Source: Escherichia phage A4. Taken from it: a stretch of 64,000 nt of DNA. The notes below the pieces were generated by a model that worked only from the letters and a program-made list of their open reading frames with translations, searched no databases and was not told the DNA's origin. This document shows, one piece after another, positions 1 through 64,000 of this stretch. The translations under genes were made by a program, and so were the position numbers. The stretch lies in sequence record ON286972; one strand, 5' to 3'. Each line of letters begins with the position of its first letter. Positions within the stretch are counted from its first letter, which is position 1.

Positions 1-74
1 ATGGTATTGAGGTAAAAACTAAGTACACAAGTGACGATTATGATGATGATAATTCTATGGAGATTGAAGATTGA
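1..74 (+). CDS. 3' end of an upstream gene entering the window (partial)
   Basis: Frame open from position 3 to TGA at 72-74; no start inside the window. Confidence 0.3.
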   Translation, partial: GIEVKTKYTSDDYDDDNSMEIED

Positions 75-640
75 AAGCAAAAGACTTAGCAGCACTGTTG
101 ATGCAGAATCCTGAAATGGAAGTGTATCATGAGCACATGCACATTGATGATATGTGTGAGGTTTACTATTCTGCTGAAAATGTCACTGGTATTGAAATTA
201 CTCCAAGTGGTGTATTCATCAGTACTGAACGTGTTGATTTCAATTCCCAGCAAGAAATCAAAACTCCACATAATAAACCTCGCATTGGTGCTATTGACCT
301 AGTATTTCATCAGGACCGTTTGGTAGAATATGATGAAGACGATGGTACTACCAGAACTGATGTTGAGAATGTTGTTTTTCGTTTTTATAATGCATACGAA
401 GACCCAACTACTGGGGAAGACTTCTTCCGTGAGCTATTCGAGGATGGTCAAGTTTATGGTCAGGATGGAACAGTTTTTGTTCTGGACCCTAACTATGAGC
501 CAGATCACAATACATGGCAATTCTATACACCACAAGATGTAATGGAAGTTAAAGTACTGACTTCTGTTGACGATGCGTGGAATCCAGTATATACTTCAAT
601 GACCTTTGAAGAAGCACGTAATTTCTTTGTAAACAAATAA
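71..640 (+). CDS. hypothetical protein
   Basis: 189-aa ORF; TTG start with GGAG 8 nt upstream (alternative ATG at 101); overlaps upstream stop. Confidence 0.5.
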   Translation: MKAKDLAALLMQNPEMEVYHEHMHIDDMCEVYYSAENVTGIEITPSGVFISTERVDFNSQQEIKTPHNKPRIGAIDLVFHQDRLVEYDEDDGTTRTDVENVVFRFYNAYEDPTTGEDFFRELFEDGQVYGQDGTVFVLDPNYEPDHNTWQFYTPQDVMEVKVLTSVDDAWNPVYTSMTFEEARNFFVNK

Positions 641-655
641 TAAGGATTCAAATAT

Positions 656-937
656 ATGAAAATTGTTGGCGTAGCATGGATGTTGATGAATGATGGTACT
701 AAAGGCTTTGAAGAATATGCAATCCTTGAAAATGTAAATGATTTAAAGCATTTCAAGAAAACCACTGACGATGATACATTCGATATCGTCTATACGTACC
801 AGCTTATCCCTAATGACACAGACTACGAAGCATTTGAGTATGATTCTGATTTGTTTAACTCTGTAATTATGGATTCAGCAGAGTCCCTTGATGAAAATGC
901 AGTACTTCTAATGTTGAGTACAGTACCAGCAATGTAG
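656..937 (+). CDS. hypothetical protein
   Basis: 93-aa ORF, ATG preceded by AAGGA. Confidence 0.5.
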   Translation: MKIVGVAWMLMNDGTKGFEEYAILENVNDLKHFKKTTDDDTFDIVYTYQLIPNDTDYEAFEYDSDLFNSVIMDSAESLDENAVLLMLSTVPAM

Positions 938-944
938 AGGTTTT

Positions 945-1442
945 ATGTATACAATTATATTATTGCGTAGTTCATATGGTGAATCTGATGGTGCAACTGA
1001 TGGTATAATGAGTTTTGATTACGCACATAGTACATCAGATGCGATTGATACCATTAAAGAGATTGTACGAACTGAACATTACCGTGTACGTTCTGAACCA
1101 TCGAATGCATTTGCCGATATTGCAATCACTGCATTGTATAATGGTAAAGTTTTTAGTACGTACCCACAATATTCTGAAGATATCTATATAGTTGCTGAAG
1201 CACCAGAATTCAGTACTGAAGAAGAAAAGTACATTTTCAATGTTGGTGATATAATGTTTTCAGAAAGTAAGAAAATCACAAAAAATCATGCTTTCTGTGA
1301 ACGAATTAAAAACGAAGAAAATGCATTAGGTAAAAAGTTAAAACCACTATACGCTAGTATGTTACGTGAAGAACAAGAACGCAAACATCTGGAGGAACTA
1401 ATGAAAAAGTATCCTGATATGGTGAAAAATTATGGCACTTAG
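945..1442 (+). CDS. hypothetical protein
   Basis: 165-aa ORF, ATG preceded by GAGG; contains one copy of the TTCAGTACTGAA palindrome. Confidence 0.55.
   Translation: MYTIILLRSSYGESDGATDGIMSFDYAHSTSDAIDTIKEIVRTEHYRVRSEPSNAFADIAITALYNGKVFSTYPQYSEDIYIVAEAPEFSTEEEKYIFNVGDIMFSESKKITKNHAFCERIKNEENALGKKLKPLYASMLREEQERKHLEELMKKYPDMVKNYGT
1209..1220. repeat. 12-bp palindrome TTCAGTACTGAA
   Basis: Exact copy inside a CDS, in the F-S-T-E frame. Confidence 0.8.
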
Positions 1443-1767
1443 AGGTAGTAAGAAATATAATGCTTTTGAAACATACGTTTCGAAAGATGGAAAACTACAC
1501 CGAGATTTAAAGCCTGAGTGTAAGGTATTACTTGATACAGTGCGTGATGCACCTTATGGTGGTAAACGCCGCAAATTGATTTATGAAATTCTGAAAAGCG
1601 GTGCAGAATTACAGGTTAATGGAAAACATTGTGTCCAAACGAAGAATGATCCTGATATCTTACGTCTTCTTAAAGAAGGTAAGATTGAAATGTTCAATGA
1701 AGGTGTTTCTTATTACGGACAAAGAGTAAAATGTAAACATACTTTTTTGAGAATTAAAAATGGATGA
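1432..1767 (+). CDS. hypothetical protein
   Basis: 111-aa ORF overlapping the previous gene end. Confidence 0.5.
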   Translation: MALRGSKKYNAFETYVSKDGKLHRDLKPECKVLLDTVRDAPYGGKRRKLIYEILKSGAELQVNGKHCVQTKNDPDILRLLKEGKIEMFNEGVSYYGQRVKCKHTFLRIKNG

Positions 1768-1930
1768 AACAGATATAGAATTACTAATTCAAAATAATCT
1801 TAGTGTAGAAATAGAATCAGAAGATGTAGAACTGTGGAATAGTGATGGTAGTACTTCACCACATAAACGCATTACTGTAAAATTACTATACGGAGGTAGT
1901 GTAATTAGTACAACAGAAACAAGTTTATAA
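1760..1930 (+). CDS. small hypothetical protein (56 aa)
   Basis: ATG overlapping the preceding stop (ATGGATGA); fills the gap before tdk; below the ORF-track size cutoff. Confidence 0.3.
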   Translation: MDETDIELLIQNNLSVEIESEDVELWNSDGSTSPHKRITVKLLYGGSVISTTETSL

Positions 1931-1944
1931 ACTAAGGATTGGTT

Positions 1945-2529
1945 ATGGGTAAACTTATTTTCTTTAGTGGGAGTATGTCATCAGGAAAGAGTACACATCT
2001 TTTACAGAACGCATATAACCACAAGAAGAACGGGATGAAAGTCATCTACTTAACGAGTGCATTAGATGATCGTTATGGTACTGGTAAAATAACATCGAGA
2101 ATCGGTATAGAATCTGAAGCTCAAGTTATTCCAAAAGATGACCTAAGCGTTATTCATGACGTAATAAAACTATTACAGGTTGACAATGATTATAATAGTA
2201 TCTACGTTGATGAATGTCAGTTTTTAAATCGAAAACAAATTGATTTATTAGCCGATATTGCTGATGAGCATATGGTTGATGTATATTGTTATGGTATTAA
2301 AACCGATTTTGAATCAAATACATTTGAAGGTTCTCAAAGGTTATTTGAAATAGCAGATGAGATCCATGAATTAAAGAACGTATGTGAAAATCAAAAGTGC
2401 GGAAGAAATGCCATAATGAATGCTCGCATCGTAGATAGTACTGATAAAGTGTTTATTGGTGGTGATGAATCATATAAGAGCCTGTGTAGAAAATGTTATA
2501 AAAACTATATGAGGAATAAAAATGGTTGA
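1945..2529 (+). CDS. tdk: thymidine kinase
   Basis: P-loop FFSGSMSSGKST and overall collinearity with bacterial and T4 Tdk, C-terminal Cys pairs; ATG at 1945 with AAGGA upstream (track ORF starts at TTG 1939). Confidence 0.9.
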   Translation: MGKLIFFSGSMSSGKSTHLLQNAYNHKKNGMKVIYLTSALDDRYGTGKITSRIGIESEAQVIPKDDLSVIHDVIKLLQVDNDYNSIYVDECQFLNRKQIDLLADIADEHMVDVYCYGIKTDFESNTFEGSQRLFEIADEIHELKNVCENQKCGRNAIMNARIVDSTDKVFIGGDESYKSLCRKCYKNYMRNKNG

Positions 2530-2755
2530 TAAACTACTTAAAAATATTGCAGTACGCTTGTTGGATGGTTTTGTTGATACAGTGAAACTACTATTCAGTA
2601 CTGCAATGAGCATTTTAGTAATATTGATGTTCGCATTAGTATTACATTTTGTACCAGTATGGATTGTAATTACTGCAATTGTCGTTCTACTTATCATCAT
2701 CTCGTACTTCACATATCGTGAAGATTTGCAAGAGTTGCTTGATAAAGATGACTAA
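2522..2755 (+). CDS. small membrane protein, holin-like topology
   Basis: 77 aa, two hydrophobic helices and a highly charged C-terminus (REDLQELLDKDD). Confidence 0.4.
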   Translation: MVDKLLKNIAVRLLDGFVDTVKLLFSTAMSILVILMFALVLHFVPVWIVITAIVVLLIIISYFTYREDLQELLDKDD

Positions 2756-2763
2756 AACTTTAT

Positions 2764-2790
2764 ATTCCTCACTATGTGGGGAATATTTTT
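2764..2790 (+). terminator. rho-independent terminator
   Basis: ATTCCTCAC / GTGGGGAAT stem (one G-U), 3-nt loop, ATTTTT tail. Confidence 0.5.
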
Positions 2791-2801
2791 AAGGTAATAT
2801 T

Positions 2802-3263
2802 ATGATTAATCGTGAAATATTGCAATGCTTGTATCGTTTGGTTGATGTTTGTAAAGATACTAATCTATTGAAAATGGATTTTTATGAACACAAAGCTAAT
2901 ATATTAGCTGAAATTCTTGGATATACAAATCCTCAATTCCGATACTATGACGGTGCGATGTTTAGTGCATTTGATGGTAATTATTCAGTCCAATGCGTAG
3001 CACAAGAGTTATTTTATGTGTGGGATGACACAACGAATTGTCAGGTTATGATCGAAGTTAGATATCCAGATGGGAGTAATACACCAATGGGTGAATATAA
3101 TAGATTAGATACATTTTATGCATTACAACCATCCACACCTACACCTGTTCCATATCCTAATATTGAATCTGAAATTATCCATTATGAGATGATTCAGAAA
3201 TGTAAATCACTCTCAACTTATGATGAGATATATTTTCCATTAGTTTTTATAGGATCTAAATGA
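2802..3263 (+). CDS. hypothetical protein
   Basis: 153-aa ORF after a terminator hairpin. Confidence 0.5.
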   Translation: MINREILQCLYRLVDVCKDTNLLKMDFYEHKANILAEILGYTNPQFRYYDGAMFSAFDGNYSVQCVAQELFYVWDDTTNCQVMIEVRYPDGSNTPMGEYNRLDTFYALQPSTPTPVPYPNIESEIIHYEMIQKCKSLSTYDEIYFPLVFIGSK

Positions 3264-3646
3264 TGAGATGGAAAAAGAGACATACTAAACGATTTACTGA
3301 GATCGTCAAAAAGTATTATAATTCTAAAGATAGTTTTGCATCTATGTTGTATGAAAGTATTACACCTAGACGTTATCCACAATGCTATGTTAATGTAAGA
3401 AACAAAAGTAAGAACCGATATACAGTAGAGTTATATGGGGAAGGTACTACATTTCTTGGGACTCGTATTTCAGTACCTTCTTACCTGTACTCACGAGTTA
3501 AACGCAGTCGTGTTCAGGGTGTACTAGTCGGATATCAAATGTTGTCCATTGATGAAGTTAATGATAAGCTCACACGAAACTTTTCTTACACAGATTTCGA
3601 AATTCATGATATAATCTTAGATATCTTATCAGATTTGGGGAATTGA
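3260..3646 (+). CDS. hypothetical protein
   Basis: 128-aa ORF overlapping the previous stop. Confidence 0.5.
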   Translation: MMRWKKRHTKRFTEIVKKYYNSKDSFASMLYESITPRRYPQCYVNVRNKSKNRYTVELYGEGTTFLGTRISVPSYLYSRVKRSRVQGVLVGYQMLSIDEVNDKLTRNFSYTDFEIHDIILDILSDLGN

Positions 3647-3695
3647 CCGTGGTATACGTAGAAGTCTTTATGTTTGATGTTAAAAAAGGAAAAAA

Positions 3696-3830
3696 ATGAT
3701 GAAAGGATTAAAGAAATTTGGATCGGATTTTGTTAAGTGTATTCGCTACACTTATGATGCAAATCCAGAAATGACCGCCATTGTCGGTGTGTTTATTACA
3801 TTAGTTGTGTTAAGCTTTGTAGTGGTGTAA
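3696..3830 (+). CDS. small membrane peptide (44 aa)
   Basis: ATG-initiated ORF with a C-terminal hydrophobic helix, fills an intergenic gap. Confidence 0.3.
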   Translation: MMKGLKKFGSDFVKCIRYTYDANPEMTAIVGVFITLVVLSFVVV

Positions 3831-3833
3831 AAT

Positions 3834-4037
3834 ATGATTGAAATTAATGCTGATATATATTGTAGTGCATCACCCAATTACTTCATTTATGCACTAAGTA
3901 CATTTGGTGAAACTGAAGGTGAAACTTTTGTTTTAGTAGATAATACTACATGGTACAAAACAAGTAATAAAATTCCAAAAGATGTTTTGGAAACATATGT
4001 TCGTATTGAAAATAAAAACATATATGTACATTTATAG
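3834..4037 (+). CDS. hypothetical protein
   Basis: 67-aa ORF. Confidence 0.4.
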   Translation: MIEINADIYCSASPNYFIYALSTFGETEGETFVLVDNTTWYKTSNKIPKDVLETYVRIENKNIYVHL

Positions 4038-4044
4038 GTAAAAT

Positions 4045-4455
4045 ATGATTGAAATGGAAGGAACTCTGGTGTATGATCCAGACCGTGGCACTATGAAAAA
4101 GAAGAAGGACTTCTGGTTAGTACTGCAACTTCCATTACAGTTGGTTAGATACTACCAGTACTTCATCAGAACTGATCTACACATTGATGTTAAAGACCCA
4201 CAATGGGGAGCACACGTCAGTATTGTTCGTGGTGAAGTGCCACCAAATCCAGAGTACTGGAAAAAGTACGATGGTCAAAAAATTAAAATAAAATTCAATC
4301 CTGATATTGTTCAAGTGAAAGATAAAAAGAAACCAGGCTCGTTCTTTATCATAGAGTTCGATGATGAATTCATTGGACACATTCGCAATGAACTAGGATT
4401 ACAATCAAAGTACTTACGTTATCACCTCACAGTAGGGAGAACGTACTACGACTAA
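4045..4455 (+). CDS. hypothetical protein
   Basis: 136-aa ORF, lysine-rich; no confident family assignment. Confidence 0.5.
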   Translation: MIEMEGTLVYDPDRGTMKKKKDFWLVLQLPLQLVRYYQYFIRTDLHIDVKDPQWGAHVSIVRGEVPPNPEYWKKYDGQKIKIKFNPDIVQVKDKKKPGSFFIIEFDDEFIGHIRNELGLQSKYLRYHLTVGRTYYD

Positions 4456-4488
4456 CCTATAGGTTTGTCATACAATTGGCTAAATAAA

Positions 4489-4508
4489 ATGGGTATTAAT
4501 ATACCCAT
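4489..4508 (+). repeat. perfect hairpin ATGGGTAT-TAAT-ATACCCAT
   Basis: 8-bp inverted repeat with 4-nt loop, no T-tail. Confidence 0.5.
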
Positions 4509-4540
4509 AATTATAACCAAAAGAAATATCAAGATTTTAC

Positions 4541-4568
4541 TTGATATGAAATTGAAAGATGCTATACT
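4541..4568 (+). promoter_or_regulatory. sigma70-like promoter upstream of the LysM/lysozyme-like gene
   Basis: TTGATA, 16-bp spacer, extended -10 TGcTATACT. Confidence 0.45.
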
Positions 4569-4597
4569 ACTTACATGTACAGAATGAAAGTTACCTT

Positions 4598-4609
4598 TTC
4601 AGTACTGAA
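4598..4609. repeat. 12-bp palindrome TTCAGTACTGAA (14-bp TTTCAGTACTGAAA)
   Basis: Intergenic copy between the promoter-like site and the lysozyme-like gene. Confidence 0.8.
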
Positions 4610-4702
4610 AGTATTGTAGAAAGTCCGATGAGGCTTTTGCAAATGGCCTCATAAGCCCTCTTTGTAATTGCTCATCATAACACGCAAACAAAGGAGGCGT
4701 TT

Positions 4703-5629
4703 TTGACAATAGCGATACAAACACCTAAAACTAAGACAGCTATAGGCTTATTAGTTTCACTTGTTATCATCGCTGCGTTTGGATTTTATGGTTTTTCTCA
4801 ACATGATCGTGCATCATCATCGGGCGAAAGTCAGGTGCACAATTTAAAACCGCAAGTTACACAAATTCAAAAGCAGGAATTACCTAAAGGGTATACACCT
4901 AAAGTAGTTCCAGGCAGCGAGAAACATTATACTGTTGAATACGGTGATAGTTATCATTCGATAGCTAAGAAGTTTAAACCGCATAATGTGTTGTTTGAAG
5001 ATTACGTTACAGTATTGAAGAATATCAATCTTAATGCTAAACTTCATACATCGCAGGGTATCTTTATCCCAACAAAAGAGGATTTGAAAGACGTACTGTT
5101 ACCTGATGTGGTAGTACTTTTCGATTATAATGATCCTGAAATAGTTGCACACATCAAAGAAGCTGAAGGTTCAATTGAATTTCAGTCCAAGAACAAAAGA
5201 CGTTTACTTGGGGGAAAAGTTGGAGTTCCTTTCTACAATTCAAAATTTCATCCTTATAAGGATATGAAAGGTAATTATACAATAGGTTATGGACATTACT
5301 TAGGTAAGAACGAATCTGATGCAATTAAGTACAGAAACGGTATTACCAAAGCACAAGCACATAAACTATTACTTCAAGATTTGAAAAGGACATATAATGA
5401 CTTTACAACTCTAATGAAGAAAAAAAATGCAGTAAATCTTACAAAAGACCAACAACGTATTCTCTTTGACATGGCTTACACGATGGGTGTTGATAAGTTG
5501 GCCTCATTTAATAAACTATGGAGAAGTGCTGAAGCTGAAAATCATAAGAAGTTTAAAAGAGAAATCAAAAATTCCTTATGGTATAGGCAAGTAACAAACA
5601 GAGCGGATACTTTGTTAAGCTCAATCTAA
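4703..5629 (+). CDS. membrane-anchored LysM domain plus T4-lysozyme-like (GH24-like) protein
   Basis: TTG start with strong SD AAGGAGG; N-terminal TM helix; LysM-like segment YTVEYGDSYHSIAKKF; C-terminal block YKDMKGNYTIGYGH...WYRQVTNRA matching T4 lysozyme YKDTEGYYTIGIGH...WYNQTPNRA. Confidence 0.7.
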   Translation: MTIAIQTPKTKTAIGLLVSLVIIAAFGFYGFSQHDRASSSGESQVHNLKPQVTQIQKQELPKGYTPKVVPGSEKHYTVEYGDSYHSIAKKFKPHNVLFEDYVTVLKNINLNAKLHTSQGIFIPTKEDLKDVLLPDVVVLFDYNDPEIVAHIKEAEGSIEFQSKNKRRLLGGKVGVPFYNSKFHPYKDMKGNYTIGYGHYLGKNESDAIKYRNGITKAQAHKLLLQDLKRTYNDFTTLMKKKNAVNLTKDQQRILFDMAYTMGVDKLASFNKLWRSAEAENHKKFKREIKNSLWYRQVTNRADTLLSSI

Positions 5630-5643
5630 AAGGAAGGTGAAGT

Positions 5644-5976
5644 ATGCTAAATCTAGTTATTCAAGGTAATGTTGATATTACTCCAGCAATCCATGACGCA
5701 ATTCATCAAGAAGCAAACACTCTAAATAAATTTAGTGATTCTTCAGTACTGAATATTGGTGTTCATGTGAAAAAAGAGCATAAGACACAGTACGCAGTAA
5801 CTTTAACATCAGGTGGTAAGTCTGTTACTGCCGATGATGCAGATTTATACAAGGCGATTGTCGATTCATTCGAAAAAATGGAAACTGTATTCAGTAAAGA
5901 CAAAAGCATTAAATTGCACCGCCGAAACCATCCAGACCGTCCAGTTGTAGTTGATGTAACTGACGAAGAAGAGTAA
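5644..5976 (+). CDS. hpf: ribosome hibernation promoting factor (HPF/YfiA family) homolog
   Basis: 110 aa; N-terminus MLNLVIQGNVDITPAIHDAI parallels E. coli HPF MQLNITGNNVEITEALREFV; similar length and overall pattern. Confidence 0.75.
   Translation: MLNLVIQGNVDITPAIHDAIHQEANTLNKFSDSSVLNIGVHVKKEHKTQYAVTLTSGGKSVTADDADLYKAIVDSFEKMETVFSKDKSIKLHRRNHPDRPVVVDVTDEEE
5742..5753. repeat. 12-bp palindrome TTCAGTACTGAA
   Basis: Inside hpf, in the S-S-V-L-N frame. Confidence 0.8.
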
Positions 5977-5983
5977 TATAATA

Positions 5984-6012
5984 AAGGGACAGATTAATTC
6001 TGTCCCTTTTCT
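5984..6012 (+). terminator. rho-independent terminator after hpf
   Basis: AAGGGACAG / CTGTCCCTT stem, 7-nt loop, TTTCTT tail. Confidence 0.6.
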
Positions 6013-6027
6013 TATGGAGTTTTAATT

Positions 6028-6441
6028 ATGAATTATGCTTGGATGGAAATTGTAAAATCTCTCGTATCAACACATGATGTTGATTTACCAGATAGTCTAG
6101 TGTTTAATAGATGGTACTATCCAAATCCAGAGGACTGTAGGGTTGGAATTGGATTTTTTATTAATGATAAATCTAATTTGATTGGATTAATTGAAGATAT
6201 GAAATCCAACGCAGTATCAATCTCTATTGAGTTTAATGAAGACCACATAAAATACTACGACAATAAAATGGCAGAAGATGATGATGTTATAATCCCTGTA
6301 GATATAGACGAAGCTTCATTTTTTCAGTTATCATTGATTTATGATCTATCTAACATTACTTATGATAATGTGAAAGACCTTTTTATATTGTACAATAAAA
6401 TGTATAATTACTTTTTAAGACCTTTTTATATTGTACAATAA
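6028..6441 (+). CDS. hypothetical protein
   Basis: 137-aa ORF; its 3' end runs through the 43-bp tandem duplication. Confidence 0.5.
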   Translation: MNYAWMEIVKSLVSTHDVDLPDSLVFNRWYYPNPEDCRVGIGFFINDKSNLIGLIEDMKSNAVSISIEFNEDHIKYYDNKMAEDDDVIIPVDIDEASFFQLSLIYDLSNITYDNVKDLFILYNKMYNYFLRPFYIVQ

Positions 6442-6460
6442 AATGTATAATTACTTTTTA
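6375..6460 (+). repeat. exact 43-bp tandem duplication (2 copies)
   Basis: AGACCTTTTTATATTGTACAATAAAATGTATAATTACTTTTTA at 6375-6417 and 6418-6460; each copy carries an extended -10-like TGTATAAT. Confidence 0.85.
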
Positions 6461-6476
6461 TAATGGAGGTATTGTA

Positions 6477-6662
6477 ATGGAATATACAATAGGTGCAATA
6501 GTATGTATCGCAGCATTATTAGGTGGCATTGGTGTGATGATTTACTTTGATGCAGAACCCAGTACTGAAATGGGTACAACCCTGGAACTCAAACCTGGCA
6601 TTAAGGTGAACGACTCTTACTGTTACGATCCACATAGTAATAAGTATGTGATTTGTTTATGA
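6477..6662 (+). CDS. small membrane protein
   Basis: 61 aa, N-terminal hydrophobic helix, GGAGG RBS. Confidence 0.4.
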   Translation: MEYTIGAIVCIAALLGGIGVMIYFDAEPSTEMGTTLELKPGIKVNDSYCYDPHSNKYVICL

Positions 6663-7069
6663 AAAAGTTTAATATTAAACCGATATTTGATGCTATCGAA
6701 ATTAAATTGAAAGACCAACGAAAACCCGATGGTACTGGTTTATTCTTTAGTTTAGATAGAACCTACGTTGAAACACATGTATCAAGTTTTGATAGAACTG
6801 GTAATCTTTTCATCCGTTCATATAACATGTTTTATAGTGAAGATGTTTTTATGATAGATATCACTTTAGATGAAAGTATAGGTTTGATGTACATTGAAGA
6901 TGTTCAATCAAACGATCAACGAAACGGCACACTTCCTATTGGTGCTACCGAGGAAGAGTTTATGCAATATCAGTTCATTGATGATACCTTTGGTATTGAC
7001 TTTGTGACATATCAGAGTATAATGCGTGTATACGAACAGTATGAGGATTACGTAATTGGACGTTACTAA
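6659..7069 (+). CDS. hypothetical protein (paralog A of a tandem pair)
   Basis: ATG at 6659 overlapping the preceding stop (track starts at TTG 6653); C-terminus homologous to the next gene (QYQFIDDTFGIDF vs QYMFIDDTFSIDY). Confidence 0.55.
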   Translation: MKKFNIKPIFDAIEIKLKDQRKPDGTGLFFSLDRTYVETHVSSFDRTGNLFIRSYNMFYSEDVFMIDITLDESIGLMYIEDVQSNDQRNGTLPIGATEEEFMQYQFIDDTFGIDFVTYQSIMRVYEQYEDYVIGRY

Positions 7070-7478
7070 AATACCCAAATTCAACGAAACGTTAAAGTAC
7101 TTTTCTGAACAAGAGTTCAGTACTGAAAGACGTGGTTTAGTCACATACAACCAATATCGCGTAATGTATACTAACCAGTTACAAGGAACAGTACGTATTA
7201 AAATCCGTAATGCATATGATGATGGTGATGAATTATTAATTATACTAAGAAAAAGTAAGATAGAACTACAATACCATAGATTTGATACTTCCGATGAGTT
7301 TGCATGGAATGTGTTAGAAAAGAAAGTAGGTTCATTGCCTGTAGTTGATGATGGACCTGAAACACTTGATCAGTACATGTTCATTGATGATACATTTAGT
7401 ATTGACTATTCTTCATTTCAGTATATACTATCTATACATAAACAATATGAATCCCGCTTGCGTGACAGATTAATTTAA
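7056..7478 (+). CDS. hypothetical protein (paralog B of a tandem pair)
   Basis: TTG start with GAGGA upstream; C-terminal similarity to the preceding gene. Confidence 0.5.
   Translation: MDVTKIPKFNETLKYFSEQEFSTERRGLVTYNQYRVMYTNQLQGTVRIKIRNAYDDGDELLIILRKSKIELQYHRFDTSDEFAWNVLEKKVGSLPVVDDGPETLDQYMFIDDTFSIDYSSFQYILSIHKQYESRLRDRLI
7116..7127. repeat. 12-bp palindrome TTCAGTACTGAA
   Basis: Inside a CDS, in the F-S-T-E frame. Confidence 0.8.
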
Positions 7479-7489
7479 TTGGAGGCTTT

Positions 7490-7612
7490 ATGATTGCAAT
7501 GTTAGAAGAAGATTGGGGTGTTTCTGAACAAGGAACCGACGAATATCAAGTTCCAGAATACAAGCCAAAAGGCTTCTGGGAAAGTCTGCGTGATTGGTTG
7601 ATGGGAGAATAA
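7490..7612 (+). CDS. small hypothetical protein (40 aa)
   Basis: ATG with GGAGG RBS; acidic/tryptophan-rich; below the ORF-track cutoff. Confidence 0.25.
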   Translation: MIAMLEEDWGVSEQGTDEYQVPEYKPKGFWESLRDWLMGE

Positions 7613-7621
7613 GATTAGAAA

Positions 7622-8689
7622 ATGTATAAATTTTATTTTAATGAAAATAACGAGAAGGTATATTTCCATGAAGAATTAGGTATGCGTTTCGAATGGATGC
7701 GTCCCGAAGATTTATCACCAAAATTAATTAAAACATCAAAAACACCTAAAGAACATTTTGATGAAATAATAGAAAAAGGATATAATATTTTAGGATTTGC
7801 TATAACATCAAGTGATGAATGGAAATCTAGTTTTACAAGAACTGTTGTTGAAAAAGATGGTATTATATATACAAAAAGAAATATAAATGATATAAAAACG
7901 AAAGGTATGAAATATATCATTGGGAAATATGACAATGAAAATTATAGATATTATCTTTATAAGACTTCAAAAAGTCTAATGACTGGTGAATGTGAATTAC
8001 TTTTAGAACAACCAATAATTAAAGATAAAAGAACCAAATTAACTTATAAATGCTTAAAATGTGGTCACGTTGATGAAATGGAAATTAGTAATATACAAAG
8101 TGGTCAGGGTTGCTCTATTTGTCGATTTGAAAAAACCAGATTAGCACACGCATTCACCACCGCTGAATTTGTTGAACGAGCAAAAGAAATTCATGGTAAT
8201 GTATATAACTATTCAAAAGTCATCTACATTAATAGTAGCACTCATGTTGAAATAATTTGTAAAAAACATAATAATTCTTTTTATATCATTCCAAATTTTC
8301 ATATAGCAAAAAATAAAAATCAAGGTTGCCCAATATGCTCATCTGAACATACTGAATCCAGAGCTAGTAGAGAAATAACACGTTTTTTAATTGAAAATGG
8401 TATAAAATTTAATAAAGAACAAACATTTAGTGACTGTAAAAATAAAATGTTATTAAGATTTGATTTTTATTTGGTTGATTATGATATTTGTATTGAGTAT
8501 GATGGTAAACAACATTTTGAGAAATCACCTCATTGGGGTGGAGAAGATAAATTGAAAAACATCAAGGATAACGATACTATAAAGACACAATATTGTGAAA
8601 AGAATTTTATTAAATTAATACGTGTAACATATTATGAAGACCACTTAACTGTATTAAAAAAACATCTTTCAGAGGAAGGTATATTATGA
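7622..8689 (+). CDS. putative free-standing endonuclease (zinc-ribbon Cys pairs plus C-terminal PD-(D/E)xK Vsr/DUF559-like core)
   Basis: Several CxxC pairs (CLKCGH, GCSICR, GCPICS); C-terminal FDFYLVDYDICIEYDGKQHF...IKLIRV resembles the endonuclease core of Vsr/DUF559-type nucleases. Confidence 0.5.
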   Translation: MYKFYFNENNEKVYFHEELGMRFEWMRPEDLSPKLIKTSKTPKEHFDEIIEKGYNILGFAITSSDEWKSSFTRTVVEKDGIIYTKRNINDIKTKGMKYIIGKYDNENYRYYLYKTSKSLMTGECELLLEQPIIKDKRTKLTYKCLKCGHVDEMEISNIQSGQGCSICRFEKTRLAHAFTTAEFVERAKEIHGNVYNYSKVIYINSSTHVEIICKKHNNSFYIIPNFHIAKNKNQGCPICSSEHTESRASREITRFLIENGIKFNKEQTFSDCKNKMLLRFDFYLVDYDICIEYDGKQHFEKSPHWGGEDKLKNIKDNDTIKTQYCEKNFIKLIRVTYYEDHLTVLKKHLSEEGIL

Positions 8690-9798
8690 AAAAGTATTTG
8701 GTGGGCGGCTATGTGAGGGACCGTTTAATGGGTATTCGTACAAAAGACAAAGATTATGTCATTGTCGGTGCTACCGAATCCGATATTAAGTACTTACAAA
8801 GTATTGGCTATAAGCAAGTAGGTAAGGATTTTCCCGTGTATCTAAGTCCAGAGGGTAATGAGCACGCATTGGCCCGTACCGAACGTAAAACTGGTACTGG
8901 TTACGGTGGCTTCGAAGTGAATACTAAAGGCGTGACACTAGAGCAAGATCTATACAGAAGGGATATTACGGTAAATAGCATAGCGTATGATCCAGTACTG
9001 CAAATTCACATCGACCCATACGGTGGTAAAGCTGATATCAAGAATAAAGTACTACGCCATGTATCCGAGCACTTCAAAGAAGATCCATTACGTGTATTAC
9101 GTCTAGCTCGCTTTGCTACGCGTTATTCTGATTTCTCTATACACGAGACTACTGAAGCACTTGCAATCGATATGGTAGCGTCTGGTGAGCTAAATCACCT
9201 TGTTCCAGACCGTGTTTATGTTGAATTTGAAAAAGCACTGTCAGAAGAAAAGCCAGCTAAGTTCCTTAAAACACTAAGTAAGTTGGGTTACTATGAAAAA
9301 GCATTTAATGCAACATTAACCAAAAAGTCATTGGAACTCATTGATCATATCTCTGATAATTGTACTGAAGCATATAAGCCATATTTCTTATGGTCTGTGC
9401 TTCTTGAGAAAGAAGAAGTTGGTGAGGATTCAGTACTGAATGGTGCTATTAAAATGCCCGTTAAGTACGTTAAATTCAGTAATTACATCAAACGTTTCCG
9501 TGATGATATCAAGGCATTCCGTAAAAAGACCCCAAATGAAATGGGACAATTATTACTGGATATGAATATCAAGAATAACGGCGGTGAAGAATTCCTTTAC
9601 AAAGTACTGGAATATTTTATTCTACGTAAAGAGATTGATTTAGACCTTGAAGATTTAATCATTAAGGTATATGATCGTTACACTGATGTAGTACTTCCAG
9701 ATATTCAACAACTGGTAAAAGACGGTGAGTTAGAAGCATCTGAAATCCGTGATTTTGTTTCAGATTTACGTTGTGAAGCAATTCAACAAATGTTTTAA
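8686..9798 (+). CDS. cca: CCA-adding tRNA nucleotidyltransferase
   Basis: LVGGYVRD motif, DFPVYLSPEGNEHALARTERK matching E. coli Cca, RRDITVNS motif; 370 aa without the C-terminal HD domain. Confidence 0.9.
   Translation: MKKYLVGGYVRDRLMGIRTKDKDYVIVGATESDIKYLQSIGYKQVGKDFPVYLSPEGNEHALARTERKTGTGYGGFEVNTKGVTLEQDLYRRDITVNSIAYDPVLQIHIDPYGGKADIKNKVLRHVSEHFKEDPLRVLRLARFATRYSDFSIHETTEALAIDMVASGELNHLVPDRVYVEFEKALSEEKPAKFLKTLSKLGYYEKAFNATLTKKSLELIDHISDNCTEAYKPYFLWSVLLEKEEVGEDSVLNGAIKMPVKYVKFSNYIKRFRDDIKAFRKKTPNEMGQLLLDMNIKNNGGEEFLYKVLEYFILRKEIDLDLEDLIIKVYDRYTDVVLPDIQQLVKDGELEASEIRDFVSDLRCEAIQQMF
9429..9440. repeat. 12-bp palindrome TTCAGTACTGAA (14-bp ATTCAGTACTGAAT)
   Basis: Inside cca, in the D-S-V-L-N frame. 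Confidence 0.8.
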
Positions 9799-9804
9799 AA
9801 CTCT

Positions 9805-9832
9805 GGGACAAGAGAACGACTTCTGATATAAT
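9805..9832 (+). promoter_or_regulatory. sigma70-like early promoter upstream of the NUDIX gene
   Basis: GGGACA, 16-bp spacer, TGaTATAAT. Confidence 0.5.
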
Positions 9833-9884
9833 AATTGTATCTGGGCATCATTGCTATTAAGAGATAAGATTATGCGTTATAGTT

Positions 9885-10301
9885 GTGGCATTATATTTTA
9901 TCGTGATGGTCAGATACTTGTTGGACACACAACACGGACAGAAGCATTGGGATTTACCAAAAGGTAAAACCGAGGGCAATGAAACATTTGCTGAAGCTGC
10001 TGTTCGTGAGTGCTATGAAGAAACAGGATTTGAGATTGATGAAAAGGATCTTCTCTTATTAGGTGATGTATCATACAGGAAAGGGAAAAGATTAGTTTTA
10101 TTTTTCTATACAGCTAAATACAAACCCGAACCGGATGAACTGAAGTGTAACAGTACTTATACCAATCGATATGGTAAAAGCCATCCAGAATTGGATAAAT
10201 TCATGTACATTGATGTTCAAGATTGTCAAAAGTATTTGACCGAACGAATGTGTAACAGTATAATTAAAGCTGTTAAATTGTTTCAAAAAAATAAAGGATA
10301 G
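9885..10301 (+). CDS. NUDIX hydrolase, apparently frameshifted (N-terminal strand encoded in another frame from ATG 9872)
   Basis: Nudix box GKTEGNETFAEAAVRECYEETGFE; track ORF begins at GTG 9885, while ATG 9872 opens a 31-codon frame (MRYSCGIIFYRDGQILVGHTT...) that looks like the missing N-terminus. Confidence 0.55.
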   Translation: MALYFIVMVRYLLDTQHGQKHWDLPKGKTEGNETFAEAAVRECYEETGFEIDEKDLLLLGDVSYRKGKRLVLFFYTAKYKPEPDELKCNSTYTNRYGKSHPELDKFMYIDVQDCQKYLTERMCNSIIKAVKLFQKNKG

Positions 10302-10305
10302 TTAT

Positions 10306-10554
10306 ATGAAAGTGAAAATTTATGGTCGCACGACTGGTTGTAATTTCTGTGATACAGCAAAAGCAATTTGTGAGAACAATTCATTTGAAATGGATTTTAT
10401 CGATGTGGTTTCTGAAGGTATTGATGGTGCTAAACTATCAGAAATTTGCGGTGAGCCAGTTCGTCAAGTTCCACAAATTTTCGTAAATGATGAGTATGTT
10501 CCTGGTGGATGTACTGGTTTTGTTAACGGGCTAAAAGAAGGTCGCTGGAACTAA
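10306..10554 (+). CDS. nrdC: glutaredoxin/thioredoxin-like protein (T4 NrdC-like)
   Basis: 82 aa, CNFC redox motif near the N-terminus, PQIFVNDEYVPGG resembling the glutaredoxin cis-Pro region. Confidence 0.8.
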   Translation: MKVKIYGRTTGCNFCDTAKAICENNSFEMDFIDVVSEGIDGAKLSEICGEPVRQVPQIFVNDEYVPGGCTGFVNGLKEGRWN

Positions 10555-10793
10555 TGAATATCGATAAGGTATCATCACGAGCACGTGCATTGGCTGACAG
10601 TTTGGGAGTTAAATTTGAAACTCCAGATATCAACCAATCAAAACAAAAAGCTCAAAAGAAAATTCATGAAATGAAAGAATACACATCAAGACGTGAAGAA
10701 TACGATGCTGCTATTTCTCACATTATTGAAGTGTTTAGTAAAGATGATATTTTAGCATTTATTGCTTCACATGAGGTTGTAAAAAACCCCTAA
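10554..10793 (+). CDS. hypothetical protein
   Basis: 79-aa ORF, ATG overlapping the preceding stop. Confidence 0.5.
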   Translation: MNIDKVSSRARALADSLGVKFETPDINQSKQKAQKKIHEMKEYTSRREEYDAAISHIIEVFSKDDILAFIASHEVVKNP

Positions 10794-10843
10794 ATAATAT
10801 TGAAGAACAACAAGTTCTTCTTAACAATTTGGGAGATACTATT

Positions 10844-11086
10844 ATGCTCAGTTTTCGTGAACAATTAGCAAAAGGTCAATTTCAGACTAAAGCTCAAACA
10901 AATATTCCTAAAAAATCTGCATTCTTAGGAACAATTACGGAAGATGGTTATTGTGACTTCAATCCACCAGAAGATAGCTGGTATATTGAAAAAGACACAA
11001 AACGTAGTAATAGACTTCACAAAAGTACAATAGCAAGAAAGCATCGAAAAGAATTGAAGAAAATTCGTTTCGGTGAAGAAGAATAA
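10844..11086 (+). CDS. hypothetical protein
   Basis: ATG at 10844 with GGAG upstream (track starts at TTG 10829); basic C-terminus. Confidence 0.45.
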   Translation: MLSFREQLAKGQFQTKAQTNIPKKSAFLGTITEDGYCDFNPPEDSWYIEKDTKRSNRLHKSTIARKHRKELKKIRFGEEE

Positions 11087-11097
11087 CCTAATAATAT

Positions 11098-11130
11098 AAA
11101 GGACTTGAGATTATCGAGTCCTTTTCTTTT
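11098..11130 (+). terminator. rho-independent terminator
   Basis: GGACTTGA / TCGAGTCC stem (one G-U), 5-nt loop, TTTTCTTTT tail. Confidence 0.55.
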
Positions 11131-11140
11131 CGGAGAACAC

Positions 11141-11617
11141 ATGATACATGAACATCACGGAAATCTGTTTGAATTATTCAGTACTGTAACTGATGATCAT
11201 ACTGCATTACATATTATAGCTCATGGTTGTAATGCTCAAGGTAAAATGGGTTCTGGTTTTGCAAAAGAACTCAGAATGCAGTACCCAAAGGCATATGATG
11301 ATTATAAAGAATATGAAAAGAGAATGGGTTTTCTAAGAACCGGACAAATTGCATATTCAGCAATTAATGATGATTTGATTATCGCAAACTGCATTACTCA
11401 AAAATGGTACGGAACTGATGGTGCAAAATACGTAAGCTATGATGCCATTGATGACGTTTTCATGCATTTGAATTTTTTCTGTAAAATTGAACGAAATGTT
11501 CATGTACACTTTCCGAAAATTGGAGCCGATTTGGGCGGTGGTAACTGGAACGTTATCAAAGAAATCATTGACCACAGGCTGGTTAATGCTGAAAAACATT
11601 TATATATTCTCAAATAA
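11141..11617 (+). CDS. macro domain protein (OARD1/TARG1-like, Macro_2 type)
   Basis: LHIIAHGCNAQGKMGSGFAKEL and HFPKIGADLGGGNW parallel TARG1 LAHCISEDCRMGAGIAVLF and MPRIGCGLDRLQW; ATG 11141 follows a terminator hairpin (track TTG start 11105 lies inside the hairpin). Confidence 0.7.
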   Translation: MIHEHHGNLFELFSTVTDDHTALHIIAHGCNAQGKMGSGFAKELRMQYPKAYDDYKEYEKRMGFLRTGQIAYSAINDDLIIANCITQKWYGTDGAKYVSYDAIDDVFMHLNFFCKIERNVHVHFPKIGADLGGGNWNVIKEIIDHRLVNAEKHLYILK

Positions 11618-11636
11618 ACAAAAGGACTTGACAAAA

Positions 11637-11945
11637 ATGACTATTACCGTTAAACTACTAAACATCAACAACGTTGGCCCAGTACTAGCAGTTCTACAAA
11701 CCGATGCTCCAGAAGCAGTAGTAGTTAACTACCCAGCACAGCTAGGTACTGACGAAAAAGGTGAAATCATTCTACGTGATTATCTAGAATTTATTAGTTC
11801 AGAAAAAGGTGTTATTTTCTTCAAATCTAACATCATCAGTATCAGTGATGCAAACCCTGCACTGGTTGATGCTTATGTTGAAGCAATTAAGACTCTAGAA
11901 GATAAGCCAGCGTTGATTGTCCCTGACAACAAAATCATCCTATAA
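11637..11945 (+). CDS. hypothetical protein
   Basis: ATG at 11637 with AAAGGA upstream; the track ORF start 11487 overlaps the macro gene. Confidence 0.5.
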   Translation: MTITVKLLNINNVGPVLAVLQTDAPEAVVVNYPAQLGTDEKGEIILRDYLEFISSEKGVIFFKSNIISISDANPALVDAYVEAIKTLEDKPALIVPDNKIIL

Positions 11946-11957
11946 TAGAGGTATAAA

Positions 11958-12335
11958 ATGGCTGCTAATGAAGTGAAAGCAAAAACTATTCAAGCTATCG
12001 TAGTACTGAAAGGTAAAACCCCATCACCAAAAGAATTGGTTATGGCTGGCATGACTATGCTACATCAGTACAACCCAGCATCCCCTAACTATGTTCAAGA
12101 ATATGAAGCCAAACAGTTTAAAGCTCATTGGGATTCATGGATTAAAGACAATGAACTGGAACAAGTTGTCTATGAAGCAGATGACATGGATGAAATGATG
12201 CAGATTGAATATCTTGCGAATCAGCAGTCAGTACCACTAAGTATGTTTGGTAATGGGGAAGAGGTTCTAGTACTCGGCCCCTTCACTAAAAAAGATATTG
12301 AACACATTGTCACTAACTGTACAAAGATAAGTTAG
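11958..12335 (+). CDS. hypothetical protein
   Basis: 125-aa ORF with RBS. Confidence 0.5.
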   Translation: MAANEVKAKTIQAIVVLKGKTPSPKELVMAGMTMLHQYNPASPNYVQEYEAKQFKAHWDSWIKDNELEQVVYEADDMDEMMQIEYLANQQSVPLSMFGNGEEVLVLGPFTKKDIEHIVTNCTKIS

Positions 12336-12547
12336 TGAGCGATCATCTTTTAACAGGTGTTTATAATCATAAATTAATAGTCGGGAATACTCATTACTGG
12401 ATTGAGCCAAATCAAGACTATATAATATACTATCATGATGGGAAACATATATATTCAGTTAGTATATTTGGTTTCCTTGATATGATAGATACTGAACACT
12501 TTGTTAACTTAGTTTATTTGCGTTGTTGGTACGATAGACTAAGCTAA
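12335..12547 (+). CDS. hypothetical protein
   Basis: 70-aa ORF with GTG start overlapping the previous stop. Confidence 0.3.
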   Translation: MSDHLLTGVYNHKLIVGNTHYWIEPNQDYIIYYHDGKHIYSVSIFGFLDMIDTEHFVNLVYLRCWYDRLS

Positions 12548-12553
12548 ATCAAT

Positions 12554-12598
12554 AGCACCTCTAAATAATGTATATAAACATTAAAGAGGTGCTTTTTT
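12554..12598 (+). terminator. hairpin with long loop followed by T-run
   Basis: AGCACCTCT / AGAGGTGCT 9-bp stem, 22-nt loop containing TATATAAA, then TTTTTT. Confidence 0.35.
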
Positions 12599-13390
12599 AT
12601 GTCATATGACTATATGGGTGGAAATCCAGATGCCCCAAATTACGATCACCGTGAAAAATTAAAAGATGTGATTACACAAATGTTGGGTGCTGGTGCTGTT
12701 GAAGTTGAAATTACTGATGGACAATTAGAAATCGCAATCGATAATGCGGTATCAAACTACAGAGCATGGAGTTCTGCATCAAAAGAAGAAGCTTTTTTAA
12801 GCATGAAATTCTATGATTCTCAATCAGTTTACATGCTACCAACTGAAGTAGAAATTGTTAAGAAAATTTATCGTTATGGTAATGGTTATTTGAGTTCTGG
12901 TAGTGGTAACTCGGTTGACCCATTTTCAATTGCATTTACAAACACATATCTACTAACGTCTGCTCGCAACGCTGGTGGTTATGATTTAACAACCTATGAC
13001 TTCAGTTTCCAGTTTCAGGAATTAGTAGGTCGTATGTTTGGACGTGAGATTATTTTCCAGTTTAATCCCATGACTAAGAAACTGGTTATTGACCGTGATA
13101 TTCGCGGCACAGAAGAAGTACTGGTTCATGTGTATCATAACATCCCAGAACCACTACTATTCCAACGTCAAATGAGTTATCCGTGGCTTCGTGATTGGGC
13201 TTTATCGGAAGCGATGATTATGTTAGGTCGCAACCGTGCTAAGTTTGCTTCTTTGCCTGGACCACAAGGAACATTTTCAATGGATGGTGATACACTTCGT
13301 AATGAAGGTATGCAACTCCAGGAACAACTTAAAGAACAGTTGAAGAGATACAAAGATGGTGGTGAACCACTTGGTATGATTATTGGTTAA
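12599..13390 (+). CDS. hypothetical protein, possibly virion/tail-associated
   Basis: 263-aa ORF upstream of the dNMP kinase and tail sheath genes; followed by a strong terminator. Confidence 0.5.
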   Translation: MSYDYMGGNPDAPNYDHREKLKDVITQMLGAGAVEVEITDGQLEIAIDNAVSNYRAWSSASKEEAFLSMKFYDSQSVYMLPTEVEIVKKIYRYGNGYLSSGSGNSVDPFSIAFTNTYLLTSARNAGGYDLTTYDFSFQFQELVGRMFGREIIFQFNPMTKKLVIDRDIRGTEEVLVHVYHNIPEPLLFQRQMSYPWLRDWALSEAMIMLGRNRAKFASLPGPQGTFSMDGDTLRNEGMQLQEQLKEQLKRYKDGGEPLGMIIG

Positions 13391-13400
13391 AATAAAAAAA

Positions 13401-13425
13401 AGACTCCATGTTGGGGTCTTTTTTC
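13401..13425 (+). terminator. rho-independent terminator
   Basis: AGACTCCA / TGGGGTCT stem, 3-nt loop, TTTTTT tail. Confidence 0.6.
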
Positions 13426-13440
13426 ATATACGGTGATATA

Positions 13441-13698
13441 ATGACAATTGAATATGCAAAATTCAGATGTGGAAAATTAAGCGACAATTATTTCGAATCA
13501 GAACAGTACTGGCGATTTATCAAAAATGCATTAGTAGATGTATTCACCAGGGATGTAATTAACGCATGGGCAAGTATATGCAGGGATGATAATGGAAAAA
13601 CATTTTATGTTGTATATGTGTCAGTATACAACGGTAATGAAACTATTATTGATATAGTTAGAAGCTTAGTTGGTGATGAATATATGAAGGAAGTGTAA
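13441..13698 (+). CDS. hypothetical protein
   Basis: ATG at 13441 just after the terminator (track start 13408 lies inside the hairpin). Confidence 0.4.
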   Translation: MTIEYAKFRCGKLSDNYFESEQYWRFIKNALVDVFTRDVINAWASICRDDNGKTFYVVYVSVYNGNETIIDIVRSLVGDEYMKEV

Positions 13699-13700
13699 CT

Positions 13701-14327
13701 ATGGAAAGAAAAATCGTAGCCATCAATGGCTCAATAGGAAGTGGTAAAGATACATACGCTAAAACATTCATCGATAATGGATATACCCGTATGTCGTTTG
13801 CAAAGAACCTGAAAGATTCAGTTGCAGCTATTTTTGGCTGGGACAGGGAAATGCTAGAAGGAACTACTAAAGAAGGTCGTGCTATTCGTGAACAACCGGA
13901 TCAGTACTGGTGTAATAAATTAGGACGTGATGATGTTTCACCACGTTGGGTACTGCAAAATTACGGTACTAATGTAGTTCGTCGTTATTTGCATAATGAC
14001 ATTTGGGTATTCAGTTTAGAACGTTCTATGATGGAAATAGAAGGTAACATTATCATTACTGATTGTCGTTTTCCAAATGAATTGAAAATGATTCGTGAAA
14101 ATAACGGTATCATCATTGAAGTTCAACGCAATTTACCATTCTGGTATGGTCTAGCAGCATCATACAATAAAGGTGATATCCAAATGAAACCAGTTGAACT
14201 GGAATCAGTACATGAATCTGAATGGGCATGGATTGGTATTAACAACCCACATTATATTATCAAGAATAATGGAACTATAAAAGACCTAGAAAACAAAGCA
14301 CTGGATATTATTTATACGAAAAACTGA
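13701..14327 (+). CDS. P-loop nucleotide kinase, T4 gp1 dNMP kinase-like
   Basis: N-terminal P-loop AINGSIGSGKDT and size/arrangement similar to phage dNMP kinases. Confidence 0.6.
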   Translation: MERKIVAINGSIGSGKDTYAKTFIDNGYTRMSFAKNLKDSVAAIFGWDREMLEGTTKEGRAIREQPDQYWCNKLGRDDVSPRWVLQNYGTNVVRRYLHNDIWVFSLERSMMEIEGNIIITDCRFPNELKMIRENNGIIIEVQRNLPFWYGLAASYNKGDIQMKPVELESVHESEWAWIGINNPHYIIKNNGTIKDLENKALDIIYTKN

Positions 14328-14363
14328 TAAAAAATCAATTAGCTCAAGTCAATTAAATCCACC

Positions 14364-14371
14364 AATAAATA
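14364..14371 (+). promoter_or_regulatory. T4-late-promoter-like motif upstream of the sheath gene
   Basis: AATAAATA 50 bp before the ATG (T4 late consensus TATAAATA). Confidence 0.35.
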
Positions 14372-14421
14372 AGACTATACGAAATATATTCGAATAACCA
14401 ATTATTTTTGGAGGATTTAAT

Positions 14422-17085
14422 ATGGCAGGAGAACTCCTATCGCCTGGCGTTTCCATTTCAGTTACTGATGAAAGTATGAGCACTGCTTCCGCACCTGGAA
14501 CAGTACCACTATTCATCATTGCTACCGCAGAAGATAAATTAGTACCAGGTAGCAACACAATCGCTGCTGGAACCACAAAAGCAAATGCTGGTAAGTTGCA
14601 ACTTCTAACTTCTCAGAAAAGTTCACTAGACACTTACGGCACACCGATTTTTCAATCAAGTAATGGTTCAGTTGTTCAAGGTGACGAACTAAACGAATAC
14701 GGCCTACATGCTGCTTATTCTTACCTTGGTATTACTAACCGTGCTTATGTTGTACGTGCAGATATCGACTTGGCACAACTATCACCTTCTGCTACTGCTC
14801 CAACTGGTCCAGTACCAAACGGTACATTGTGGCTAGATGTTGCTCAATCACAAGTTGAAGCATATGTTTCTAAAGTGGATTCACCAACCAGTTTCTATGA
14901 CTGGCAACTAAAACCAGTAACTATTGTTAGTGCTGAAGAAGTTAGTGATGTTAGCCTAGTTGGTATCAACGTTGACGATCTAGTACTACGTTATAAGCCA
15001 AGCAATGGTCAAATGCTAATGTACAAACGTGCAGCATCTGGTCTAGTTCAAGTTGAAACTTACCTTTCACCAATCAACAAAGTACCAGTAGGTAATACAG
15101 TTGAGAAAGGTAATATCTGGATTCGTGATGGATACACTCAAAATGGTGCTAATTACTTCGGTACTCGTTTTGTTATTAAACGTTATGCATCCCTAACTCA
15201 AGTTTGGAATCAAGTACAAGCATTCACTGGTAACAGTTTCCAAGAAATTGAATCCAAAAGTGGTGTTCTAAATAACAGCTTCATCGCTACTCGTTTTGAC
15301 TGGGATAGTAAGAGTTTCTCTTTCTATATTCAAAGTGCAAAACTACCAGCACTAAGTGCTCCAGCGATTCCAGTTGGTGAAACTGTAGTTGTTCAAGCAG
15401 ACCAAGATTCTTACTTGACTTTCTCTTATTTGACCAAAACTGTTAAAGTACTAGCAGTTGCACTAGGTGGTGTTATTAACACTCAAACTATTCTTGACAA
15501 TCTAAATGCTTCATCTGAACTAATCAATGATGGCTTTAAATTTAAAAGAGAAAGTAATGGTGGCCTAGTAATTAATAGTTCTAAAGGTTATAGTTTCAAA
15601 ACTGCACAAAGTGGTAGTGTACTATTTGATGAAGATGAATTTGCAAAACTAACTGTTGATAGTAATAACTATGCTTTGATTAACGTTAACAATTTCCGTG
15701 TTGATAGTAACGTTCCACGTAGTATCGCTAAAGAAGGTACTCTATGGTATGATTTCAGTAATTCTGATAATCTAAATGTTACCATGTATCTAGCTGATGT
15801 TGCTAATGACAAATGGGTTGAAGTTGACGAAGCTAACAAATATGTGCAAGTTGACGAACCTGCTGCTGACCGTACAATCTGGGTTTCTCCTAAATCACAA
15901 GGTATTGATGGCTACGATTTCTATCGTAATGTTAATGGTGAGTGGGTTAAACTTGACAGTACTGATCAAAGTACACTAAACGGTATGATCTTCAAGGACT
16001 TTAACTTCCCTGAACAAGTTCCAGCGGCTGCTCTATACCAAAACGGTATGCTCGCAATCGACCTTGGAAATACTGAAGGTGTGGTTAAGAAAATGATCGA
16101 TGGATTTTGGCATGTTGTCAGTGGTGTTGGTCTTGATGGGAATGGCTTGTTTGGTCGTGCTGCTCAACGCCAATTGGTTGTAGAAGCACTAAATGCAGTT
16201 ATCGTTGGAAACGATGATATCCGTTCTGAATTCATTGACTTTAACCTAATTTCTGTTCCTGGTTATGTTGAATGTTTAGATGAGTGTGTGACCCTAAACA
16301 CCGACCGTAAAGAAACTGCTTTCATCGTAACTGATGTTCCAGCACGTTTGAACCCAACTGGTAACGGTAATGCTGTTCAACAATGGGCAACTAACGCAAA
16401 TAACGCACCAAGTAATGGTGATGTTGGTCGTACTACTGCATATGATTATGCTGCTCAATATATGGGCTGGTGCTTAAGTACTAACGTTGATGGTGAAGAA
16501 GTTGCAGTTCCTGGCAGTACTATTGCAATGCGTACCTATGCATACAGCGACAGCGTAAGTTATGTATGGTATCCACCTGCTGGTACTACTCGTGGTGTTG
16601 TAACAAACGCTGCATCTGTAGGCTTCATCAATGATGAAGGTGAATATCAGCCAGTGGTTTATAACCAAGGTCAACGTGATGTAATGTACACCAACAACAT
16701 TAACCCAATTGCAATGCGTCCAAATCGTGGTTTGCTAGTATATGGTGATAAAACACTATCTCCTAACCAAACTTCCGCATTAAGCCGTGTTAACGTTGCA
16801 CGTTTAGTTGTTTATATTCGTCGTCAACTAGAAATTATTTCTGAACCATTCCTATTCCGTTTGAATACTCCAAGTACTCGTCAGGAATTCAGTGGTGTAG
16901 TTAATAGCTTCCTAGCTGAAATCGTTCAACAACAAGGTCTATATAACTTCGCAGTTGTTTGTGATGAAAGTAACAACACCTCCGAGCGAATTGACCGTAA
17001 CGAACTTTGGATGGATATCGCAATCCAACCTACTAAGTCTATCAACTTCATTTACGTACCGATTCGTATTGAAAAGACTCAATAA
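14422..17085 (+). CDS. tail sheath protein (T4 gp18 homolog)
   Basis: N-terminus LLSPG as in gp18; C-terminus FAVVCDESNNTSERIDRNELWMDIAIQPTKSINFIYV matches gp18 RVVCDTTNNTPSVIDRNEFVATFYIQPARSINYITL. Confidence 0.9.
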   Translation: MAGELLSPGVSISVTDESMSTASAPGTVPLFIIATAEDKLVPGSNTIAAGTTKANAGKLQLLTSQKSSLDTYGTPIFQSSNGSVVQGDELNEYGLHAAYSYLGITNRAYVVRADIDLAQLSPSATAPTGPVPNGTLWLDVAQSQVEAYVSKVDSPTSFYDWQLKPVTIVSAEEVSDVSLVGINVDDLVLRYKPSNGQMLMYKRAASGLVQVETYLSPINKVPVGNTVEKGNIWIRDGYTQNGANYFGTRFVIKRYASLTQVWNQVQAFTGNSFQEIESKSGVLNNSFIATRFDWDSKSFSFYIQSAKLPALSAPAIPVGETVVVQADQDSYLTFSYLTKTVKVLAVALGGVINTQTILDNLNASSELINDGFKFKRESNGGLVINSSKGYSFKTAQSGSVLFDEDEFAKLTVDSNNYALINVNNFRVDSNVPRSIAKEGTLWYDFSNSDNLNVTMYLADVANDKWVEVDEANKYVQVDEPAADRTIWVSPKSQGIDGYDFYRNVNGEWVKLDSTDQSTLNGMIFKDFNFPEQVPAAALYQNGMLAIDLGNTEGVVKKMIDGFWHVVSGVGLDGNGLFGRAAQRQLVVEALNAVIVGNDDIRSEFIDFNLISVPGYVECLDECVTLNTDRKETAFIVTDVPARLNPTGNGNAVQQWATNANNAPSNGDVGRTTAYDYAAQYMGWCLSTNVDGEEVAVPGSTIAMRTYAYSDSVSYVWYPPAGTTRGVVTNAASVGFINDEGEYQPVVYNQGQRDVMYTNNINPIAMRPNRGLLVYGDKTLSPNQTSALSRVNVARLVVYIRRQLEIISEPFLFRLNTPSTRQEFSGVVNSFLAEIVQQQGLYNFAVVCDESNNTSERIDRNELWMDIAIQPTKSINFIYVPIRIEKTQ

Positions 17086-17091
17086 CACACT

Positions 17092-17118
17092 AAGGGAACC
17101 ATATGGTTCCCTTTTTTA
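17092..17118 (+). terminator. rho-independent terminator after the sheath gene
   Basis: AAGGGAACC / GGTTCCCTT perfect stem, ATAT loop, TTTTT tail. Confidence 0.7.
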
Positions 17119-17163
17119 TTGTTTAAATTAAATACCATATATTCAGTAAGGTGAGAGGGATAT

Positions 17164-17334
17164 ATGGACGAAATAATTAAAAGTATCCTACAAGAATTGG
17201 CCTTTAATTCAGAATCACAAGAAGAAGCCCAAAATCTTATAGAAGCCTTAATGGAAGTATTAAAAGATGTGGGTATTGTGAGTGATTTTTCTGCTTATAC
17301 AAATGGTAGATGGTCAGTTCGGTGTAAGGTTTAA
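17164..17334 (+). CDS. small hypothetical protein (56 aa)
   Basis: ATG with GAGGGA RBS in the sheath-tube intergenic region. Confidence 0.25.
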   Translation: MDEIIKSILQELAFNSESQEEAQNLIEALMEVLKDVGIVSDFSAYTNGRWSVRCKV

Positions 17335-17435
17335 GCTATATACTGGTGAATTCCAGTACACATATTGTATTAATATGGATTGGTTCCCTATAGATAAAAC
17401 ATATCATTAAGTACTACATAAAGTATGTTAATTTT

Positions 17436-17443
17436 TATAAATA
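17436..17443 (+). promoter_or_regulatory. T4-late-promoter-like motif upstream of the tube gene
   Basis: Exact TATAAATA 38 bp upstream of the ATG. Confidence 0.5.
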
Positions 17444-17480
17444 ATATAAAGATCTCATTTCCTAATAGGAGAATTAATTA

Positions 17481-18164
17481 ATGGCTACTATGCTAGATCG
17501 ATATGGCGTTCCGCTTGCTGGTGGTGGTCGTATTTCAATGAAACAACCAAAAGCAAAATATAAATTCCGTGTAATTTTCTTTGGTTTTGGTGCCAATGAT
17601 GATGGCAACATGATTACACTAGATACAAACACTGTTGGTGCAGTATCTGTATCGCATGAAAACGTAACTGTTCATAGTTATAACAGTTCCGCACACTATA
17701 AAGGCAAATATACTTGGGATGCGATTGAAGTTGCTTTCCGTGATTCAGTTGGTAATGCTTCAGCAAAAGCACTTTACAACCAAATGCGTAAAGAATTCAA
17801 CTACTATAGTCAAGAATCTCGTATGACTGATTCCCAGTTTAAATTTGAAATGTGGATTCAAGAACTAGATGGTTCTAACAGCGAAAATGCAACAAACCTT
17901 TTTGAAGGTACTCTAAGTACTTGGGTTTGTCAGGGTTGCTTTATTGAATCCAGCAACTTTGGTGATTGGGATTACTCTTCAAGCGAAGCACAAGTTATTA
18001 CAATGAGTGTTCAACCAGATGGTTGTGCTAAGTTGGGTCCAAACGGTGAAGCATTCGGTGATGAAGTTACTGGTTTCGGTAACCCAAGTACTGCATCTTC
18101 TATTAGTGGTGCACAAACCAACATTAGTAGTACTACACTACCTGATACAAACTTCTTTGATTAA
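17481..18164 (+). CDS. tail tube protein (gp19-like)
   Basis: Directly downstream of the sheath gene; TATAAATA motif 38 bp upstream; C-terminal DWDYSSSEAQVITMSV resembles the gp19 C-terminus. Confidence 0.6.
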   Translation: MATMLDRYGVPLAGGGRISMKQPKAKYKFRVIFFGFGANDDGNMITLDTNTVGAVSVSHENVTVHSYNSSAHYKGKYTWDAIEVAFRDSVGNASAKALYNQMRKEFNYYSQESRMTDSQFKFEMWIQELDGSNSENATNLFEGTLSTWVCQGCFIESSNFGDWDYSSSEAQVITMSVQPDGCAKLGPNGEAFGDEVTGFGNPSTASSISGAQTNISSTTLPDTNFFD

Positions 18165-18180
18165 TTAAAGATACTTCTAA

Positions 18181-18209
18181 AGCCTCGAAACTATTTCGGG
18201 GCTTTTTTT
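18181..18209 (+). terminator. rho-independent terminator after the first tube gene
   Basis: GCCTCGAA / TTCGGGGC stem, T7 tail. Confidence 0.65.
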
Positions 18210-18251
18210 ATGCTAAATAAAGTATAATACCTTAAATTAAAAGAGGTTGCT

Positions 18252-19028
18252 ATGGCAAAAAACATGATTAGTAAATATGGCGTTCCATTACCATCGGGAA
18301 GAAATAAAACAATGCTACAACCTAAAGCTAAGTATAAATTTAGAGTTATTGTTTATAATTTCGGTACTGATATTGATGAGCGTGATCACATCGCATTAGA
18401 TGTTGATAAAGTTGATAGACCAACAGTAACATTCAGTACTCATAAGTTGAACCATTTTACTACCAATACTACATATATTGGTAATCATAACTGGGAACCC
18501 ATCACACTAACAATTCGTGATTCAATCGGTAATGAAAGTGCTAAAGCATTGTCTAGACAGTTACAAAAACAATTAGATTTTCAAAGACGTATTACCTCCA
18601 GAAGTGAACAAGACTATGGTTCGTATAAATTTGGTATGGTTATTCAAATGCTAAATGGACGTAACACAGATGATAGTATTGAAGATTTGGCAAGAAATAC
18701 GGCTGTTTCTGCTGCAACCGCAGTGACAAATAATGGTGGGTTAGTTAACGCAGTAGATCAATTCATCGGCGGCTCCAACTATAATAGTGCTGGTGTAATG
18801 GAATACTTTGTTCTTACAGGGTGTATCATCACCAATATTAGTTACGATTCATTGGAATATAGCTCCAGTGCACCAGTAACTATGGATATTACAATTAAGC
18901 CTGATAATTGTATTCAATTTGATAATATTGAAGAAATGTATAGTACTCGCATTAATTCATTACTACCAGAAAAAGTTAATCAGGGACTAGATATCATTGA
19001 CCGTGTATTCGGTAATATAGGTTTTTAA
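18252..19028 (+). CDS. tail tube paralog (gp19-family)
   Basis: N-terminus YGVPLPSGRNKTMLQPKAKYKFRVIVYNFG nearly identical in pattern to the preceding gene. Confidence 0.55.
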   Translation: MAKNMISKYGVPLPSGRNKTMLQPKAKYKFRVIVYNFGTDIDERDHIALDVDKVDRPTVTFSTHKLNHFTTNTTYIGNHNWEPITLTIRDSIGNESAKALSRQLQKQLDFQRRITSRSEQDYGSYKFGMVIQMLNGRNTDDSIEDLARNTAVSAATAVTNNGGLVNAVDQFIGGSNYNSAGVMEYFVLTGCIITNISYDSLEYSSSAPVTMDITIKPDNCIQFDNIEEMYSTRINSLLPEKVNQGLDIIDRVFGNIGF

Positions 19029-19038
19029 GGAGAGTACT

Positions 19039-21152
<2,114 letters not shown>

Positions 21153-21180
21153 CTTAAACGACCATTAATGGAGTTATTAA

Positions 21181-21711
21181 ATGAACAAACTACAACAAAT
21201 TCTAACAGAAAATAAACCTGTATATGAATATCGTGTCAAATTTGCATTTGAACCTAGTACTGAACAATTGAGTAAAGTTACCCAACGTCTAGTAGATCGC
21301 TATGATGCTTTCGAAGTTGGTGCTCTGAAGAAAACTATTTTCATGGAAAAACCACTAGACTTTTATGAACTAGATTGTGGTGAAATCTGGATGTTTGATT
21401 TCAAATGCAATCGTGGCGTACAGTCTAATGTACTAATGTATGAAATTGGAAACCTTCTATCTGTTACTGAAGCACTTATTCGTGTTCGCGGTAAAGATGA
21501 ACCACGTCAAATTGAAATGTCCATCAGTGAAGATGACGTTGATTTTGACGAAATTCGTGTTATCGGAAAAGATTTCGGTGATGCAGTAGATAGTACTGGT
21601 ATTTCTGGTCAAGAACGTGCTGATAAAGCAGTTGAAGACGCAAAAGAAGAGATTAAACGTGATAATAAATACTCTCAATATATGAGTGCTGGTTTTGGTA
21701 AAAAGGAATAA
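21181..21711 (+). CDS. hypothetical protein
   Basis: 176-aa ORF. Confidence 0.5.
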   Translation: MNKLQQILTENKPVYEYRVKFAFEPSTEQLSKVTQRLVDRYDAFEVGALKKTIFMEKPLDFYELDCGEIWMFDFKCNRGVQSNVLMYEIGNLLSVTEALIRVRGKDEPRQIEMSISEDDVDFDEIRVIGKDFGDAVDSTGISGQERADKAVEDAKEEIKRDNKYSQYMSAGFGKKE

Positions 21712-21714
21712 ACG

Positions 21715-22266
21715 ATGAGTATACTTAATGAAATGTTTGAGTATGAGGACAATGAACTGAATGAAGCTCGTCCTTATAGTCGTTCTCAAAGTGCTATTGA
21801 TAGTGCTAAAGGGAAAGTAAAAGGTATGTTCGGTAGTGGGCAGATTGAGCAAGGTGCACAGGAAGTTGGTGCAGAAGCTAACCGCCTATGGGCTGAATTT
21901 AAACGATATATTGGTAAAAAATATGGTAAAGCACAAAGCTCTGTTCCATATGCTGATGTTGCACAATTCTTCAAAGGTAATCAATTGGATGTGAAATTCC
22001 TCGGTAATAATCAACGCCGTTCTTTTACACCAAAAGATGTTGGTAACGCTCTATTACAGGCTGCTCGTGAATACATGAACACATATCGTGATCAAGAAGA
22101 GCCAGCACCAGCTAAACCACAAAGTGAACCAGCAGCAGCACCACAAGCTTCAAATGAACCACCACAACCAGCGGCGAATCCATCTACCCAATCACAAGGT
22201 ATTGCTGGTATTCTACAAGGTCTAAGTCCTGCTGAACGTGAGCAACTACTTCGAATGATTTCGTAA
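21715..22266 (+). CDS. hypothetical protein
   Basis: 183 aa; Pro/Gln/Ala-rich C-terminal tail. Confidence 0.5.
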   Translation: MSILNEMFEYEDNELNEARPYSRSQSAIDSAKGKVKGMFGSGQIEQGAQEVGAEANRLWAEFKRYIGKKYGKAQSSVPYADVAQFFKGNQLDVKFLGNNQRRSFTPKDVGNALLQAAREYMNTYRDQEEPAPAKPQSEPAAAPQASNEPPQPAANPSTQSQGIAGILQGLSPAEREQLLRMIS

Positions 22267-22278
22267 GGGGATAATACA

Positions 22279-23751
22279 ATGCTTAAATTATTCAGTACTG
22301 AAAGTACGGTAGTTCCTAATGGGTATATCTATACTTCCCATACTGGAGCAAAATATGTCTTCTTAGAAGGTATGTGGTTCAATGATAGTAATATGATGAT
22401 GGTTGATCCACAAAAATATCCAAATATGTATGCTTGTGCTCGACAACAAATTGTTGAGCACAACAATAAATCAAACACTGCATTTAAAATTGGCGAAAAC
22501 TATCTTCACAATGGAAAAGAGTGTACGTTCATCGGTGAAAGCCGCTTCCATAGTGATGACGGTACTATTCTTTCTGAAAGTGAAGTGATTACAGAACTAA
22601 TGGGTGATGAACAACGTGTATATCAAGTTTCCAAAGAAACTCTACAAAAAGAGTGGAGTACTTTGAAATTTTATATTCTACCCCCACATGCACAAGATAT
22701 TTCTATCCCAGCAGGTATGGTAGTTCAAGGATATAAGTTTATTCCTAACAGTCATCGCTTTGTTGAACTAAAAAGCGGTCGCCCTGTAAGCCCAGAAATG
22801 ACACGTAAACTAAGTGAAGAAGGTCTTCGCATTGCTCGCCAATTATCTACAAACAATAAACTAATCCCATTGAAATCTGTATTGATTCAAGGTAATGTTC
22901 GTTCTGAATGGAACGGTAAAGAATTTTGCGATAATGACGGTAATGTGGTAGTATCTGAACAAGGCTCGAAAGCTATTTTCCAAGCATATTCACAGTTCGT
23001 TAAGGCAAATCCTGAAGATTTTCCTTCTTTAACTGGTGCTAGTACTGGTGAAGAACAACGTTTTGGTTCTGTACCGAAGCCAGAAAAAGTTACCGAAGCT
23101 GAAGATGAACCAGCAGTTGGTGTACCAGATGGATACCGTTTTACTTCTGGTAAAAACAAAACTTATGCTAAACAACGTGGTGCTTGGTTTGATGTTGAAA
23201 CTAAAAAACAACTAAATTCAGGTGCTGCACAAAGTATTGAGCGTGCTGCACAACAAGCTATTCTTAAACATAACGAATCCGGTGCAATGAAAATCGGAAC
23301 AAAAGTTACTTCTAAGAAAGGCAAAGAATATGTATACGTTGGTGGTGATCGATTCATTGGTCCAGATGGTAAAATGATTCCAAAAAGTGCTGCACAAGCT
23401 ATTCTGGATCGTTTTGAATCTTCTAAATCAGAGAATGAACCTAAACCAAATGACGCACCACAAGAAGAACCAAAAGCACAAGAAGAACCTAAACCTGAAG
23501 CACAGGCTGAACCGAAAGAAGAACCAAAGGAAGAGCCTAAACCAGAACCGACCCCTGAACCAGAAGTTGAGCAAGGGAATGGTATGGAAGCACTTGCATC
23601 ACAAATTAAATCTTCTCCTTATGCGAAAAAGATTACAGTACTGCTAACCCGTGGTGATAAGGTTTCTTTACTAGCCGCTGACATTCTATTAGCTGGTAAT
23701 AAAGATGAAGTAGTGCAGATTTTAAAATCATTAAATAATAATGATGAATAA
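22279..23751 (+). CDS. hypothetical repeat-containing protein
   Basis: 490 aa; recurring G-x-Y-x-F-x-G-D-x-F...DG modules and a PEPK-rich low-complexity linker (EPKPEAQAEPKEEPKEEPKPEP). Confidence 0.55.
   Translation: MLKLFSTESTVVPNGYIYTSHTGAKYVFLEGMWFNDSNMMMVDPQKYPNMYACARQQIVEHNNKSNTAFKIGENYLHNGKECTFIGESRFHSDDGTILSESEVITELMGDEQRVYQVSKETLQKEWSTLKFYILPPHAQDISIPAGMVVQGYKFIPNSHRFVELKSGRPVSPEMTRKLSEEGLRIARQLSTNNKLIPLKSVLIQGNVRSEWNGKEFCDNDGNVVVSEQGSKAIFQAYSQFVKANPEDFPSLTGASTGEEQRFGSVPKPEKVTEAEDEPAVGVPDGYRFTSGKNKTYAKQRGAWFDVETKKQLNSGAAQSIERAAQQAILKHNESGAMKIGTKVTSKKGKEYVYVGGDRFIGPDGKMIPKSAAQAILDRFESSKSENEPKPNDAPQEEPKAQEEPKPEAQAEPKEEPKEEPKPEPTPEPEVEQGNGMEALASQIKSSPYAKKITVLLTRGDKVSLLAADILLAGNKDEVVQILKSLNNNDE
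22291..22302. repeat. 12-bp palindrome TTCAGTACTGAA
   Basis: Inside a CDS at codons 5-8, F-S-T-E frame. Confidence 0.8.
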
Positions 23752-23770
23752 CTAAAAGGATTTATTGAAA

Positions 23771-24715
23771 ATGGCAAAAAAAATTAATGAAGCACAGGTT
23801 AAAATTGATATTGCTGGTCTAGAATCTGATGATCTAGAAGCACTATCCCGTATGCTTGCACTAGCTGGTCAAGCTGAAAAGCAATCATCCGTAGCACCTA
23901 CTGTTTCTCCAATCGCTCCACTTGACTTCGGTTCTTTTGGTGGTTCAGCGGAAGAACCAGAAGTTGTTGCTCCAGAAATGGGTGCTGATGTAGCACCTGT
24001 TCCAGAAATTGGTGAAGAAGACCCACTAGCACAAGCTGTTGATGATCTATCTGGTTCAGTAACTGATTTCGGTGCTGATGCAGAAGGTGAAGCTGACATT
24101 CCAGTTATCGATGTTGAAGCTCCTGGTGAAGAAGATGAACTTTCTCTTGACATGAGTGGTCAACCTAAGCTAGAATCTACTCTATCAGATGAAGACGAAG
24201 AAGTTATTGAAGAAGAATTCGATTTCGGTCGTATGATGTCTCTAGCTGGTCTTCCTGTTACTGAAGCAGTAGATGAAGATGAAGAAGAAATTGAAGAAGA
24301 AGTTACTGAATCTCAAATCCTTCCTGACCTAAGTCTAGAAGAAGAGAGTCCAGCACTTGACACAACTGATTTTGGTCCTTTCCGTTCTGAATACGATGCT
24401 GTTCAAGATGGTCAAGCTAAAACCAATGGTGTTGAAGGTGATAACTTCATCGTAGTTCCTAAAGGAAACCAATTCTACTGGAGACGTGTTGTTCAAGAAG
24501 AACTTGACAATGTTCCAAATCCAGAAGAATATGATAATGAAGGCAATGTACATCGTGTACATGAATTCAAGCCAAAAGCACCTGGTACTGCTCTAGGTGA
24601 TAACCCACTTAATGTTTACGAAGCTGAAGAAGAAGAGTCTGAAGAAGACGAATCTGTAGAAGACATTTTTGAAAGTCTCCAAAGTAAGTACAATAAGTTT
24701 CTAGGAGATAAGTAA
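23771..24715 (+). CDS. highly acidic protein (scaffold or internal-protein-like)
   Basis: ATG at 23771 (track TTG 23765); long D/E-rich segments. Confidence 0.5.
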   Translation: MAKKINEAQVKIDIAGLESDDLEALSRMLALAGQAEKQSSVAPTVSPIAPLDFGSFGGSAEEPEVVAPEMGADVAPVPEIGEEDPLAQAVDDLSGSVTDFGADAEGEADIPVIDVEAPGEEDELSLDMSGQPKLESTLSDEDEEVIEEEFDFGRMMSLAGLPVTEAVDEDEEEIEEEVTESQILPDLSLEEESPALDTTDFGPFRSEYDAVQDGQAKTNGVEGDNFIVVPKGNQFYWRRVVQEELDNVPNPEEYDNEGNVHRVHEFKPKAPGTALGDNPLNVYEAEEEESEEDESVEDIFESLQSKYNKFLGDK

Positions 24716-24716
24716 T

Positions 24717-25118
24717 ATGTCATACAGCTATCGTGAACTAGTGGAATCACTAGATGCGATTATGGCAGAAGAAGAAGTTCCTCAAGAAGAAAATGGTATC
24801 GTTGTCCAAGAAGATTCGGACAACGTTATCGTTGATTTACTAAAGGAAATCACTACATCTTTAGTTGCTTTAGTTGATAAAGCAAAAGAAGAAGGTTCTG
24901 ACCATAAAGAAATCGCAGAAAAACTTAAAAAAGCATGTGACATTTTGGCAGATGTGGAATATAATGATGACTTAGAAGCGAAAGACAGTACTAAAGAAAT
25001 TGAAGAAGATTTCGGTACTGAAGATATGGCTCCTAAAGTTGACAGTGAAGGTCATCGTAGCTATAAAGTTAAAGATGCTCCTTCTTATGCTGCCAGACAA
25101 GGTTTTGTGGGGATGTAA
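24717..25118 (+). CDS. acidic hypothetical protein
   Basis: 133-aa ORF, E/D-rich. Confidence 0.5.
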   Translation: MSYSYRELVESLDAIMAEEEVPQEENGIVVQEDSDNVIVDLLKEITTSLVALVDKAKEEGSDHKEIAEKLKKACDILADVEYNDDLEAKDSTKEIEEDFGTEDMAPKVDSEGHRSYKVKDAPSYAARQGFVGM

Positions 25119-25120
25119 TT

Positions 25121-25465
25121 ATGATACCACAACCCACTAACAGCACTGAATTTCAAAATGAAGTACTTATAAAAGTTAAAGAAGTACATGAATCGGACGC
25201 TGAAATCACTGACAGAATGCTTCTGATGTCTATTTTTGAAAACTTCAGAACTGGTGGTGGTTTGAGGCTTAGTAAGTATGGATTTATGATTTGTGAAGAA
25301 AATAATCTTTATGAATTTACAAAAATCCCCTTGCTAAGAGAGTTCAAAAGCTCTATAATATTTACATCGCTTGATAGAATATGTAGAAGTCCTTATTATG
25401 TTGATGGCTACTACATATATCTCTCCGACGCAATGATAGTTACTGAATTAACATTGTGTCGGTGA
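25121..25465 (+). CDS. hypothetical protein
   Basis: 114-aa ORF. Confidence 0.5.
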   Translation: MIPQPTNSTEFQNEVLIKVKEVHESDAEITDRMLLMSIFENFRTGGGLRLSKYGFMICEENNLYEFTKIPLLREFKSSIIFTSLDRICRSPYYVDGYYIYLSDAMIVTELTLCR

Positions 25466-25529
25466 TGATTTCAAGCAGTTATTTTCGATGCATATGTAGA
25501 ACGCTTCGAAAATAAAAATGAAAAAGATG

Positions 25530-25557
25530 TTGACAGTACAGATTAACGTGATATAAT
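25530..25557 (+). promoter_or_regulatory. strong sigma70-type promoter P1 upstream of the MoxR-VWA operon
   Basis: TTGACA, 16-bp spacer, extended -10 TGaTATAAT. Confidence 0.65.
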
Positions 25558-25623
25558 GAACGTCACGAAGCAAGATTTCAAAATCACAAGATGTGAGATT
25601 GAAAAAGAAAGAAAAAAAGTTGT

Positions 25624-25651
25624 TGACAAGCCTGAACGATGTGATATAATG
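25624..25651 (+). promoter_or_regulatory. strong sigma70-type promoter P2 upstream of the MoxR-VWA operon
   Basis: TTGACA, 16-bp spacer, TGaTATAAT; the -10 is flanked by the inverted repeat GATGTG / CACATC. Confidence 0.65.
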
Positions 25652-25712
25652 ACCACATCAAGACGGCAAACAAGATTGACCTTTTTAAACACACGGATGA
25701 TTCACTGAAGAT

Positions 25713-25752
25713 AAGGAACTGATAAGTTAAAATACTTTTAACACAGTTCCTT
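25713..25752 (+). repeat. nested palindrome / hairpin in the leader of the MoxR-VWA operon
   Basis: AAGGAACTG ... CAGTTCCTT outer 9-bp stem enclosing the inner inverted repeat GTTAAAA-TAC-TTTTAAC. Confidence 0.6.
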
Positions 25753-25779
25753 TACTTTTGCCAACGGATTGGTTATAAT
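25751..25779 (+). promoter_or_regulatory. weaker promoter-like site P3 proximal to the MoxR start
   Basis: TTTACT, 17-bp spacer, TATAAT about 38 bp before the ATG. Confidence 0.4.
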
Positions 25780-25817
25780 ATAAACCTAGTTTTTTATCCA
25801 ACAAAAGGAAAATACAC

Positions 25818-27143
25818 ATGAGCGAACAACAAGATATCCTGAACGTAAAACTGACTCCTAAGAAAGCAAAAATGGCTATGGCTCTGGCAGATAAAATTCA
25901 GGATAGTCTGATGATTTGGGGTAGCCCTGGTATCGGTAAGTCTGCGATTGCACGTCAATACGCTGACGAGAACTATCCTCTTCGTAAGGATAACTTGGCT
26001 AAAATCGAGTTCATGAAACAACAAATTGAAGTTGATACTGAAAATGCTGATGCACTTCGCCGCGAACTGGCAGCGTTTGAAGCAAAACTGATTGACCAAG
26101 ACACTAACTTCATCGACTTCCGTCTGTCACAGATTGAACCAAGTGACCTACGTGGTATCCCAGTCCCTGAAAAAGTGTTCCTGGATATGGATGGCAAACA
26201 ACTGATTGAATCTGAACTGGAAACAGCTAAAGATTACATTGCTGAAACAGCAGTTGTATGGGCAGCACCTAAAGTACTGAAACTGTCTCCAGATTGGAAA
26301 GGTGTTATCCTGTTTGACGAAATTAACTCTGCTATGCCGATTGTACAGGCAGCGTCTTATCAGCTAATCCTCGACCGTTGTGTTGGTGAGATGAAGCTAC
26401 CTAAGACTGCACTGATTCTCGCAGCAGGTAACCGTGAAACTGATGGCGGCGTAACGTTCTCTCTGGCAACGCCACTACGTGACCGTATGACCCACATCGA
26501 AATGGTTCCTTACCATCAAGATTGGATTGACGATTACGCGATTGCTAAGCGTTTGAACCCAGGTACTGTTGCGTTCATCAACAACACTGGTGCTAAGTAC
26601 TTCAACACCCTTAGCCCACAAGATCCTTCTCACAGTGGTGGTACTTCTCCACGTTCATGGGAAGCAGTAGCACGCTACGAAGACCTGAAGAAAGGCAACA
26701 ACATTGATAAAGAAGTGTTCCGTGCTCTAATCGCTGGTCGTGTTGGTGAAGGTGTAGCAACTGAATATATCGAATACGTAGAAAACGTATCTAAACTACC
26801 AGATACTATGTCCATCCTACAGGGTGAGATTAAAGAGATTGATGCAACGCTGGATATTTCTGCGAACTACTTCATCTCTCTGAATCTGGTTTATAAAATT
26901 ATCGACCTGTACAATGAGAAGCAAGAACAACGTCTTCCAGTTGAAGAGTGGGGCAAGCTGTGCAACAACTTCATCACCTTCCTGGACCGTAACTTCTCCG
27001 AAACTCAGGCAGAACTGGCAGTACTAGCAATTCGTACCATCACTCAACATAAGGTAGCGATTGCGTACAAAGATGTTCCAGCGTTCAAAGACTTCGTTAT
27101 GAAGTACTCTGACCTAGTACGCAAAGCACGTTCTCTTGGTTAA
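25818..27143 (+). CDS. AAA+ ATPase, MoxR/CbbQ-like
   Basis: Walker A GSPGIGKS, Walker B VILFDEIN, sensor region LAAGNRE; 441 aa. Confidence 0.85.
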   Translation: MSEQQDILNVKLTPKKAKMAMALADKIQDSLMIWGSPGIGKSAIARQYADENYPLRKDNLAKIEFMKQQIEVDTENADALRRELAAFEAKLIDQDTNFIDFRLSQIEPSDLRGIPVPEKVFLDMDGKQLIESELETAKDYIAETAVVWAAPKVLKLSPDWKGVILFDEINSAMPIVQAASYQLILDRCVGEMKLPKTALILAAGNRETDGGVTFSLATPLRDRMTHIEMVPYHQDWIDDYAIAKRLNPGTVAFINNTGAKYFNTLSPQDPSHSGGTSPRSWEAVARYEDLKKGNNIDKEVFRALIAGRVGEGVATEYIEYVENVSKLPDTMSILQGEIKEIDATLDISANYFISLNLVYKIIDLYNEKQEQRLPVEEWGKLCNNFITFLDRNFSETQAELAVLAIRTITQHKVAIAYKDVPAFKDFVMKYSDLVRKARSLG

Positions 27144-27166
27144 TAACTAAAAGAATGTTTGACAAG

Positions 27167-27193
27167 AAGGATGCCACATGGTATCCTTCTTTT
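27167..27193 (+). terminator. hairpin between the MoxR and VWA genes (attenuator-like)
   Basis: AAGGATGCC / GGTATCCTT stem (one G-U), ACAT loop, then CTTTTATCTT. Confidence 0.35.
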
Positions 27194-27217
27194 ATCTTAA
27201 CTAAACGAGGAAATATC

Positions 27218-28621
27218 ATGTCCGATAAGAAATTTAGCGACGTAACACCACAACTCCAGAAAGAATGCCAAGACCGTTTGATTCTTGCTCGTACTTCTCT
27301 GATGTTAACTGCTCCATTCTTTGGTGTACTGGCTTCACGTCTGCGTCCAGTTGCAAACAATACATGGTGTCGTACCTTAGCAGTAGATGGTAAACATTTA
27401 TTCTATAACGTAGAATTTATCATGGGTATTCAAGACCCAAGCAAGAAAGAAGCATACGAAGAAGCAATTCGTGAGAAGCATCCTGAAGTAACTGAAGAAC
27501 AATTGAAAGAAATGACCGAAGGTTTGACTGATGAAAACCTGATTGCAGTTATCTGTCATGAAATTCTTCACTGTGCATACGATCACTTCCTTCGTCGTGG
27601 TATGCGTGACCCACAACGCTACAACCGTGCAGCAGACTACGCAATCAACCAAATTATTGTTCGTGAAAAAATTGGTAAGATTCAAAGTCAATGGTTGTAT
27701 GATAAGAAGTATGATGGTATGACCGCCGAAGAGATTTATATTCTTCTAGAAGAAGAAGATAAACAAGATCAAGATGAAGGTGAAGGACAACCACAATCTG
27801 GTAGTGGTGAAGGTGAAGGTAAATCACGCGGTACTTTTGGTGATATCCAAAATGGTAAAGGCAAAGGCACTACCATTGACCAACACGATGTACCACAAGA
27901 TGGTGAAGGTGGTGCATCTGAAGCACAAAAACGTGAATACATGGACGATTTCAAAACAGCAATGATGAATGCTGCTCGTGCAGGTGGTACTCCTGCTGAA
28001 ATCGCTCGTATGATCAATAACTTTAAAGAACCAAAAATTGACTGGCGTTCTAAACTTCAACGTACTCTTCGTAGCTGGTTGAAGTCCGATGCGACCTATC
28101 AAAGCCCAAGCCGCCGTTCGTGGGGTGCTGGTTTTGGTTCTAACGGTTCATTCTACGGGAATCCAATCTTCCCAGGTATGAAACCAGATGACGATATTGA
28201 TATTGCAATTGCACTCGATGCATCAGGCTCTATCAGTGAAGATATGCTTCGTGATTTCATCAGTGAAGTACTAGGCATCACTAAACAATTCAAGCAGTTT
28301 AAAATTCGTATCATGACATTTGATACTGAAGTTTATACTGTGATGGATTATAAAACTGGTGAAGAACGTAAGATTCTTGAATATCCAGTTAAAGGTGGTG
28401 GCGGTACTGACTTTGAAGCAGTTTGGGTTCACATGAAGCATGACAATTATAAGCCTAAACAGCTTATCATGTTTACCGATGGTGAACCGTGGCAGTCATG
28501 GGGTGATCCTAACTACTGTAAAACACTGTTTGTGATTCACAGTAACCCGAACAAAGTAGCACCATTTGGTGAAACTGTTCACTACGAATATGAAGCGGAC
28601 AAAAAACGCCAACGTTCGTAA
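27218..28621 (+). CDS. VWA domain protein with N-terminal metallopeptidase-like (HExxH) domain, MoxR partner type
   Basis: HEILHCAYDH zincin-like motif; MIDAS-like DASGS followed by a VWA-type segment; ATG 27218 with GAGG RBS (track start 27155 precedes a hairpin). Confidence 0.8.
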   Translation: MSDKKFSDVTPQLQKECQDRLILARTSLMLTAPFFGVLASRLRPVANNTWCRTLAVDGKHLFYNVEFIMGIQDPSKKEAYEEAIREKHPEVTEEQLKEMTEGLTDENLIAVICHEILHCAYDHFLRRGMRDPQRYNRAADYAINQIIVREKIGKIQSQWLYDKKYDGMTAEEIYILLEEEDKQDQDEGEGQPQSGSGEGEGKSRGTFGDIQNGKGKGTTIDQHDVPQDGEGGASEAQKREYMDDFKTAMMNAARAGGTPAEIARMINNFKEPKIDWRSKLQRTLRSWLKSDATYQSPSRRSWGAGFGSNGSFYGNPIFPGMKPDDDIDIAIALDASGSISEDMLRDFISEVLGITKQFKQFKIRIMTFDTEVYTVMDYKTGEERKILEYPVKGGGGTDFEAVWVHMKHDNYKPKQLIMFTDGEPWQSWGDPNYCKTLFVIHSNPNKVAPFGETVHYEYEADKKRQRS

Positions 28622-28631
28622 AAATAAATAT

Positions 28632-28660
28632 AGAGAACGATTCGTCGTTCTCTTTTATTT
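28632..28660 (+). terminator. rho-independent terminator after the VWA gene
   Basis: AGAGAACGA / TCGTTCTCT perfect stem, TTCG loop, TTTTATTTT tail. Confidence 0.7.
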
Positions 28661-28667
28661 TATAATT

Positions 28668-28695
28668 GGGACAACCCAATTAACTATGATATAAT
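28668..28695 (+). promoter_or_regulatory. sigma70-like early promoter
   Basis: GGGACA, 16-bp spacer, TGaTATAAT. Confidence 0.5.
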
Positions 28696-28728
28696 GGAAA
28701 TCGTAATAACATACATGGAGAGTAATAT

Positions 28729-28971
28729 ATGAGTACTGAAAACAATGCACAAGACGAAGTAATCCTAGACCTAGTTGACCTAATCAACGCTGCTCGTATT
28801 ATGGAATCTGCGGTTGCACGTAATGCGTTTCAAGTTGATGAACTAGTGAACGTAGCACCAATTGTTTCCAAGTTCGTTAAATTTGCTGATAAAGCACTTG
28901 CTGATATCAAAGAACGTGAAGAAGCTGCTGCTCAAGCACAAGATACCGCTGGTACAGAAGGGGAAGAATAA
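28729..28971 (+). CDS. hypothetical protein
   Basis: 80-aa ORF after a promoter-like site. Confidence 0.5.
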   Translation: MSTENNAQDEVILDLVDLINAARIMESAVARNAFQVDELVNVAPIVSKFVKFADKALADIKEREEAAAQAQDTAGTEGEE

Positions 28972-29627
28972 TGGCTGCTATTCGTCACACAGGTGTAATT
29001 CGTAATACTGGTTCTCGTGTTTTCGTTGTTTGGCGTTCACTTCCAGATGATCATGATCATTGTCTAGTTGTGTATCGTGACTCACTTCCAGAAGCATATG
29101 TATCTGCTGTAACCGATTTAGTTATGGGTCGTGGACAAGCTTCTGTTGAACTTTGGGAAGTTATGCATCAAGTAGGTTATCTCGATGGTCGTAAAATGCT
29201 AGATGTTCTTCACAATCTACAATATCTACGTAAAGTCCGTACTTGTGATATTGACATGCACACTGGCGGTAACAACAAGATTTCACTTGATGTACTGAAT
29301 GATGCAATCGACGGTAATGAAAGTAAAAAACATGAAGATGGTAAAGTAAAAGATTACAACCCATTCAATCCACAAGTTCAAGATACAAAAGTCGAAGATG
29401 AAACTATTGTTGATGAACTACTAAAAACTGCTGCAAAATATGATCAACTAGCTAAAGAGCATTATGAGCGTGCTTATAACCTAGAACCTTCTCTTCGTCC
29501 CAACGAAACGAATGTGAAAACTGATTCTGATAAGAAAGTTTTTTACATTGAACTTCCAGAAGGTATTTCTCAAACCAAAGCAATTGAGAAACTAAAACTT
29601 GTTTTTGCAGAGCGTAAGAATGGCTAA
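28971..29627 (+). CDS. hypothetical protein
   Basis: 218-aa ORF. Confidence 0.5.
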   Translation: MAAIRHTGVIRNTGSRVFVVWRSLPDDHDHCLVVYRDSLPEAYVSAVTDLVMGRGQASVELWEVMHQVGYLDGRKMLDVLHNLQYLRKVRTCDIDMHTGGNNKISLDVLNDAIDGNESKKHEDGKVKDYNPFNPQVQDTKVEDETIVDELLKTAAKYDQLAKEHYERAYNLEPSLRPNETNVKTDSDKKVFYIELPEGISQTKAIEKLKLVFAERKNG

Positions 29628-29925
29628 AGTTACTAGAGAAGATATCATTCTCAAAATAACTGAAGAAAGACAGAAACAAATAGATAATCCAAATACATTA
29701 TCTGATACACTTAAAACAAAGAATGATTGGGCTTCCTTATGTGCCTATTATCTCTTCGAAGGGGCAACTCGCCCCGATAAGCATGTATCATTCGATGAAT
29801 TTAGAGAGTCCTTAATCAAAGCTGGTGCTGTCATTTTGGCAGCCCTTGAAACCAGTTTCGCATTAGAGGATGAGAAATTACAAGAATTAATGTCTGCTTT
29901 GGAACATAAGAATGACGATAAATGA
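29620..29925 (+). CDS. hypothetical protein
   Basis: ATG at 29620 overlapping the previous stop (ATGGCTAA); track ORF from 29599. Confidence 0.45.
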   Translation: MAKVTREDIILKITEERQKQIDNPNTLSDTLKTKNDWASLCAYYLFEGATRPDKHVSFDEFRESLIKAGAVILAALETSFALEDEKLQELMSALEHKNDDK

Positions 29926-30502
29926 ACTTGATGAAGCAATCAAGGGATTAACTAATACATTTTATAGCGGTGGTGCACAAGGTGCAGACCGCTTTTTCAC
30001 TTTATATGCTATGGAAAATGGTTTTAATGTAATTAACTTTTCATTCAAAAATCATAATCATAGTGTTGATGAAAGTACTATATTAGAAATCCCATCTTAT
30101 ATTTTGAATGATAGTTCTATTCTACATCAACTAAACATGGCATGTTATTCATTACAACGCCGTGTACCTAAACCTGGCTCGTATGTTTATAATCTATTAG
30201 CTCGTAATAGATATCAAATTTTAAACACAGAGAGAGTTTATTGTATGGCTTCACTTGTTTCACCTACTCAAGTTAGTGGTGGTACTGCATGGGCTGTACA
30301 AATGTATATTGACAGTACTGATAATCCTGAAATATACTGCTATGACATTAATGACAGAAAAGTATATTCATATAATCCAGTACTAAAAGAATTCGAAGAA
30401 ACCGCATCAGTACCTAAGCCGCATGGAAATTGGACGGGAATAGGCTCAAGAAATGCACAAGAAAAGCATATGATGCACTTTACAACATTTTTTCAAGGAT
30501 GA
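29912..30502 (+). CDS. hypothetical protein, possible SLOG/DprA-like Rossmann fold
   Basis: N-terminal YSGGAQGADRFF resembles the glycine-rich SLOG motif; weak assignment. Confidence 0.4.
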   Translation: MTINELDEAIKGLTNTFYSGGAQGADRFFTLYAMENGFNVINFSFKNHNHSVDESTILEIPSYILNDSSILHQLNMACYSLQRRVPKPGSYVYNLLARNRYQILNTERVYCMASLVSPTQVSGGTAWAVQMYIDSTDNPEIYCYDINDRKVYSYNPVLKEFEETASVPKPHGNWTGIGSRNAQEKHMMHFTTFFQG

Positions 30503-30505
30503 ACA

Positions 30506-31435
30506 ATGAAACAACTACAAGAACTATATCAAAAAATTCTGGATGAAGGCGTAGAAAGTACTGATCGTACAGGTGTAGGTACTATCAAACTAATCGGTCA
30601 ACAAATGCGTTTTGACCTTCAACAAGGCTTTCCAGCAGTGACAACCAAACGTTTAGCTTGGAAAGCAATGACTTCAGAATTATTATGGTTCATTGAAGGT
30701 TCTCATGATGAGCGTCGCTTGTGTGAAATTCTACACGGCACTCGTGATTGGGAAAAGAAAACAATTTGGACAGACAACTACCTTAATCAAGGTGTAGCTC
30801 TTGGATATTCTAATGGTGAGCTTGGACCAGTTTATGGTAAGCAATGGCGTGAATGGGAAGATTATAAATTCAGTGCCAGTACTGTAGAAATTCAGGAATT
30901 GAAAGATAAAGGTTATAAAGTAATTGATTATACTGGTTCACATGGTGTTGTTATGCGTCGTGTTACTGACCAACTAAAACAAGTCATTGAAGGTATCAAA
31001 GCAGATCCATACGGTCGTCGTCACATTCTAAGTGCCTGGAACGTTGGTGAGCTTGATGATATGACTTTACCACCCTGTCATAGCTTCGTACAGTTTTGTG
31101 TCGTACAGGGTAAGCTAAGCTGTATTCTGCATCAACGTTCAGCAGATCTATTTTTGGGCGTACCATTTAACATTAGTAGCTATTCACTACTAACACATAT
31201 GATTGCTCAAATTACAGGTTTAGATGTTGGTGAGTTTATTTGGAATGGTGGTGATTGTCACATTTACAAAAACCACGTTGAACAAGTAAAAGAACAACTT
31301 CAACGTGAACCACGTGAATTACCAGAACTATGGCTAGATCCTTCAATTACCGATATTGAAGATTTTACAATGGATTCTTTCAAACTTTTGAATTACAATC
31401 CAATGCCAACAATTAAAGCACCAATGGCTGTATAA
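30506..31435 (+). CDS. thyA: thymidylate synthase
   Basis: Active-site region PPCHSFVQF and QRSADLFLGVPFNISSYSLLTHMIAQ, C-terminal CHIYKNH, all hallmark ThyA motifs. Confidence 0.92.
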   Translation: MKQLQELYQKILDEGVESTDRTGVGTIKLIGQQMRFDLQQGFPAVTTKRLAWKAMTSELLWFIEGSHDERRLCEILHGTRDWEKKTIWTDNYLNQGVALGYSNGELGPVYGKQWREWEDYKFSASTVEIQELKDKGYKVIDYTGSHGVVMRRVTDQLKQVIEGIKADPYGRRHILSAWNVGELDDMTLPPCHSFVQFCVVQGKLSCILHQRSADLFLGVPFNISSYSLLTHMIAQITGLDVGEFIWNGGDCHIYKNHVEQVKEQLQREPRELPELWLDPSITDIEDFTMDSFKLLNYNPMPTIKAPMAV

Positions 31436-31440
31436 TAGAA

Positions 31441-31468
31441 AAGGGAGACAAATGTCTCCCTTTTTTTA
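31441..31468. terminator. bidirectional terminator between thyA and the convergent fiber gene
   Basis: AAGGGAGAC / GTCTCCCTT stem flanked by A-run and T-run. Confidence 0.65.
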
Positions 31469-33439
31469 TTTCACGGTTACTAATGTTCTTCCTGCAAAAC
31501 GAACATCAGGAGAAGAAGGAATACTATAAACTACACCAGTTAATGTAAACTTAACACTATCAACATCAACTTTAACAAATTCATCAGTTGTTACTTGTTC
31601 TTGAATTTCAGCATTAACTATATCAGTTTCTGGAACTGTCAGTCTGTAATATGCACCATCAAGTACCCAATTATCAACAGTGAATAATGTAGTTCTTACT
31701 GTACCAGAACCAATCGGAACCCATTTACCATCAACTTTCTGCATTGATGTTCTATTCTGTTCAGAGTACGCAATCATACCATCAACACCTTCACTGTCAT
31801 TAACAGTTGTTAGTACTGGCAATTGGATACCATAACGGTTAATACGTGTACGCAACACATTACTGTCATATACAGATAAATCCGCATAACCACGAACATC
31901 CATACGCAATTCACCGTTTAGTAGTTTCATATTAATATCGTTGGTAACGTGTGCAAATCTAAATGAATTACCACTGGTTAGCAGGATTCCATTAAAATTA
32001 TTATTAGCATTGTTAAAATTAGTTTCTTTATTAAACGTGGACACCGAGTTAACTGTTAATAAATTAGTTGAACTACCAGTTCCTAATATAGTATTACCTT
32101 TAACGTTCAAATTACCATTAGTTGTAACATTTGAAACCGCCGTAACATCACCCGTTAAAGTACTAATACCATCAACTTCTAAGTTTCCATGTAATTTGGT
32201 TACACCATTTTGCATTTCAACTTGTACTTTGTTCATAGAACTAAATGACAAAATATTATTTTCCCCACTAATACCAACATTTGTATTAGAATTATTAGCA
32301 AAACGTAATGTTGGTGCGGTTGCGGGTGCAGTGGTGCTTTGATATAAATTCAAAGAACCGTTTGTTACTCGCACACGTTCAACACCTGCTGTGGTTAAAC
32401 CAATAGCGGCATCTGCTGGGTGGAAAATACCAGTTTTTGTGTCAGTCCATTTACTTGGATCGTTTCCTGGGTTAGTATTTGGGTCATATGGAGCGTTATT
32501 AAAGCCTATAGCTGGCTCTGTAGCACTACCATAAGTTACCCCTAGTCTTCCTTTGCCTATCAGTCCATCATCAACCATAGAGTCACCAGTGCGGCGTAAG
32601 CCCTCTAATACGAGGTTATCTAAGGTAGTTTGAACTGTACCTGCGTTGGTACTGAATTGACGTTGACTACCAACCATGATAGTGTTATCATACAGTACTG
32701 AAGAAGCTGAAATACTAGCTCTTGACTGACGTAGGCGAATGTTTTTAGTTTCAGTGATGATAATCCAGTCACTATCAGCTAATGCAGTTTGGCCTTGTGG
32801 TGTTAAAGATGTATCAAACGGTGTAGTGATCGATTCATCTTGTGCCAAATTCACAAGACCTTCATGACCACTTGCTGGGATTGCAGTTGTTACAATACGA
32901 GCAAATGCATAACTTACCAATTTTTTAGTTGGTTCAATTGGGTTTTGATCTATATAATATAGAATTTCAATCCAATCACCTTGACCAGTTGGGTTCACTG
33001 GTGTGAATTTAACTGGATTTGTTGTAGGGGTATTTTGTGTATAGTGCTCTTGTGCGGCATCCATAATACCACGAACTACATAATAATCACCATTCAAAGA
33101 AACTGATGGTGCAGGTAATGCAGCATAGGATGCGGGTGGGTTTGTATCATCTTCAATAGCATCATATGTACCAAGGAATTGCAATCCACTTGTTACAGAA
33201 TCTGGTAATTGAGATGACAATAGTTTACCATTTGCATCTAGGTTTGCAAAACGTCTATACGCAACTGAACCATCTTCAAATTCGAGAACACCTTCGAATG
33301 CTTTCCATTCAGTGTTGTATCGAATCATACCTGTACGCATTTGGTCTGCTGTTACTATCGTTGGGGCTTTTGGTAGTTCAAGGAAAGCTTTGCTATCTAT
33401 GATAACACCACCATCACCACGAATTCTATTAATTGACAT
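31466..33439 (-). CDS. putative tail fiber / receptor-binding protein
   Basis: 657 aa, Thr/Asn/Gly-rich beta-rich composition, first gene of the minus-strand fiber locus. Confidence 0.5.
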   Translation of the reverse strand: MSINRIRGDGGVIIDSKAFLELPKAPTIVTADQMRTGMIRYNTEWKAFEGVLEFEDGSVAYRRFANLDANGKLLSSQLPDSVTSGLQFLGTYDAIEDDTNPPASYAALPAPSVSLNGDYYVVRGIMDAAQEHYTQNTPTTNPVKFTPVNPTGQGDWIEILYYIDQNPIEPTKKLVSYAFARIVTTAIPASGHEGLVNLAQDESITTPFDTSLTPQGQTALADSDWIIITETKNIRLRQSRASISASSVLYDNTIMVGSQRQFSTNAGTVQTTLDNLVLEGLRRTGDSMVDDGLIGKGRLGVTYGSATEPAIGFNNAPYDPNTNPGNDPSKWTDTKTGIFHPADAAIGLTTAGVERVRVTNGSLNLYQSTTAPATAPTLRFANNSNTNVGISGENNILSFSSMNKVQVEMQNGVTKLHGNLEVDGISTLTGDVTAVSNVTTNGNLNVKGNTILGTGSSTNLLTVNSVSTFNKETNFNNANNNFNGILLTSGNSFRFAHVTNDINMKLLNGELRMDVRGYADLSVYDSNVLRTRINRYGIQLPVLTTVNDSEGVDGMIAYSEQNRTSMQKVDGKWVPIGSGTVRTTLFTVDNWVLDGAYYRLTVPETDIVNAEIQEQVTTDEFVKVDVDSVKFTLTGVVYSIPSSPDVRFAGRTLVTVK

Positions 33440-33458
33440 TATTGACTATCCTCATACA

Positions 33459-33477
33459 ATTATATCAAGTATTTATT
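33459..33477 (-). promoter_or_regulatory. promoter-like region for the 657-aa fiber gene
   Basis: Minus strand AATAAATA followed by extended -10 TGaTATAAT about 20 bp upstream of ATG 33439. Confidence 0.35.
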
Positions 33478-33490
33478 TTAAGAAAAAGAA

Positions 33491-33512
33491 AAGGCCAACC
33501 ATAGTTGACCTT
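33491..33512 (-). terminator. rho-independent terminator (minus strand)
   Basis: Minus-strand AAGGTCAAC / GTTGGCCTT stem (one G-U) followed by a T-rich run. Confidence 0.5.
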
Positions 33513-33520
33513 AGTGTTTA

Positions 33521-34309
33521 TTAATTACGTACTGGGATCTTAGATTGATCTGGATATACAAAAGTTGCTGCTTTTTGTGCATCAAAAATAGTAGTTGCTG
33601 CATCAATTGCAGTTTGTTGTGCAGTTGCTGCATCAAAGTAACCGTCGATTTGTGCCAATAGACCATTGAAAATTTCAACCATCTCATCACCATCAACTGT
33701 TACAATCTCACCACTATCTAGATAGATATTAATAGTTTGGGAACCATTAATCGCTTGTGTATAATAGTTGTTTAACATCTGACGACCATTAACATCACTA
33801 GGGAATGTTACATCAACTGTTCCGTCAGCATTTTTATAATGATAACCACTATTAATTAAATTATCTCGTTCATATGCGGTTCTTTGCTTCAAATCAGCTT
33901 TAACATCAGCCAAATCCATATCAATGTAGGTTTGTGTTTTTACTGCTGTTAATGCTGCATATGGTGCTACTTCGGTTTCGTTAAATGTAACTACTGCATC
34001 ACCTTCAATTTTGCGATATTCAAGGTATTCACCCTTTGAATTTCTATCGCCAACAGATACATATTCTAACCACCAAAATCCTTCTTTCTTGCGAACTTCA
34101 TCAGCATTTTGTGGGATTACTGCATTTGGGGTTATTTTTATTCCATACAATGGTCTAATATCACTATATGTGTAATGATATTTACCATTAGGATCATTGG
34201 GTGGTTGTGGACTAAATGAAAGACCTTTTACATTTTTTGGATTTGAAATAATGCTTCCTAGTTTATAATCTGCTGTTGAACTACCACTTACATATGTAAA
34301 TTGAGCCAT
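33521..34309 (-). CDS. hypothetical virion protein
   Basis: 262-aa ORF between fiber genes, GAGGT RBS. Confidence 0.5.
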   Translation of the reverse strand: MAQFTYVSGSSTADYKLGSIISNPKNVKGLSFSPQPPNDPNGKYHYTYSDIRPLYGIKITPNAVIPQNADEVRKKEGFWWLEYVSVGDRNSKGEYLEYRKIEGDAVVTFNETEVAPYAALTAVKTQTYIDMDLADVKADLKQRTAYERDNLINSGYHYKNADGTVDVTFPSDVNGRQMLNNYYTQAINGSQTINIYLDSGEIVTVDGDEMVEIFNGLLAQIDGYFDAATAQQTAIDAATTIFDAQKAATFVYPDQSKIPVRN

Positions 34310-34346
34310 AATATTACCTCATTAAAAATTAAATTATTTACAAAGA

Positions 34347-34368
34347 GGTACAGGAAAAATCCTGTACC
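34347..34368 (-). terminator. hairpin after the large fiber gene
   Basis: GGTACAGG / CCTGTACC perfect 8-bp stem, 6-nt loop. Confidence 0.45.
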
Positions 34369-34380
34369 AATTATTTTATA

Positions 34381-37300
34381 TTAAGCAGTACGTTGAGCAA
34401 TAAACATATCTACTACTGGACTGTATCCATCATAAATCAACTGAACGATACTCACTCCACCTGGATTTGTGTTAATTTCACCACCAACGTTTGCATAAGT
34501 TCCGTCCCAATCAAAACTATGTCCACCAGTTGTATCTTGTGCGACATAGATATAATAAGAACCAGCTTTACCACTACCAATTAAACCAGTTATTGGTGTC
34601 ATCATTACGTTTTGATCTAGTGTTATATAATACACATTTGATAGACCATCTGGTGTCCAATTACCACCAACAGCAGCAGTACTTGCAGTAACTTTAGGTG
34701 ATGGAGTAACAGCATACTTTTTAGTAGTTACACTTTCAGTTACTAAATCAGCAATATCTGTATGTAGTGTACCTTCAATAGTTACATCTTTAGCAAATGT
34801 TGCATTTTCAGCAAATGAAGATGTACCAGTAACTGTGATTGCATCAGCAGACGCAGAACCTAGTGTTACAGCACCTTTAAGGTTAGTAGCACCAGTAATT
34901 GCTGCACCACCCGCAACTACATTGAAGCCACCCGCAGTGATTTCGATACCACCAGTACTAACAGTTAGTTTCTTACCGATAGTAACAACATCAGATAGTG
35001 TAGTTGCACCAGTAACTGCTAGAGTTGTGTTAATCTTAGCACTTGCCATAGTTGCTAGGCCAGAAGTTGTAATAGTTGCAGTAGTTACTGCACCAGACGC
35101 ACTAACGTTTGCACCAGACACATCACCAGTTGTGGTGATTGCACCATCACCAGCGTTGATAGTAGCACCATTAGTTGCAATACCACCTTTCAAAGTACTC
35201 AAACCTTCAGCAGTGATTGTTGAACCAACTGTTAGGGTTGTACCAGCAGCGATAAAGGTTGTAGAAGTTAGAGATTTAACTTCAACTGCACTTGCAGATT
35301 GGTCCAGTGTACCAATAATCTTACCACTAACAGTAAAGTCGCCAGTAGTTACTGCGTTACCATTAACAGTTAGGCTGTTAGCTGTTGAACCTTGTGCACC
35401 GAATGTTGCAGCACGTGCGTGCATATCTTCATCAGTAGTAATATCCTCAACTGCGTGAATTGTGGTATTAGAAGTTAATGAGTTCAGGGAAATATCCTGA
35501 CCAGCCAAATCTACTGAACCGTTAATATTACCAGCAACAAATAGGTTACTACCAATATAAGTATCACCAACAAATTGGATAGTTTCCGGTCTTGAACTAA
35601 CTTTAGGACCGATGATAATACCTTTCGCAGAAATATCAGCTTTAGGCATAGTCACAGTAGAAGCATCAGAGATGTTCACGGATGCACCATTAACAACCAA
35701 AGCACCACCAACAGTCAAACCAGTAGTTACCGCTGCACTACCAAATGTACCTTTACCAGTTGTGGTAATTGTAGTACCAGTAATGTCACCAGCAGCAGTG
35801 ATTGCGGTATTTGCACTAACAGCCAAACCACCAGTTAGAGTGCTTAGACCAGTAACTTCTAGTGTTTCTCTGGATTTCAAGCTTTTCGCATCAACTGGAG
35901 TAGTAGATAGATCCAATGTTCCAGGGTTTAGTGTTCCATTAATGGTAACATCACCAGAAACTGTTAGTGAACTGAGAGCAGCTTCACCAGCGGTTAGTTT
36001 TCCAGTTAGATTTGTAGTACCAGTAACAGCCAAAGCACCACCAGCACTTAGAGCACCAGTAACTTCCGCACTACTTAATGTAGCTTTACCACTTGTTGAA
36101 AGAGTAGTAGTGTTAGTACCACCATTTAGAGTTGAAACACCAGTAACAGTTAGTGTAGTACCAGCAGTTACAGAACCGAGTGCAGTTAAGTTAGCACTTG
36201 CATCAACACCTTCAACGTTTAGAACAGCAGAACCTAAGTTTAGGCTACCTTCAGGTGTAAATGCACCTTTAACAGTTAGGTCACCAGTAACAACTGCATC
36301 ACCTGAAACATCAACACTTGCTAGTGTTGCTTTACCAGAAGTTTGTAGAGTTGCGGATTGAACTTCACCAGTAGTTTTGATTAATGCAGAACCTGCATCA
36401 ACCCCACCAGATAGAGTACTTAGTCCAGTAACACCTAATGTTTCACCAATTGTCAAATAACCACCAACAGTTGCGTCATTATCAACTGCTACACCAACAC
36501 CAGTAGCACTTACTTGGATTGATTTAGAAGTAATTTTACCACCAACATCAACAGTACCATCAAAAGTTGCAGCACCTACAGTATGTAGGGTTGAACTTAG
36601 TGTAGTTGCACCAGAAATTGTTGGAGCACCAGTAATTGTACCAGTAGTTAGAATTAGGTCAGTACCAACAGTAGTACTTGTAGTACTTGCTAATGAGTTA
36701 GTTTCCAAATCAGCATTTGTGATAGTCAAGTTACCATCGATAGTAACGTCATTATCAACTTGTAGTGATTTAACAGTCAAATCAGTTGTACTAAAATCAA
36801 CGGAAGTTGCAGTGAAAGCACCTTCAACGTGCAAATCACCAGTAACATCTGTTGGTTTAGCTAGTGTTATTTTATCTCCAGCACTTGTGTATGAACCAGC
36901 ACTTACTGAACCATCAACCACTGCCGCAGCAGCAACTTTCAAGTTTCCAGAAGCAACAGTCAAGCCACCTTTAGCAGTAATACCACCGACGTTTACAGTT
37001 ACTGCGTTACCAAATGTTGAAGTACCAGTAACTTCAAGTGCACCAGAAACGGTCGCTTTACCACCGACTGTTGCATCACCAGTAACATTCAATTTACCAG
37101 CGGTTGCTTCAGTACTTGTTAGTTTTGGTAGAATACTTGGTTCAGTATTTTCAGTAACAGTAATAACACCAGAAGAAGTTAGTGATTTAACAGTTAGATC
37201 TGCCGCAGCAGCATTAATTGCACCATCAACAGTTAAGCTTCCACCAATGGTTGCACCTTCAGTTGTTGTTAATGATTTAGAACTGATATCAACTGGGCTT

Positions 37301-39918
37301 AAATCTAATCCACCTTCAGGTGTAAATGTACCTTTAACAGTTAAGTCACCATGTGCAACTGTATCATTTTCTAAATTAATACCATCGGTATTAACAATAG
37401 AAGGAGTAGTTACAGAAACAGCAGAAACAGCAGCCAATGTACTTTCACCAGTAACATTTAATGTAGAAATGTTTGCTGTAGTTACTGTTGCTGTACCAGT
37501 TGTACTGTTAGTTGTAGTAATATCAGTACTTTGTAATTTTGGTAGAATGTTAGTTCCAGTAGCATCATTACTAATCACAGGACCAGCACTAGTTAAAGAT
37601 TTAACACTTACATCTGCTGCACTTAAATCTACAGTACCATCAACAGTTAGGTTTCCACCTATATGTGCACTTTCAGATACATCAAGTGTTTTAACAGTTA
37701 CATCAGCCGCACTTAGGTCAATAACACCAGCCGTTAAAGTTCCAGTAACATTCAAATCACCACCAACTGATGCATTATGATCTACACTTAGACCAGTTCC
37801 GGTTCCGGTAATTTGTGCGGAAGCTGCGGTCACTTTAGTAGTTGCTGTGATATTTGGGGCAGAGATAGTACCGTCAGATTCAATTGAACCAGTTTCTAAT
37901 GCATCAGAACCAACACCAGTAACTTTACCAGTAACTTCAACTTTCAAGCCACTAAAGAGTGCGTTTCCACCAACACTTAGATTAGTTCCCACTGCAACTT
38001 CTTCAGTTGTGGTTACAGAATTAGGTAGAATGTCTAGACCATCAACGTTTGCTTTAATTGCAGCACCAGATAGTGTACCAGTAACGTTCAAATCTTTAAC
38101 AGTGGTTGTTTGACCAACAACTTCAAATAAACCATCAACTACCGTGTTACCAACCAATGTGGTAGTACCGTCAACTGTTAGGTTTCCAGATGCAGTTACG
38201 TCAACACCTTTAACATTACCAGATGCAGTTACATCTTTAGGAGTAATGTCTTGACCAGCTAGTGTAATACCAGTTGTAGTTCCAGTAACAGTCAAATCAG
38301 TTATAGTTGTGCCTTTTAGAACGGAATCCCCATCAACTGTTAGTGTACCAGAAGCATCTAGATTAACACCACTAATATTACCAGAAGCAGTTACATCTTT
38401 AGGTGTAATATCTTGACCAGAAATGTCAGGAACAAAACCAGTAACTGTACCAGTGAAATTAACGTCTTTGAATTGAGCCTTACCATCCACATCTAGAGTT
38501 AATGTATTTGGATCTTGTACCGCATTACCAGTTATTTTCAAATAATCAAATAGGTTCAAACCTTTTGCTGTAATACCGTAGGTAGATGCAGATACATCAC
38601 CAAATGTAGCAGTTTTCAGTACTGTTAGATTTGCTGGGGTCATTAATTCAGACTGTACTTCGTTTTGTAGAATTACAGTTGGGCGTAAACCAGGAGCAGT
38701 ATATGTAAAGTTAACTTTAGCATTCGTGTCTGCTACGTTTCCACCTAAAGTGACAGATTTTAAATTAGCATTCGCAGTTGAACCAACAATATTAGATTCT
38801 AGGTTTAATGCACCTTTTAGTGTAGTTAGTTTTTCAACAACTAAATTATCCGCAGTAATATCACTTAGTACAAAGTTACCTGATAGTGTTCCAGTAATAT
38901 CCAAATCACCAACAGTAGTTTTACCAGTAATATTAGTAGTTCCATCAACTTGTAGGTCAGTTAATTGTGTTTTACCTTTAGTTACACGTAGAATTGGTGT
39001 GGTTGGATCTTGTATTGAGTTACCAGAAAGTGTTAGGTAATCAAATAGGTTCAAACCTTTTGCGGTAATACCATTGGTTGCTGCTGATACATCACCAAAT
39101 GTAGCAGTTTTAAGTACTGTTAGATTTGCTGGAGTCATTAGCTCGGACTGTACTTCGTTTTGTAGAATTACAGTTGGGCGTAATCCTGGAGCAGTGTATG
39201 CAAAGCCTAGGCGTGCAGTCGAGTCCGCTGCATTAGAACCTAAAGATACAGCTTTTATGTTTGCTACAGTATTAGTACCAATGATGTTTGATTCTAGGGT
39301 TACAGCACCTTTTAATGTAGATAGTTTTTCAACAACTAAATTATCGGTATTAACATCCCCTAATGTGAAATCACCATCTAATTTACCAGTTACAGTTAGA
39401 TTCTCAACGGTTGCACCAGTTGCAGTAATATCAGTTGCTGATACAGTTGCAATGGTTGCTTCATTAGCAGTTAATTTATCAAAGCTTGCAGTGGTTGCTG
39501 CCGCAGCAGTGAGGTTACCATTTAATGTTGTTGTACCATTAACTTCTAATGCAGAAGTGGTGGTATCTTGAAAAATTGCTTTTCCTGATGTTTGTGTAAT
39601 ATCTTTGGCAAAAGTAGAAGTGCCATTAAAAGTAGCATTGGAATTAATAGTTGCTGTATCGGAACCAGCAGTAGTATTACCAATAACTGTATTGCCAAGT
39701 ACATCCATTCCACCCTTAAGTGACGCTTTGCCTGTAACATCGAGTGTTGTGTTGATTGTTGCTTGATCTACTGTAATTGCAGTGAAGGTAGCATCAGCGA
39801 AACTAACGGTCCCCTTAATGGTTACGTTTTTATCGAAGACCGCATTACCTTTAACTGATAATTCTTTACCAACATTAGTATTACCAGTTACTGCTAGATC
39901 TGTTTTTATCGAGTACAT
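34381..39918 (-). CDS. large repetitive tail fiber protein
   Basis: 1845 aa, extremely Thr/Gly/Val/Ala/Ser-rich with repeated motifs and an internal 165-aa tandem duplication. Confidence 0.65.
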   Translation of the reverse strand: MYSIKTDLAVTGNTNVGKELSVKGNAVFDKNVTIKGTVSFADATFTAITVDQATINTTLDVTGKASLKGGMDVLGNTVIGNTTAGSDTATINSNATFNGTSTFAKDITQTSGKAIFQDTTTSALEVNGTTTLNGNLTAAAATTASFDKLTANEATIATVSATDITATGATVENLTVTGKLDGDFTLGDVNTDNLVVEKLSTLKGAVTLESNIIGTNTVANIKAVSLGSNAADSTARLGFAYTAPGLRPTVILQNEVQSELMTPANLTVLKTATFGDVSAATNGITAKGLNLFDYLTLSGNSIQDPTTPILRVTKGKTQLTDLQVDGTTNITGKTTVGDLDITGTLSGNFVLSDITADNLVVEKLTTLKGALNLESNIVGSTANANLKSVTLGGNVADTNAKVNFTYTAPGLRPTVILQNEVQSELMTPANLTVLKTATFGDVSASTYGITAKGLNLFDYLKITGNAVQDPNTLTLDVDGKAQFKDVNFTGTVTGFVPDISGQDITPKDVTASGNISGVNLDASGTLTVDGDSVLKGTTITDLTVTGTTTGITLAGQDITPKDVTASGNVKGVDVTASGNLTVDGTTTLVGNTVVDGLFEVVGQTTTVKDLNVTGTLSGAAIKANVDGLDILPNSVTTTEEVAVGTNLSVGGNALFSGLKVEVTGKVTGVGSDALETGSIESDGTISAPNITATTKVTAASAQITGTGTGLSVDHNASVGGDLNVTGTLTAGVIDLSAADVTVKTLDVSESAHIGGNLTVDGTVDLSAADVSVKSLTSAGPVISNDATGTNILPKLQSTDITTTNSTTGTATVTTANISTLNVTGESTLAAVSAVSVTTPSIVNTDGINLENDTVAHGDLTVKGTFTPEGGLDLSPVDISSKSLTTTEGATIGGSLTVDGAINAAAADLTVKSLTSSGVITVTENTEPSILPKLTSTEATAGKLNVTGDATVGGKATVSGALEVTGTSTFGNAVTVNVGGITAKGGLTVASGNLKVAAAAVVDGSVSAGSYTSAGDKITLAKPTDVTGDLHVEGAFTATSVDFSTTDLTVKSLQVDNDVTIDGNLTITNADLETNSLASTTSTTVGTDLILTTGTITGAPTISGATTLSSTLHTVGAATFDGTVDVGGKITSKSIQVSATGVGVAVDNDATVGGYLTIGETLGVTGLSTLSGGVDAGSALIKTTGEVQSATLQTSGKATLASVDVSGDAVVTGDLTVKGAFTPEGSLNLGSAVLNVEGVDASANLTALGSVTAGTTLTVTGVSTLNGGTNTTTLSTSGKATLSSAEVTGALSAGGALAVTGTTNLTGKLTAGEAALSSLTVSGDVTINGTLNPGTLDLSTTPVDAKSLKSRETLEVTGLSTLTGGLAVSANTAITAAGDITGTTITTTGKGTFGSAAVTTGLTVGGALVVNGASVNISDASTVTMPKADISAKGIIIGPKVSSRPETIQFVGDTYIGSNLFVAGNINGSVDLAGQDISLNSLTSNTTIHAVEDITTDEDMHARAATFGAQGSTANSLTVNGNAVTTGDFTVSGKIIGTLDQSASAVEVKSLTSTTFIAAGTTLTVGSTITAEGLSTLKGGIATNGATINAGDGAITTTGDVSGANVSASGAVTTATITTSGLATMASAKINTTLAVTGATTLSDVVTIGKKLTVSTGGIEITAGGFNVVAGGAAITGATNLKGAVTLGSASADAITVTGTSSFAENATFAKDVTIEGTLHTDIADLVTESVTTKKYAVTPSPKVTASTAAVGGNWTPDGLSNVYYITLDQNVMMTPITGLIGSGKAGSYYIYVAQDTTGGHSFDWDGTYANVGGEINTNPGGVSIVQLIYDGYSPVVDMFIAQRTA
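38420..39405 (-). repeat. intragenic tandem duplication of about 495 bp (2 copies, diverged) within the large fiber gene
   Basis: The protein segment APGLRPTVILQNEVQSELMTPANLTVLKTATFGDVSA recurs 165 residues apart; matching DNA stretches seen around 38551 and 39046. Confidence 0.7.
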
Positions 39919-39974
39919 TCATTTCCCTCCATTTGGGTAAAATTAAAATACTTATTAACTGTGTTAATATGTAA

Positions 39975-39982
39975 TTATTTAT
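39975..39982 (-). promoter_or_regulatory. late-promoter-like motif for the large fiber gene
   Basis: ATAAATAA on the minus strand, between an upstream terminator and the GGAGGG RBS. Confidence 0.35.
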
Positions 39983-39992
39983 TTGTATATAT

Positions 39993-40025
39993 GAAAAAGC
40001 CAGGCACTAAGACATCATACCTGGC
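39993..40025 (-). terminator. hairpin terminator after the 300-aa fiber gene
   Basis: GCCAGG / CCTGGC stem with 15-nt loop, followed on the minus strand by TTTTT. Confidence 0.4.
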
Positions 40026-40032
40026 ATAAATC

Positions 40033-40935
40033 TTATTTCCCAGCGATAACAATCTTACCACTGAATTGTTCATCAGATACAAAAGTAACATTACCATCTG
40101 TATCAATTTGTGTATCCACGAATACCAAATCAAACGGTGCAGATGCTGTTGAACCAGGTACATCATTACCATAGATTGCCACGTACAAAGAATCAGGACT
40201 TTGTTTATGTGTATCAGCAGTGACAGTGTAAGTGAATTTATCAGCAGCAGCAATCCAGTCTGCTTTGTTAATCAATTTTCCGTATGGGGTAGTCATAGCG
40301 GTTGCTCCTATAATATTAACTTTAACCTCAGTAATACCATCTGGGAGGCCAAGCATTTTAATTGTAATATCCCCAAATCCAGACACTGTAATTTCGGAAT
40401 TAACCACACTACGAATATTTGGATTACCGTCTGTTGGTGTATCTTCCATTTGAACTAAAATGTCACGACCACGGTCATGTTGTGATTCAGGAATGGTATA
40501 TGTATATTCATCGACTGTTCCAGGAATAAGAACAAATGCTGCAACAGGGACAGAGAATGAAGTTACATAAGGACTATCGGTTACTGGACCACCACCATTA
40601 AATGGTTTCCAAATCCCAAGGTCTTTAATATATATTTGAACGATGTTGGTTGCATCAACCATAAAATAAACATCACCATCAGTTCCTAGTGTATCAGCAG
40701 GAGCGATATCACCACGCAAAATACCACTTGCACCACTACCACCATGAGCATTAAAATATGCTAAGGTTACTAGGTGTGTGTTTGCGGTTGGGTCACCAGC
40801 AGAAACCGGAAGAAGTCTTGTTCCAGAATAATCTTGGATTTGCACAATATCACCATTTGTTGTGAATTGTGCACCATTTTTACCTAGAATAAATTTCTTC
40901 TTCAAAGTTCCTTCTAAATTAGAAAAAACTGCCAT
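40033..40935 (-). CDS. tail fiber/spike protein sharing an N-terminal module with the next gene
   Basis: N-terminus MAVFSNLEGTLKKKFILGKNGA nearly identical to the 40953-43124 protein. Confidence 0.55.
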   Translation of the reverse strand: MAVFSNLEGTLKKKFILGKNGAQFTTNGDIVQIQDYSGTRLLPVSAGDPTANTHLVTLAYFNAHGGSGASGILRGDIAPADTLGTDGDVYFMVDATNIVQIYIKDLGIWKPFNGGGPVTDSPYVTSFSVPVAAFVLIPGTVDEYTYTIPESQHDRGRDILVQMEDTPTDGNPNIRSVVNSEITVSGFGDITIKMLGLPDGITEVKVNIIGATAMTTPYGKLINKADWIAAADKFTYTVTADTHKQSPDSLYVAIYGNDVPGSTASAPFDLVFVDTQIDTDGNVTFVSDEQFSGKIVIAGK

Positions 40936-40952
40936 TTTGAAATATCTCCTTA

Positions 40953-43124
40953 TTATGGAAGTGTAATGTATGTAATTGGGGATTCGGCTAACAATGGAGT
41001 CCCATCAGGGAAAGCAGTTTTTATTTCGTCTGCTATATCAATGCAAAATACCGAGTTGACCACGTATGTAGCTCGTGTTATATGAGTGTGGAGATCAGTC
41101 CCATTTTCACCAGCACCAGGAATTACAATTCTTGTACCTGCTGCTTTAGCATATTGGTTTGTACCCCATGCAGTGTTATGTGTTCGAATAGTTTTAGCAC
41201 CAACTACTGCTGCTTTAAGCTGTTCATATTTTCCTACGAATGCACCAGCTACTGTTACTACATATTTACCCCCAGATTGTTTGTGTAAAATTGTTCCTTT
41301 GGGGAAATATCTACCACCTGGGAATTCATCATAAGGTAGATAATATTGCTCCGTGACTGGTATCAGTACTGGGCCACGGTGACCAGTTCCATCTATTTCA
41401 GTTGTTACCGTGAAGTTATTACCAGATTGATCTATTCTATCAACATACATTCGTGAGAATGAATAATTTGATATATTAGCGTCATCTTGAACTATATTAC
41501 CAATCCAACTGGTATATGTATAATTAGTTCTGGTATAAACGCCACCACCTTCACCATCTTGATATTGACCAATTACATCTAAATTCTTTGTATAAATTTT
41601 ACTGAATTTTGATGATGATGGTAATCCACGCCAATATAATTTTTCACAAGTTATATTGTGCATATCAGTTTCGTTAGTCCATGCGTTTGCACCGGATGTG
41701 TATATTTCTATACTAGATTCAGGAATGAAAACGTTTTGAACTTTAAAATCTTTTGGTGGACCTGCATACCATGCATATTGGTGTGTTGCATCAGCAGGGT
41801 TAACACCCCATGTAAATTTAATCATTCTGTTTGTTGGTGCAGTTGCTGGATCATCCAAATAGCGACCAGTTAATCCGTCAACAACAAAATCTTGACATCC
41901 ATAAGTGATGATACCTGCGGCAGTTAAGCCAGTTCCAGTTGATATTGTGGTTGATGGAAATGTCTCATTATCTATTATATTAAAATTCTTACCGACTTCA
42001 ACGTGTATACATTGACGACAGTTATATACTCTATTTCGAGCAATAGTGAAGTTTTTAACATATTGACTATCTGGAATATCAACTCCATATGGACCTTTAC
42101 CAGCAACACCGATACCGATACCCCAGTTTGATAGTGGGATTGGAGCGTTAGTACCATCAACGTTTTCAATATGGTTTCCTTCAATGATTAGACCATCAGT
42201 GAAGTGTCTTGAAACTACGTTTAATTCAATACCATCACCATAGATATCGTGAATATGGTTATATGCATAGCGAGCATATTTTACTATCTCACCACTACCA
42301 CCTTGCTGTAGAACACCAAAGTTAACATCGTACATTTCATTGAAACAAAAGTCGAGAATACCTTCTGAAGTTAAATCACGCATAAAGAATGCACAGGTGA
42401 ATGTTGTACCATAAAAGCGGTTGAAATAGAACTTACCATTACCACCAGAAAACTGAATATAACTACGAGCAATGTTTGCCCCTTGTATTTTACAGTTGGT
42501 TGCTGATATCATTGTTTTACCAGTGCCAGTTAATGTGCCACCATACCATTCAATATTTTCAAAATATATTGCTTTGGATAAACGATAAACACCTTTACCT
42601 TGTATTTGGATATCATGAGCTTTAGCGTAATCAGCACAAGCTTGAACTGCGTCAGTATCATCAGCAATACCATCACCGATAGCACCAAATTCTTCAGGTG
42701 TTATATAATACAAAGCTTGTTGTAGTGTTCCACCAGAAACCAAACCAATATAATCAGAACCATTAGTACTGGATAATACTTTAGTATTAACATACATTGA
42801 TTTTATCCATGCACCATTCTTCTTAGCGAAAATATCTAGGATACCACCACTTTCTTGGTCTAATTGCAAATAAGTATAATTATTCTTACCAAGACTATTA
42901 TCTGGGATTTCATTCCCAAATAATACGGTTGGGTGGTCAGCGAGATACTTTGCAGTAATCGCTGAATTATCATTAATCGGTTCACCAACTTGTACGGGCA
43001 ATAAGATGCTTCCGAAACTATCTGTAATAGACAGGGAATTGTTAGCATAATTAATTAATGCCCCATTTTTACCAAGTATAAACTTGGTTTTCATTGTCCC
43101 TTCAAAGTTAGAAAAAACTGCCAT
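40953..43124 (-). CDS. tailspike with pectate-lyase-like right-handed beta-helix (putative polysaccharide depolymerase)
   Basis: Shared N-terminal module; EEFGAIGDGIADDTDAVQACADYA is the hallmark start of Pectate_lyase_3-type beta-helix tailspikes. Confidence 0.75.
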   Translation of the reverse strand: MAVFSNFEGTMKTKFILGKNGALINYANNSLSITDSFGSILLPVQVGEPINDNSAITAKYLADHPTVLFGNEIPDNSLGKNNYTYLQLDQESGGILDIFAKKNGAWIKSMYVNTKVLSSTNGSDYIGLVSGGTLQQALYYITPEEFGAIGDGIADDTDAVQACADYAKAHDIQIQGKGVYRLSKAIYFENIEWYGGTLTGTGKTMISATNCKIQGANIARSYIQFSGGNGKFYFNRFYGTTFTCAFFMRDLTSEGILDFCFNEMYDVNFGVLQQGGSGEIVKYARYAYNHIHDIYGDGIELNVVSRHFTDGLIIEGNHIENVDGTNAPIPLSNWGIGIGVAGKGPYGVDIPDSQYVKNFTIARNRVYNCRQCIHVEVGKNFNIIDNETFPSTTISTGTGLTAAGIITYGCQDFVVDGLTGRYLDDPATAPTNRMIKFTWGVNPADATHQYAWYAGPPKDFKVQNVFIPESSIEIYTSGANAWTNETDMHNITCEKLYWRGLPSSSKFSKIYTKNLDVIGQYQDGEGGGVYTRTNYTYTSWIGNIVQDDANISNYSFSRMYVDRIDQSGNNFTVTTEIDGTGHRGPVLIPVTEQYYLPYDEFPGGRYFPKGTILHKQSGGKYVVTVAGAFVGKYEQLKAAVVGAKTIRTHNTAWGTNQYAKAAGTRIVIPGAGENGTDLHTHITRATYVVNSVFCIDIADEIKTAFPDGTPLLAESPITYITLP

Positions 43125-43137
43125 TAATCAATCCCCC

Positions 43138-44265
43138 TTAGATGTTGTTTTCAATTGGTTGGATTGGTGCTTGCCATGCTAGAGTACAAATTACTTTCAT
43201 TTGACCATAATTACTGTTATTAACTGATTCATTAAAAACACAAGCAATGATTTCATCTTCTGCTGACGGTTCATGGTTTGTTTCATTAACGATAAAGCGT
43301 AGTGCACGGTTGATATCAAAATAATCAACTGGTGCAATAATAGTACCACCGATATCTTCTTGTGCTTCCCCACCTACACGAATGTGCATTTCAGTTACAG
43401 GGTCAATATAAGCTTGGGTGATATCAACTTCAATATTAGTTACTACATAACCTGCTGGGCATGTACCGATTACCAATACTGCGTTGGTCCATGAATGATC
43501 AATCGTGTTTACAACGATAATTGAATCTTTACCATTCTGACCCGGATCACCTTGCTTACCTTCTGGACCAGGTTCACCATCTTTACCACGGAACTCAATA
43601 CCTTCACTCCATTCTTTTGTTGGAGGGGTGGTTTGATTATTAATATCTACGTAATATAGTTTTCCATCAGTCGTGTTATAGAAGCAATAATCTTCTGGTA
43701 AGTTATCAATACTTGGGAAAGCAGGACCGTCACTGTCAATATGGAAACGACCACGTGGACCTTGTTCACCACGGAAATCAATACCATTACTCCATGAACC
43801 AGCTTTTTGATTATAAAAATACACTTTACCATCGGAAGTATTATAGAAAGTATATTGGTCAAATAGACCAGTGGTTGGGAAAACAGGACCAGAAGAATCA
43901 ATTTTAAATGATTTACCTGGTGCACCAGTATCACCTTTACCAAATTCTACTGTGTTCCAAGTACTTGGTTCTACACCAGCATCATTTGTTTTAAAATATA
44001 GTTTTGCAGTTCCATTTGCTAGACTTAAATAACACCAACCTTCTGGTTTATCAACTGCAAATGTACCGTCTGGTATTTCCATACCAACATCATCAGGATA
44101 GAAATTTTTACCATTAGTACCGTCATGTCCAACGACTAGACCCAAATCTTGTATTGTATTATCAGCGAATGTTACAATCAAATGTCCAGCAGAGTTAATT
44201 ACTAAACTCTTAATACCAGAATTGTTACATGAACCGCCAGACCCATTGTTGAATGAAATTGTCAT
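43138..44265 (-). CDS. collagen-like repeat tail fiber protein
   Basis: G-x-x triplet runs (GKDGEPGPEGKQGDPGQNGKD, GEQGPRG) and internal repeats around YFYN and YYVD. Confidence 0.6.
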   Translation of the reverse strand: MTISFNNGSGGSCNNSGIKSLVINSAGHLIVTFADNTIQDLGLVVGHDGTNGKNFYPDDVGMEIPDGTFAVDKPEGWCYLSLANGTAKLYFKTNDAGVEPSTWNTVEFGKGDTGAPGKSFKIDSSGPVFPTTGLFDQYTFYNTSDGKVYFYNQKAGSWSNGIDFRGEQGPRGRFHIDSDGPAFPSIDNLPEDYCFYNTTDGKLYYVDINNQTTPPTKEWSEGIEFRGKDGEPGPEGKQGDPGQNGKDSIIVVNTIDHSWTNAVLVIGTCPAGYVVTNIEVDITQAYIDPVTEMHIRVGGEAQEDIGGTIIAPVDYFDINRALRFIVNETNHEPSAEDEIIACVFNESVNNSNYGQMKVICTLAWQAPIQPIENNI

Positions 44266-44300
44266 AATTATTCCCTTTATGAATTGTTATCATATAGGAA

Positions 44301-44307
44301 TATTTAT
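44301..44307 (-). promoter_or_regulatory. late-promoter-like motif for the collagen-like fiber gene
   Basis: ATAAATA on the minus strand about 36 bp upstream of ATG 44265. Confidence 0.35.
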
Positions 44308-44335
44308 CTGTTCAATGCAGCAACGAAGACCAATA

Positions 44336-44343
44336 ATAAATAA
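44336..44343 (+). promoter_or_regulatory. late-promoter-like motif
   Basis: ATAAATAA about 32 bp upstream of ATG 44375. Confidence 0.35.
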
Positions 44344-44374
44344 ATGAAAGTTCACTACACAAAAGGGCTTAACA

Positions 44375-44872
44375 ATGGCTTTAAGATCAAAGAATTTTCT
44401 TTTCAAACGCAAAGGAAAAGATGGAGCTATTCAGGATTTTCCAGATTCTGATAGTTGGTATCCATCAAATGACGATTATCACTGGAACGAAGTGACATTA
44501 CCAATGGCAAGCGGTGGCTACTATGGTAGTACAACTGGTCTACATACAATTTCCTTCACATTACGTGAATTTATTGGAAGAATTTATGTGTTAGCAACAT
44601 TAGCTAGTAACCCAACTGATGATGATTGGTTCCCGATTAAATTTACCGAATCATGTAATTATTATCTGGAATTTACTGATACCAGAATTTACAACCCAAA
44701 TAATGGCGATAGTATGCTTGAGCATGGTACAACTGGCACATTTGCAGAAACACTAACTGGTAATTTTACATATTTGAAAGTTGGTATCGACCGTAATTAC
44801 ATTAGTCAGAATCCAACTGATATTCAAAAGAGTATGGCTGGAAAAATTGAAGAAATTTTAATAAACTTTTAA
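44375..44872 (+). CDS. hypothetical protein
   Basis: 165-aa ORF divergent from the fiber genes; ATAAATAA motif upstream. Confidence 0.5.
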   Translation: MALRSKNFLFKRKGKDGAIQDFPDSDSWYPSNDDYHWNEVTLPMASGGYYGSTTGLHTISFTLREFIGRIYVLATLASNPTDDDWFPIKFTESCNYYLEFTDTRIYNPNNGDSMLEHGTTGTFAETLTGNFTYLKVGIDRNYISQNPTDIQKSMAGKIEEILINF

Positions 44873-44881
44873 GGATTGGAA

Positions 44882-45490
44882 ATGAAATTAGAAACAGAAC
44901 AACCAAAACTGTTCGTTAAGGGTCATGTACTAATTACTGACGTTACTGATCCTGCGAATGAAAAAATTGTACTCGATAAATCGAACGCAATTCACCCAGA
45001 AAACATGAGTACTGCAATCGCTAACGCACTAGCATATAACCAAGATAGTTCTGGTATCCCAGTTGGTTCAATATCAGAAATGCGTTTTGGTAACGGTGGT
45101 ACTGTAGTATTGAGTACTGGGCGTGTAACATACAAAAAACCACGTGTAACTTCATTTGGTGGTCTATATTCACAAACATATTTGAAGAAAATAAACCCAC
45201 GAATCTCAAGTAGTATTGATTCACAATATAATAACATCACAACTGTTCATATTCCAGGTCAAGCATACACCGATATCGTTTGTATTTGTACTTTGGGACT
45301 AGGTGAACCAGTAGACCAGAATACAAGTTCAAGTACTAACATGGACGGTACTTACGTATTTGATGAATTGGGTTTATATACTGATGGTGATAATGGTATG
45401 CCGTTATCTCATATTATTTTCCACCCAGTAGAGAAAAGTGCGAACCGTGTTTTACAAATAAAATATACTGTTCGTGTACAACTACAGTAA
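44882..45490 (+). CDS. hypothetical protein
   Basis: ATG 44882 with AAGGA RBS (track TTG 44876). Confidence 0.5.
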   Translation: MKLETEQPKLFVKGHVLITDVTDPANEKIVLDKSNAIHPENMSTAIANALAYNQDSSGIPVGSISEMRFGNGGTVVLSTGRVTYKKPRVTSFGGLYSQTYLKKINPRISSSIDSQYNNITTVHIPGQAYTDIVCICTLGLGEPVDQNTSSSTNMDGTYVFDELGLYTDGDNGMPLSHIIFHPVEKSANRVLQIKYTVRVQLQ

Positions 45491-45500
45491 GGAGTGGTAA

Positions 45501-46598
45501 ATGAATAATTATACTATATATCGCAGTGATGGAAGCGTTTATGCTTCCATTCCAAACAACGTTATCCTTGGTCCTAACCAACCAGGTACTAACCCAGTTC
45601 CTATTAACTTAGTTGGGCGTAATAAGGTTGGTTATGGTCAAGCATGGAACGAAAACTTTCTACACTTAGTTGAGCATTTTAGTGGTCCATCTGCACCACG
45701 TGGTAGTGTTAAAGGACAAATTTGGTATAAAAACACTGGTAACATTGGTGAACTACTTATTTCTCTAGTAGATAACGCTCGTCAACCAATAGACACTGCT
45801 TCTGAAGCAGATTGGGCATCAATCCCAATGATCACAATTTTCAACACCATCCCAGATGGCGAAAGTAGTGTTATGGGTCGTATGGTTTTGACAAATAACG
45901 GTGATTCACTCCGTGTTTTGATGAAAAACAAAGAATGGCGTGAAATTCAAACATCTCGTCCTGAAAACAAAGAATATTCATCACTATTGGATATAAACTA
46001 TGATTTAGGTAAAAAATATATTGAATTTACCCAAACTGAAAGTACTAAGACACTTGCATATTTCAACTTAGGTGGTGGTTCTAAGGTAGATCCAGACAAC
46101 TGGACATCATTTAGTAATGGTAATGGTGTTTTCCAATTCGGAAGTAACTATTTCTATGATTTGAAGATTATGATTCGTGAAGTACAGGATAGTACTGGTG
46201 AAGTTGTTTCTTTACCATTCAACTCCAAGACATTTATCATTAAAGGTCAATTCTATATTGACAATGAAGGTGCTTTTGTGCCAGGTTCTATACCATGTAG
46301 TGAGATTCCAGACCCACGTCGAATTACAAGTCTGGAAGTTATTAAAGATGTTATTACCAGTTCACAACCAACTTGGGATGTTAATATGGTAGTTAATGGT
46401 GTGGACCCAACAATTCCAAATCCAGGTGGAATGACGAAGACTGATTATGAAGCATGGGTTATCAACTCACTCAATACTAATAAACATTTAGGTTTCCGTG
46501 TTGATGGTTCAATTTCCGGTTTAGGAACTGGTCAAAGTGTTAAGCTTCAGGCTTCAGTACTGCTTAATATAACTGGTATTCCTATTATTGGTGTGTAA
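45501..46598 (+). CDS. hypothetical protein
   Basis: 365-aa ORF with GGAG RBS. Confidence 0.5.
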   Translation: MNNYTIYRSDGSVYASIPNNVILGPNQPGTNPVPINLVGRNKVGYGQAWNENFLHLVEHFSGPSAPRGSVKGQIWYKNTGNIGELLISLVDNARQPIDTASEADWASIPMITIFNTIPDGESSVMGRMVLTNNGDSLRVLMKNKEWREIQTSRPENKEYSSLLDINYDLGKKYIEFTQTESTKTLAYFNLGGGSKVDPDNWTSFSNGNGVFQFGSNYFYDLKIMIREVQDSTGEVVSLPFNSKTFIIKGQFYIDNEGAFVPGSIPCSEIPDPRRITSLEVIKDVITSSQPTWDVNMVVNGVDPTIPNPGGMTKTDYEAWVINSLNTNKHLGFRVDGSISGLGTGQSVKLQASVLLNITGIPIIGV

Positions 46599-46606
46599 TA
46601 CAAAAG

Positions 46607-46632
46607 AAAAGGAGCCATTGGCTCCTTTTTTT
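46607..46632. terminator. bidirectional terminator between convergent genes
   Basis: AAAAGGAGCC-ATT-GGCTCCTTTTTTT. Confidence 0.65.
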
Positions 46633-47095
46633 AATATCTATATGGTAGACTATTGACAAATTGTGTACCAGCGTTTATACTTTCCCATAAAGAATAAAAA
46701 TCTTTCATCAAATTGACATTTAATAATGTATTTTTAGCTCCAGGGTGAAGAGGTTTAGGCCATGAGCCAATTTTAACCCAAGCATATCCAGAGCTTTCCT
46801 TATTGAGAATAGGAACAAACTCATTTTCAACAACAACAACGAAAGAATAATATTTGAACTTACCATTCTTAGTACAAAATACATCAAAGGGTATAATATC
46901 AATTATATCAGGTAACGAATCTCCCAATTCTTCTCGTATTTCACGATGCAAAGCTTGCAAAGGGGATTCGTTGTATTCGAGTTTTCCACCAACAAAAGCC
47001 CAGTTGTTTGAATAGGTACTGCTTTCAGATCTAAGATTGAGCATCATATGACCAGTACTTTTAGATAAAAATATTGCTCCTACTGCCTCATTCAT
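46631..47095 (-). CDS. NUDIX hydrolase
   Basis: Nudix box GGKLEYNESPLQALHREIREELG; strong AAGGAGG RBS. Confidence 0.75.
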   Translation of the reverse strand: MNEAVGAIFLSKSTGHMMLNLRSESSTYSNNWAFVGGKLEYNESPLQALHREIREELGDSLPDIIDIIPFDVFCTKNGKFKYYSFVVVVENEFVPILNKESSGYAWVKIGSWPKPLHPGAKNTLLNVNLMKDFYSLWESINAGTQFVNSLPYRY

Positions 47096-47104
47096 ACATC
47101 CTCC

Positions 47105-48448
47105 TTATTTGTCAGTGAATGATATCTTCCAATATCCCTGACGGTATTGCGACATAATACTCTTATGCCATTTGAATTTTTCATTGTATCTATAATAGTG
47201 ACTGTCTTGACGATTGTAAACATAATTAAGTACTGAAGACGGTTCAATTAGTTCAGCACCTTCATTTGTTATTTTGAACAAATAATTTGGTGGAATAACT
47301 GTGTCTTTGTAAATTAAATCTCTTGCACTATTATTTACATAATATTGTTCAGGTATAGCTGAATACAATTCTGCATCTTTGGATATCAACGCTATGATAG
47401 AGTAATCGACAACATAATTACTACTATCCAATTGAACAACAATCTTGTTTGCCTTATCTTCGTGTCCCATTGATATTATAGTTCCACGCAAAGGATTACT
47501 TTCTTCGATTGCTTGTTGGAATTTAATACCGAGTTTCTTATCTTTGTATTCAGGCTCTAAGTACTGAATATATTTCTCCCAAGAATATATACCACCGTTG
47601 GATGTTCTCTCACTCATACTTTGACTTACCAATGTAAGGACATAAGTATCTGCGTTTTTATCCGATGCTTCTGTTATTTCTTCAACTTTGATGCATAAAT
47701 TTTTAGGAGTGAATACATCAGTAATTATATCCTGATAGTTTCCTATTTCAAAATCCAATTCATCACGACCACTTTCTATATTAGTTGTTATCTGTTGTAT
47801 AAGCTTTGGCTTTTCAACGATAGCAGGTAATGATAACCATATAGTTGTTTCAAATGTAAGAACCATAATATCAAGTTCAGTATCAGTTCCTTGTGGAAAT
47901 CCACGAGTACTGAATTGACAGTCAATTAATTCCACATCACTTTGTGCCGTCCAGTCTAATGGGTTATCAGATAGTTGCAATTGAACACTTGGAGCAAACA
48001 ATGTACTGATTTGCTCATATAATTCCATTTTTGTTTGCAGTTGTGTAACCCATATGTTTAAATCAAATGTAAATGTCCAAGGTACAGGGTTATGTCTTGT
48101 TATTTTATACTGCTTATCCAACTCAGGAGTGAATTCATTTGGTGCAGGGGACTTATTTGTCCCCATAATAATAGTTTCGTTCGCATTTGAACGAATACTT
48201 TTACGATCCAATTTCAATTGATTCACACTAATAGTCATGATCGGTGCAGTAGGCATTACGTTCTCACTGTTACCATTGATAACAGCAGCAGCCAAACGTG
48301 AAATATCTGCATATCTACATGGAACTTGCTTGTATCTTGGTTTACCTTCGTCATCAACTCCATTTTGTACTTGAAACCCACCAAAAATCCTGATAAGATG
48401 TTTCAGTACTCGACGAAATTGACCATCATAGTAGTATTCTACTTTCAT
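47105..48448 (-). CDS. hypothetical protein (possible virion/baseplate component)
   Basis: 447-aa ORF, AAGGGGA RBS; no family recognised. Confidence 0.5.
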   Translation of the reverse strand: MKVEYYYDGQFRRVLKHLIRIFGGFQVQNGVDDEGKPRYKQVPCRYADISRLAAAVINGNSENVMPTAPIMTISVNQLKLDRKSIRSNANETIIMGTNKSPAPNEFTPELDKQYKITRHNPVPWTFTFDLNIWVTQLQTKMELYEQISTLFAPSVQLQLSDNPLDWTAQSDVELIDCQFSTRGFPQGTDTELDIMVLTFETTIWLSLPAIVEKPKLIQQITTNIESGRDELDFEIGNYQDIITDVFTPKNLCIKVEEITEASDKNADTYVLTLVSQSMSERTSNGGIYSWEKYIQYLEPEYKDKKLGIKFQQAIEESNPLRGTIISMGHEDKANKIVVQLDSSNYVVDYSIIALISKDAELYSAIPEQYYVNNSARDLIYKDTVIPPNYLFKITNEGAELIEPSSVLNYVYNRQDSHYYRYNEKFKWHKSIMSQYRQGYWKISFTDK

Positions 48449-49941
48449 TCTTTATCCCCTTTTGCACGGTATAGAGTGTTTGGTTTTGCCGCGTCGTGTA
48501 ATGGGACACGATTAGGACTGTTAACGAACTCGGTTAGGGCTAAATCTGCACCTTCCCACGGTTTACGTCCACCATAATCAAAGATTACCCAAGATTTTTT
48601 AACTTCACTGTATTCCCAAAGAGTTACAGGGTTGTAATCCGTGCGATAGAAGTATTCACCATCAGTAGGATCAGATGGGAACGTGTCCCCTTCTTGCACA
48701 GTGCCGCGAGCAGGTGGAATTTTAGGTCTTGAATCTTGTTGCGAGTCTATGTTACCATACACACTGTTAGAACTGAAAGGTAAGTTAACATGTGTATCTG
48801 GTGGAACTTGCCATGTACCATCTAAGTACTGGTACATTGTTGGTTTTTCATATTGAATGTAAAAATCCTCAGCATTTTTAGGTGGAACGTCACCAGTTGA
48901 GTATTCAACGTCACAATTGAGCCACTTTTTGAGAGATTTGTCATATTGATACAGGGAATATCCAGTAACATCTGAATCATTCTCTTTATAGAAGAAATCA
49001 CCATCAGATGGTTTACGTGGAAACGTTGTTCCATACGGTACTGAAACATTTTCCCATGAATTGTTGACTTTCTCTTTCAGTACTGGTAAAGTTTTCTTCA
49101 AGAAGTACATTTTGTTAGCTGGTTCTTCTGGGAAGTCATATCCATTAAGAACAAACTTTGACAAATCGGTTGTATCTGGTCTATCATCGTATATATGTTC
49201 ATTTGTGAAGTGGATATAAGGGACTTCATCATCAGCTTGCATTATAATACGGTTCATGATATCCATTTCGTTATCATAACTGCTGTTTGGTGAAGAACCA
49301 TTGGAACCACTGTTACCATTACCATTATTTGGGTCATCTGGGTTGTCTGGATAATCATTATTAGTAAGTAAGTCCGCGTACTCAGGTGAATCGGTAATAG
49401 GTTTGACACGAATTTTGTAAATGTGATGTTGCCATGTTGCAGAGTAACCTTCAGATGTTCTAAAGCCGTCCTGAACTACGTAAAAACGGTTTAAACCTGA
49501 ATCTTTACCAACAACATCGAAATCACGAAGGTTTGGAAGTTCAATTACATCACCAGGCATAATTTTTCTTCCCAATCGCTGCATCATTGTGTTATAATGA
49601 ACTGTAATGTCCATTGTGTTGAAGTTAAAGAACAACCCAGGAATTTTTAAATCAGGTGTTGCTTCTTGGACTTGATAAACACAACTAAGTGTGATAGCCT
49701 CTAGATTGTAACTACGATTTGAGGTTTCACCAAAAATTAGGTCACCAATACTTGACGCAGCGGAACCATCAGTGATATAATCACCACCGTAAGAATAGTC
49801 GTTAGGAGTTGTTGATGGTTTAGCACCGACAAAGGCATAAAGCCACATGTCTACGCCACCAATATTGTATTGTTCAGCAATGGCAGAATCTATGAATTTA
49901 TAATCATTGGTTCTACCTTTTTTCCACATTCTGTATGCCAT
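48445..49941 (-). CDS. hypothetical protein (possible virion/baseplate component)
   Basis: ATG at 49941 with GGAG RBS (track TTG 49953); overlaps downstream gene by ATGA. Confidence 0.5.
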   Translation of the reverse strand: MAYRMWKKGRTNDYKFIDSAIAEQYNIGGVDMWLYAFVGAKPSTTPNDYSYGGDYITDGSAASSIGDLIFGETSNRSYNLEAITLSCVYQVQEATPDLKIPGLFFNFNTMDITVHYNTMMQRLGRKIMPGDVIELPNLRDFDVVGKDSGLNRFYVVQDGFRTSEGYSATWQHHIYKIRVKPITDSPEYADLLTNNDYPDNPDDPNNGNGNSGSNGSSPNSSYDNEMDIMNRIIMQADDEVPYIHFTNEHIYDDRPDTTDLSKFVLNGYDFPEEPANKMYFLKKTLPVLKEKVNNSWENVSVPYGTTFPRKPSDGDFFYKENDSDVTGYSLYQYDKSLKKWLNCDVEYSTGDVPPKNAEDFYIQYEKPTMYQYLDGTWQVPPDTHVNLPFSSNSVYGNIDSQQDSRPKIPPARGTVQEGDTFPSDPTDGEYFYRTDYNPVTLWEYSEVKKSWVIFDYGGRKPWEGADLALTEFVNSPNRVPLHDAAKPNTLYRAKGDKE

Positions 49942-49982
49942 TTTGTTCTCCAAAATAAATCGGTATATCTGTATTTACTAGG

Positions 49983-50010
49983 TAGACAAACTGAAAGAAT
50001 GTGATATAAT
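49983..50010 (+). promoter_or_regulatory. sigma70-like promoter of the clpA-like gene
   Basis: TAGACA, 16-bp spacer, TGaTATAAT, 40 bp upstream of the ATG. Confidence 0.55.
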
Positions 50011-50049
50011 GATTTTAATGACAGTGAGAAGAATCACATAGGAGAGAAC

Positions 50050-52335
50050 ATGAATTTAACACAGCTATTCAAAAGCAGCGACGACCTTGCAACCTCTATG
50101 GGTCATACTTTCTTGACAATCGATCACATCAGTGCTACAGTGCTGACAGTGGATAGCATTATTGATGTATTTGGGACAATGAACGTTGACGCAACGAAAG
50201 TGCGTGATCGCTTGATTGAATATCTGAAAAATACCAATGTTCCACACGCACCACGCAGCACTATGGGGGAAGAAGTTAATCGCACTACACTAATCGTCAA
50301 TCGTGTAATGCAAGAACTATCTAAGAAATCTGTCATCGAACAACTCAAACGTGACGATTTCTCAATTGATGCATTCTTTGTACTGTTTGAATGTTTGTCA
50401 TTCCCAAACACTGCATTAGAAGCAGCATTGTTGGAAGAGGGTGTAACTCGTACTGAAGCGGCCCGTACTCTTCAGAAATATGTAGAATCTCTTGATTCTG
50501 AAATTAACCTACAAAGCATCGCTGATGAACCTACTGGGGAGAAAAAGGTGGCTCAACAACAACCTGCATCAAAACAGAAATCAATCGAAGATTACACGAC
50601 CAACCTAACACAGTTGGCTAAAGATGGTAAACTGGACCCAATGATTGGTCGTCAAAAAGAACTGGACGCACTAATTGAAACTCTGGCTCGTAAAACTAAG
50701 AAGAATGCTATTCTGACTGGTGAAGCTGGTGTTGGTAAAACTCAGATTGTTGACGGTCTAGCACAAGCCATTGTTGATGGTAATGTACCAGAACATCTAC
50801 AAAACATTGAGATTTTATCTCTTAACGTTGGTGCACTAACTGCTGGTACTAAGTATCGTGGTGAATTCGAAGAACGTATTGATAATCTTCTCAAAGAACT
50901 GAAGAAACGTGAAAATACAATCGTGTTCATTGACGAAATCCATATCATGGTAGGTGCAGGTTCTGCAAGCAACGGTTCAATGGATATGAGTAACATGTTG
51001 AAACCAGCACTATCTCGTGGTGAGATTCGTGTAATCGGTGCAACTACTTATGATGAATACCGTAAAAACATCGAGAAAGATAGTGCATTGACTCGTCGTT
51101 TCATGAAAATTGACGTAGTTGAGCCAACTATTGAAGAAACTCGTGCGATTGTAAATGGTCTGCAAGGTACATATGAGAAATTCCATAACGTAACTTTCAG
51201 TACTGAAGCAATGGATGCGATTGTGTCTTTGAGTGATAAGTTCCTGAAGAACAAACACTTCCCAGACAAAGCAATCGACCTTATGGATGCAGCAGCAGCT
51301 AAGAAACGTTCACGCGATGAATCTGATAATGTGATTTCACTACGCACAATTCAAGAAGTTGTTGCGGGAATTGCAAACTTGGATATCAACGTAGTAGCTT
51401 GTACTGAAACTGAACGTATGAAGTCACTACCAGCAGCACTTCGTAGCCGTGTATTCGGTCAAGAAGAAGCAGTGGAGAAATTGGTTGATAACGTAATGGT
51501 TGCACGTGCAGGACTTCGTGAGAAAGCAAGTGTTCAGGGTGCATTCATGTTTGTCGGTCCGTCTGGTACTGGTAAAACTGAAATCACTAAAGCACTAGCC
51601 GATGCAATGGGTTCTGAACTGATTCGCTTCGATATGTCTGAATTTTCACAAGAACATACCGTTGCAAAACTAATTGGTTCACCTCCTGGCTATGTTGGTC
51701 ACGATACTGGTAATGGTCTGCTACTCGACAAAATTGAGCAATTCCCGAATGCAGTTCTACTGCTGGACGAAATTGAAAAAGCACACCCTAAAGTACTGCT
51801 AACCTTCCTACAGGTTCTGGATGAAGGTCACCTAACTGGTTCACAGGGTAAAACTGTATACTTTAACAACGTAACAGTTATTATGACAACCAACTTGGGT
51901 GCAGCAGATGCAAATAAACGTAGTCTGGGTTTGAGTGGTGGTGAAACAGCACAGGAGAAGGCAGTGAAAGCTTTCCTACCACCTGAATTCCTAAACCGTA
52001 TCGATAGCATCGTGAAGTTTAATGAGCTATCCAGTGAAGCTATCCAGAGCGTTATTGATAAGTTCATGGCTGGTCTAAATGAGCAAATCAAAGAGCGTGG
52101 CGTGAAAGTAACACTGACTAAAGCGGCACGTGAATGGTTAGAAGCAAATGGTGTTCAGCCTGGAATGGGTGCACGTCCAATGAAACGTACAATCGAGCAG
52201 AACATCCGTGTTCCTCTGGCTAAAGAAATGCTATGCGGTTCACTGGTAAATGGTGGTAACGTAACATTTGATGTGATTAACGGAAAGTTGGGTATCAAAC
52301 CAAAACGTCAAGTTAAAACCCCATCTGTAGTGTAA
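50050..52335 (+). CDS. clpA: ClpA-like AAA+ unfoldase with two ATPase domains
   Basis: Collinear with E. coli ClpA throughout: GEAGVGKTQIVDGLA (D1 Walker A), IVFIDEIH, GPSGTGKTE (D2 Walker A), LLLDEIEKAHP, GARPMKR. Confidence 0.9.
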   Translation: MNLTQLFKSSDDLATSMGHTFLTIDHISATVLTVDSIIDVFGTMNVDATKVRDRLIEYLKNTNVPHAPRSTMGEEVNRTTLIVNRVMQELSKKSVIEQLKRDDFSIDAFFVLFECLSFPNTALEAALLEEGVTRTEAARTLQKYVESLDSEINLQSIADEPTGEKKVAQQQPASKQKSIEDYTTNLTQLAKDGKLDPMIGRQKELDALIETLARKTKKNAILTGEAGVGKTQIVDGLAQAIVDGNVPEHLQNIEILSLNVGALTAGTKYRGEFEERIDNLLKELKKRENTIVFIDEIHIMVGAGSASNGSMDMSNMLKPALSRGEIRVIGATTYDEYRKNIEKDSALTRRFMKIDVVEPTIEETRAIVNGLQGTYEKFHNVTFSTEAMDAIVSLSDKFLKNKHFPDKAIDLMDAAAAKKRSRDESDNVISLRTIQEVVAGIANLDINVVACTETERMKSLPAALRSRVFGQEEAVEKLVDNVMVARAGLREKASVQGAFMFVGPSGTGKTEITKALADAMGSELIRFDMSEFSQEHTVAKLIGSPPGYVGHDTGNGLLLDKIEQFPNAVLLLDEIEKAHPKVLLTFLQVLDEGHLTGSQGKTVYFNNVTVIMTTNLGAADANKRSLGLSGGETAQEKAVKAFLPPEFLNRIDSIVKFNELSSEAIQSVIDKFMAGLNEQIKERGVKVTLTKAAREWLEANGVQPGMGARPMKRTIEQNIRVPLAKEMLCGSLVNGGNVTFDVINGKLGIKPKRQVKTPSVV
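51196..51207. repeat. 12-bp palindrome TTCAGTACTGAA
   Basis: Inside the clpA-like gene, F-S-T-E frame. Confidence 0.8.
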
Positions 52336-52340
52336 AAAGA

Positions 52341-52368
52341 AAAGGAGAGCCATTGGCTCTCCTTTTTT
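52341..52368. terminator. bidirectional terminator between the clpA-like gene and the giant gene
   Basis: AAAGGAGAGCC-ATT-GGCTCTCCTTTTTT, nearly the same hairpin as at 46607. Confidence 0.65.
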
Positions 52369-52369
52369 G

Positions 52370-55300
52370 TTATTGAATATTCAATAGATTTTCTATATCA
52401 GTTCCAGTAATTGACAATCCATTTCTGAATGTATCTAATGGAATTGGTGGATAGAAGTTTTGATATTGAGTAAACTTATCAATGCTCCCCAAGTTCAATC
52501 CATTAAAGCTATAAGACGTTCCTTTAGTAAAATTATGTTCCGCACTATACATGACACCACGTAATAGACGGTCAGTGTTTCTTACCTGAACCTTCTCATA
52601 TCCAACCACAATAATATCATCATTCTGTGCCGCAGCACCTGACAGTACTGAATCAGTAATGATATATGGGCTTATTGAACGAGGTTTAGCAACATAAGTG
52701 ATTGCCTCATCTTCAACGGTTGTAATGTTAATTACACCACATCCTACTTCTTTGATGAACGTGTTATTGACCACAGGTTGTGCATACTGCCACACGCGAT
52801 CATAACTTAGTACTGGTTGAATAACATCAACATCGTATTCAAATACAGTGATTTCAATACCATCAGTCATTTTAGCTCGTACTAGTTCACCCAGGACACC
52901 TTTACCAGAGATTGGCTGATTGTAACCATTATCAATTGTAATACCATCAACTTCAAAAATCTCATTGGAAACTAACCACAAATCAATTTCATCAGGTGTG
53001 ATACCATCATTGAATTTACCACCATATAATGTTTCGTCATAGAATACTTCATAGTTCAATGCATGTATACTGTAATGACGATTATTTTCATATAGTTTAA
53101 GTCCATTGTCATCAAACTCAGGGTCTTGGAAAGTGCGGATTCTAACTAAGTTCATTGATAATGTATAAAAACGCTCATTACTTTCACGCTTAGTTATACT
53201 ATCAAACATTAACACTACACCATTACTATCAACCAACTCTACGTTACCATTACCCAATACACGTACTGTGTATAGTTTTGGTTTTTTAGAGGATTGGATT
53301 TTACTAGCACTTAATATAGTTACCCAGTTACCGTCTTGGAATCGTACATAATCTTCACCATCTGGCGTGAAAATCATAACCTTATCACCATCTTTCAAAC
53401 CTTCATCGTGAACCTTGATTTCAGTAATTGTTTTAATTTCTGAAATTGGGAAGAAGTATTTTTCAGATTCTTTGAACACATCTTTACCCATATTCTCAAT
53501 GACAATATCATATGATGGAATACTTACAACTGCTTCTGACATATTGTAAGGGTTTTGTACGATCATACCCTCAATCTGGAATCTACTTGTGTCTTTTAAT
53601 TGCTCTTGAGCAACTTCATCGAAACCGTAACCATCAACAGTGAAACGTAATTGTGCCATTGTTCTTCCTGATGGGTTTAGTTCAGAAATGTCGATGATAT
53701 AAGGATCAATCTCACTATCTTTAACTTCCCATTTAATGGATTTGGTTTGTGATTCCAATGCCAAGTTATCGAATGCATTCATATCATTGAAATATTTTGC
53801 AGTATTGATACTTTCCAGTACTTCAACATATGCAGAATACATTGGATTATTCTGGTCTTGTGGTAAATCATTTAAATCAATTTCAGCCAATACAACTGAT
53901 TCTCCGGTTGTTATGAATAAGTCTTCCATGAAATCAGATATGCTGTAACTTTCAGGAATCGGTAGATATTCACCTGCCGCATTCACAACATACACATATT
54001 TCCTTGGCATCATAACAAAAGCATACTTATCAACTGCACGATTACTTAAGATTTCTCTAGCAACATAATAATGATCTAGAATATTCTTATTAAATGTTTG
54101 TCGCATTGCAGATAACACATGAACGGTATCAGAATAATAACGGTCATTTAATGTGGTATCATACTTGTAGCAATAAACACCATATTCTATCTCTAGTATA
54201 TTACGAACTTGGTCTTCATTAGTAAACTCAGGGTGATTTTTCTTGATCATATCGACATATTTTTCATATAATTCAATACTAATCTCAAAATAACCATAGT
54301 TGTAATCACTACTTGCACTGAACCCAAAAGGTAGGCGAGTATTAGGATTATCATTATAGTTCGTACCCTTAAATGGACAACCAATCTCATTAGAAACCAT
54401 GTCATCAGATATATTCTTAAACATTTTCACACGAGTTGCTAATGTATTGTATTGAATATATTTCTTAACGTCTTCTAAAATGTTACTGTTGTTTGTATCA
54501 GCAGTTACCTGCTCCAAATCAGCAGTAAATTGGTCAGTCATTGCAATATCAGTTGAATGGGCTTTATACCATGCATCAATTCCTTTAATGACACCATTAC
54601 TAATATCCAAATCTGAATATTTGGTAGTCATTTCAATACCAATCTGTGAAATTAAGGTATTATTATCATATTCAGGGAATGTATAAACATATCTCTGTAA
54701 TTCATAATCATTTCCTATATCCGAAGCATTAGATTGATACTTACTATTGGTTGATTTCAACTCATCAATTGTATAATTACTATCATACGGGTCACATTGA
54801 ATATTATCATAATGCATAATAACGTCGATTTCTTGGAATCGTCTGTTAGGTGTGATAAAGTCACTTGGTAGTGAACCAATCTTTTCCCAACGTTGGGTTA
54901 CGTCATTAAATTGTGCATATTCTAAATCCCAAATGTCTTTTTCAGTCTTAACCCACACACCATCAACTAAAATATAGCCATCTGGGTCAAGGTCATTACT
55001 GATACCATTAATCAAATCATCATCAGAAGTTTTCTGTTCTATTTGAGAACGGATTTTGGTTCTGTATGGTTTAACTTCTTCGAAGTACTCAACAATTTGA
55101 TTAATCAAGTTGTCATTTGAGTAGTTTTGTACGAGAGATTGTTCTAAACCTACAATATAGATATATGAGGTTTTGAATACCCAGTCAACAACACTTTGTT
55201 CAGTGTGTACGTACTTAACCATATCAAAAACAATATTACTTTGATATAAGTTGAATGAATTTTTCAACAACGCTAACGCATTACGAACGTTAACCTCATG

Positions 55301-58300
55301 AGAATTCAAAGAACCATCATCATTGTAAACATTGTACCCAGAATATAACATTGAATTCAATTCAACTGTACTATTCTCACGTCCAATAGCTTTCCAGTAT
55401 ATATTATTACGAGATGCAGTCTTGATGTATAATGTCCAAACACCATCACTATCAGTTACACGGATAATATCACCAATTTGGTAATTTTTAGTGTTTGCGT
55501 CATCTAAACTAACTTCTTGTGTATATTCAGTGTTGCTATCGTATCCAGTATCGTACCAATCAGCCAGATTCCAGTACTGGGTCATATCCAAAGATGTACC
55601 AAGTGATTCTATGAAGTCAGCTTGTTTAATCATCTTGTGTTGACCTTCACCTCTATTTTCTAGAGTGATTGTAACAGTACTACCAACTGCACTTGGACTG
55701 TTCATCAATTGAATGTATCCATTTGGATCAATGTGAACAAAATATACTGAACTAGAAGATAATGGTGCTGGTAGAGTTCCGATGGAACTTACAAATACTG
55801 CATCATTCTCTTTAAAGCGGTTATCTTCTGGTGCAATTACCAATTCATTGTTAAATGATAGAACACGGAATGTAATATCATTTGGGTTCATTTTTAATGT
55901 TTTCACATTAAACACATCATTCATAACAACACTGTTAGTTGTGATGTTCTGTGAACGGTAAAAGTTATTTGCACTCTCAACAAACGCACGACGAGCTTCA
56001 ATGACATTCTGGAACCAAGTTTTATTAGAACCTAAACCAGTTTCAACTTTAGGATAAATTATTTCATTTACAACACCAGTTGAAGTAGTTTCTTGACCAA
56101 TTAGTGAGTTCCATAGTGAATTCCAAATATCTGGGTTAAAGTCATAACTATCACCTTCTTTACAGAGTTGATATTGATCATGCTTCAGTACTTCGATATT
56201 GTCATTTCTATATGAAATTGTCAAAATGCTTGTATCATCATTAACTTCAAATTGCATATTACTTAGAATGAAACTATTTTCATTAATAGGTGCAAACCAA
56301 GGAACATTCAATTGTGTTGGATCTTGAATAATACGTGCAATATCAGTACAAGACTTACTACGAGTAGTCATTGGTGGAACATAAATGGTATTACGAACCC
56401 AGAAATAATAACGAACTACATATGTATCAGTGATTGGATCATATTCCATAGATGAACTGTAGTTCTCATCCATTGCAATCCCACTTGGGAGATACATAGT
56501 ATTGTTTTTATTTTTATTGGCTTGTTCTGCACAATATTTTTCCCAGTTGTATGGTTCTACTGGTGAACTAACCCATTCTAGAACATCAATAACACTGTGT
56601 GGTAATAATTTACCCCAATTATAACGCTTATATTCATTAGTTGCTTTTACATCAACGTTACCATCCTCATCAAAGATTGGACGGGTATAATCCAGATAGA
56701 ATGCAGTGCTAGTGTTCCACCACACTTTACCTACCTTTTCAGCACCCCATGCTTGTAATAGTTCACCGTTACTGCTATACTGTGCTGGGTCCACTGGAGA
56801 GATGAAATCAACATCTTGCATTGCAACCCCAGGAATAACACCGTTAATTGGGTCAAACACATTCAAATACAATGCAGTAATGTTTGTTCTTTCATCATAC
56901 GTAGTAGGACGGTCAAACAAAGTGCTTTCAGGTGCACTGTAACTATATTTTTTAGCAATATATTCATCGCGTTCTTGTTGAGTACTAAATCTACTAACAT
57001 AACGATACAAACGTGGTGCTGATTCTACTGTTGAAAAGTCAATAGTAATGGAAGTGTCAAATGGCACTACCATAACTTTTGGATCTAGTCCAGAAGTGTA
57101 GTATTGGCATTCATCACGTAGGGCATCAGGCATAAAGTTTGTTTCATCAACAAAATAATAATAATCACCATCATTGAGTGGGATATCATCAGACAATAGT
57201 ACTTTACAATATTGCTCAGCATATGGATCTTCACTTTCAATTGGTGTAATAGAAACCATTGTAATACCAGTATCTACTAAATCATACACATTCCATTCGT
57301 TATTGATATCTTGGAACATCCAAACAGATGTTGGGATTTTACCAGAATTATTCATATAACTAATGCGGTCTTGATTTGCAGTTTCGTAATTTAATGTGGT
57401 ATAATCAATTTCATCTAGGGTTACTGGTCCAATATTAGGTAATTGGATATTCTCACTTCTCCCATTACGCATAGGGAATGAGAATTTACCTTTTGGACGA
57501 CTAATCCAGCGTGAATCTTCACCAATTTCACCATAATATACAATTTCATTCTCAGATTCAACCTTATCGGAATAACGGTCAAATGTAATCATTTGTGGTT
57601 GTTGTTTAAACTCATTATTAATTAGTTTAAATTGAAGATTTTTAACACCATCAATGTTACCATAAGAACCAACACGGAATGCCCATTCTTGTAATGCTTT
57701 ATACTCATCAGTATTATATGATTTAGATACACGTAATACTTTTTCTAGTACTTGGTTAGTGCCTTTATCATGAATAAAACCTTTATAGAAATCAATTCGA
57801 CCAGGCTCATTAGTGATCATACGTTGTAAGTAATCACGAGACTGATAGCCAATTAAGTGGTTTGAAAGTTCATTTAATTGAACATCACTAACTGGGGTTT
57901 CATTATCATAATACTGTTGGAAATTAGACACCAAAGTTTCAAATGATGGTAATGTACCAGCTTCTAGGATGATAAATCCAGGAGCTTGTAAACGTCCAGA
58001 CCATGAACCAGTGATATATCCATACAATTTAATCAATTCTTGAACTGCACCATAGGTTGGTTCATAGATATAATCACCGAAAATCGTCTGATCATCAAAA
58101 ATAACAGCATGTTCATAAGAACTGATACTTAAACGAATAAGTGCTATGCGTTTATTTGATTCTTCAGTAGTTCTTACCGTGAATATGTTACCAATACGAG
58201 ATGTTTCAATCTCAAATTGACGTATACCTTGGTTTGAATCATCTAATAATGACCAAACACCACCACTATTTTGTGCAATTGACTGAACTGAACCAAAATC

Positions 58301-61300
58301 TGTACCAAATTTAGCATTAATTGCTGATGGGGTACAAGAAATGAATTCACCAGTACTCAATTGTTGTTGACTCCAGATTAAAAAGTCTTTTGCAATTGTA
58401 TTCCAGTCCTGTTGGATACCAGATTCATCAACTTCTTCAAAAATCCAACCATGTTGCTTTAGATACTCACCATAACCACAAATAAATGTGTAAACTTCCT
58501 GGAAGGTATTCATCAAAGTTCCGTAAGGAATGGATGCATCATTTTTCCACTCATTATAATGAACAACATTACGATTATCAACTTTCAAAGATACTTTATG
58601 ACCGTTTTTAACAGGCAATTTATAATTGAATGTTGCAGAAACTAAATCATAACCATCAATTTGGTAAGCACTACCAGTCCAAGTAATTTTAATTGCACTC
58701 ATTTGCTCATTTCTAATATTATTAGAACGAACTAAACCGATAGATTGGTTTTCTTGTGAAATTAGACCAGTTGCTTCTGATGTAAATGTTAATTGATCAG
58801 CTTTAGTGAATCCACCTAGTTTATGACCCACATTAATATGAGAAGAACGAACAATTTCACCGTACTTAGTTGTAATATTTTTGTTTTGATACATCAAATA
58901 ATCACTAACAATCATTTGATAACCAATAACGCGAGTACTATTCTCACCATGTACGATTGTATCACTATTAAAGTTCAAACGTAAACGAGTATCACCATAT
59001 AAAAACTGTGGTTCATTACCAGATACAGTTTTTAATGTATTATTTCGGGTATCCCAGAAATAGTTTGTGAACTGTGCAGGTTTAGCTTTGAATAACATCA
59101 ATAATTCATCATATGCAAACATTGCTGTGTTCATATAAGTGAATTCCATATCACCCATATCACCATAAGTCCACGGTTCAGCACGATGATTTAGACTACC
59201 ATATACAAGACCTAAAACTTCAGGAGCAATGTACTCAATGACGCAAATATCAACACCAGATGCTGTCTGCTTGCCTGTTTTAGTGATCTTAAAGGGTTGT
59301 GTACCAAAACGTTTGTACTTGTCATATTGACCTTTACGTGCACCAAACAAGATAGTACCCGTTGAGCTATCACCTTTCTCGTTACCAACGTCCCATAACC
59401 CACTAGGAACCATGTTACCTTGTTCGTTGATAACTAATGCCTCATAAACATAAACAACATCACCATCACGTTCGCCAACTTGAACTGCGGTAGGTTCATA
59501 TTCCTGGTTCCACCAAACTGGACGTTGGGAGAAACCAAACATTTCCCACGGATGGGTTGCTGGGCGATATGTACCAAATTGGTCAGTGTAGATTGCTCGC
59601 CATGAACCACGGGCTGCTATTTGTGTTTGTTGACCATTAACCATATAATGTGTTCCAGTATAGTTCCAAGTCATCCAGTTATTTGGATCATAATCATGTG
59701 AACTGTTACTGATACCATTGGTTGCGATGAAGTTAATATAACCACGTAGTAGTAAGTTCTTTTTCTCTTCGTCATTATACTCTGTATCTCTGAAATACGG
59801 AGTCGGGAAAAGATCAGAAGCATCTAGCTTAGGTTGGTAATCTTCATCTTTGAAAATAACATCAATACTATTGAAAATTCTATTTTCTAACTCATATATA
59901 ACGTCATCCATTTTATCAACACCGTTTATTACACGGTATGCTTTAGTGATTGCACCTGTATGACTGATGTTATAACAGCTTTGCTTACTACCAGCATTCA
60001 AAAATGTTGCTTTTTCTGGAACGTGTGCTTTCAAAATACCCAAAAACTGTGGAGTTGGTGGTACAAACGCACGAATGAAGCCAGAAGTACTTGCTACGTT
60101 ATCATAATAGAATGGGAAAGTATTATCATGACCCATATTAATAATTGTTAGAATTTCATCAACAATATTAGAAGCATTATTAGCTAAGAAGTTTGCTGGG
60201 TTCTCATTGTACAAACGGATCATTTGTGTATTGAACTTGTTTACGAAACGGAAATATTCGGATTGCATAAACAATACAGATTCAAATAGGTCAATATCTT
60301 CATTTGCAGAATGTGCCATTAACGGTAGCATTGATGCTTCGTTTTGAATAATCTTAGTACCAACGGAGTTATCCACTAAACCTTTAGACAAACGATCTTC
60401 GTAGTCGTTGAAATCATCAACGGAACCACTGGTGATATTCTTTTGAATGATATCTTTAAAATGTAATGTAAAATTACTTTGGTTGATATAAAGAATATTA
60501 TCGTTGTATGGGTTATTTTGTAAATTGATTGGGATTTCATATGCACCCAACTCTTTATTTGGTACTTCAGTACTGCTGTATGTTCTAATTTGAATCACTG
60601 ATTCATCTTTAAGAGCTACATCTTCACCTAAAGTGATGCTTTGAACCTTGTTATTATATACATGACGTGTATAATCGGTTACATCAACTCCATCAACTTG
60701 AATTTCAATGATTTCGGTACTCTTACCATCAATAATTTTCTGGGCTAATTCAAATGTGCGATTGAAACGTTCACTTTGAATACCTTCACCACTAATTACA
60801 TGCCAATCCATATAGGTTTGACGTTCTTCTTTGTAATATTGATAGGTACGATCCACTTCAGTAACATATGCATACATACCTTCTAATGGATTTTTAAAGT
60901 TTTCCATTTCGAATACAGTATTGAATACACGATACATATCAGTGTGTTCTATTTGTGGCGTTTGTTTAACGAATTGCTTTGAATCTTCCTTAGAACGAAC
61001 CCAATCGGTCTTAAGGTGTAGTTCATTATCTTTACCAACTACATTATAGTAGTACAATCCAGAAATTTCAGTTTCAACACCCAAATGATCATATGTATAA
61101 CGAACACTTTGTAGGAAGTTTTCGTACATATAGTAATTATAATTACCTAGTTCGATATTATAACCATATACTTTATCAGTGCCGTAATTATAGTTGATTT
61201 TAAAACCAAATAGGGATGAACCAACAAAATTACTTGATGGATAAATTGTAGAATCATTTAATTTAAAACCATCACGGTCATATAATTGGAATTGTGGGAA

Positions 61301-62347
61301 TACGTTTACACCAGATTTTGTTTGTGCTCTAATCCAGTTAACACCATTCCAGTACATGGATGTATTTTTATATACATTACCATCACGCACCAAAATAACA
61401 TCACCATTATGTGGCTCACCACTTGGGCGGTCGTCAGTTTCTTCATCTGGGTCCAATGCTAGACCATATGTGCGAGAACCATCTTGCATTTTCTTAATAA
61501 AAACTTTATAAATGCGGTTGTTTTCACCAACGTTACCTATACTAGTGAAAAGAATACGCATACCATCTTGTGGAATAATCCCGTCAATACGAATACCATC
61601 ATTTACGTCTTTTTGGACGATATCTTCTGGTTTAATTGTATCAGAGAAAAGATCCACAACACCACGGAAATGTGTCCCGTAGTTAATTAATTCGATATTT
61701 TTATTGTACTCGATGATTGGTGCTTGTGCACGAATAAAACGAGTATCTTGTGTCATGTCAGCAGTTAGTACTGTTCCATCTTCTAGTGTTTGACCAATAG
61801 TATACCAAAAGTTCTGTAGGGACCATGTGTTTCCGTTATCAGCACCACGTTCCATAACAATAAAGTCAGGAGTTGTGATACCATAACTATTTTTACTATC
61901 CCACAAATAGGAACTATAGTTGGTCATTTTGTTTGGGTTAATTGGCGGTGTCCAAGAATAGAACTTACCAGAAAATAGACGGCTCTCGTTTGAAGTTAAC
62001 GTGCCGTAGTGTTCCATGTAGCCAACCAAATCATCATAAAATTGAAGCGAACGAATGCTTGTGTCATCATTACGAGACACATATGCTGTTGATAATTGAT
62101 ATAGCTGACGTTCAACGGTTGCTTCGTCAAGGAAAATCTTAGCAGATGCAGCAGGAGAACCCATATCACCAATATATCCATCAACGATTTCATTATCCGC
62201 TGGATTGAACCATTGTTGAATTACATCATCACTAACCTTTTGAATGTCTTCTAAGCCTTGCATCCATTCAGGTAATCTTTTAATGAAAAGCTTCTGTTGT
62301 ACTGCTTCTGCCGTTTTAGTTGGTAGAAACTTAAAATTATTAGTCAT
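52370..62347 (-). CDS. giant protein of about 3300 aa (putative virion structural protein)
   Basis: Single uninterrupted ORF; ATG at 62347 has GGAG RBS and lies 36 bp downstream of an ATAAATAA motif (track ATG 62377 has no RBS); no enzymatic motif recognised. Confidence 0.7.
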   Translation of the reverse strand: MTNNFKFLPTKTAEAVQQKLFIKRLPEWMQGLEDIQKVSDDVIQQWFNPADNEIVDGYIGDMGSPAASAKIFLDEATVERQLYQLSTAYVSRNDDTSIRSLQFYDDLVGYMEHYGTLTSNESRLFSGKFYSWTPPINPNKMTNYSSYLWDSKNSYGITTPDFIVMERGADNGNTWSLQNFWYTIGQTLEDGTVLTADMTQDTRFIRAQAPIIEYNKNIELINYGTHFRGVVDLFSDTIKPEDIVQKDVNDGIRIDGIIPQDGMRILFTSIGNVGENNRIYKVFIKKMQDGSRTYGLALDPDEETDDRPSGEPHNGDVILVRDGNVYKNTSMYWNGVNWIRAQTKSGVNVFPQFQLYDRDGFKLNDSTIYPSSNFVGSSLFGFKINYNYGTDKVYGYNIELGNYNYYMYENFLQSVRYTYDHLGVETEISGLYYYNVVGKDNELHLKTDWVRSKEDSKQFVKQTPQIEHTDMYRVFNTVFEMENFKNPLEGMYAYVTEVDRTYQYYKEERQTYMDWHVISGEGIQSERFNRTFELAQKIIDGKSTEIIEIQVDGVDVTDYTRHVYNNKVQSITLGEDVALKDESVIQIRTYSSTEVPNKELGAYEIPINLQNNPYNDNILYINQSNFTLHFKDIIQKNITSGSVDDFNDYEDRLSKGLVDNSVGTKIIQNEASMLPLMAHSANEDIDLFESVLFMQSEYFRFVNKFNTQMIRLYNENPANFLANNASNIVDEILTIINMGHDNTFPFYYDNVASTSGFIRAFVPPTPQFLGILKAHVPEKATFLNAGSKQSCYNISHTGAITKAYRVINGVDKMDDVIYELENRIFNSIDVIFKDEDYQPKLDASDLFPTPYFRDTEYNDEEKKNLLLRGYINFIATNGISNSSHDYDPNNWMTWNYTGTHYMVNGQQTQIAARGSWRAIYTDQFGTYRPATHPWEMFGFSQRPVWWNQEYEPTAVQVGERDGDVVYVYEALVINEQGNMVPSGLWDVGNEKGDSSTGTILFGARKGQYDKYKRFGTQPFKITKTGKQTASGVDICVIEYIAPEVLGLVYGSLNHRAEPWTYGDMGDMEFTYMNTAMFAYDELLMLFKAKPAQFTNYFWDTRNNTLKTVSGNEPQFLYGDTRLRLNFNSDTIVHGENSTRVIGYQMIVSDYLMYQNKNITTKYGEIVRSSHINVGHKLGGFTKADQLTFTSEATGLISQENQSIGLVRSNNIRNEQMSAIKITWTGSAYQIDGYDLVSATFNYKLPVKNGHKVSLKVDNRNVVHYNEWKNDASIPYGTLMNTFQEVYTFICGYGEYLKQHGWIFEEVDESGIQQDWNTIAKDFLIWSQQQLSTGEFISCTPSAINAKFGTDFGSVQSIAQNSGGVWSLLDDSNQGIRQFEIETSRIGNIFTVRTTEESNKRIALIRLSISSYEHAVIFDDQTIFGDYIYEPTYGAVQELIKLYGYITGSWSGRLQAPGFIILEAGTLPSFETLVSNFQQYYDNETPVSDVQLNELSNHLIGYQSRDYLQRMITNEPGRIDFYKGFIHDKGTNQVLEKVLRVSKSYNTDEYKALQEWAFRVGSYGNIDGVKNLQFKLINNEFKQQPQMITFDRYSDKVESENEIVYYGEIGEDSRWISRPKGKFSFPMRNGRSENIQLPNIGPVTLDEIDYTTLNYETANQDRISYMNNSGKIPTSVWMFQDINNEWNVYDLVDTGITMVSITPIESEDPYAEQYCKVLLSDDIPLNDGDYYYFVDETNFMPDALRDECQYYTSGLDPKVMVVPFDTSITIDFSTVESAPRLYRYVSRFSTQQERDEYIAKKYSYSAPESTLFDRPTTYDERTNITALYLNVFDPINGVIPGVAMQDVDFISPVDPAQYSSNGELLQAWGAEKVGKVWWNTSTAFYLDYTRPIFDEDGNVDVKATNEYKRYNWGKLLPHSVIDVLEWVSSPVEPYNWEKYCAEQANKNKNNTMYLPSGIAMDENYSSSMEYDPITDTYVVRYYFWVRNTIYVPPMTTRSKSCTDIARIIQDPTQLNVPWFAPINENSFILSNMQFEVNDDTSILTISYRNDNIEVLKHDQYQLCKEGDSYDFNPDIWNSLWNSLIGQETTSTGVVNEIIYPKVETGLGSNKTWFQNVIEARRAFVESANNFYRSQNITTNSVVMNDVFNVKTLKMNPNDITFRVLSFNNELVIAPEDNRFKENDAVFVSSIGTLPAPLSSSSVYFVHIDPNGYIQLMNSPSAVGSTVTITLENRGEGQHKMIKQADFIESLGTSLDMTQYWNLADWYDTGYDSNTEYTQEVSLDDANTKNYQIGDIIRVTDSDGVWTLYIKTASRNNIYWKAIGRENSTVELNSMLYSGYNVYNDDGSLNSHEVNVRNALALLKNSFNLYQSNIVFDMVKYVHTEQSVVDWVFKTSYIYIVGLEQSLVQNYSNDNLINQIVEYFEEVKPYRTKIRSQIEQKTSDDDLINGISNDLDPDGYILVDGVWVKTEKDIWDLEYAQFNDVTQRWEKIGSLPSDFITPNRRFQEIDVIMHYDNIQCDPYDSNYTIDELKSTNSKYQSNASDIGNDYELQRYVYTFPEYDNNTLISQIGIEMTTKYSDLDISNGVIKGIDAWYKAHSTDIAMTDQFTADLEQVTADTNNSNILEDVKKYIQYNTLATRVKMFKNISDDMVSNEIGCPFKGTNYNDNPNTRLPFGFSASSDYNYGYFEISIELYEKYVDMIKKNHPEFTNEDQVRNILEIEYGVYCYKYDTTLNDRYYSDTVHVLSAMRQTFNKNILDHYYVAREILSNRAVDKYAFVMMPRKYVYVVNAAGEYLPIPESYSISDFMEDLFITTGESVVLAEIDLNDLPQDQNNPMYSAYVEVLESINTAKYFNDMNAFDNLALESQTKSIKWEVKDSEIDPYIIDISELNPSGRTMAQLRFTVDGYGFDEVAQEQLKDTSRFQIEGMIVQNPYNMSEAVVSIPSYDIVIENMGKDVFKESEKYFFPISEIKTITEIKVHDEGLKDGDKVMIFTPDGEDYVRFQDGNWVTILSASKIQSSKKPKLYTVRVLGNGNVELVDSNGVVLMFDSITKRESNERFYTLSMNLVRIRTFQDPEFDDNGLKLYENNRHYSIHALNYEVFYDETLYGGKFNDGITPDEIDLWLVSNEIFEVDGITIDNGYNQPISGKGVLGELVRAKMTDGIEITVFEYDVDVIQPVLSYDRVWQYAQPVVNNTFIKEVGCGVINITTVEDEAITYVAKPRSISPYIITDSVLSGAAAQNDDIIVVGYEKVQVRNTDRLLRGVMYSAEHNFTKGTSYSFNGLNLGSIDKFTQYQNFYPPIPLDTFRNGLSITGTDIENLLNIQ

Positions 62348-62382
62348 GTATAGGACTCCATAAATTCGTTCATTCATTTGAT

Positions 62383-62390
62383 TTATTTAT
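62383..62390 (-). promoter_or_regulatory. late-promoter-like motif for the giant gene
   Basis: ATAAATAA immediately after a terminator, 36 bp upstream of ATG 62347. Confidence 0.35.
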
Positions 62391-62395
62391 GCTAT

Positions 62396-62419
62396 AAAAA
62401 AGGCGACCCGAAGGCCGCC
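62396..62419 (-). terminator. rho-independent terminator with UUCG tetraloop (minus strand)
   Basis: Minus-strand GGCGGCC-UUCG-GGUCGCC followed by TTTTTT. Confidence 0.6.
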
Positions 62420-62428
62420 ACGATTTTA

Positions 62429-64000
62429 TTAAAAACCAATATTAATATTACTTTTAGCTAGAGAGTTAACGATTTGTACGTTATCAACGGTAGCAGTACT
62501 AATGAATATTTGGTCAGGTCTAGAAGGTATCTCAAACAATGAACCAAACTTAGAATTAGGGTTTTGAGCTACAATTACAACAGTACTAATGTGTCTACCA
62601 AGTTGGGTATGAAGGTACGTACACAAATCAGTATAATAGAAACTTTCACCAAAATCCCAGTTCTCAACTGCAAAGTACTGGTTAGTTAATGAAACAATAT
62701 TTTGACGAATTTCATCATCACTCATTGTACTATTAGGTAATTTCACTACTTTGAAATCAGCTTTATAATCCGGTGCTGCACTATTACCAAATAAAGGCAA
62801 ATATTCAGCACTGTGCCATATCAAACTATCACTAATTACAGTTTTCTTCTCAACATCCTTGAAGATATCTTGTAATTCAACCGATGTTGGTGGTTTAGGC
62901 ATATCACCTTTAGCACCATTCTTCAACCAAATATCAACTTCTGTCTTATATGAGTTTGTTAAAACATACATATCAATTAAGTTGGTTCTGCTTGGGTCGA
63001 TTCGATTATCATCTGGTGCATAATGCTTCCAGTGGAAGTTAATAGACGTTCTAGCATTAGTTTTTATAGTAAGTTCAGATGTAATATCCTTATAACCATA
63101 ATAATTAAGCTTTTTATTAGCGTCAACACTTGTACCCATGTTTTTAATACAACGATAGAAAGCAGTTTCTGGAGTAGCCGCACTTGGGTCTGTAACTTCA
63201 GTCATGTTCTGAATTAGAACACCCAAACGGTCATTGTTATTACCAACTGTTTGTTCGATGAAGTAATATTGCCCTTCGTATTGGAATGCAATAATAAAAC
63301 CAGTACCTTTACTATATAGTTCACTTAGTGTAGTTGAGCGAATTTCATTATTACGAATGAATTCTTGTCTCTTGTACGCATTAGTTTCCGCTAATGCCTG
63401 ATCCATTGTGTAATTCCATGTTGAATCCATGATAGTGAATGATGAATTTGGTAATGTCAATGAAGAAATAGTAAAATCTTCATTTTGTTGAAATACCAAT
63501 ATACCACCATATTTTCTAGAATCTTCACCTGTCCAATCAGGAACAATAGATTGGAATTGGTTAGGATTTAATGGAATACCATTACTATCCATACTTTCTG
63601 ATGTAATTACAACTCTTGAACCATCCAAATAACCATTTTCTTGTTTTATTGTATCCAGAATCTGGAAATCAATGTTATTGGTTAGGCCCACGTTACTAGT
63701 ACTGGTAGAGTTTGATGAAAGAATCTCAATTTTATCACTTTGCACTGAACCAGTACTAATATCAGTGATTTTCTTAGAGCTTACAAAGTAAAAACGAACT
63801 TTTTCTCCACCAACAAATACATACTCAACACCATTGGAATCAAATTCCCATGTTTCAGCAGTGTATTGGATGTTAACCATCACCTGTACTAACGAACCAT
63901 TGTATGTTATAGTATCACTAGTGGTTGTCATTTCCAAAGGAACCCATGTAGTGGATACAATATCATAAATTAGAATAAAGTTAGTTTTCTTATCTAACAT
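62429..64000 (-). CDS. hypothetical protein (start coincides with window edge, may be 5'-truncated)
   Basis: 523-aa ORF; minus-strand ATG sits exactly at the window end. Confidence 0.5.
   Translation of the reverse strand: MLDKKTNFILIYDIVSTTWVPLEMTTTSDTITYNGSLVQVMVNIQYTAETWEFDSNGVEYVFVGGEKVRFYFVSSKKITDISTGSVQSDKIEILSSNSTSTSNVGLTNNIDFQILDTIKQENGYLDGSRVVITSESMDSNGIPLNPNQFQSIVPDWTGEDSRKYGGILVFQQNEDFTISSLTLPNSSFTIMDSTWNYTMDQALAETNAYKRQEFIRNNEIRSTTLSELYSKGTGFIIAFQYEGQYYFIEQTVGNNNDRLGVLIQNMTEVTDPSAATPETAFYRCIKNMGTSVDANKKLNYYGYKDITSELTIKTNARTSINFHWKHYAPDDNRIDPSRTNLIDMYVLTNSYKTEVDIWLKNGAKGDMPKPPTSVELQDIFKDVEKKTVISDSLIWHSAEYLPLFGNSAAPDYKADFKVVKLPNSTMSDDEIRQNIVSLTNQYFAVENWDFGESFYYTDLCTYLHTQLGRHISTVVIVAQNPNSKFGSLFEIPSRPDQIFISTATVDNVQIVNSLAKSNINIGF

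Follow-up and report, generated by a model that had tools for sequence, protein, structure and literature searches.

Does the Nudix hydrolase gene of Escherichia phage A4, whose reading frame is interrupted by one extra base, still give rise to a complete enzyme, and by what route could ribosomes cross the break? The gene lies in a 64,000-nucleotide stretch of DNA (sequence record ON286972), referred to here as the window; all coordinates are positions in it, and all features described are on the plus strand. The original prediction, which reported the split gene, proposed a sequencing indel, a recent inactivating mutation or a translational frameshift. Our comparative analysis points to the last of these, with the extra base shared by many phages and both halves of the gene under constraint.

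Gene layout and predicted product

The frame break was confirmed. ATG 9872 opens 21 Nudix-like codons in frame 0 (part 1 of the ORF, 9872–9934, MRYSCGIIFYRDGQILVGHTT), and after C 9935 the domain runs in the +1 frame to position 10301 (part 2, codons 22–142, 9936–10301). Read in frame 0 throughout, the gene translates as MRYSCGIIFYRDGQILVGHTTRTEALGFTKR and ends at TAA 9965–9967, which would terminate the 31-aa product of non-shifting ribosomes; in core relatives, frame 0 already closes at an earlier TAA (ACC TAA). The +1 frame carries GQKHWDLPKGKTEGNETFAEAAVRECYEETGFE and ends at TAG 10299–10301, in agreement with the earlier placement of the frame-0 stop, of the Nudix box and of the remaining domain. 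Part 1 is delimited by translation, the phase of variable sites and an AlphaFold model in which residues 2–8 and 14–20 form β-strands 1 and 2; part 2 is delimited by translation, dN/dS and the phase of variable sites.

The earlier suggestion that skipping one base near 9930–9937 restores a sensible protein also held. Removal of a single base, best placed at C 9935, yields a protein of 142 aa that is colinear across the junction with in-frame orthologs and aligns with PDB 3i7u without a gap at that point. This corrected protein matches the Pfam NUDIX profile (PF00293) over residues 6–88 and profile positions 7–100 with 50.9 bits (curated cut-off 21.1). The Nudix box, identified by translation and the PF00293 match (E = 2e-13), occupies 9963–10031 (G31–F53, GKTEGNETFAEAAVRECYEETGF); it reads G31-KTEGN-E37-TFAEAAV-R45-E46-C-Y-E49-E50-T-G-F in the +1 frame, fits GX5EX7REUXEEXGU, and its residues G31, E34, E37, R45, E46, E49 and E50 do not vary among 35 homologs. 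The 21 residues upstream of the junction have a counterpart in homologs and belong to the most conserved parts of the family, with F9, L16, G18 and H19 invariant and T21 conserved in at least 90% of members; G22, the first residue after the junction, is likewise invariant. The refuting condition set in the original prediction, homologs that lack any equivalent of the upstream peptide, thus does not hold.

AlphaFold2 modeled the corrected protein with a mean pLDDT of 94.8 and a pTM of 0.86 as a Nudix α/β/α fold, which Foldseek related to RppH, Dcp2 and Ap4A hydrolase structures with a probability of 1.00. A match to PHROG 1185 (E = 1.5e-52) places it in the same family as the NudE-type Nudix hydrolases of phage T4, with the Nudix box intact, and relatives in GAP32 and 121Q are annotated as NudE-like; every examined in-frame lineage of related jumbo phages has an uninterrupted reading frame. 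The gene is therefore predicted to encode a Nudix hydrolase that is complete at 142 aa and belongs to the RppH/Ap4A-hydrolase/NudE type, which may act on RNA 5' ends or on dinucleotide polyphosphates. It adjoins a gene for a CCA-adding enzyme.

Signals for expression precede the frame-0 start codon. A motif scan recovered the promoter-like site proposed earlier at 9805–9832, a σ70-like candidate with the arrangement GGGACA-16 nt-TATAAT (10 of 12 matches, plus a TG extension), whose core bases are invariant in an alignment of seven genomes from two genera-level groups. The element TGATATAAT-N4-GTATCTG was found in the window solely at the Nudix locus, and its reading as a general phage promoter motif was rejected. 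Sequence and relatives also indicate a Shine-Dalgarno-like AAGAGA followed by ATG 9872 (9859–9874), and GAGA(T/A) stands 7–9 nt 5' of the ATG in frameshifted and in-frame relatives alike.

Conservation of the extra base and selection on both halves

A tblastn signature of the frame break was present in 34 phage records, with all other genera in frame. An identical 12-nt junction, ACA ACA C GGA CA, is shared by ten isolate genomes of the Asteriusvirus type and a metagenome contig; this stretch, ACAACACGGACA, is invariant in all 11 frameshifted sequences at a raw pS of up to 0.67. The isolate genomes are independent, from different laboratories, and come from South Korea, Canada, the USA, Pakistan, China, the Czech Republic, Brazil and South Africa. 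An identical base in genomes from eight countries and in a metagenome contig makes it extremely improbable that the base is an artifact of sequencing or assembly, or that it reflects phase variation at the DNA level or slippage during transcription of an AC-rich tract, even though a discrepancy of one base is the commonest type of assembly error. Homopolymers at the site do not exceed two bases and a simple repeat is absent; slippage by the transcribing polymerase was rejected on the lack of a homopolymer. The ACACAACAC tract named in the original prediction could not be retained as a repeat, given that relatives have CATACAACAC there, and its AC-rich character as a slippery element is unsupported; the informative feature is a rare CGG codon that overlaps GGA.

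At the same place, the in-frame lineages (n = 11) read ACN ACN GGN (T-T-G) with varying synonymous codons, and ACA ACA GGA occurs in none of them. The junction contains three four-fold sites, all invariant in the frameshifted clade; as 38% of such sites are invariant there, this is weakly significant when taken alone (P ~0.05). Further frameshifted lineages were sought in IMG/VR, which returned 121Q only, in JGI metagenomes, which returned a single PBECO4-like contig, and among 5.8 billion proteins, which yielded only core-type truncated ORFs together with the in-frame relatives P0004 and P0006.

Both halves of the gene are under strong purifying selection in the frameshifted clade. Downstream of the extra base, dN/dS is 0.04–0.09 at a raw pS of 0.19–0.67, and selection is not relaxed relative to in-frame relatives (0.08–0.10); upstream, synonymous changes number 1–6 and non-synonymous changes 0–1, and pN exceeds pS when either segment is read out of frame. 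The phase of the variable columns agrees with this pattern. Upstream, 7 of 8 fall on frame-0 third positions (the chance of at least 7 of 8 sites in one named phase is 0.0026), and downstream 75 of 109 fall on third positions of the +1 frame. Counted by frame-0 codon position, the variable columns change from [1,0,7] upstream of the extra base to [6,1,0] directly after it. Variable sites 9928 and 9941 bracket this switch, so that the comparative data place the shift only within 9929–9940.

These observations bear on whether the gene might be an inherited pseudogene carrying an old inactivating insertion. A frame-disrupting insertion is what such a gene would be expected to show, and an in-frame sister lineage exists (L032–L034); the low dN/dS downstream, the similarly low values upstream and a synonymous divergence of up to 0.67 nevertheless make this reading very unlikely. 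Further stops or indels are absent from the 11 sequences, and the probability that a neutral downstream ORF would have stayed free of stops is ~1e-2 to 4e-4. The nearest synonymous sites flanking the junction (9925, 9928, 9941 and 9944) differ between sub-lineages, and the insertion must therefore be older than their divergence, which excludes a recent spread. Comparison with orthologs in related phages, the check proposed originally, has in this way removed both the sequencing indel and the recent inactivating mutation from the three initial options and left translational recoding in place.

The history of the gene includes recombination. In a tree of the whole gene, the window clusters with the in-frame L032/L034 lineage (bootstrap 0.92), and outside a patch at 10000–10160 it falls with core Asteriusvirus (bootstrap 0.80). 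Sliding-window comparison and partitioned trees identify this patch as derived from a lineage with an in-frame gene: it is 90.6% identical to metagenome contig L032 and 73–79% identical to core Asteriusvirus, and the rest of the gene is 87–88% identical to core Asteriusvirus and 84% to L032. A gain and subsequent loss of the extra base, as suggested by the gene tree, was rejected, the signal stemming from the ~150-nt recombinant patch. The insertion is taken to go back to the common ancestor of A4 and the core Asteriusvirus phages. It has outlasted a synonymous divergence of more than half a substitution per site, despite recombination with in-frame lineages inside the gene, and this persistence suggests that the extra base is either tolerated or of benefit, for instance as an attenuator of the Nudix enzyme or a tRNA-balance sensor for it.

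A different product would arise if no recoding occurred, namely the 31-aa peptide and a C-terminal fragment initiated within the +1 frame, which might assemble non-covalently or be active as a fragment alone, as all public annotations imply. Start codons for such a fragment exist: besides GTG 9885, originally given as the sole upstream start in that frame, there are GTG 9903 and ATG 9906. Annotators call a CDS of 132–136 aa there, choosing the internal ATG as the gene start in related phages, and the truncated ORF is still above the Pfam NUDIX threshold, but its match begins at profile position 26. Nevertheless, we consider this arrangement quite unlikely. The internal starts lack a preceding Shine-Dalgarno-like sequence, with no purine-rich element seen on inspection ahead of ATG 9906, and that ATG also occurs, out of frame, in in-frame relatives, because the codons for R-D-G create it. 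Variable sites at 9906–9928 fall as expected for constraint in frame 0, and no constraint is seen on the +1 "N-terminus" (MVRYLLDTQH, MVRYLSGIQH, MVRYLLVIQH). According to the AlphaFold model, the truncated protein would also lack β-strand 1 and carry junk residues in place of β-strand 2 in a compact single-domain fold.

No examined annotated relative marks the frameshift, each beginning the gene at an internal codon, and we found no paper reporting this frameshift; the papers on phAPEC6 and UE-S1 make no mention of the gene. The Nudix protein thereby assigned to annotated relatives is truncated at its N-terminus and contains out-of-frame residues. A join across the junction is probably needed for the correct product, and annotation, cloning and expression work based on the current gene models would consequently be wrong.

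A putative +1 shift at a rare CGG codon

Junction conservation and codon rarity single out ACA_ACA_CGG_A (9929–9938) as the proposed shift site, with the extra base C 9935, the zero-frame codon CGG at 9935–9937 and the +1 codon GGA at 9936–9938. We propose, with a probability of about 70%, that +1 ribosomal frameshifting at ACA_CGG_A, in which the P-site tRNA does not re-pair, restores the Nudix frame; the correction by the ribosome, the codon at which it shifts and its efficiency are inferred from sequence comparison. Translation would begin at ATG 9872 and bring ACA (Thr21, 9932–9934) into the P site, with CGG, read only by the scarce host tRNA-Arg(CCG), displayed in the A site, so that the ribosome would pause. 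During the pause, Gly-tRNA(UCC) would pair with the overlapping GGA 9936–9938 and C 9935 would be skipped. Reading would then continue in the +1 frame to give ...GHTT-GQKHWDLPKGK... and the rest of the domain, while ribosomes that do not shift would read 10 more codons and stop. The expected tryptic peptide across the junction would be DGQILVGHTTGQK in A4 and DGQILIGHTTGQNHWDLPK in the PBECO4/121Q type.

Codon usage is consistent with a pause at this position. Of all sense codons in the window, CGG is used least (2 of 19,132 codons); GGA occurs 200 times and ACA 502 times, or 10.5 and 26 per 1000 codons. No phage-encoded tRNA reading CGG was found in the examined relatives, which encode tRNA-Thr(UGU); tRNA-Gly(UCC) is encoded in UE-S1, annotated in BAU.Micro_ELP-22 and absent from fEgEco12, and the window itself contains no tRNA genes. 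In E. coli, tRNA-Arg(CCG) is scarce, at 639 molecules per cell, and among A-site contexts CGG_C ranks first for +1 shifting (PMC2790909). No other CGG-linked +1 junction was supported within the window. Quadruplet decoding by a frameshift-suppressor tRNA was considered and rejected, as both tRNA-Thr(UGU) genes of the relatives have ordinary 7-nt anticodon loops; an 8-nt loop occurs in just one tRNA (UE-S1, loop CUUCAUAA), a phage-specific variant of tRNA-Met that does not match ACAC or CGGA.

P-site re-pairing is possible at the majority of efficient bacterial +1 sites. At the A4 junction it fails, as a +1 movement from ACA exposes CAC, which forms no Watson-Crick pair with the anticodon UGU. 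Since peptidyl-tRNA-Thr would be unable to re-pair on CAC, the putative event is of the "occluded base" type (Ty3/glass-sponge) and not slippage as in prfB or Ty1. Sequence inspection revealed no upstream Shine-Dalgarno-like stimulator, including at the prfB spacing. Analyses of 3' RNA structure were also negative: the RNAalifold covariation term was +0.56 with compensatory pairs at 2 of 32, and z-scores of the 3' folds ranged from -1.5 to +0.7 with no difference from in-frame relatives. The efficiency may therefore be low, no stimulator or structure having been found; the zero-frame stop lies 10 codons downstream of the shift site.

The frame might also be recovered by another recoding route, such as a shift one codon earlier or later, insertion of Arg at CGG followed by a shift (HTTR-QK), or a hop. 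In the hop, peptidyl-tRNA-His would move 7 nt forward from CAY (9926–9928) to CAC (9933–9935), giving GH-GQK minus the two Thr residues. The 9929–9940 interval accommodates these routes, CAY and CAC flank the site in all frameshifted genomes, and bypassing is known on landing sites with little pairing potential (PMC2790909). We nevertheless judge them unlikely: a hop from CAY would face competition from the rapid decoding of ACA, a common codon with a phage tRNA-Thr(UGU), and products that lack T-T, or carry R at the position of G, fit the conserved T21 and G22 less well.

If the shift at ACA_CGG_A occurs as proposed, it could conceivably be regulatory, with its efficiency set by host tRNA-Arg(CCG) versus phage tRNA-Gly(UCC) and tRNA-Thr(UGU), although we hold this extension to be doubtful. 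In that case, production of the full-length Nudix enzyme would be confined to a certain phase of infection or to a certain state of host translation.

Comparison with known frameshifting systems

To our knowledge, it is rare for bacteria and phages to require a +1 frameshift to make a functional protein, the main cases being prfB and a few phage structural genes. The A4 site shares with prfB (RF2, CUU_UGA_C) a bacterial +1 shift that would be needed for the full-length protein and is conserved over long evolutionary distances; it lacks the A-site stop codon, the CUU to UUU slippage and the upstream Shine-Dalgarno stimulator with autoregulation that characterize prfB. As far as the account in PMC5009743 goes, cps and tsh of Listeria phage PSA resemble it as phage genes with a +1 shift at a rare codon, but in PSA the shift on CCC involves re-pairing, a pseudoknot or a stop codon acts as the stimulator, and the outcome is an additional structural protein with a C-terminal extension, not the restoration of one enzyme.

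The translation apparatus is the same or closely related in E. coli yehP, where a shift at GGT_CGG_C was verified by mass spectrometry (FSscan, PMC2790909). This and other CGG_C sites share the hungry CGG, the scarce tRNA-Arg(CCG) and a +1 Gly codon with A4; the yehP shift, in contrast, truncates the protein, uses GGC as the +1 codon, and has an upstream Shine-Dalgarno-like element and possible partial P-site re-pairing. Yeast Ty3 (GCG_AGU_U) offers a mechanistic parallel, with a slow A-site codon, no P-site re-pairing and an incoming +1 aminoacyl-tRNA that sets the frame. Unlike A4, it is eukaryotic, has a 3' stimulator and special near-cognate peptidyl-tRNAs, and yields a second product, Gag-Pol, in place of repairing the frame of one enzyme. 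If the proposed reading is correct, A4 would provide a natural enterobacterial case of a Ty3-like +1 shift in which the P-site tRNA does not re-pair.

Two mitochondrial systems are comparable as corrective shifts. In birds and turtles, the essential gene ND3 carries a conserved, long-maintained single extra nucleotide that is thought to be skipped (PMC7814300); it differs from A4 in being mitochondrial, in its site (CTB_AGT_A) and in its multiple independent origins. [quoted passage not shown] In both glass sponges and A4, the inserted base abuts a conserved GGA Gly codon and forms a rare NGG, both sides of the gene are conserved, and the shift is interpreted as Ty3-like at a slow codon. The sponge genes are mitochondrial, with a reduced tRNA set, and differ in the preceding codon and in gene family, whereas A4 has a phage gene read by enterobacterial ribosomes. 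An ACA_CGG_A site in E. coli phages, with neither re-pairing nor a visible stimulator, would be well suited to experiment and would tie the corrective shifts seen at "rare NGG_A" in mitochondria to a system in which tRNA levels can be manipulated.

Gene layout and neighborhood of the Nudix locus

As the original prediction described, the Nudix gene is divided between two frames: frame 0 from ATG 9872 encodes MRYSCGIIFYRDGQILVGHTTRTEALGFTKR* and stops at TAA 9965-9967, and the +1 frame encodes ...GQKHWDLPKGKTEGNETFAEAAVRECYEETGFE... and stops at TAG 10299-10301. The frame-0 codons at the break are GGA CAC ACA ACA CGG ACA GAA, the +1 frame reads GGA CAG AAG from 9936, and removal of one base, most simply C 9935, yields a 142-aa protein. 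GTG 9885 is not the sole +1-frame start, since GTG 9903 and ATG 9906 also lie in this frame, and the ACACAACAC tract proposed as the setting of the break is specific to the window. No identical protein was found in a collection of 5.8 billion sequences.

The source of the window is a jumbo phage, and over the stretch searched (9700-10400) its DNA shares ~82% identity with PBECO4, 121Q and other Asteriusvirus phages. A CCA-adding tRNA nucleotidyltransferase gene (8686-9798) lies upstream and a glutaredoxin gene (10306-10554, ATG at 10306) downstream, an order common to relatives. Nudix (stop 10299-10301) and glutaredoxin are separate genes in the window; in EJP2 (L007, OQ411014.1 105065-105742) and several metagenomic lineages (proteins P0009, P0013-P0016 and P0020) they are fused in frame into proteins of 225-227 aa that contain PF00293 as well as PF00462, which hints at a functional link. 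In TH47 and Ecwhy_1 (loci L002 / L009), the Nudix ORF gains four C-terminal codons, for a corrected length of 147 aa, and runs into the glutaredoxin start. Salmonella phage SD-1_S14 (L010, OR699183.1) has glutaredoxin annotated at 671-908 as a pair of short CDSs that overlap (671-796 and 774-908), and its relatives carry a single 249-nt gene; a further frame disruption, or else misassembly of this record, is suggested.

The promoter-like site previously proposed at 9805-9832 (GGGACA, 16 nt, TG-extended TATAAT) was recovered by a scan and is kept across genera. Upstream of the Nudix gene, TGATATAAT-N4-GTATCTG (9824-9843), an extended -10 element with a downstream block, is conserved in several genera; because the 64-kb window holds no second copy beyond this single occurrence at the Nudix locus, the pattern suggests a regulatory element specific to the locus and not a general phage promoter consensus.

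Distribution and history of the extra base

Comparison with orthologs, one of the checks proposed in the original prediction, shows that the break is common to related phages and that other genera are in frame. DNA alignment places the same extra base in five Asteriusvirus-type genomes (CAY ACA ACA C GGA CAG), with the Munch / fENko-Kae01 group in frame (ACT ACC GGG CAA). In tblastn searches with the corrected protein, the match starts only at residue 13-22 in 34 Asteriusvirus-type records, which belong to Escherichia and Salmonella phages; among the matches listed, every other genus (Munch group, GAP32, CBB, Serratia BF, Yersinia fHe-Yen9, Erwinia phages, Xanthomonas XbC2 and XaC1) aligns over all or nearly all of residues 1-142 within a single frame. 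EJP2 bears the Asteriusvirus label, yet its gene is in frame. Read directly, the junction is identical in ten isolate genomes and one metagenome contig (L036), and none of the annotated frameshifted records examined carries a frameshift annotation.

The closest protein relative, P0004 from metagenome contigs L032-L034, is in frame, with the junction ACT ACG/ACA GGG. In the NUDIX gene tree, the window falls with this lineage (bootstrap 0.92), which would imply loss or transfer of the extra base; the window's gene proves instead to be a mosaic. In a sliding comparison, a recombinant patch at ~10000-10160 has 90.6% identity to L032 and only 73-79% to the core Asteriusvirus phages; outside this patch, the gene is 87-88% identical to the core, to which most of the flanking sequence is also nearer than to L032. 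With the patch removed, the window joins the core in one clade (bootstrap 0.80), so that one gain, in the ancestor of both, suffices. The patch also demonstrates recombination with in-frame phages inside the Nudix gene, yet the insertion has been retained. Since the nearest synonymous sites on either side of the junction (9925, 9928, 9941, 9944) vary among sub-lineages, the insertion is older than their divergence.

Coding constraint on both sides of the break

Correcting the one base makes the proteins colinear with in-frame orthologs (GHTTGQxHWDLPKGK). Within the frameshifted clade, Nei-Gojobori counts give a dN/dS of 0.04-0.09 for the downstream half (raw pS 0.19-0.67) and 1-6 synonymous with 0-1 non-synonymous changes in the upstream 21 codons; pN exceeds pS when either segment is taken in the wrong frame. 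In-frame relatives of similar divergence give 0.08-0.10, and constraint in the frameshifted clade is therefore no weaker than theirs. Counted by frame-0 codon positions 1, 2 and 3, variable columns number 1, 0 and 7 upstream of C 9935, 6, 1 and 0 from the break to the frame-0 stop (+1-frame third positions), and 75, 23 and 11 over the whole downstream part, with the phase switch bracketed by variable sites 9928 and 9941. A neutral ORF of the downstream length would be stop-free with a probability of ~1e-2 to 4e-4. Taken together, the constraint, the phase switch, the age of the insertion and the stop-free ORF exclude a pseudogene, which we consider very improbable, as well as the recent inactivating mutation and the sequencing or assembly error first entertained; for the latter, slippage included, the probability is negligible.

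In all annotated frameshifted records, an internal ATG or GTG serves as the CDS start, as for a split or truncated protein. No Shine-Dalgarno-like element precedes the internal starts, and the +1-frame "N-terminus" is freely variable (MVRYLLDTQH, MVRYLSGIQH, MVRYLLVIQH). Pfam NUDIX spans residues 6-88 of the corrected protein, the annotated truncated ORF entering only at profile position 26, and residues 3-85 align through the junction with PDB 3i7u (Ap4A hydrolase). Contrary to the possibility that homologs lack the upstream peptide, 34-35 homologs down to 51% identity contain it, with F9, L16, G18 and H19 invariant and C5, I7, I8, Y10, G13, I15 and T21 nearly so. An AlphaFold2 model (pLDDT 94.8) predicts beta-strands at 2-8 and 14-20, the break falling right after strand 2; its Foldseek neighbors are RppH, Dcp2 and Ap4A hydrolases, and PHROG 1185 "nudix hydrolase" matches at E = 1.5e-52. 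Profile, structure alignment, invariant residues and model indicate that the N-terminal segment is probably needed, and we regard a split or truncated product as improbable.

Decoding at the proposed shift site

The insertion makes a zero-frame CGG overlapping a +1-frame GGA. Across the window's 52 long ORFs, CGG is the rarest sense codon (2/19,132), with GGA, the +1-frame codon at the break, at 200/19,132 and ACA, the last frame-0 codon ahead of it, at 502/19,132; these ORFs contain no other in-frame ACA-CGG pair. Their only in-frame CGG codons, 20547-20549 and 25460-25462, comprise one AAC_CGG_A 13 codons ahead of the stop and one TGT_CGG followed directly by TGA, neither with a long open +1 frame downstream. 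ACA ACA C GGA is retained in all frameshifted genomes. Eleven in-frame lineages use ACT/ACA/ACG/GCA/TGT, then ACC/ACT/ACA/ACG, then GGG/GGT/GGA, and ACA ACA GGA occurs at the junction in 0/11.

Neither of two frameshifted relatives examined, fEgEco12 and UE-S1, encodes a tRNA reading CGG. The former has Ser, Ser, Met, Asn and two Thr(UGU) tRNAs with normal anticodon loops; UE-S1 adds Gly(UCC) for GGA and Arg(UCU) for AGA. The loci that bear on this difference in tRNA sets are 9988-10141 (fEgEco12, L031) and 1689-1760 and 8887-8961 (UE-S1, L038). Among frameshifted phages, whose tRNA cluster has HNH endonuclease genes scattered through it, Thr(UGU) is always present (duplicated in fEgEco12), and Gly(UCC) and Arg(UCU) occur in some only. 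A further UE-S1 tRNA (L038:4183-4257; ON568341.1 64071-64145; Rfam tRNA 51.8 bits) has an 8-nt anticodon loop, CUUCAUAA, with ARAGORN anticodon "tcat". It differs by a single base, a change restricted to UE-S1, from a tRNA-Met(CAU) with a length of 74 nt in most relatives. It may decode quadruplets or UGA, or reflect gene damage or a misread base; the Nudix junction is no match for it.

The simplest interpretation is a +1 shift of the hungry-codon type at ACA_CGG_A. The ribosome would pause while ACA occupies the P site and CGG the A site, Gly-tRNA would pair with GGA, and C 9935 would be skipped, giving HTT-GQK. The conserved insertion, the constraint on both sides and the rare CGG thus favor the translational frameshift among the options of the original prediction; that the ribosome corrects the frame, at which codon and how efficiently, we infer from sequence. 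Recoding by a different route, for instance a hop from CAY to CAC or a shift that follows Arg, is unlikely, though slightly less so than a split product. Re-pairing of peptidyl-tRNA-Thr on CAC is impossible; no Shine-Dalgarno-like element is visible upstream of the proposed shift site, and no covariation-supported or clade-specific RNA structure was found.

Literature on Asteriusvirus, PBECO4, 121Q, nudix and frameshift yielded no report of the Nudix break, nor is it among the entries of the GeneTack survey. In E. coli, CGG_C is the top-scoring A-site context for +1 shifting, the yehP shift at GGT_CGG_C was confirmed by mass spectrometry, and tRNA-Arg(CCG) numbers ~639 molecules per cell (PMC2790909). 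The mechanism proposed for the hungry-codon shift at the Nudix site would fall in the known class of hungry-codon, or "corrective", +1 frameshifting, for which the gene family and the phage/enterobacterial setting seem unreported.

Follow-up and report, generated by a model that had tools for sequence, protein, structure and literature searches.

Macrodomain proteins that counter DarT-type toxins have been described in phages T4 and PhiKZ. In T4, tk.4 (adfM) was the single hit of a transposon screen on a DarTG2 host, and deletion of this gene sensitises the phage to DarTG2; T5, on the other hand, is DarTG2-sensitive (preprint 10.1101/2025.11.20.689424). PhiKZ gp104, which is strongly DarG-like and was independently named AdfM, removes DarT2 adducts from DNA, and the main effect of DarT2 on PhiKZ is a block of DNA packaging (PMC13309987).

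Among the cellular proteins, SCO6735 reverses DarT-made thymidine ADP-ribosylation both in vitro and in cells (PMC9411070). Its Gln85 is essential, activity being lost in both Q85A and Q85E; this glutamine is locked in place by Asn27, mutation of which impairs the enzyme, and the proposed mechanism is water-mediated (PMC9411070). What distinguishes the SCO6735/BT1257 subclass is a long mobile loop, exceeding that of TARG1 and DarG by about five residues (PMC9411070).

Here we describe a macro gene in a 64-kb stretch of Escherichia phage A4 DNA, which was analyzed as a whole and is called the window below. The A4 macro protein is an AdfM-like phage macrodomain; the class of mechanism to which it belongs is already published, and nothing found here changes current concepts. 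Our analysis suggests, with moderate confidence, that it is an orphan, antitoxin-like (AdfM-like) DNA ADP-ribosylglycohydrolase acting against a DarT2-type toxin.

A genuine macro gene under purifying selection

The window shows approximately 83% DNA identity to the Asteriusvirus jumbo phages 121Q, PBECO4, G17, Sharanji and phAPEC6, and is 121Q/PBECO4-like (Asteriusvirus-like) jumbo phage DNA. The macro gene and the signals in front of it are:

11141..11617, + strand: macro gene, 158 amino acids plus the TAA stop, orthologue of 121Q gp544
11132..11135, + strand: Shine-Dalgarno sequence GGAG, 5 nt before the ATG, read directly and conserved in 121Q
11098..11124, + strand: terminator-like hairpin with an 11-pair stem and a 5-nt loop, followed by a T-run, found by a pattern scan

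The ATG at 11141, read from the sequence, matches the annotated start of gp544. The original prediction had placed the gene at 11098-11617; its end was correct (the TAA stop occupies 11615-11617), but its start, 11098, lies in another frame and marks the beginning of the hairpin. The two glycine-rich segments quoted there, CNAQGKMGSGFAKEL and FPKIGADLGGGNW, indeed share one frame, as residues 30-44 and 124-136, respectively.

The hairpin separates the preceding small gene from the macro gene and is retained in 121Q, where the inner stem is TCTG/CAGA versus TTGA/TCGA in A4, that is, with compensatory changes. It may function as a terminator, and since only 16 nt lie between it and the ATG, the macro gene must then rely on read-through or on an undetected type of promoter. 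A scan of positions 8400-13500 for sigma-70-type promoters yielded 21 sites versus 21.2 expected, and the T4 late motif TATAAATA occurs just twice in the window, neither time close to the macro gene. Another sequence found both before and after the gene, AAGGACTTGA, was considered as a regulatory motif and rejected. It has ten matches with at most one mismatch versus 4.66 expected, a number reached in three of 100 shuffles, and its downstream copy is the ribosome-binding region of the next gene, identical in 121Q.

The dN/dS ratio of the macro gene and its 121Q orthologue is 0.078 at a dS of 0.86, demonstrating strong purifying selection. It is a real gene, more than a chance ORF. Neither tblastn nor a profile search found a second macrodomain in the window.

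Homologs of the protein are numerous: a word-indexed search retrieved 166 at E<=1e-3, an exhaustive search retrieved 18,647 cluster representatives at the same threshold (1,029 at E<=1e-30), and tblastn gave matches in 1,787 phage records. The protein matches PHROG 335 ("phosphatase") at 1.6e-43, and 121Q gp544 is already annotated as "macro domain-containing protein / Appr-1-p processing".

The protein has an ALC1-like macro fold

The Pfam Macro profile (PF01661) matched the A4 protein below the cut-off, with 17.5 bits versus a gathering score of 22 (E 0.004). This shortfall reflects divergence rather than a missing domain, as many homologs of the protein carry a precomputed PF01661 match. 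The label Macro_2, also given in the original prediction, had no match at E<=1 in the Pfam scan. An alignment of 44 sequences served as input for an AlphaFold2 model and for a family profile; the model (pLDDT 94.1, pTM 0.90) has the three-layer alpha/beta/alpha arrangement of the macro fold. Solved structures were then ranked in two ways, by the figure for the match to the model and by the E-value of the family profile against PDB sequences:

BT1257: model 22.2; profile 1.8e-27
SCO6735: not listed separately by the model; profile 6.9e-21
Yeast Poa1p: model 18.0; profile 9e-16
DarG (M. tuberculosis; T. aquaticus): model 18.0 (M. tuberculosis); profile 6e-14
TARG1: model 17.6; profile 6e-12
Thermosipho DarTG: model 17.2; profile 7.5e-10
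ALC1: absent among the 60 model matches listed; profile 0.012
All other macrodomains: model <=14.7; profile >=0.06

Both sequence and structure place the A4 protein nearer to the ALC1-like members than to macrodomains of the MacroD, viral, macroH2A or PARG types, and the two rankings together show that it belongs to the ALC1-like class, of which TARG1 is a member. Among solved structures, it is BT1257 and SCO6735 that come nearest to it, rather than TARG1, and the nearest subclass is that of BT1257, SCO6735 and T4 Tk.4, which is of the Gln type.

Models of the DarG antitoxin also recognize the protein. The PADLOC DarG model scores it at 1.8e-10, T4 Tk.4 at 1.3e-9 and PhiKZ AdfM at 4.4e-39, the A4 protein covering only positions 17-136 of the 329 in the model; the NCBIfam profile antitoxin_DarG gives E 1.4e-7 and 31 bits versus a cut-off of 250 bits. 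With the family profile as query, hhalign aligned T4 Tk.4 at E 1.1e-23 (probability 99.6, identity 31%) and PhiKZ gp104 at E 1.6e-14.

A conserved glutamine replaces the catalytic lysine

Four elements of the ligand-binding site were located by alignment, for which the reference sequences of TARG1 and DarG had been checked against PDB 2LGR and against PDB 5M3I and 5M31, respectively:

11222..11257, + strand: loop 1, residues H28-G39, HGCNAQGKMGSG; His28 and Asn31 align with SCO6735 His24 and Asn27
11399..11401, + strand: Gln87 codon CAA, corresponding to TARG1 Lys84, DarG Lys80, PhiKZ AdfM Lys78 and SCO6735 Gln85
11402..11434, + strand: long "mobile loop", residues K88-V98, after Gln87, delimited by hhalign gaps
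11513..11548, + strand: phosphate-binding loop, residues P125-W136, PKIGADLGGGNW; gap-free against SCO6735 PRIGCGLAGGTW and TARG1 PRIGCGLDRLQW

The residues of the SCO6735/T4 Tk.4 catalytic site are conserved. Gln87, Asn31 and Gly39 are invariant in 121 homologs and in 143 further representatives of 50%-identity clusters, which makes 264 family sequences without a substitution of Gln87 or Asn31; His28 is invariant in the 121 homologs and present in 140 of the 143 further representatives. The mobile loop is four residues longer than in TARG1 and T4 Tk.4 and one residue shorter than in SCO6735.

The original prediction had assigned the protein to the OARD1/TARG1 type and had proposed to look for the catalytic Lys/Asp of such enzymes. 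The ALC1-like macro fold is there, but the TARG1 subtype is not: Lys84 of TARG1 corresponds to Gln87, and Asp125 to Gly132. An enzyme lacking this dyad need not be inactive, since SCO6735 depends on its Gln85 for activity. More generally, the phage macrodomains named "phosphatase/Appr-1-p" (PHROG 335) are mostly of the Gln type, like SCO6735 and T4 Tk.4, and not of the Lys type of DarG and TARG1.

These names touch on another possible substrate. The protein could process small ADP-ribose derivatives in series with the NUDIX enzyme encoded nearby, such as ADP-ribose-1''-phosphate (as Poa1p does), O-acetyl-ADP-ribose, or ADP-ribose-based signals of immunity, for example gcADPR of Thoeris or His-ADPR. 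Such a role has been argued for phage macrodomains in general (PMC9503650) and would be in line with the similarity to Poa1p. Nevertheless, where the family has its invariant Gln, Poa1p has Ser, and its phosphate loop (PQINSGIFGVPW) differs as well; the name "phosphatase" has been inherited through annotation rather than tested; and the data for Gln-type enzymes concern only DarT-modified DNA (SCO6735), DarTG2 resistance (T4 Tk.4) and the protein adducts of SCO6735. We consider small derivatives an improbable substrate.

A clade-specific aspartate in the phosphate-binding loop

One residue of the phosphate-binding loop deviates from the characterized relatives:

11528..11530, + strand: Asp130 codon GAT, corresponding to TARG1 Gly123 and SCO6735 Gly128 in a gap-free alignment; clade-specific

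Of the 121 homologs, 54 have G at this position, 44 D, 9 A, 7 V and 3 E. Glycine is the family majority, being found in 126 of the 143 broader representatives, and the Asp130 state is limited to the clade of Rak2/121Q-like (Rak2/Asterius-like) jumbo phages, with Ala, Glu and Tyr variants nested inside. Asp130 as an essential catalytic residue is unlikely, given these variants.

An acidic residue at exactly this site could have destroyed canonical ligand binding, leaving a non-catalytic or ADP-ribose-blind macrodomain that serves as a reader or scaffold. TARG1 G123E is the standard binding-dead mutant, with both ADP-ribose binding and activity abolished (PMC5928194), and SCO6735 G128E loses most of its activity (PMC9411070). 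Against such a loss, Gln87, Asn31, Gly39 and His28 are invariant across the Asp-bearing clade (45-90% identity); the low dN/dS ratio given above speaks against it as well; and PhiKZ AdfM naturally has Ala at this position and yet acts on DarT2-modified DNA. Within the clade the position varies between D, E, A and Y, which suggests that the phosphate loop tolerates a side chain there. A dead macrodomain thus appears very unlikely, and the A4 protein is, judging from these alignments, probably still an active enzyme despite Asp130.

Asp130 may instead have altered what the enzyme does. It is conceivable, though doubtful, that the clade has its own mode of ligand binding and now acts on a substrate other than DarT2-modified DNA, or that Asp130 is a relocated general base. 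The shifted substrate could be RNA-linked or small-molecule ADP-ribose, handled together with the conserved NUDIX and translation-related neighbors; the general base could make up a Gln/Asp variant of the TARG1 Lys/Asp dyad.

Three histidines, His5 (codon 11153-11155), His121 (11501-11503) and His153 (11597-11599), lie on three separate beta-strands and co-vary with Asp130, His being found mainly in the Asp130-bearing clade. This co-variation is probably due to shared ancestry, but the three residues could also form a structural or metal site.

As a natural Gly-to-Asp change at the standard knock-out position, Asp130 makes a cheap and informative target for enzymology, and it is the sole feature of this locus worth an experiment.

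The gene lies in a conserved block of jumbo-phage genes

The CCA, NUDIX and glutaredoxin genes that the original prediction had named upstream of the macro gene are borne out by Pfam. The following genes of the neighborhood are relevant here:

5644-5976: HPF (ribosome hibernation factor), part of a translation-related cluster
8686-9798, upstream of the macro gene: CCA-adding enzyme (Pfam)
9906..10301, + strand: NUDIX hydrolase (Pfam NUDIX, E 2.2e-12), NudE-like in the 121Q annotation
10306-10554, upstream of the macro gene: glutaredoxin (Pfam)
10554-10793, + strand: small ORF after glutaredoxin, with a weak partial glutaredoxin match (E 0.004)
11958-12335, + strand: second gene downstream of the macro gene, with a weak match to PTH2 (peptidyl-tRNA hydrolase; E 5e-4, below the cut-off)

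The ORF at 10554-10793 may be a degenerate duplicate of the glutaredoxin gene. The PTH2-like gene, HPF and the CCA-adding enzyme form a translation-related cluster around the macro gene; the syntenic gene of Xanthomonas jumbo phage XaC1 (L003 7091-7489) was independently flagged as "PTH2 (weak)".

XaC1 shares the gene order lysozyme, HPF, CCA-adding enzyme, NUDIX, glutaredoxin, macro, weak PTH2-like gene, gp13-like neck protein, dNMP kinase and tail sheath, its macro homolog being 45% identical to the A4 protein. This conservation indicates that the macro gene is a core gene of the jumbo-phage lineage at the edge of the morphogenesis module. It lies inside a neck/tail morphogenesis block, among translation-related genes, and not in an obvious early anti-defence region. 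Its orthologue in phAPEC6, gp283c, is absent from the list of 62 virion proteins, which includes the neck protein gp280c and the sheath protein gp277c; packaging of the protein and its delivery with the DNA are therefore unsupported, within the limited sensitivity of that list. The PA5oct transcriptome paper makes no mention of a macro gene.

The location raises the question whether the enzyme protects translation rather than DNA, acting as an ADP-ribosylhydrolase on other macromolecular adducts. These could be Glu/Asp-linked ADP-ribose on proteins, made by a host toxin or by phage transferases, or ADP-ribosylated mRNA or tRNA. SCO6735 and TARG1 do hydrolyse protein-linked ADP-ribose besides DNA adducts (PMC9411070), so that the substrate does not follow from the fold; the hibernation factor, the CCA-adding enzyme and the weak PTH2-like gene stay with the macro gene from E. 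coli to Xanthomonas jumbo phages; and a negative charge at the Gly128 site of SCO6735, the position of the acidic Asp130, would repel DNA, as the authors of that study suggest (PMC9411070). Yet gene neighborhood in jumbo phages is weak evidence of a functional link, no gene for an ADP-ribosyltransferase was seen in the window or in the corresponding 65 kb of the 121Q annotation, and T4 Tk.4, which of the phage relatives with a phenotype is the closest, points to DarTG2, a system that modifies DNA. On balance, we regard protection of translation as unlikely.

Three further ORFs of the window attracted attention:

7622-8689, + strand: 355-aa ORF with a DUF4379 treble-clef zinc finger (E 2e-7), overlapping the start of the CCA gene by 4 nt
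29912-30502, + strand: weak match to a YAcAr/cpYpsA-related SLOG domain (E 7.5e-4, below the cut-off), adjoining thymidylate synthase; the 121Q homolog is annotated as DprA-like
46631-47095, - strand: second NUDIX hydrolase (E 3.4e-15), among tail and baseplate genes; 121Q gp578 is annotated as MutT-like

The slot of the first of these ORFs is occupied in 121Q by five small genes (534-538), so that it looks like a mobile, homing-endonuclease-like insertion.

Members of the family also occur in other settings. On a T5-like metagenomic contig (L008 3462-7500), the macro homolog P0084 lies beside cpYpsA (SLOG), HD_4 and Gad2 (anti-Gabija), and near a homolog of T5 A2; this neighborhood in the early region of the contig looks like an early anti-defence island. 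Phage T5 itself has no member of the macrodomain family in bases 1-100,000, and two of its genes, T5.102 and T5.105 (L011 6447-8094), are annotated as Sir2-like.

Proposed function

A role against ADP-ribosylation is best supported because the closest characterized relatives of the A4 protein are SCO6735 and T4 Tk.4/AdfM. The original prediction of a "counter to ADP-ribosylation-based defence" therefore holds in outline, as the best-supported function, while its TARG1 subtype does not. In the mechanism that we propose from these relatives, a DarT2-type toxin of the host would ADP-ribosylate thymidines in single-stranded phage DNA, and the A4 protein would accommodate this ADP-ribose with loop 1 (HGCN...GSG) on one side and the PKIGADLGGG loop on the other. 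With Asn31 keeping it in place, Gln87 would position the distal ribose, and water-mediated cleavage of the ribose-thymine bond would yield intact DNA and free ADP-ribose. The latter may be degraded by the nearby NudE-like NUDIX hydrolase (9906..10301); T4 NudE acts on ADP-ribose, and a joint action of SLOG domains with the Macro and NUDIX proteins of phages has been proposed (PMC9503650).

The case for an anti-DarT enzyme also counts T5, which is sensitive to DarTG2 and lacks any family member in bases 1-100,000, and P0084, the family member beside Gad2 and a SLOG protein. The points against are Asp130, the missing conservation of SCO6735 K34 and K89, the neck/tail location and the identity to Tk.4 of 31%. 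The location near morphogenesis genes is not incompatible with an anti-DarT role, given that in PhiKZ it is packaging that DarT2 blocks.

If the anti-DarT reading is true, Rak2/121Q-like jumbo phages join T4 and PhiKZ as carriers of an orphan antitoxin-like enzyme. With these phages being therapy candidates for E. coli, Klebsiella and Salmonella, such knowledge would then help to predict host range on DarTG2-bearing strains.

Comparison with known systems

Yeast Poa1p, an ADP-ribose-1''-phosphate phosphatase (PDB 6LFQ), differs from the A4 protein by Ser at the Gln87 position, by its phosphate loop, PQINSGIFGVPW versus PKIGADLGGGNW, and by a large insertion before this loop. Human TARG1/OARD1 (PDB 4J5S, 2LGR) is 19% identical; its Lys84/Asp125 are replaced in A4 by Gln87/Gly132 and its Gly123 by Asp130.

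PhiKZ gp104 (AdfM) and the DarG2 macrodomain (PDB 5M3I, 5M31/5M3E) are Lys-type proteins with FPTK (K78/K80) and an xTVN loop; where DarG2 has its catalytic lysine (K80 in the T. aquaticus protein, motif FPTKK), A4 has Gln87. DarG carries a C-terminal DarT-binding domain, whereas the A4 protein is a single-domain protein without it, and the macro gene has no DarT-like neighbor gene.

The cellular proteins SCO6735 (Streptomyces coelicolor, PDB 5E3B) and BT1257 (Bacteroides thetaiotaomicron, PDB 2FG1/2AFC) are approximately 26% identical to the A4 protein and, together with T4 Tk.4, share the Gln at the catalytic position. Gly128 and Val25 of SCO6735 are replaced by Asp130 and Gly29, respectively, and the lysines with which it holds DNA, K34 and K89, have no counterparts at the same positions in A4.

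T4 Tk.4, or AdfM (anti-DarT factor macrodomain), has Gly in place of Asp130, its mobile loop is shorter by four residues, and its gene sits in the tk-vs region, whereas the A4 gene is in the neck/tail block. Of the two, it is the T4 protein for which an anti-DarTG2 phenotype has been demonstrated, by genetic evidence from a preprint. Both are standalone phage macrodomains of approximately 155 amino acids, with the HGCN loop, Thr-Gln at the catalytic position and the PxIGAxxGxGNW loop in common.

Follow-up and report, generated by a model that had tools for sequence, protein, structure and literature searches.

What is the function of a two-gene locus in which a phage couples an AAA+ ATPase to a partner with both a metallopeptidase-like and a VWA domain, and has such a locus been described before? 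The question is posed by Escherichia phage A4 (sequence record ON286972), of which we analysed a stretch of 64,000 nucleotides, here called the window; the stretch is that of a Rak2/121Q-like jumbo phage. An earlier note, made from the sequence, had put the locus forward as an undescribed system.

Gene calls at the locus

The note had reported genes for a 441-aa ATPase and a 467-aa partner, together with four motifs. Both open reading frames were confirmed, and all four motifs were found (GSPGIGKS and ILFDEIN in the ATPase; HEILHCAYDH and DASGS in the partner).

25818..27143, plus strand: MoxR-class AAA+ ATPase (predicted), N4 gp24 family, phrog_1297, 441 aa
27218..28621, plus strand: partner, N4 gp25 family, phrog_1314, DUF2201_N, linker and DUF2201/VWA, 467 aa

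The longest open reading frame of the partner spans 27155..28621 (488 aa), the 467-aa form beginning at the ATG at 27218. We consider 27218 the better start because GAGGA lies 8 nt 5' of it, because the homologues annotated in 121Q, K64-1, Turkey3, BF and XaC1 have equivalent starts, and because the stretch 27155-27217 contains a hairpin and indels that are not multiples of three.

A predicted MoxR-class ATPase

Judged by its motifs and its structure model, the first gene product is a MoxR-class AAA+ ATPase in which the motifs for catalysis are intact. Across 64-65 homologues, Walker A residues G38, K41 and S42 are invariant, as is E168 of Walker B, with D167 nearly so. N205, R223 and P278-R279 are invariant in the same set and are also kept in distant homologues; from the alignment and general knowledge of AAA+ proteins we take N205 to be sensor 1, R223 the arginine finger and SPR279 sensor 2. 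A PSDLRGIP motif is conserved as well. The model (pLDDT 86) has beta-hairpins between Walker A and Walker B, and when it was compared with the PDB using Foldseek all of the top ten matches came from NorQ (E from 2e-7 to 1.2e-6; target-normalised TM-score 0.56-0.64), in hexamers and in NorQ-NorD complexes, which puts the fold nearest to solved MoxR proteins of the helix-2 insert / pre-sensor-1 hairpin clade. CbbQ2 followed at rank 19, and then McrB, dynein and RuvBL. Sequence searches against the PDB detected no relative of either protein.

In the Pfam search the ATPase scored under threshold (AAA, 21.0 bits against 21.2; AAA_3, 17.7 against 27) and had no AAA_5 match. Its homologues at 28-33% identity carry AAA_3 (PF07726), AAA_5 (PF07728) and bpMoxR (PF20030), and its Pfam membership of the MoxR class is therefore transitive rather than direct.

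A predicted metallopeptidase domain fused to a VWA domain

The partner matches DUF2201_N (E 1.3e-35, 123.8 bits, cut-off 23.2) and then DUF2201 (E 1.6e-20, 73.9 bits, cut-off 26.4). Its sequence and model indicate a putative zincin-like metallopeptidase domain with the motif HExxHxxxxH at the N-terminus, a disordered acidic/Gly-rich linker, and a C-terminal VWA domain of Rossmann-like fold with a complete MIDAS site. In 64-65 homologues H114, E115 and H118 of the HExxH motif, which the model places in helix 105-123, are invariant, and H123, presumably the third metal ligand, is nearly so; D140 and N144 are invariant too. The MIDAS residues D334, S336, S338, T397 and D421 show the same invariance and are kept in all distant homologues checked. 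Among more distant representatives, HExxHxxxxH is present in 124/147 and DxSGS in 144/147. Two partner homologues contain inteins, located exactly within the HExxH and NxAxD motifs; sites critical to function are where inteins typically insert.

Profile searches, which the earlier note had recommended for both proteins, thus placed the partner above the cut-offs of DUF2201_N and DUF2201 and left the ATPase below its own. The claimed metallopeptidase-like and VWA composition of the partner is upheld, with an intact MIDAS site, and the MoxR assignment of the ATPase is supported by structure and motifs instead of a Pfam threshold.

The pair belongs to a widespread, described module

The A4 pair is a new copy of the widespread and already described N4 gp24/gp25 module, and the idea of an undescribed system did not survive. 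[quoted passage not shown] BLASTP found homology of the A4 proteins to gp24 and gp25 (E 1e-27 and 3e-30), with which they share gene order (gp24 5' of gp25), HExxHxxxxH, MIDAS and ATPase motifs. Compared with gp24, however, the jumbo-phage ATPase is ~90 aa longer: a coiled coil is inserted after Walker A and ahead of the PSDL motif, the helix-2 region carries another insertion, and the C-terminal helical domain is enlarged. The jumbo-phage partner differs from gp25 in its long linker. The A4 pair has sigma-70 promoters, whereas N4 middle genes are transcribed by phage RNA polymerase II. Iyer, Anantharaman, Krishnan, Burroughs and Aravind 2021 (PMC7824862) had already described this MoxR-vWA pair with an N-terminal metallopeptidase from group 2.2 jumbo phages (e.g. 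ASV44729.1/ASV44728.2); as described there, it has the same architecture and comes from the same phage group.

Records of >700 phages contain the pair, which also occurs on plasmids; ~25,000 cluster representatives make up the partner family. The pair belongs to the core genes of N4-like podoviruses, rV5-like myoviruses and jumbo phages, whose virion architectures are unrelated. The ATPase gene lies 5' of the partner gene on the same strand in 74/80 IMG/VR loci, usually with a gap of ~100 nt, and this order is maintained across very distant phages and plasmids, N4 and cyanophage S-TIM66 included. The rV5-like phages have the two genes on opposite strands with 3.6 kb between them, so that tight co-transcription cannot be a universal feature. 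Catalytic motifs are retained in the homologues of N4, rV5-like phages, cyanophages, Burkholderia and Ralstonia plasmids and Synechocystis pSYSA. Plasmid copies lie beside type IV secretion genes on conjugative plasmids and among toxin-antitoxin genes on pSYSA.

The best structural matches of the ATPase belong to the cellular systems of a MoxR hexamer and a VWA adaptor (NorQ-NorD; also CbbQ-CbbO and RavA-ViaA). NorQ-NorD structures place a VWA finger within the hexamer pore, and the MIDAS site has been proposed to bind the target (PMC13036017). The A4 partner likewise has the MIDAS pattern DxSxS-T-D, and by analogy one adaptor per hexamer is likely. Sequence identity is nevertheless 12-14%, NorD lacks a peptidase domain, and the A4 pair is mobile instead of chromosomal and has no respiratory or Rubisco client.

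Kinship with cellular conflict systems, as the earlier note had suggested, found no support. The vWA-MoxR ternary systems (Kaur, Burroughs, Iyer, Aravind 2020; PMC7159879) likewise contain a MoxR and vWA chaperone couple, and require a third component carrying effector domains, which may be VMAP, inactive STAND, FtsH or a beta-propeller; some have an effector domain joined to the vWA protein itself. None of these four was found among the Pfam domains of the genes flanking the A4 pair, and PADLOC, which covers defence systems only, gave no match. Ternary systems occupy variable cellular islands, whereas the A4 pair belongs to a conserved core set of lytic phages.

Promoters and hairpins

The leader between the upstream gene and the ATPase gene contains the following elements.

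25479..25515, no strand assigned: AT-rich 13-nt inverted repeat, 92% complementary, just past the stop codon of the 114-aa gene
25508..25559, plus strand: promoter unit P1, A-rich tract, TTGACA (25530)-N16-TG-TATAAT (25557), 12/12 match, extended -10
25601..25652, plus strand: promoter unit P2, A-rich tract, TTGACA (25623)-N16-TG-TATAAT (25650), 12/12 match, extended -10
25697..25708, plus strand: predicted mini-ORF ATG ATT CAC TGA (M-I-H-stop), ending 4 nt 5' of the leader hairpin
25713..25759, plus strand: leader hairpin, nested stem 25713-25752, and U-rich tract, terminator- or attenuator-like
25751..25779, plus strand: weak promoter P3, TTTACT-N17-TATAAT, 10/12 match, 3' of the leader hairpin

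P1 and P2 are the sole perfect sigma-70 matches in the window, where 0.33 would be expected by chance; at least two occurred in 3 of 100 shuffles. They are spaced 93 nt apart, each within a copy of a 52-nt direct repeat that includes the upstream A-rich tract, and the copies are 73% identical. P1 is kept in Turkey3, 121Q and K64-1, and P2 is degenerate in K64-1. At the P2 position BF and XaC1 have one promoter-like -10 site (TGGTATAAT in BF; weaker in XaC1). The -10 of P3 is kept in Turkey3 and 121Q, reads TATCAT in K64-1 and is missing in BF and XaC1. The inverted repeat is conserved in part among relatives.

The leader hairpin (-15.8 kcal/mol, z -5.0) is followed by UUUACUUUU. Hairpin and CCTTnnCTTTTG are kept in 6/6 Rak2-like leaders, with a compensatory A-T to C-G change, and occur also in loci L013-L015; an Rfam search gave no match. 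From its sequence and its position between P1/P2 and the ATPase gene, it looks like a terminator. Tiny ORFs occupy the same leader position as the mini-ORF in Turkey3, 121Q, K64-1, BF and XaC1, and the mini-ORF itself could be a chance occurrence.

Further elements lie between the two genes and behind the partner gene.

27159..27187, plus strand: promoter-like site TTGACA-N17-TATCCT (with TG), 10/12 match, overlapping the intergenic hairpin
27164..27199, plus strand: terminator-like hairpin between ATPase and partner, 12-bp stem (27164-27191) and T tract
28632..28660, plus strand: end terminator, 9-bp stem (28632-28653) and T tract, z -4.2

The intergenic hairpin (-18.7 kcal/mol, z -5.1) is present in 6/6 Rak2-like phages with differing stem sequences. 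In related IMG/VR phages a hairpin was found in 40/49 distinct ATPase-partner spacers against 49/273 other gaps and 7% of shuffles; the Fisher p of 6e-18 for 40/49 against 49/273 overstates the support because these related loci are not phylogenetically independent. At the related loci there was no enrichment 5' of the ATPase (12/69) or 3' of the partner (19/68). The available part of PMC7824862 makes no mention of a conserved terminator between the two genes. The hairpin could alternatively be an mRNA-stabilising 3' end, the partner having its own promoter at the overlapping 10/12 site, which is kept only by phages of the E. coli and Klebsiella lineages. A hairpin at the position of the end terminator is present in 6/6 relatives.

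The two near-consensus promoters, third weaker promoter, nested palindrome (the leader hairpin) and clean end terminator reported by the earlier note are thus all present. Its autonomous cassette with three stacked promoters is too simple a picture: transcripts from P1 and P2 have to pass one conserved terminator-like hairpin before the ATPase gene, another separates the two genes, and only the E. coli-phage lineage has the P1/P2 duplication.

Host RNA polymerase would initiate at the two consensus promoters, ahead of the late genes, and transcripts would then traverse the leader terminator, the ATPase gene, the second terminator, the partner gene and the final terminator. From this order more ATPase than partner would be expected, as would suit a complex of 6:1 composition. 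The related phage PA5oct relies on host RNA polymerase and has TTGAC/TATAATA promoters (PMC7318152), and N4 gp24/gp25 are reported to be middle genes (PMC4193335). However, at least one structural gene in the window (33459, minus strand) likewise has extended -10 sites of the sigma-70 type in front of it, so promoter type does not prove early timing.

Gene neighbourhoods

Small genes of conserved families flank the pair.

25121..25465, plus strand: 114-aa gene, phrog_15638, directly 5' of the ATPase gene, co-conserved with the pair
28668..28695, plus strand: promoter of the next unit, GGGACA-N16-TG-TATAAT
28729..29627, plus strand: two co-conserved 3' genes, 80 aa (phrog_13789) and 218 aa (phrog_15894)

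In environmental loci L016-L090, phrog_15638 homologues lie 5' of the ATPase in 45/75 and the 218-aa family 3' of the pair in 66/75. The 114-aa protein had no match in the Pfam search. The 218-aa family is restricted to the jumbo-phage clade, PA5oct included, and mass spectrometry of phAPEC6 virions detected 1 peptide of its member gp262c. The next-unit promoter is discernible in 6/6 relatives, its extended -10 being degenerate in XaC1. In Rak2-like phages the genes straight before the pair are virion genes, among them those for tail tube and head completion. Genes of DNA or nucleotide metabolism are also neighbours: ThyA in A4, dCTP deaminase in N4 and, in the environmental clade, ThyX, GTP cyclohydrolase I and 5'-3' exonuclease. 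In S-TIM66, Hsp20 and a virion structural gene lie nearby.

Possible functions of the pair

The explanation that we favour, and hold to be somewhat probable, is that the pair, as a member of the N4 gp24/gp25 family, makes up a protein-remodelling protease with two components and powered by ATP. On the pattern of NorQ-NorD, CbbQ-CbbO and Rea1, the ATPase would be a hexamer to which one partner molecule docks through its VWA domain, and the MIDAS metal would grip a target protein by a carboxylate or an acidic side chain. Hydrolysis of ATP would then pull or twist the partner, so that the target is remodelled and offered to the zincin site for cleavage.

For the same phage group, Iyer et al. 2021 (PMC7824862) propose a virion-assembly chaperone and maturation protease: the pair would aid in building the large virion and would cut structural proteins, by analogy with Acidianus two-tailed virus, whose MoxR/VWA proteins (ATV p618/p892) are needed for tail development according to that paper. 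The neighbouring virion genes of Rak2-like phages and S-TIM66 agree with such a role, as does the phAPEC6 ATPase gp265c in purified virions (6 peptides, 19% coverage). However, the phAPEC6 virion list includes thymidylate synthase and omits the partner gp264c, which suggests carry-over of abundant proteins. The proposal is further weakened by the wider distribution and gene contexts of the pair, which is core to phages with unrelated virions and present on conjugative and other plasmids, which make no virions. The middle, not late, class of N4 gp24/gp25 and the pair's own sigma-70 promoters, insulated from the structural genes upstream, also speak against it, and we regard a virion-assembly role as possible but rather unlikely. 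As substrate of the remodelling protease, a protein of the host, or a phage protein that is not structural, handled during the replication phase seems to us likelier than a virion protein.

If the target were a host protein, the favoured explanation would take a specific form, a counter-defence or host-takeover protease of mobile elements that removes or inactivates a protein of host immunity or housekeeping soon after the DNA has entered. Its spread over phages, conjugative plasmids and pSYSA, the strong host-type promoters P1/P2 and the middle-gene class in N4 are consistent with this, but counter-defence genes are normally patchy in distribution, and strict core status in N4-like phages is unusual for them. 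No known anti-defence homology was found, PADLOC covering defence systems only, and we judge this version unlikely. A metal- or cofactor-insertion chaperone of the NorQ-NorD, CoxD-CoxE or chelatase-like kind, with the HExxH domain holding or delivering metal to mature a metalloenzyme of phage or host instead of cutting proteins, seems improbable. Metal insertion is the mechanism of NorQ-NorD (PMC13036017), the closest solved structures, and nucleotide-metabolism genes recur near the pair, yet no candidate client enzyme is conserved alongside it across the lineages compared, and NorD, CbbO and CobT are without any peptidase-like domain. Moreover, the HExxH glutamate is invariant although it would be superfluous for metal storage; in zincin peptidases it is the catalytic base. 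A cobaltochelatase-like module of the CobS/CobT type, an annotation given in T4-like cyanophages and some large phages, resembles the pair in general architecture, with a VWA-containing gene behind an AAA+ gene, but is hardly credible here. The earlier note had named such a module as an outcome that would undo its reading; neither protein matched CobS_N, CobT or CobT_C in Pfam, the partner matching DUF2201_N and DUF2201, no equivalog was found in NCBIfam, and the HExxH domain is foreign to CobT.

A VWA domain is joined to a protease in complement factor B and C2 as well. This likeness is one of analogy, the protease parts not being homologous: that of the complement factors is of the serine type, lies C-terminal to the VWA domain, needs no ATPase and acts in a eukaryotic extracellular setting.

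A MoxR-class ATPase with a zincin-like/VWA partner

[quoted passage not shown] The genes concerned are as follows.

Genes of the locus and its immediate neighbours
25121-25465, 5' of the ATPase gene: 114-aa gene (phrog_15638), co-conserved with the pair in Rak2-like phages
25818-27143, + strand: ATPase ORF, 441 aa
27155-28621, + strand: partner ORF, opening at 27155, with its almost certain start at 27218 (467 aa from there)
28729-29627, 3' of the partner gene: 80-aa (phrog_13789) and 218-aa (phrog_15894) genes, co-conserved in Rak2-like phages

Both motifs ascribed to the ATPase, GSPGIGKS and ILFDEIN, were found, and an alignment of its homologues shows no or almost no variation in Walker A, Walker B, 'PSDLRGIP', the sensor-1 Asn, R223 and the 'SPR' sensor 2. 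Scores against Pfam AAA and AAA_3 lie just below or below the thresholds, while homologues at ~30% identity carry AAA_3, AAA_5 and bpMoxR. The predicted structure (pLDDT 86) has its nearest matches in NorQ hexamers and NorQ-NorD complexes (E 2e-7) and in CbbQ2.

The partner almost certainly starts at 27218, because GAGGA lies 8 nt upstream, all annotated homologues begin at the equivalent position, and the hairpin region at 27155-27217 varies in length among relatives by non-multiples of three; this start supports the length of 467 aa proposed from the sequence. The protein contains the expected HEILHCAYDH and DASGS motifs, and its Pfam domains are DUF2201_N (E 1.3e-35, described as 'putative metallopeptidase') and DUF2201 (E 1.6e-20, described as 'VWA-like'). 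Across 64 aligned homologues H114, E115, H118, D140 and N144 are invariant, as is the full MIDAS set (D334, S336, S338, T397 and D421), and H123 is nearly so, giving HExxHxxxxH. Among 147 distant representatives, 124 retain HExxHxxxxH and 144 retain DxSGS. The AlphaFold model (pLDDT 78) places HExxH on a long helix; residues 191-230 form a disordered linker that is acidic/Gly-rich, and the C-terminal domain is of alpha/beta type. The structural matches listed for the partner are VWA hits, so the zincin-type fold of the N-terminal domain is putative; the only other Pfam similarities of that domain are weak (PhageMetallopep E 0.004, M48 E 0.024). A PDB sequence search with single proteins and profiles returned only P-loop-level or marginal VWA matches, and NCBIfam equivalogs gave nothing meaningful for either protein.

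Two long partner homologues (P0291 and P0287, from the representative search) are interrupted by inteins exactly at active-site motifs, and in important enzymes inteins favour sites of this kind. One intein, with Hint and LAGLIDADG domains, lies right after HEVLH and the other within the NxAxD motif. Fusions of ATPase and partner were considered as evidence of interaction and discarded: none occurs in the 147 distant representatives, where the long homologues are intein-bearing. The label 'HNH endonuclease', carried by phrog_1314 and many GenBank records, is a propagated annotation error, since searches detect no HNH domain and identify the protein as DUF2201_N plus VWA. Records of the partner family are also labelled 'Anti-sigma factor' and 'transcriptional regulator HdfR/MoxR1'.

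A widespread family on phages and plasmids

Searches with tblastn against phage records found the partner in 707 and the ATPase in 822. The matches include N4-like podoviruses, rV5-like myoviruses, PA5oct-like and Rak2-like jumbo phages, Certrevirus, the Thermus phage phiFa and cyanophages. A partner profile searched against 1.84 billion representatives recovered 25,675 relatives at E<=1e-3, with 7,245 at E<=1e-30. Phage N4 gp24 and gp25 are direct homologues of ATPase and partner (E 1e-27 and 3e-30) in the same gene order; the literature counts both as N4-like core genes and classes them as middle genes (PMC4193335, PMC7650795). Plasmids of Burkholderia and Ralstonia (loci L007 and L008) carry homologous pairs too, with a gene of ~300 codons inserted between ATPase and VWA-peptidase, and on the Burkholderia plasmid the module stands directly 5' of VirB-type type IV secretion genes. 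Synechocystis pSYSA carries the pair as sll7029/sll7028. All catalytic motifs of both proteins are kept in the N4, rV5-like, cyanophage, plasmid and pSYSA homologues.

The two genes are generally linked. Of 80 IMG/VR loci picked up by the partner profile, 74 have an ATPase homologue 5' of the partner on the same strand, typically ~100 nt away. The rV5-like phages are the exception, their two genes being 3.6 kb apart on opposite strands. In one of these, slur16 (L010), the strands are divergent and another protein, of 346 aa and labelled 'HNH endonuclease', precedes the partner; rIIA is near the pair there, as are rIIA/rIIB in N4.

The pair had been put forward as an undescribed system, a view that did not hold. 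Iyer et al. already describe it and propose that it serves virion assembly and peptidolytic processing (PMC7824862), the genes belong to the N4-like core set, and in GenBank the phAPEC6 homologues go by the labels 'MoxR ATPase' and 'N4 gp25-like protein'. In the literature searched we found no experimental study of the gp24/gp25-type family and nothing relevant on DUF2201 or COG3864, and the gene-essentiality papers (CRISPRi-ART, transposon mutagenesis) do not mention it. The locus thus adds one more member to a known family that is widespread and experimentally uncharacterised.

Genome setting

Rak2/121Q-like jumbo coliphages (Asteriusvirus and relatives) align with 99-100% of the segment 25466-28660, at a nucleotide identity of at most 88.6%. 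Gene order around the pair is identical in 121Q, Turkey3, K64-1, Serratia phage BF and Xanthomonas phage XaC1, and in each of these runs from virion structural genes through ATPase, partner, two small genes and a SLOG/DprA-like gene to thymidylate synthase. In the window, the upstream region at 22279-24715 holds two virion-protein genes with extremely acidic, low-complexity products, one of 490 aa with a PE/KE-rich repeat tail and one of 316 aa that is D/E-rich.

The 114-aa, 80-aa and 218-aa genes accompany the pair in a large environmental clade as well. The 218-aa family is confined to a jumbo-phage clade that includes PA5oct and Sinorhizobium phage Phosso, and in PA5oct its member stands apart from the partner homologue. 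We considered the 218-aa gene as a universal third component and ruled it out, as it is missing from N4-like and rV5-like phages. These three genes may have stayed beside the pair through inheritance of gene order, and not because all five work as a unit.

Transcription signals

The leader carries host-type promoters, and three terminator-like hairpins punctuate the locus.

Transcription features of the locus
25530-25557, + strand: promoter P1, TTGACA-N16-TATAAT, 12/12, with TG extension
25623-25650, + strand: promoter P2, TTGACA-N16-TATAAT, 12/12, with TG extension
25697-25708, + strand: mini-ORF of three codons (M-I-H-stop), from the ATG at 25697 to the TGA at 25708, ending 4 nt 5' of the leader hairpin
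25713-25752, + strand: leader hairpin, -15.8 kcal/mol, z -5.0
25751-25779, + strand: promoter P3, the third promoter, 10/12
27164-27199, + strand: intergenic hairpin (stem 27164-27191) and T tract, z -5.1
28632-28653, + strand: end terminator, confirmed

The two near-consensus promoters described previously are therefore perfect matches, and the third is the weaker site reported with them. As a stacked-promoter cassette closed by a clean terminator, the earlier picture stood in part: the promoters and the end terminator are present, but two internal terminator-like elements have to be added. P1 and P2 are the sole perfect sigma-70 sites in 64 kb (0.33 expected), and each lies in a copy of a duplicated 52-nt unit, together with an A-rich tract upstream of it. 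In an alignment of six Rak2-like leaders, only the E. coli-phage lineage has this duplication; a single good promoter is present in K64-1, and BF and XaC1 have a single promoter-like -10 site ~30 nt 5' of the leader hairpin (extended in BF, weaker in XaC1). P3, which sits 3' of that hairpin, is missing from BF and XaC1. What all six leaders share is not promoters but the hairpin followed by CCTTnnCTTTTG.

The leader hairpin, which follows P1/P2 and precedes the ATPase start by ~60 nt, resembles an intrinsic terminator; between lineages, A-T has given way to C-G in its stem as a compensatory change. Similar tiny ORFs occupy the position of the mini-ORF in 121Q, Turkey3, K64-1, BF and XaC1. Judged from sequence, this arrangement suggests either a translation-dependent read-through or attenuator device, or a small RNA that starts at P1 or P2 and ends at the hairpin. 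Rfam searches of the leader and the whole locus found no family and no known riboswitch or sRNA.

The intergenic hairpin is present in all six Rak2-like phages with differing stem sequences. The loci compared for this hairpin were L001-L005 and L011-L090. A single simple hairpin detector, applied to spacers and control gaps, found hairpins, with stems widely different in sequence, in 40 of 49 distinct ATPase-partner spacers of IMG/VR relatives; among the remaining same-strand gaps of these loci (40-260 nt) 49 of 273 had one, as did 7% of shuffled spacers (Fisher p 6e-18, a value inflated by the relatedness of the loci). Enrichment was also sought 5' of the ATPase (12/69) and 3' of the partner (19/68), with none detected; the 12/69 outside Rak2-like phages is background, so the leader terminator is confined to that group and was rejected as a feature of the whole family. 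We read the intergenic hairpin as a probable attenuator that would lower partner expression relative to the ATPase, which would fit one VWA adaptor per hexamer, as in NorQ-NorD. Alternatively, it could be an mRNA-stabilising 3' end, or the partner could be transcribed separately, a 10/12 promoter-like site overlapping the hairpin.

Expression timing

We infer, from indirect evidence, that the pair is expressed before the late genes. Its promoters are consensus sigma-70 sites, N4 gp24/gp25 belong to the middle genes, and transcription in the related phage PA5oct relies on host RNA polymerase and TTGAC/TATAATA promoters (PMC7318152). Neighbouring genes in other lineages often act in DNA or nucleotide metabolism (dCTP deaminase in N4; 5'-3' exonuclease, GTP cyclohydrolase I and ThyX in the environmental clade), as does ThyA in the window. 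Against this timing, a TGnTATAAT site also lies 5' of at least one structural gene in the window. The motif occurs 16 times in the whole window, with 7 expected, and its copies are often intergenic (9824, 13434, 28687, 33459 on the minus strand, and 50002). The T4-type late promoter TATAAATA was uninformative as a timing marker, being depleted (2 in the window, 8.3 expected); one copy, at 17436, lies 5' of an ORF that begins at 17481, in the region of the tail-tube gene.

Proposed function

In the mechanism we envisage, a MoxR hexamer would bind one partner molecule, the MIDAS metal would capture an acidic group on a target protein, and ATP-driven motion would remodel the target and present it to the zincin site. 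A more far-reaching reading, which we consider unlikely, makes the N4 gp24/gp25-type module a general device of mobile elements, of conjugative plasmids as much as of lytic phages. Powered by ATP and targeted through its MIDAS site, this protease would eliminate one particular host protein shortly after the DNA has entered, with its subunit ratio hard-wired by the conserved intergenic terminator. Output in Rak2-like phages would be further gated by the leader (promoter, mini-ORF and terminator), which may also release a small RNA.

The pair is one of few gene sets common to N4-like, rV5-like and Rak2/PA5oct-like phages, and knowing which protein it acts on would close a gap in the understanding of model and therapeutic phages and give the MoxR-VWA remodelling systems a branch that carries a protease. 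The copy in the window is an ordinary family member, whose added value lies in the corrected transcription picture, with terminators within the supposed cassette and an intergenic one conserved in those related phages that were examined, and in a testable prediction of subunit ratio. The family remains a worthwhile experimental target, to which the conserved intergenic terminator adds a small new testable point.

Metal insertion and host-directed counter-defence are rival roles for the pair. A CobS/CobT module was rejected on family assignment, as ATPase and partner match no CobS or CobT families, and membership of a conflict system, also suggested for the pair, was not borne out by the PADLOC defence models, none of which matched. 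The virion-assembly role proposed by Iyer et al. has some support: the pair adjoins virion genes, and the phAPEC6 ATPase, gp265c, was detected in purified virions with 6 peptides (PMC7247149). However, the partner gp264c is absent from the same virion proteome whereas the thymidylate synthase gp259c is present (PMC7247149), and the family spans unrelated virion types as well as plasmids. The phAPEC6 (L093) virion proteome also lists gp262c, the homologue of the 218-aa protein (PMC7247149), and detection of gp265c, gp262c and gp259c could reflect either true packaging or carry-over of abundant proteins.

Follow-up and report, generated by a model that had tools for sequence, protein, structure and literature searches.

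The window analysed in this study is a 64,000-nt stretch of Escherichia phage A4 (ON286972). Six successive open reading frames were found at 31466-44265, all on the minus strand, as are all features given below. Their coordinates were re-checked, and the six consecutive genes listed in a preliminary description of this DNA were all confirmed at their positions. In the direction of transcription, they encode a 375-aa conserved "tail protein" (43138-44265), a 723-aa predicted colanidase tailspike consisting of an N-terminal module (N-module) and a Phi92 gp150-type body (40953-43124), a 300-aa virion protein with the N-module and two beta-sandwich domains (40033-40935), an 1845-aa giant tail fibre (34381-39918), a 262-aa DUF4376 virion protein (33521-34309) and a 657-aa conserved structural protein (31466-33439). 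A purine-rich Shine-Dalgarno-like stretch was present upstream of each gene, and the spacing between the genes was 13-114 nt. A promoter scan of the region gave a count below the shuffle expectation and was uninformative. All six products had been described as fiber-like. This label suits the 1845-aa, 657-aa and 375-aa proteins and is a weaker fit for the 300-aa protein, with its N-module and two beta-sandwich domains, and for the 262-aa DUF4376 protein.

The cluster is located between the thymidylate synthase gene (thyA) and genes for tail completion and virion structure, and the flanking genes include some for virion structural proteins and one for a tail-completion protein resembling T4 gp15. 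Judged by sequence, the source phage is a RaK2/121Q-type (Rak2-like) jumbo E. coli phage related to Asteriusvirus. The cluster flanks are ~80% identical to Asteriusvirus phages at the nucleotide level, and the protein identities to 121Q determined by tblastn were only 44-72% (375-aa protein 72%, colanidase 62%, 300-aa protein 64%, fibre 44%, DUF4376 protein 45%). These values indicate a distinct species or a genus-level relative. As its nearest relative, the phage has a contig of 357,761 bp that belongs to an E. coli assembly and carries no annotation. The region is probably a late-expressed tail-fibre cluster of a Rak2-like E. coli jumbo myophage.

Conservation of the cluster in Rak2-like phages

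Synteny of the six genes was found with 121Q gp574-569 (over the part of its locus compared), PBECO4 gp546-548 (compared in the order of gp546-548), UE-S1 518-523 and phAPEC6 gp253-258. As in the source phage, the genes of these Asteriusvirus coliphages are identical in order and orientation, with thyA on one side and the genes for tail completion on the other, and the N-module is present on both the colanidase and a ~298-aa protein. A five-gene cassette was kept in the four other Rak2-like genomes compared, GAP32, CBB, Munch and, in part, XaC1. It consists, in order, of the 375-aa tail protein, a ~290-aa N-module protein, the giant fibre, the DUF4376 protein and a ~650-aa protein. This order was found beside thyA and the gp15-like gene in UE-S1, 121Q, GAP32, CBB and Munch and partly in XaC1, where the comparison reaches only as far as the fibre genes and the order agrees. 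These results show that a sixth gene, a Phi92 gp150-type body behind a diverged copy of the N-module, was gained by the Asteriusvirus lineage, including the source phage. In contrast to the six genes of the source phage, the syntenic locus of RaK2 is reduced to 371-aa, 115-aa and 510-aa genes; it has neither the giant fibre nor the DUF4376 gene, and the two domains at the C-terminus of the 300-aa protein are missing as well.

The virion proteome of CBB, determined by mass spectrometry, contains CBB_224-228 (PMC5259590). Five of the six cluster proteins have orthologues there, which upheld the earlier reading of the region as a receptor-binding or tail-fibre cluster of the virion. The virion mass-spectrometry table of phAPEC6 includes gp253 and gp256 and is without gp254 (the colanidase), gp255, gp257 and gp258 (PMC7247149). 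By electron microscopy, CBB and phAPEC6 have six short baseplate fibres and hairs, and no branched fibres (PMC5259590, PMC7247149). Hairs went undescribed for RaK2, from which the giant fibre is missing. The locus is an ordinary, already-annotated tail-fibre cluster for its family. The modestly new detail is that the first ~105 residues of its colanidase tailspike are borrowed from the neighbouring small virion protein.

The predicted colanidase tailspike and its N-terminal module

Colanic acid, an exopolysaccharide common among enterobacteria, is not a K-type capsule, and Phi92 gp150 cleaves its beta-1,4 glucose-fucose bond. PBECO4 gp547 is reportedly able to degrade colanic acid (Kim et al. 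2015, cited in PMC10059673), and the purified enzyme is reported to act in trans. Using phmmer, we found that residues 104-722 of the 723-aa protein (40959-42815) align with residues 17-623 of the Phi92 gp150 chain in PDB 6E0V (E 6e-216). The alignment runs end to end, so that the homology covers the whole catalytic body of a Phi92 gp150/PBECO4 gp547-type colanidase. The protein also matched phrog_6117 "colanic acid degradation" (E 6e-229), and its residues 263-418 resemble WcaM, which belongs to the colanic-acid cluster of the host. By position, the 723-aa protein is orthologous to 121Q gp573 and PBECO4 gp547 (62-63% identity), and it shares 52% identity with the Phi92-type enzyme from phage alia. 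The phage records with the colanidase body numbered 254 and represent many lineages, among them NST1, Justusliebigvirus and podophages. Phi92 gp150 has been reported to hydrolyse colanic acid (PMC13450770) and has been described and deposited as a tailspike (PMC11126041; PDB 6E0V). These results suggest that the 723-aa protein is a colanidase (glycoside hydrolase) tailspike. The claim that one protein of the cluster is a polysaccharide depolymerase was thus supported by the homology to Phi92 gp150; the capsule K-type specificity proposed along with it was not, as the enzyme is homologous instead to a colanidase. A recent swap of the catalytic body was ruled out, since its nearest relatives are the Asteriusvirus orthologues of PBECO4 and 121Q (63%) and not the Phi92-type enzymes (52-54%).

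The 723-aa protein had been described as a tailspike of the pectate-lyase type on the basis of the motif EEFGAIGDGIADDTDAVQ. The motif was confirmed, and the cap motif of the protein matched those of a CBA120 tailspike (4OJ5) and a GH55 glucanase (5M5Z). However, the Pfam pectate-lyase models (PF12708) gave no match to this protein even at E<=10, the overlap with the pectate-lyase superfamily is limited to the short cap motif FGAxGDGxxDDT, and the family is one of hydrolases, not lyases. From the homology to 6E0V and the cap-motif matches, we infer that the protein folds as a trimeric right-handed parallel beta-helix. The trimer would hydrolyse the colanic-acid slime layer and so give the virion access to the outer membrane when the host cells are mucoid.

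The preliminary description had noted ~20 similar residues at the N-termini of the 723-aa and 300-aa proteins. BLASTP showed that the similarity is real and extends over ~106 residues (residues 1-106 against 1-109, 39% identity, E ~1e-17). The N-module comprises residues 1-~105 of the colanidase (42810-43124) and residues 1-112 of the 300-aa protein (40600-40935). No third copy was detected in the 64-kb window by tblastn or HMM search. The colanidase module is 58-59% identical to those of the 121Q and Turkey5 colanidases. It was not found in the Phi92-type colanidase of phage alia, in which the alignment begins at residue 86 behind an unrelated N-terminus; Phi92-type colanidases have an unrelated N-terminus of ~190 aa, whereas the source phage has the Rak2-specific ~105-aa module. 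Among 50,697 phage records, 71 contained the module, all apparently from Rak2-like jumbo phages, with two places per genome in Asteriusvirus-type records and one in other genera. On these sequence matches, the module is restricted to Rak2-like phages among isolated phages. The colanidase-type modules are 58-68% identical to one another and 32-41% identical to the 300-aa type, and they form a group of their own, which indicates one old duplication.

Ten invariant residues of the module are in its first 21. This segment is near-invariant (MAVFSNLEGTMKKxFILGKNGA) and is conserved across paralogues and genera. In RaK2, the module is a stand-alone 115-aa protein, ORF061w, annotated as a virion structural protein, and it is also carried by a proven virion protein, CBB_227. 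The suggestion that the shared N-terminus could be a secretion tag was rejected, because the module has no hydrophobic signal core and is found on proven virion proteins.

The cargo of the module was surveyed by an exhaustive profile (HMM) search of 1.84 billion proteins; a word-index search with the module profile yielded only nine short proteins, missed known members and was left out of the counts. The first ~65 residues of the module were found to head other cargo, namely beta-helix and BNR-propeller proteins of uncultured phages, as expected if the shared N-terminus is a portable module. The cargo includes a 780-aa beta-helix protein with a Peptidase_S74 domain, a 705-aa Beta_helix protein and proteins of 1204-1366 aa, of which the one scanned (P0176) has a BNR propeller. 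Two such module-headed beta-helix proteins are encoded by one uncultured 120-kb contig. Profile positions ~65-112, which form the other half of the module, correspond to a widespread tandem-repeat unit that was met in many long proteins, including some with collagen repeats. By eye, this half looks similar to the beta units within the 375-aa protein, but the HMM of the module did not detect the similarity, and it was set aside.

E. coli often becomes resistant to phages by overproducing colanic acid, and phages bearing a colanidase overcome this resistance. A blastn search with the window showed that in L015 (GCA_012813795.2), which is 96-97% identical, colanidase codons 11-611 are deleted in frame. 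The missing segment corresponds to 41300-43092. An imperfect repeat of 10 nt, AAGG[G/A]ACAAT, marks the junction, and the in-frame remnant is 122 aa. L016 shares this deletion. L015 and L016 may come from one isolate, so that the deletion may have happened just once or have arisen in the laboratory. Because most of the gene has been lost in these relatives, the colanidase would be an accessory, dispensable receptor-binding protein. That the enzyme is intact in the source phage and deleted in its nearest relative may be useful when phages are chosen for therapy.

The giant fibre and the other structural proteins

The 1845-aa fibre contains 18% Thr and degenerate beta-helix-type repeats, as seen from its composition and self-similarity, and it matched phrog_4549 "tail fiber" in eight stretches. 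Its orthologues 121Q gp571, GAP32_220 and Munch_252 are annotated as long tail fibres, and CBB_226 (PMC5259590) and phAPEC6 gp256 (PMC7247149) were found in virions. Chunked BLASTP revealed an internal tandem duplication of ~165 aa between residues 162-347 and 328-517 (38368-39435; <=77% identity). The C-terminal tip, residues 1668-1842 (34393-34917), is of the phiTE gp241 type. In a phmmer search, it aligned over ~170 residues with residues 630-792 of 9CUY chain g, a phiTE "putative tail fiber protein" (E 1.8e-26), and a precomputed PF26209 (Phage_phiTE_241_C) match is present on the L015 fibre, which is 95% identical to that of the source phage. The C-terminal domain is homologous to that of the phiTE long tail fibre; however, the phiTE protein has 793 aa, less than half of the 1845 aa found here, and the source fibre is without a recognisable N-terminal helical bundle. 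When scaled from the phiTE long tail fibre (512 Å; matching PDB chain 793 aa), the predicted length of the giant fibre is ~100-120 nm. As a weaker possibility, it might form the "hairs" of ~120 nm described for CBB and phAPEC6.

The 262-aa protein scored 31.9 bits against PF14301 (DUF4376) over residues 136-241, above the 25-bit cut-off, and also matched phrog_17968. Its orthologue CBB_225 was detected in virions with 16 peptides and 68.5% coverage (PMC5259590). Its gene diverges most within the cluster (45% identity to 121Q, 88.6% to L015), the fibre gene being the other highly divergent one. Compared with L015, 21 of its 30 differences were in the first 100 residues, and 29 of the 87 differences in the fibre were in the last 145. 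As the fibre tip and the DUF4376 protein diverge fastest, they are the likely host-range determinant. The phiTE-type tip together with the downstream DUF4376 protein would recognise the primary receptor and set the host range, the DUF4376 protein acting as a tip partner (an adhesin or a retained chaperone). In T4 gp37-gp38, Mu S-U and P2 H-G, the tip of a long trimeric beta-helical fibre likewise co-diverges with the adjacent downstream gene, but the partner in the source phage is a DUF4376 protein, which in CBB is retained in the virion. For the Asteriusvirus phage G17, no result is reported in the main text of a receptor-screen preprint. The hypervariable spot formed by the fibre tip and the DUF4376 protein offers a second handle for host-range engineering in a poorly understood group, the first being the N-module boundary near residue 105, which is a concrete handle for the same purpose.

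Structure prediction was run on the 300-aa and 375-aa proteins. PDB sequence and profile searches found no solved relatives of the 300-, 375-, 657- or 262-aa proteins. The 300-aa protein has two beta-sandwich domains at residues 124-298 (40042-40566). It is conserved over its full length in all genera (41-83% identity), and it resembles a connector in this respect rather than the interchangeable receptor-binding protein proposed earlier. The joint absence from RaK2 of its two beta-sandwich domains, the giant fibre and the DUF4376 gene also points to a connector. The 300-aa protein would hold the giant fibre through its two Ig-like domains; alternatively, it could be a decoration or a receptor-binding protein in its own right.

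The 375-aa protein consists of an N-terminal beta unit, three small beta units with G-X-Y linkers and a C-terminal jelly-roll head (residues 248-364). The G-X-Y runs are at residues 46-54, 111-119 and 166-174, with three triplets each, and at 227-247, with seven (43525-43587). The longest run, located by regular expression, was reached in 0 of 20,000 shuffles, and the G-X-Y glycines are invariant in 46 homologues. The score against Pfam Collagen (PF01391) was 16.1 bits, below the 27.2-bit cut-off. Of the collagen-like fiber proposed earlier, the non-random, conserved G-x-x runs stand, but they are short linkers (3+3+3+7 triplets) that fall below the Pfam threshold. The 657-aa protein matched phrog_14293 (E 7e-278) and aligned with its counterparts in UE-S1, GAP32, CBB, Munch and RaK2 (ORF060w). 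It has a conserved N-terminal domain of ~375 aa, central repeats of variable length that resemble those of the giant fibre, and a beta-sandwich-like C-terminus. From the CBB virion, 22 peptides of its orthologue CBB_224 were obtained (PMC5259590). The 657-aa protein, as a short fibre, and the 375-aa protein would be further short trimeric baseplate appendages.

Proposed attachment of the module-bearing proteins

We consider it probable that the cluster, with its colanidase fused to the module, combines docking, a fibre tip that sets host range and an accessory colanidase. The N-module, chiefly its first 21 residues, would be the docking element, and both module proteins would be fixed by it to the same kind of site at the baseplate periphery.

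It is unlikely that the module is instead a folding or trimerisation element copied by gene neighbourhood, with the colanidase being a soluble enzyme that is freed at lysis and clears slime for the progeny. The loss of the colanidase in L015 and L016 and the activity in trans reported for the purified PBECO4 enzyme would fit such a role. PHROGs places the colanidase family in "moron/auxiliary", but in other phages its members carry tailspike or tail-fibre annotations. The orthologue gp254 is missing from the phAPEC6 virion list, yet the homologue Phi92 gp150 is a deposited and described tailspike and the module itself is found on virion proteins, proven for CBB_227 and annotated for RaK2 ORF061w. 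The widespread tandem repeat in the second half of the module, which occurs in some collagen-repeat proteins, agrees with a trimerising role; the first 21 residues, however, are conserved far beyond the needs of a folding nucleus. Moreover, Phi92-type colanidases have a different N-terminal region at the equivalent position, as is usual for attachment domains that are specific to a lineage.

Still less probable is a hyperbranched multi-depolymerase complex of the RaK2/K64-1/CBA120 type built from the six proteins, along the lines of the preliminary description, in which several interchangeable receptor-binding proteins on a common anchor would confer a broad or capsule-specific host range. The source phage does belong to the Rak2-like group, two proteins share an N-terminal module and one of them is a predicted depolymerase, and the uncultured contig combines two different beta-helix proteins with the same N-terminal domain. 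However, there is a single enzyme among the six proteins, the module is confined to two of them, and the expected target, colanic acid, is no K-type capsule. RaK2 and K64-1 (Alcyoneusvirus) and CBA120 likewise join a conserved N-terminal domain to exchangeable C-terminal bodies, but the RaK2 branched fibres are encoded by gp526-534 at another genome site and have CBA120-like D1/D2/XD domains (PMC10253068). That locus, in the same phage supergroup, has seven enzymes against one here, and the RaK2 locus that is syntenic to the cluster is reduced, not expanded. No similarity to the T4 gp10-like XD or D1-D2 assembly domains of CBA120 TSP1-4 and RaK2 gp526-534 was detected in the cluster, and the appendages seen by microscopy in CBB and phAPEC6 are unbranched.

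Returning to the docking role of the module, we tentatively propose, as a possibility short of an even chance, that its first ~65 residues are a portable "plug" mounting diverse receptor-binding bodies on one conserved baseplate socket, these bodies being the colanidase, S74-chaperoned beta-helix depolymerases, BNR-propeller fibres, Ig-domain connectors or none. If so, the plug would be a simple handle for retargeting jumbo phages. Its sequence follows the pattern MAxFSNxxGT...GK.G... and ends in a motif of the P....DA.T..Y.D type. PF27114 "Phage_tail_beta" matches two plug-bearing proteins and may already describe the plug.

Gene layout and relatives of the locus

The ORF listing gave six adjacent minus-strand genes where they had been described, encoding proteins of 375 (43138-44265), 723 (40953-43124), 300 (40033-40935), 1845 (34381-39918), 262 (33521-34309) and 657 residues (31466-33439). 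The gaps between them were 13-114 nt, and an RBS-like stretch lay upstream of all six starts. Genes on the flanks encode virion structural proteins and a tail-completion protein resembling T4 gp15. Terminator-like hairpins were observed directly 3' of the 1845-aa and 262-aa genes (34347-34368 and 33491-33512); the UE-S1 annotation has terminators in the matching gaps, though these lie on the other strand. Overall, terminator-like sites were no more numerous than expected from shuffles.

The flanks were ~78-83% identical in nucleotides to the Asteriusvirus coliphages 121Q, PBECO4 and phAPEC6, and the cluster itself matched them in patches only, at ~73%. RaK2, GAP32, CBB and Munch were more distant relatives. 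The 300-aa protein had a match of ~100% (100% by BLASTP, 99.7% in a second comparison) on a 357,761-bp contig of the E. coli assembly GCA_012813795.2 (AATHYQ020000001.1, here L015), which was 96-97% identical to the window in nucleotides. Judged by these identities and the relative in an E. coli assembly, the window belongs to an E. coli-associated Rak2-like jumbo phage beyond the described species.

The six-gene form between thyA and the tail-completion genes was also found in UE-S1 and, in the part of the locus retrieved, in 121Q; PBECO4 gp546-548 had the same order as the window. GAP32, CBB and Munch carried a five-gene form without the 723-aa gene. In RaK2, the locus was reduced to a 371-aa tail protein, a 115-aa protein and a 510-aa protein, followed by thyA. 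In XaC1 (L008 9888-18333), the stretch compared reached as far as the fibre genes; the order agreed over this stretch, and a second giant fibre gene was present. Turkey5 (L001 1-9837) also had two such genes. These tandem pairs indicate that the giant-fibre slot grows by duplication in some relatives. The virion proteome of CBB includes all five orthologues, CBB_224-228 (PMC5259590), and the phAPEC6 virion list includes from this cluster only gp253 (41 kDa) and gp256 (180 kDa) (PMC7247149).

The colanidase and the shared N-terminal module

Residues 104-722 of the 723-aa protein matched the crystallised Phi92 gp150 (PDB 6E0V) end to end (E 6e-216), a structure termed a colanidase tailspike (PMC11126041). 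The bond in colanic acid that Phi92 gp150 reportedly hydrolyses is the beta-1,4 linkage between glucose and fucose (PMC13450770). The 723-aa protein also matched phrog_6117 'colanic acid degradation', resembled WcaM from the host colanic-acid cluster, and shared 63% identity with its orthologues in Asteriusvirus, against 52-54% with proteins of the Phi92 type. By sequence similarity, the enzyme can be assigned to a characterised family. Its positional orthologue is PBECO4 gp547, reportedly the enzyme studied by Kim et al. in 2015 (cited in PMC10059673). The preliminary description had proposed a pectate-lyase-type tailspike from the motif EEFGAIGDGIADDTDAVQ; the motif is present in the 723-aa protein, but the Pfam pectate-lyase models gave no match.

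The catalytic body was present in 254 phage records, spread over many lineages, and the Phi92-type protein of phage alia carried it behind an unrelated N-terminus of ~190 aa. In L015 and L016 (a contig from SRR2034070), the closest relatives of the window, which may stem from one isolate, colanidase codons 11-611 were removed in frame (9615-9983 in both; window 41300-43092). The junction lay at an imperfect 10-nt repeat, AAGG[G/A]ACAAT, and the remaining ORF encoded 122 aa. Therefore, the colanidase is dispensable, at least in this context.

The N-terminus shared with the 300-aa protein was real, but longer than the 20 or so residues first noticed. Residues 1-106 of the colanidase aligned with 1-109 of the 300-aa protein (39% identity, E ~1e-17), so that the two proteins have a module of ~105 residues in common (N-module). 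No further copy was found in the 64-kb window. The module was present in 71 of 50,697 phage records, all apparently Rak2-like jumbo phages, at two places per genome in Asteriusvirus-type records and at one in other genera; the 115-aa protein of RaK2 is the module alone. Its first 21 residues were nearly invariant across paralogues and genera. Colanidase-type modules were 58-68% identical among themselves and 32-41% to the 300-aa type, a pattern that indicates a single old duplication and fusion.

When its profile was run exhaustively against 1.84 billion proteins, the module fell into two parts. Positions ~65-112 correspond to a unit of ~45 residues with a wide distribution: many long proteins contain 4-15 tandem copies of it, and some of these proteins also bear collagen repeats. 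Positions 1-~70 also start other proteins, with cargoes including a 780-aa beta-helix protein with a Peptidase_S74 chaperone domain, a 705-aa Beta_helix protein and 1204-1366-aa proteins, of which P0176, the one scanned, had a BNR propeller. The 780-aa and 705-aa proteins, both headed by the ~65-residue domain that also begins the window's module, were encoded on an uncultured 120-kb contig (L010, 10001-12343 and 18571-20688) from a phage unrelated to the window except for this domain, and precomputed annotation assigned both to PF27114 'Phage_tail_beta', a newer Pfam entry. Among isolates, these variants matched Rak2-like phages only.

In GAP32, a colanidase-like gene (NC_019401.1 70657-72369; 29% identity) was observed far from the cluster. 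The N-module was detectable there only once, on a 287-aa protein, and the enzyme is therefore apparently mounted, if at all, by other means.

The giant fibre, the DUF4376 protein and the outer genes

The 1845-aa protein was 18% threonine and self-similar throughout. A tandem ~165-aa duplication (38368-39435, minus strand; residues 162-347 against 328-517) reached 77% identity, which suggests a recent length change through unequal recombination. At E 1.8e-26, the last ~175 residues matched chain 9CUY_g, a 'putative tail fiber protein' of phiTE that we take to be its long tail fibre, described as a trimeric extended beta-helix of 512 Å (PMC11972413). Scaling from phiTE (512 Å; matching PDB chain of 793 aa) gave ~100-120 nm for fibres of 1553-1845 aa, similar to the 'hairs' of CBB, which measure 119 nm. 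RaK2, for which hairs are not described, lacks the giant fibre gene. Speculatively, the giant fibre might form such 'hairs'.

The fibre and the 262-aa protein, which contains DUF4376, were the most divergent of the cluster (44% and 45% identity to 121Q). Relative to L015, 29 of the 87 differences in the fibre fell in its last 145 residues, and 21 of the 30 in the DUF4376 protein fell in its first 100. This hypervariable spot (~34010-34830) covers the 3' end of the fibre gene and the 5' part of the DUF4376 gene; the neighbouring genes were 98.5-99.7% identical. As in fibre-tip/partner pairs of other phages, the divergence hot-spot spans the gene junction.

The collagen-like G-x-x runs noted earlier were confirmed in the 375-aa protein, with G-X-Y runs of 3, 3, 3 and 7 triplets. 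A run of 7 was reached in 0 of 20,000 shuffles, and the glycines were invariant in 46 homologues. In the 657-aa protein, a conserved N-terminal domain of ~375 aa was followed by a stretch of repeats whose length varies (missing in RaK2, expanded in UE-S1) and then by a conserved C-terminal end.

Proposed organisation of the locus

A RaK2-style branched-fibre apparatus with multiple depolymerases, as suggested initially, is not supported, because only one enzyme was found, the module is on two proteins only, and the RaK2 branched fibres are encoded elsewhere in that genome (PMC10253068). The locus is of an already known kind. In the best-supported model, the N-module would attach colanidase and 300-aa connector alike to the baseplate, the colanidase would clear colanic acid, the 300-aa protein would hold the giant fibre, and the fibre tip with the DUF4376 protein would set host range. 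RaK2 lacks the connector's C-terminal domains along with the fibre and the DUF4376 gene, and this joint loss supports the link between the 300-aa protein and the fibre. We infer docking by the N-module, the presence of the colanidase in the virion and receptor identity.

Outside the cluster, a 3335-aa ORF (52370-62377, minus strand), among the largest genes of the window, corresponded by position to 121Q gp582 ('virion structural protein') and is probably the counterpart of the 382-kDa phAPEC6 gp245.
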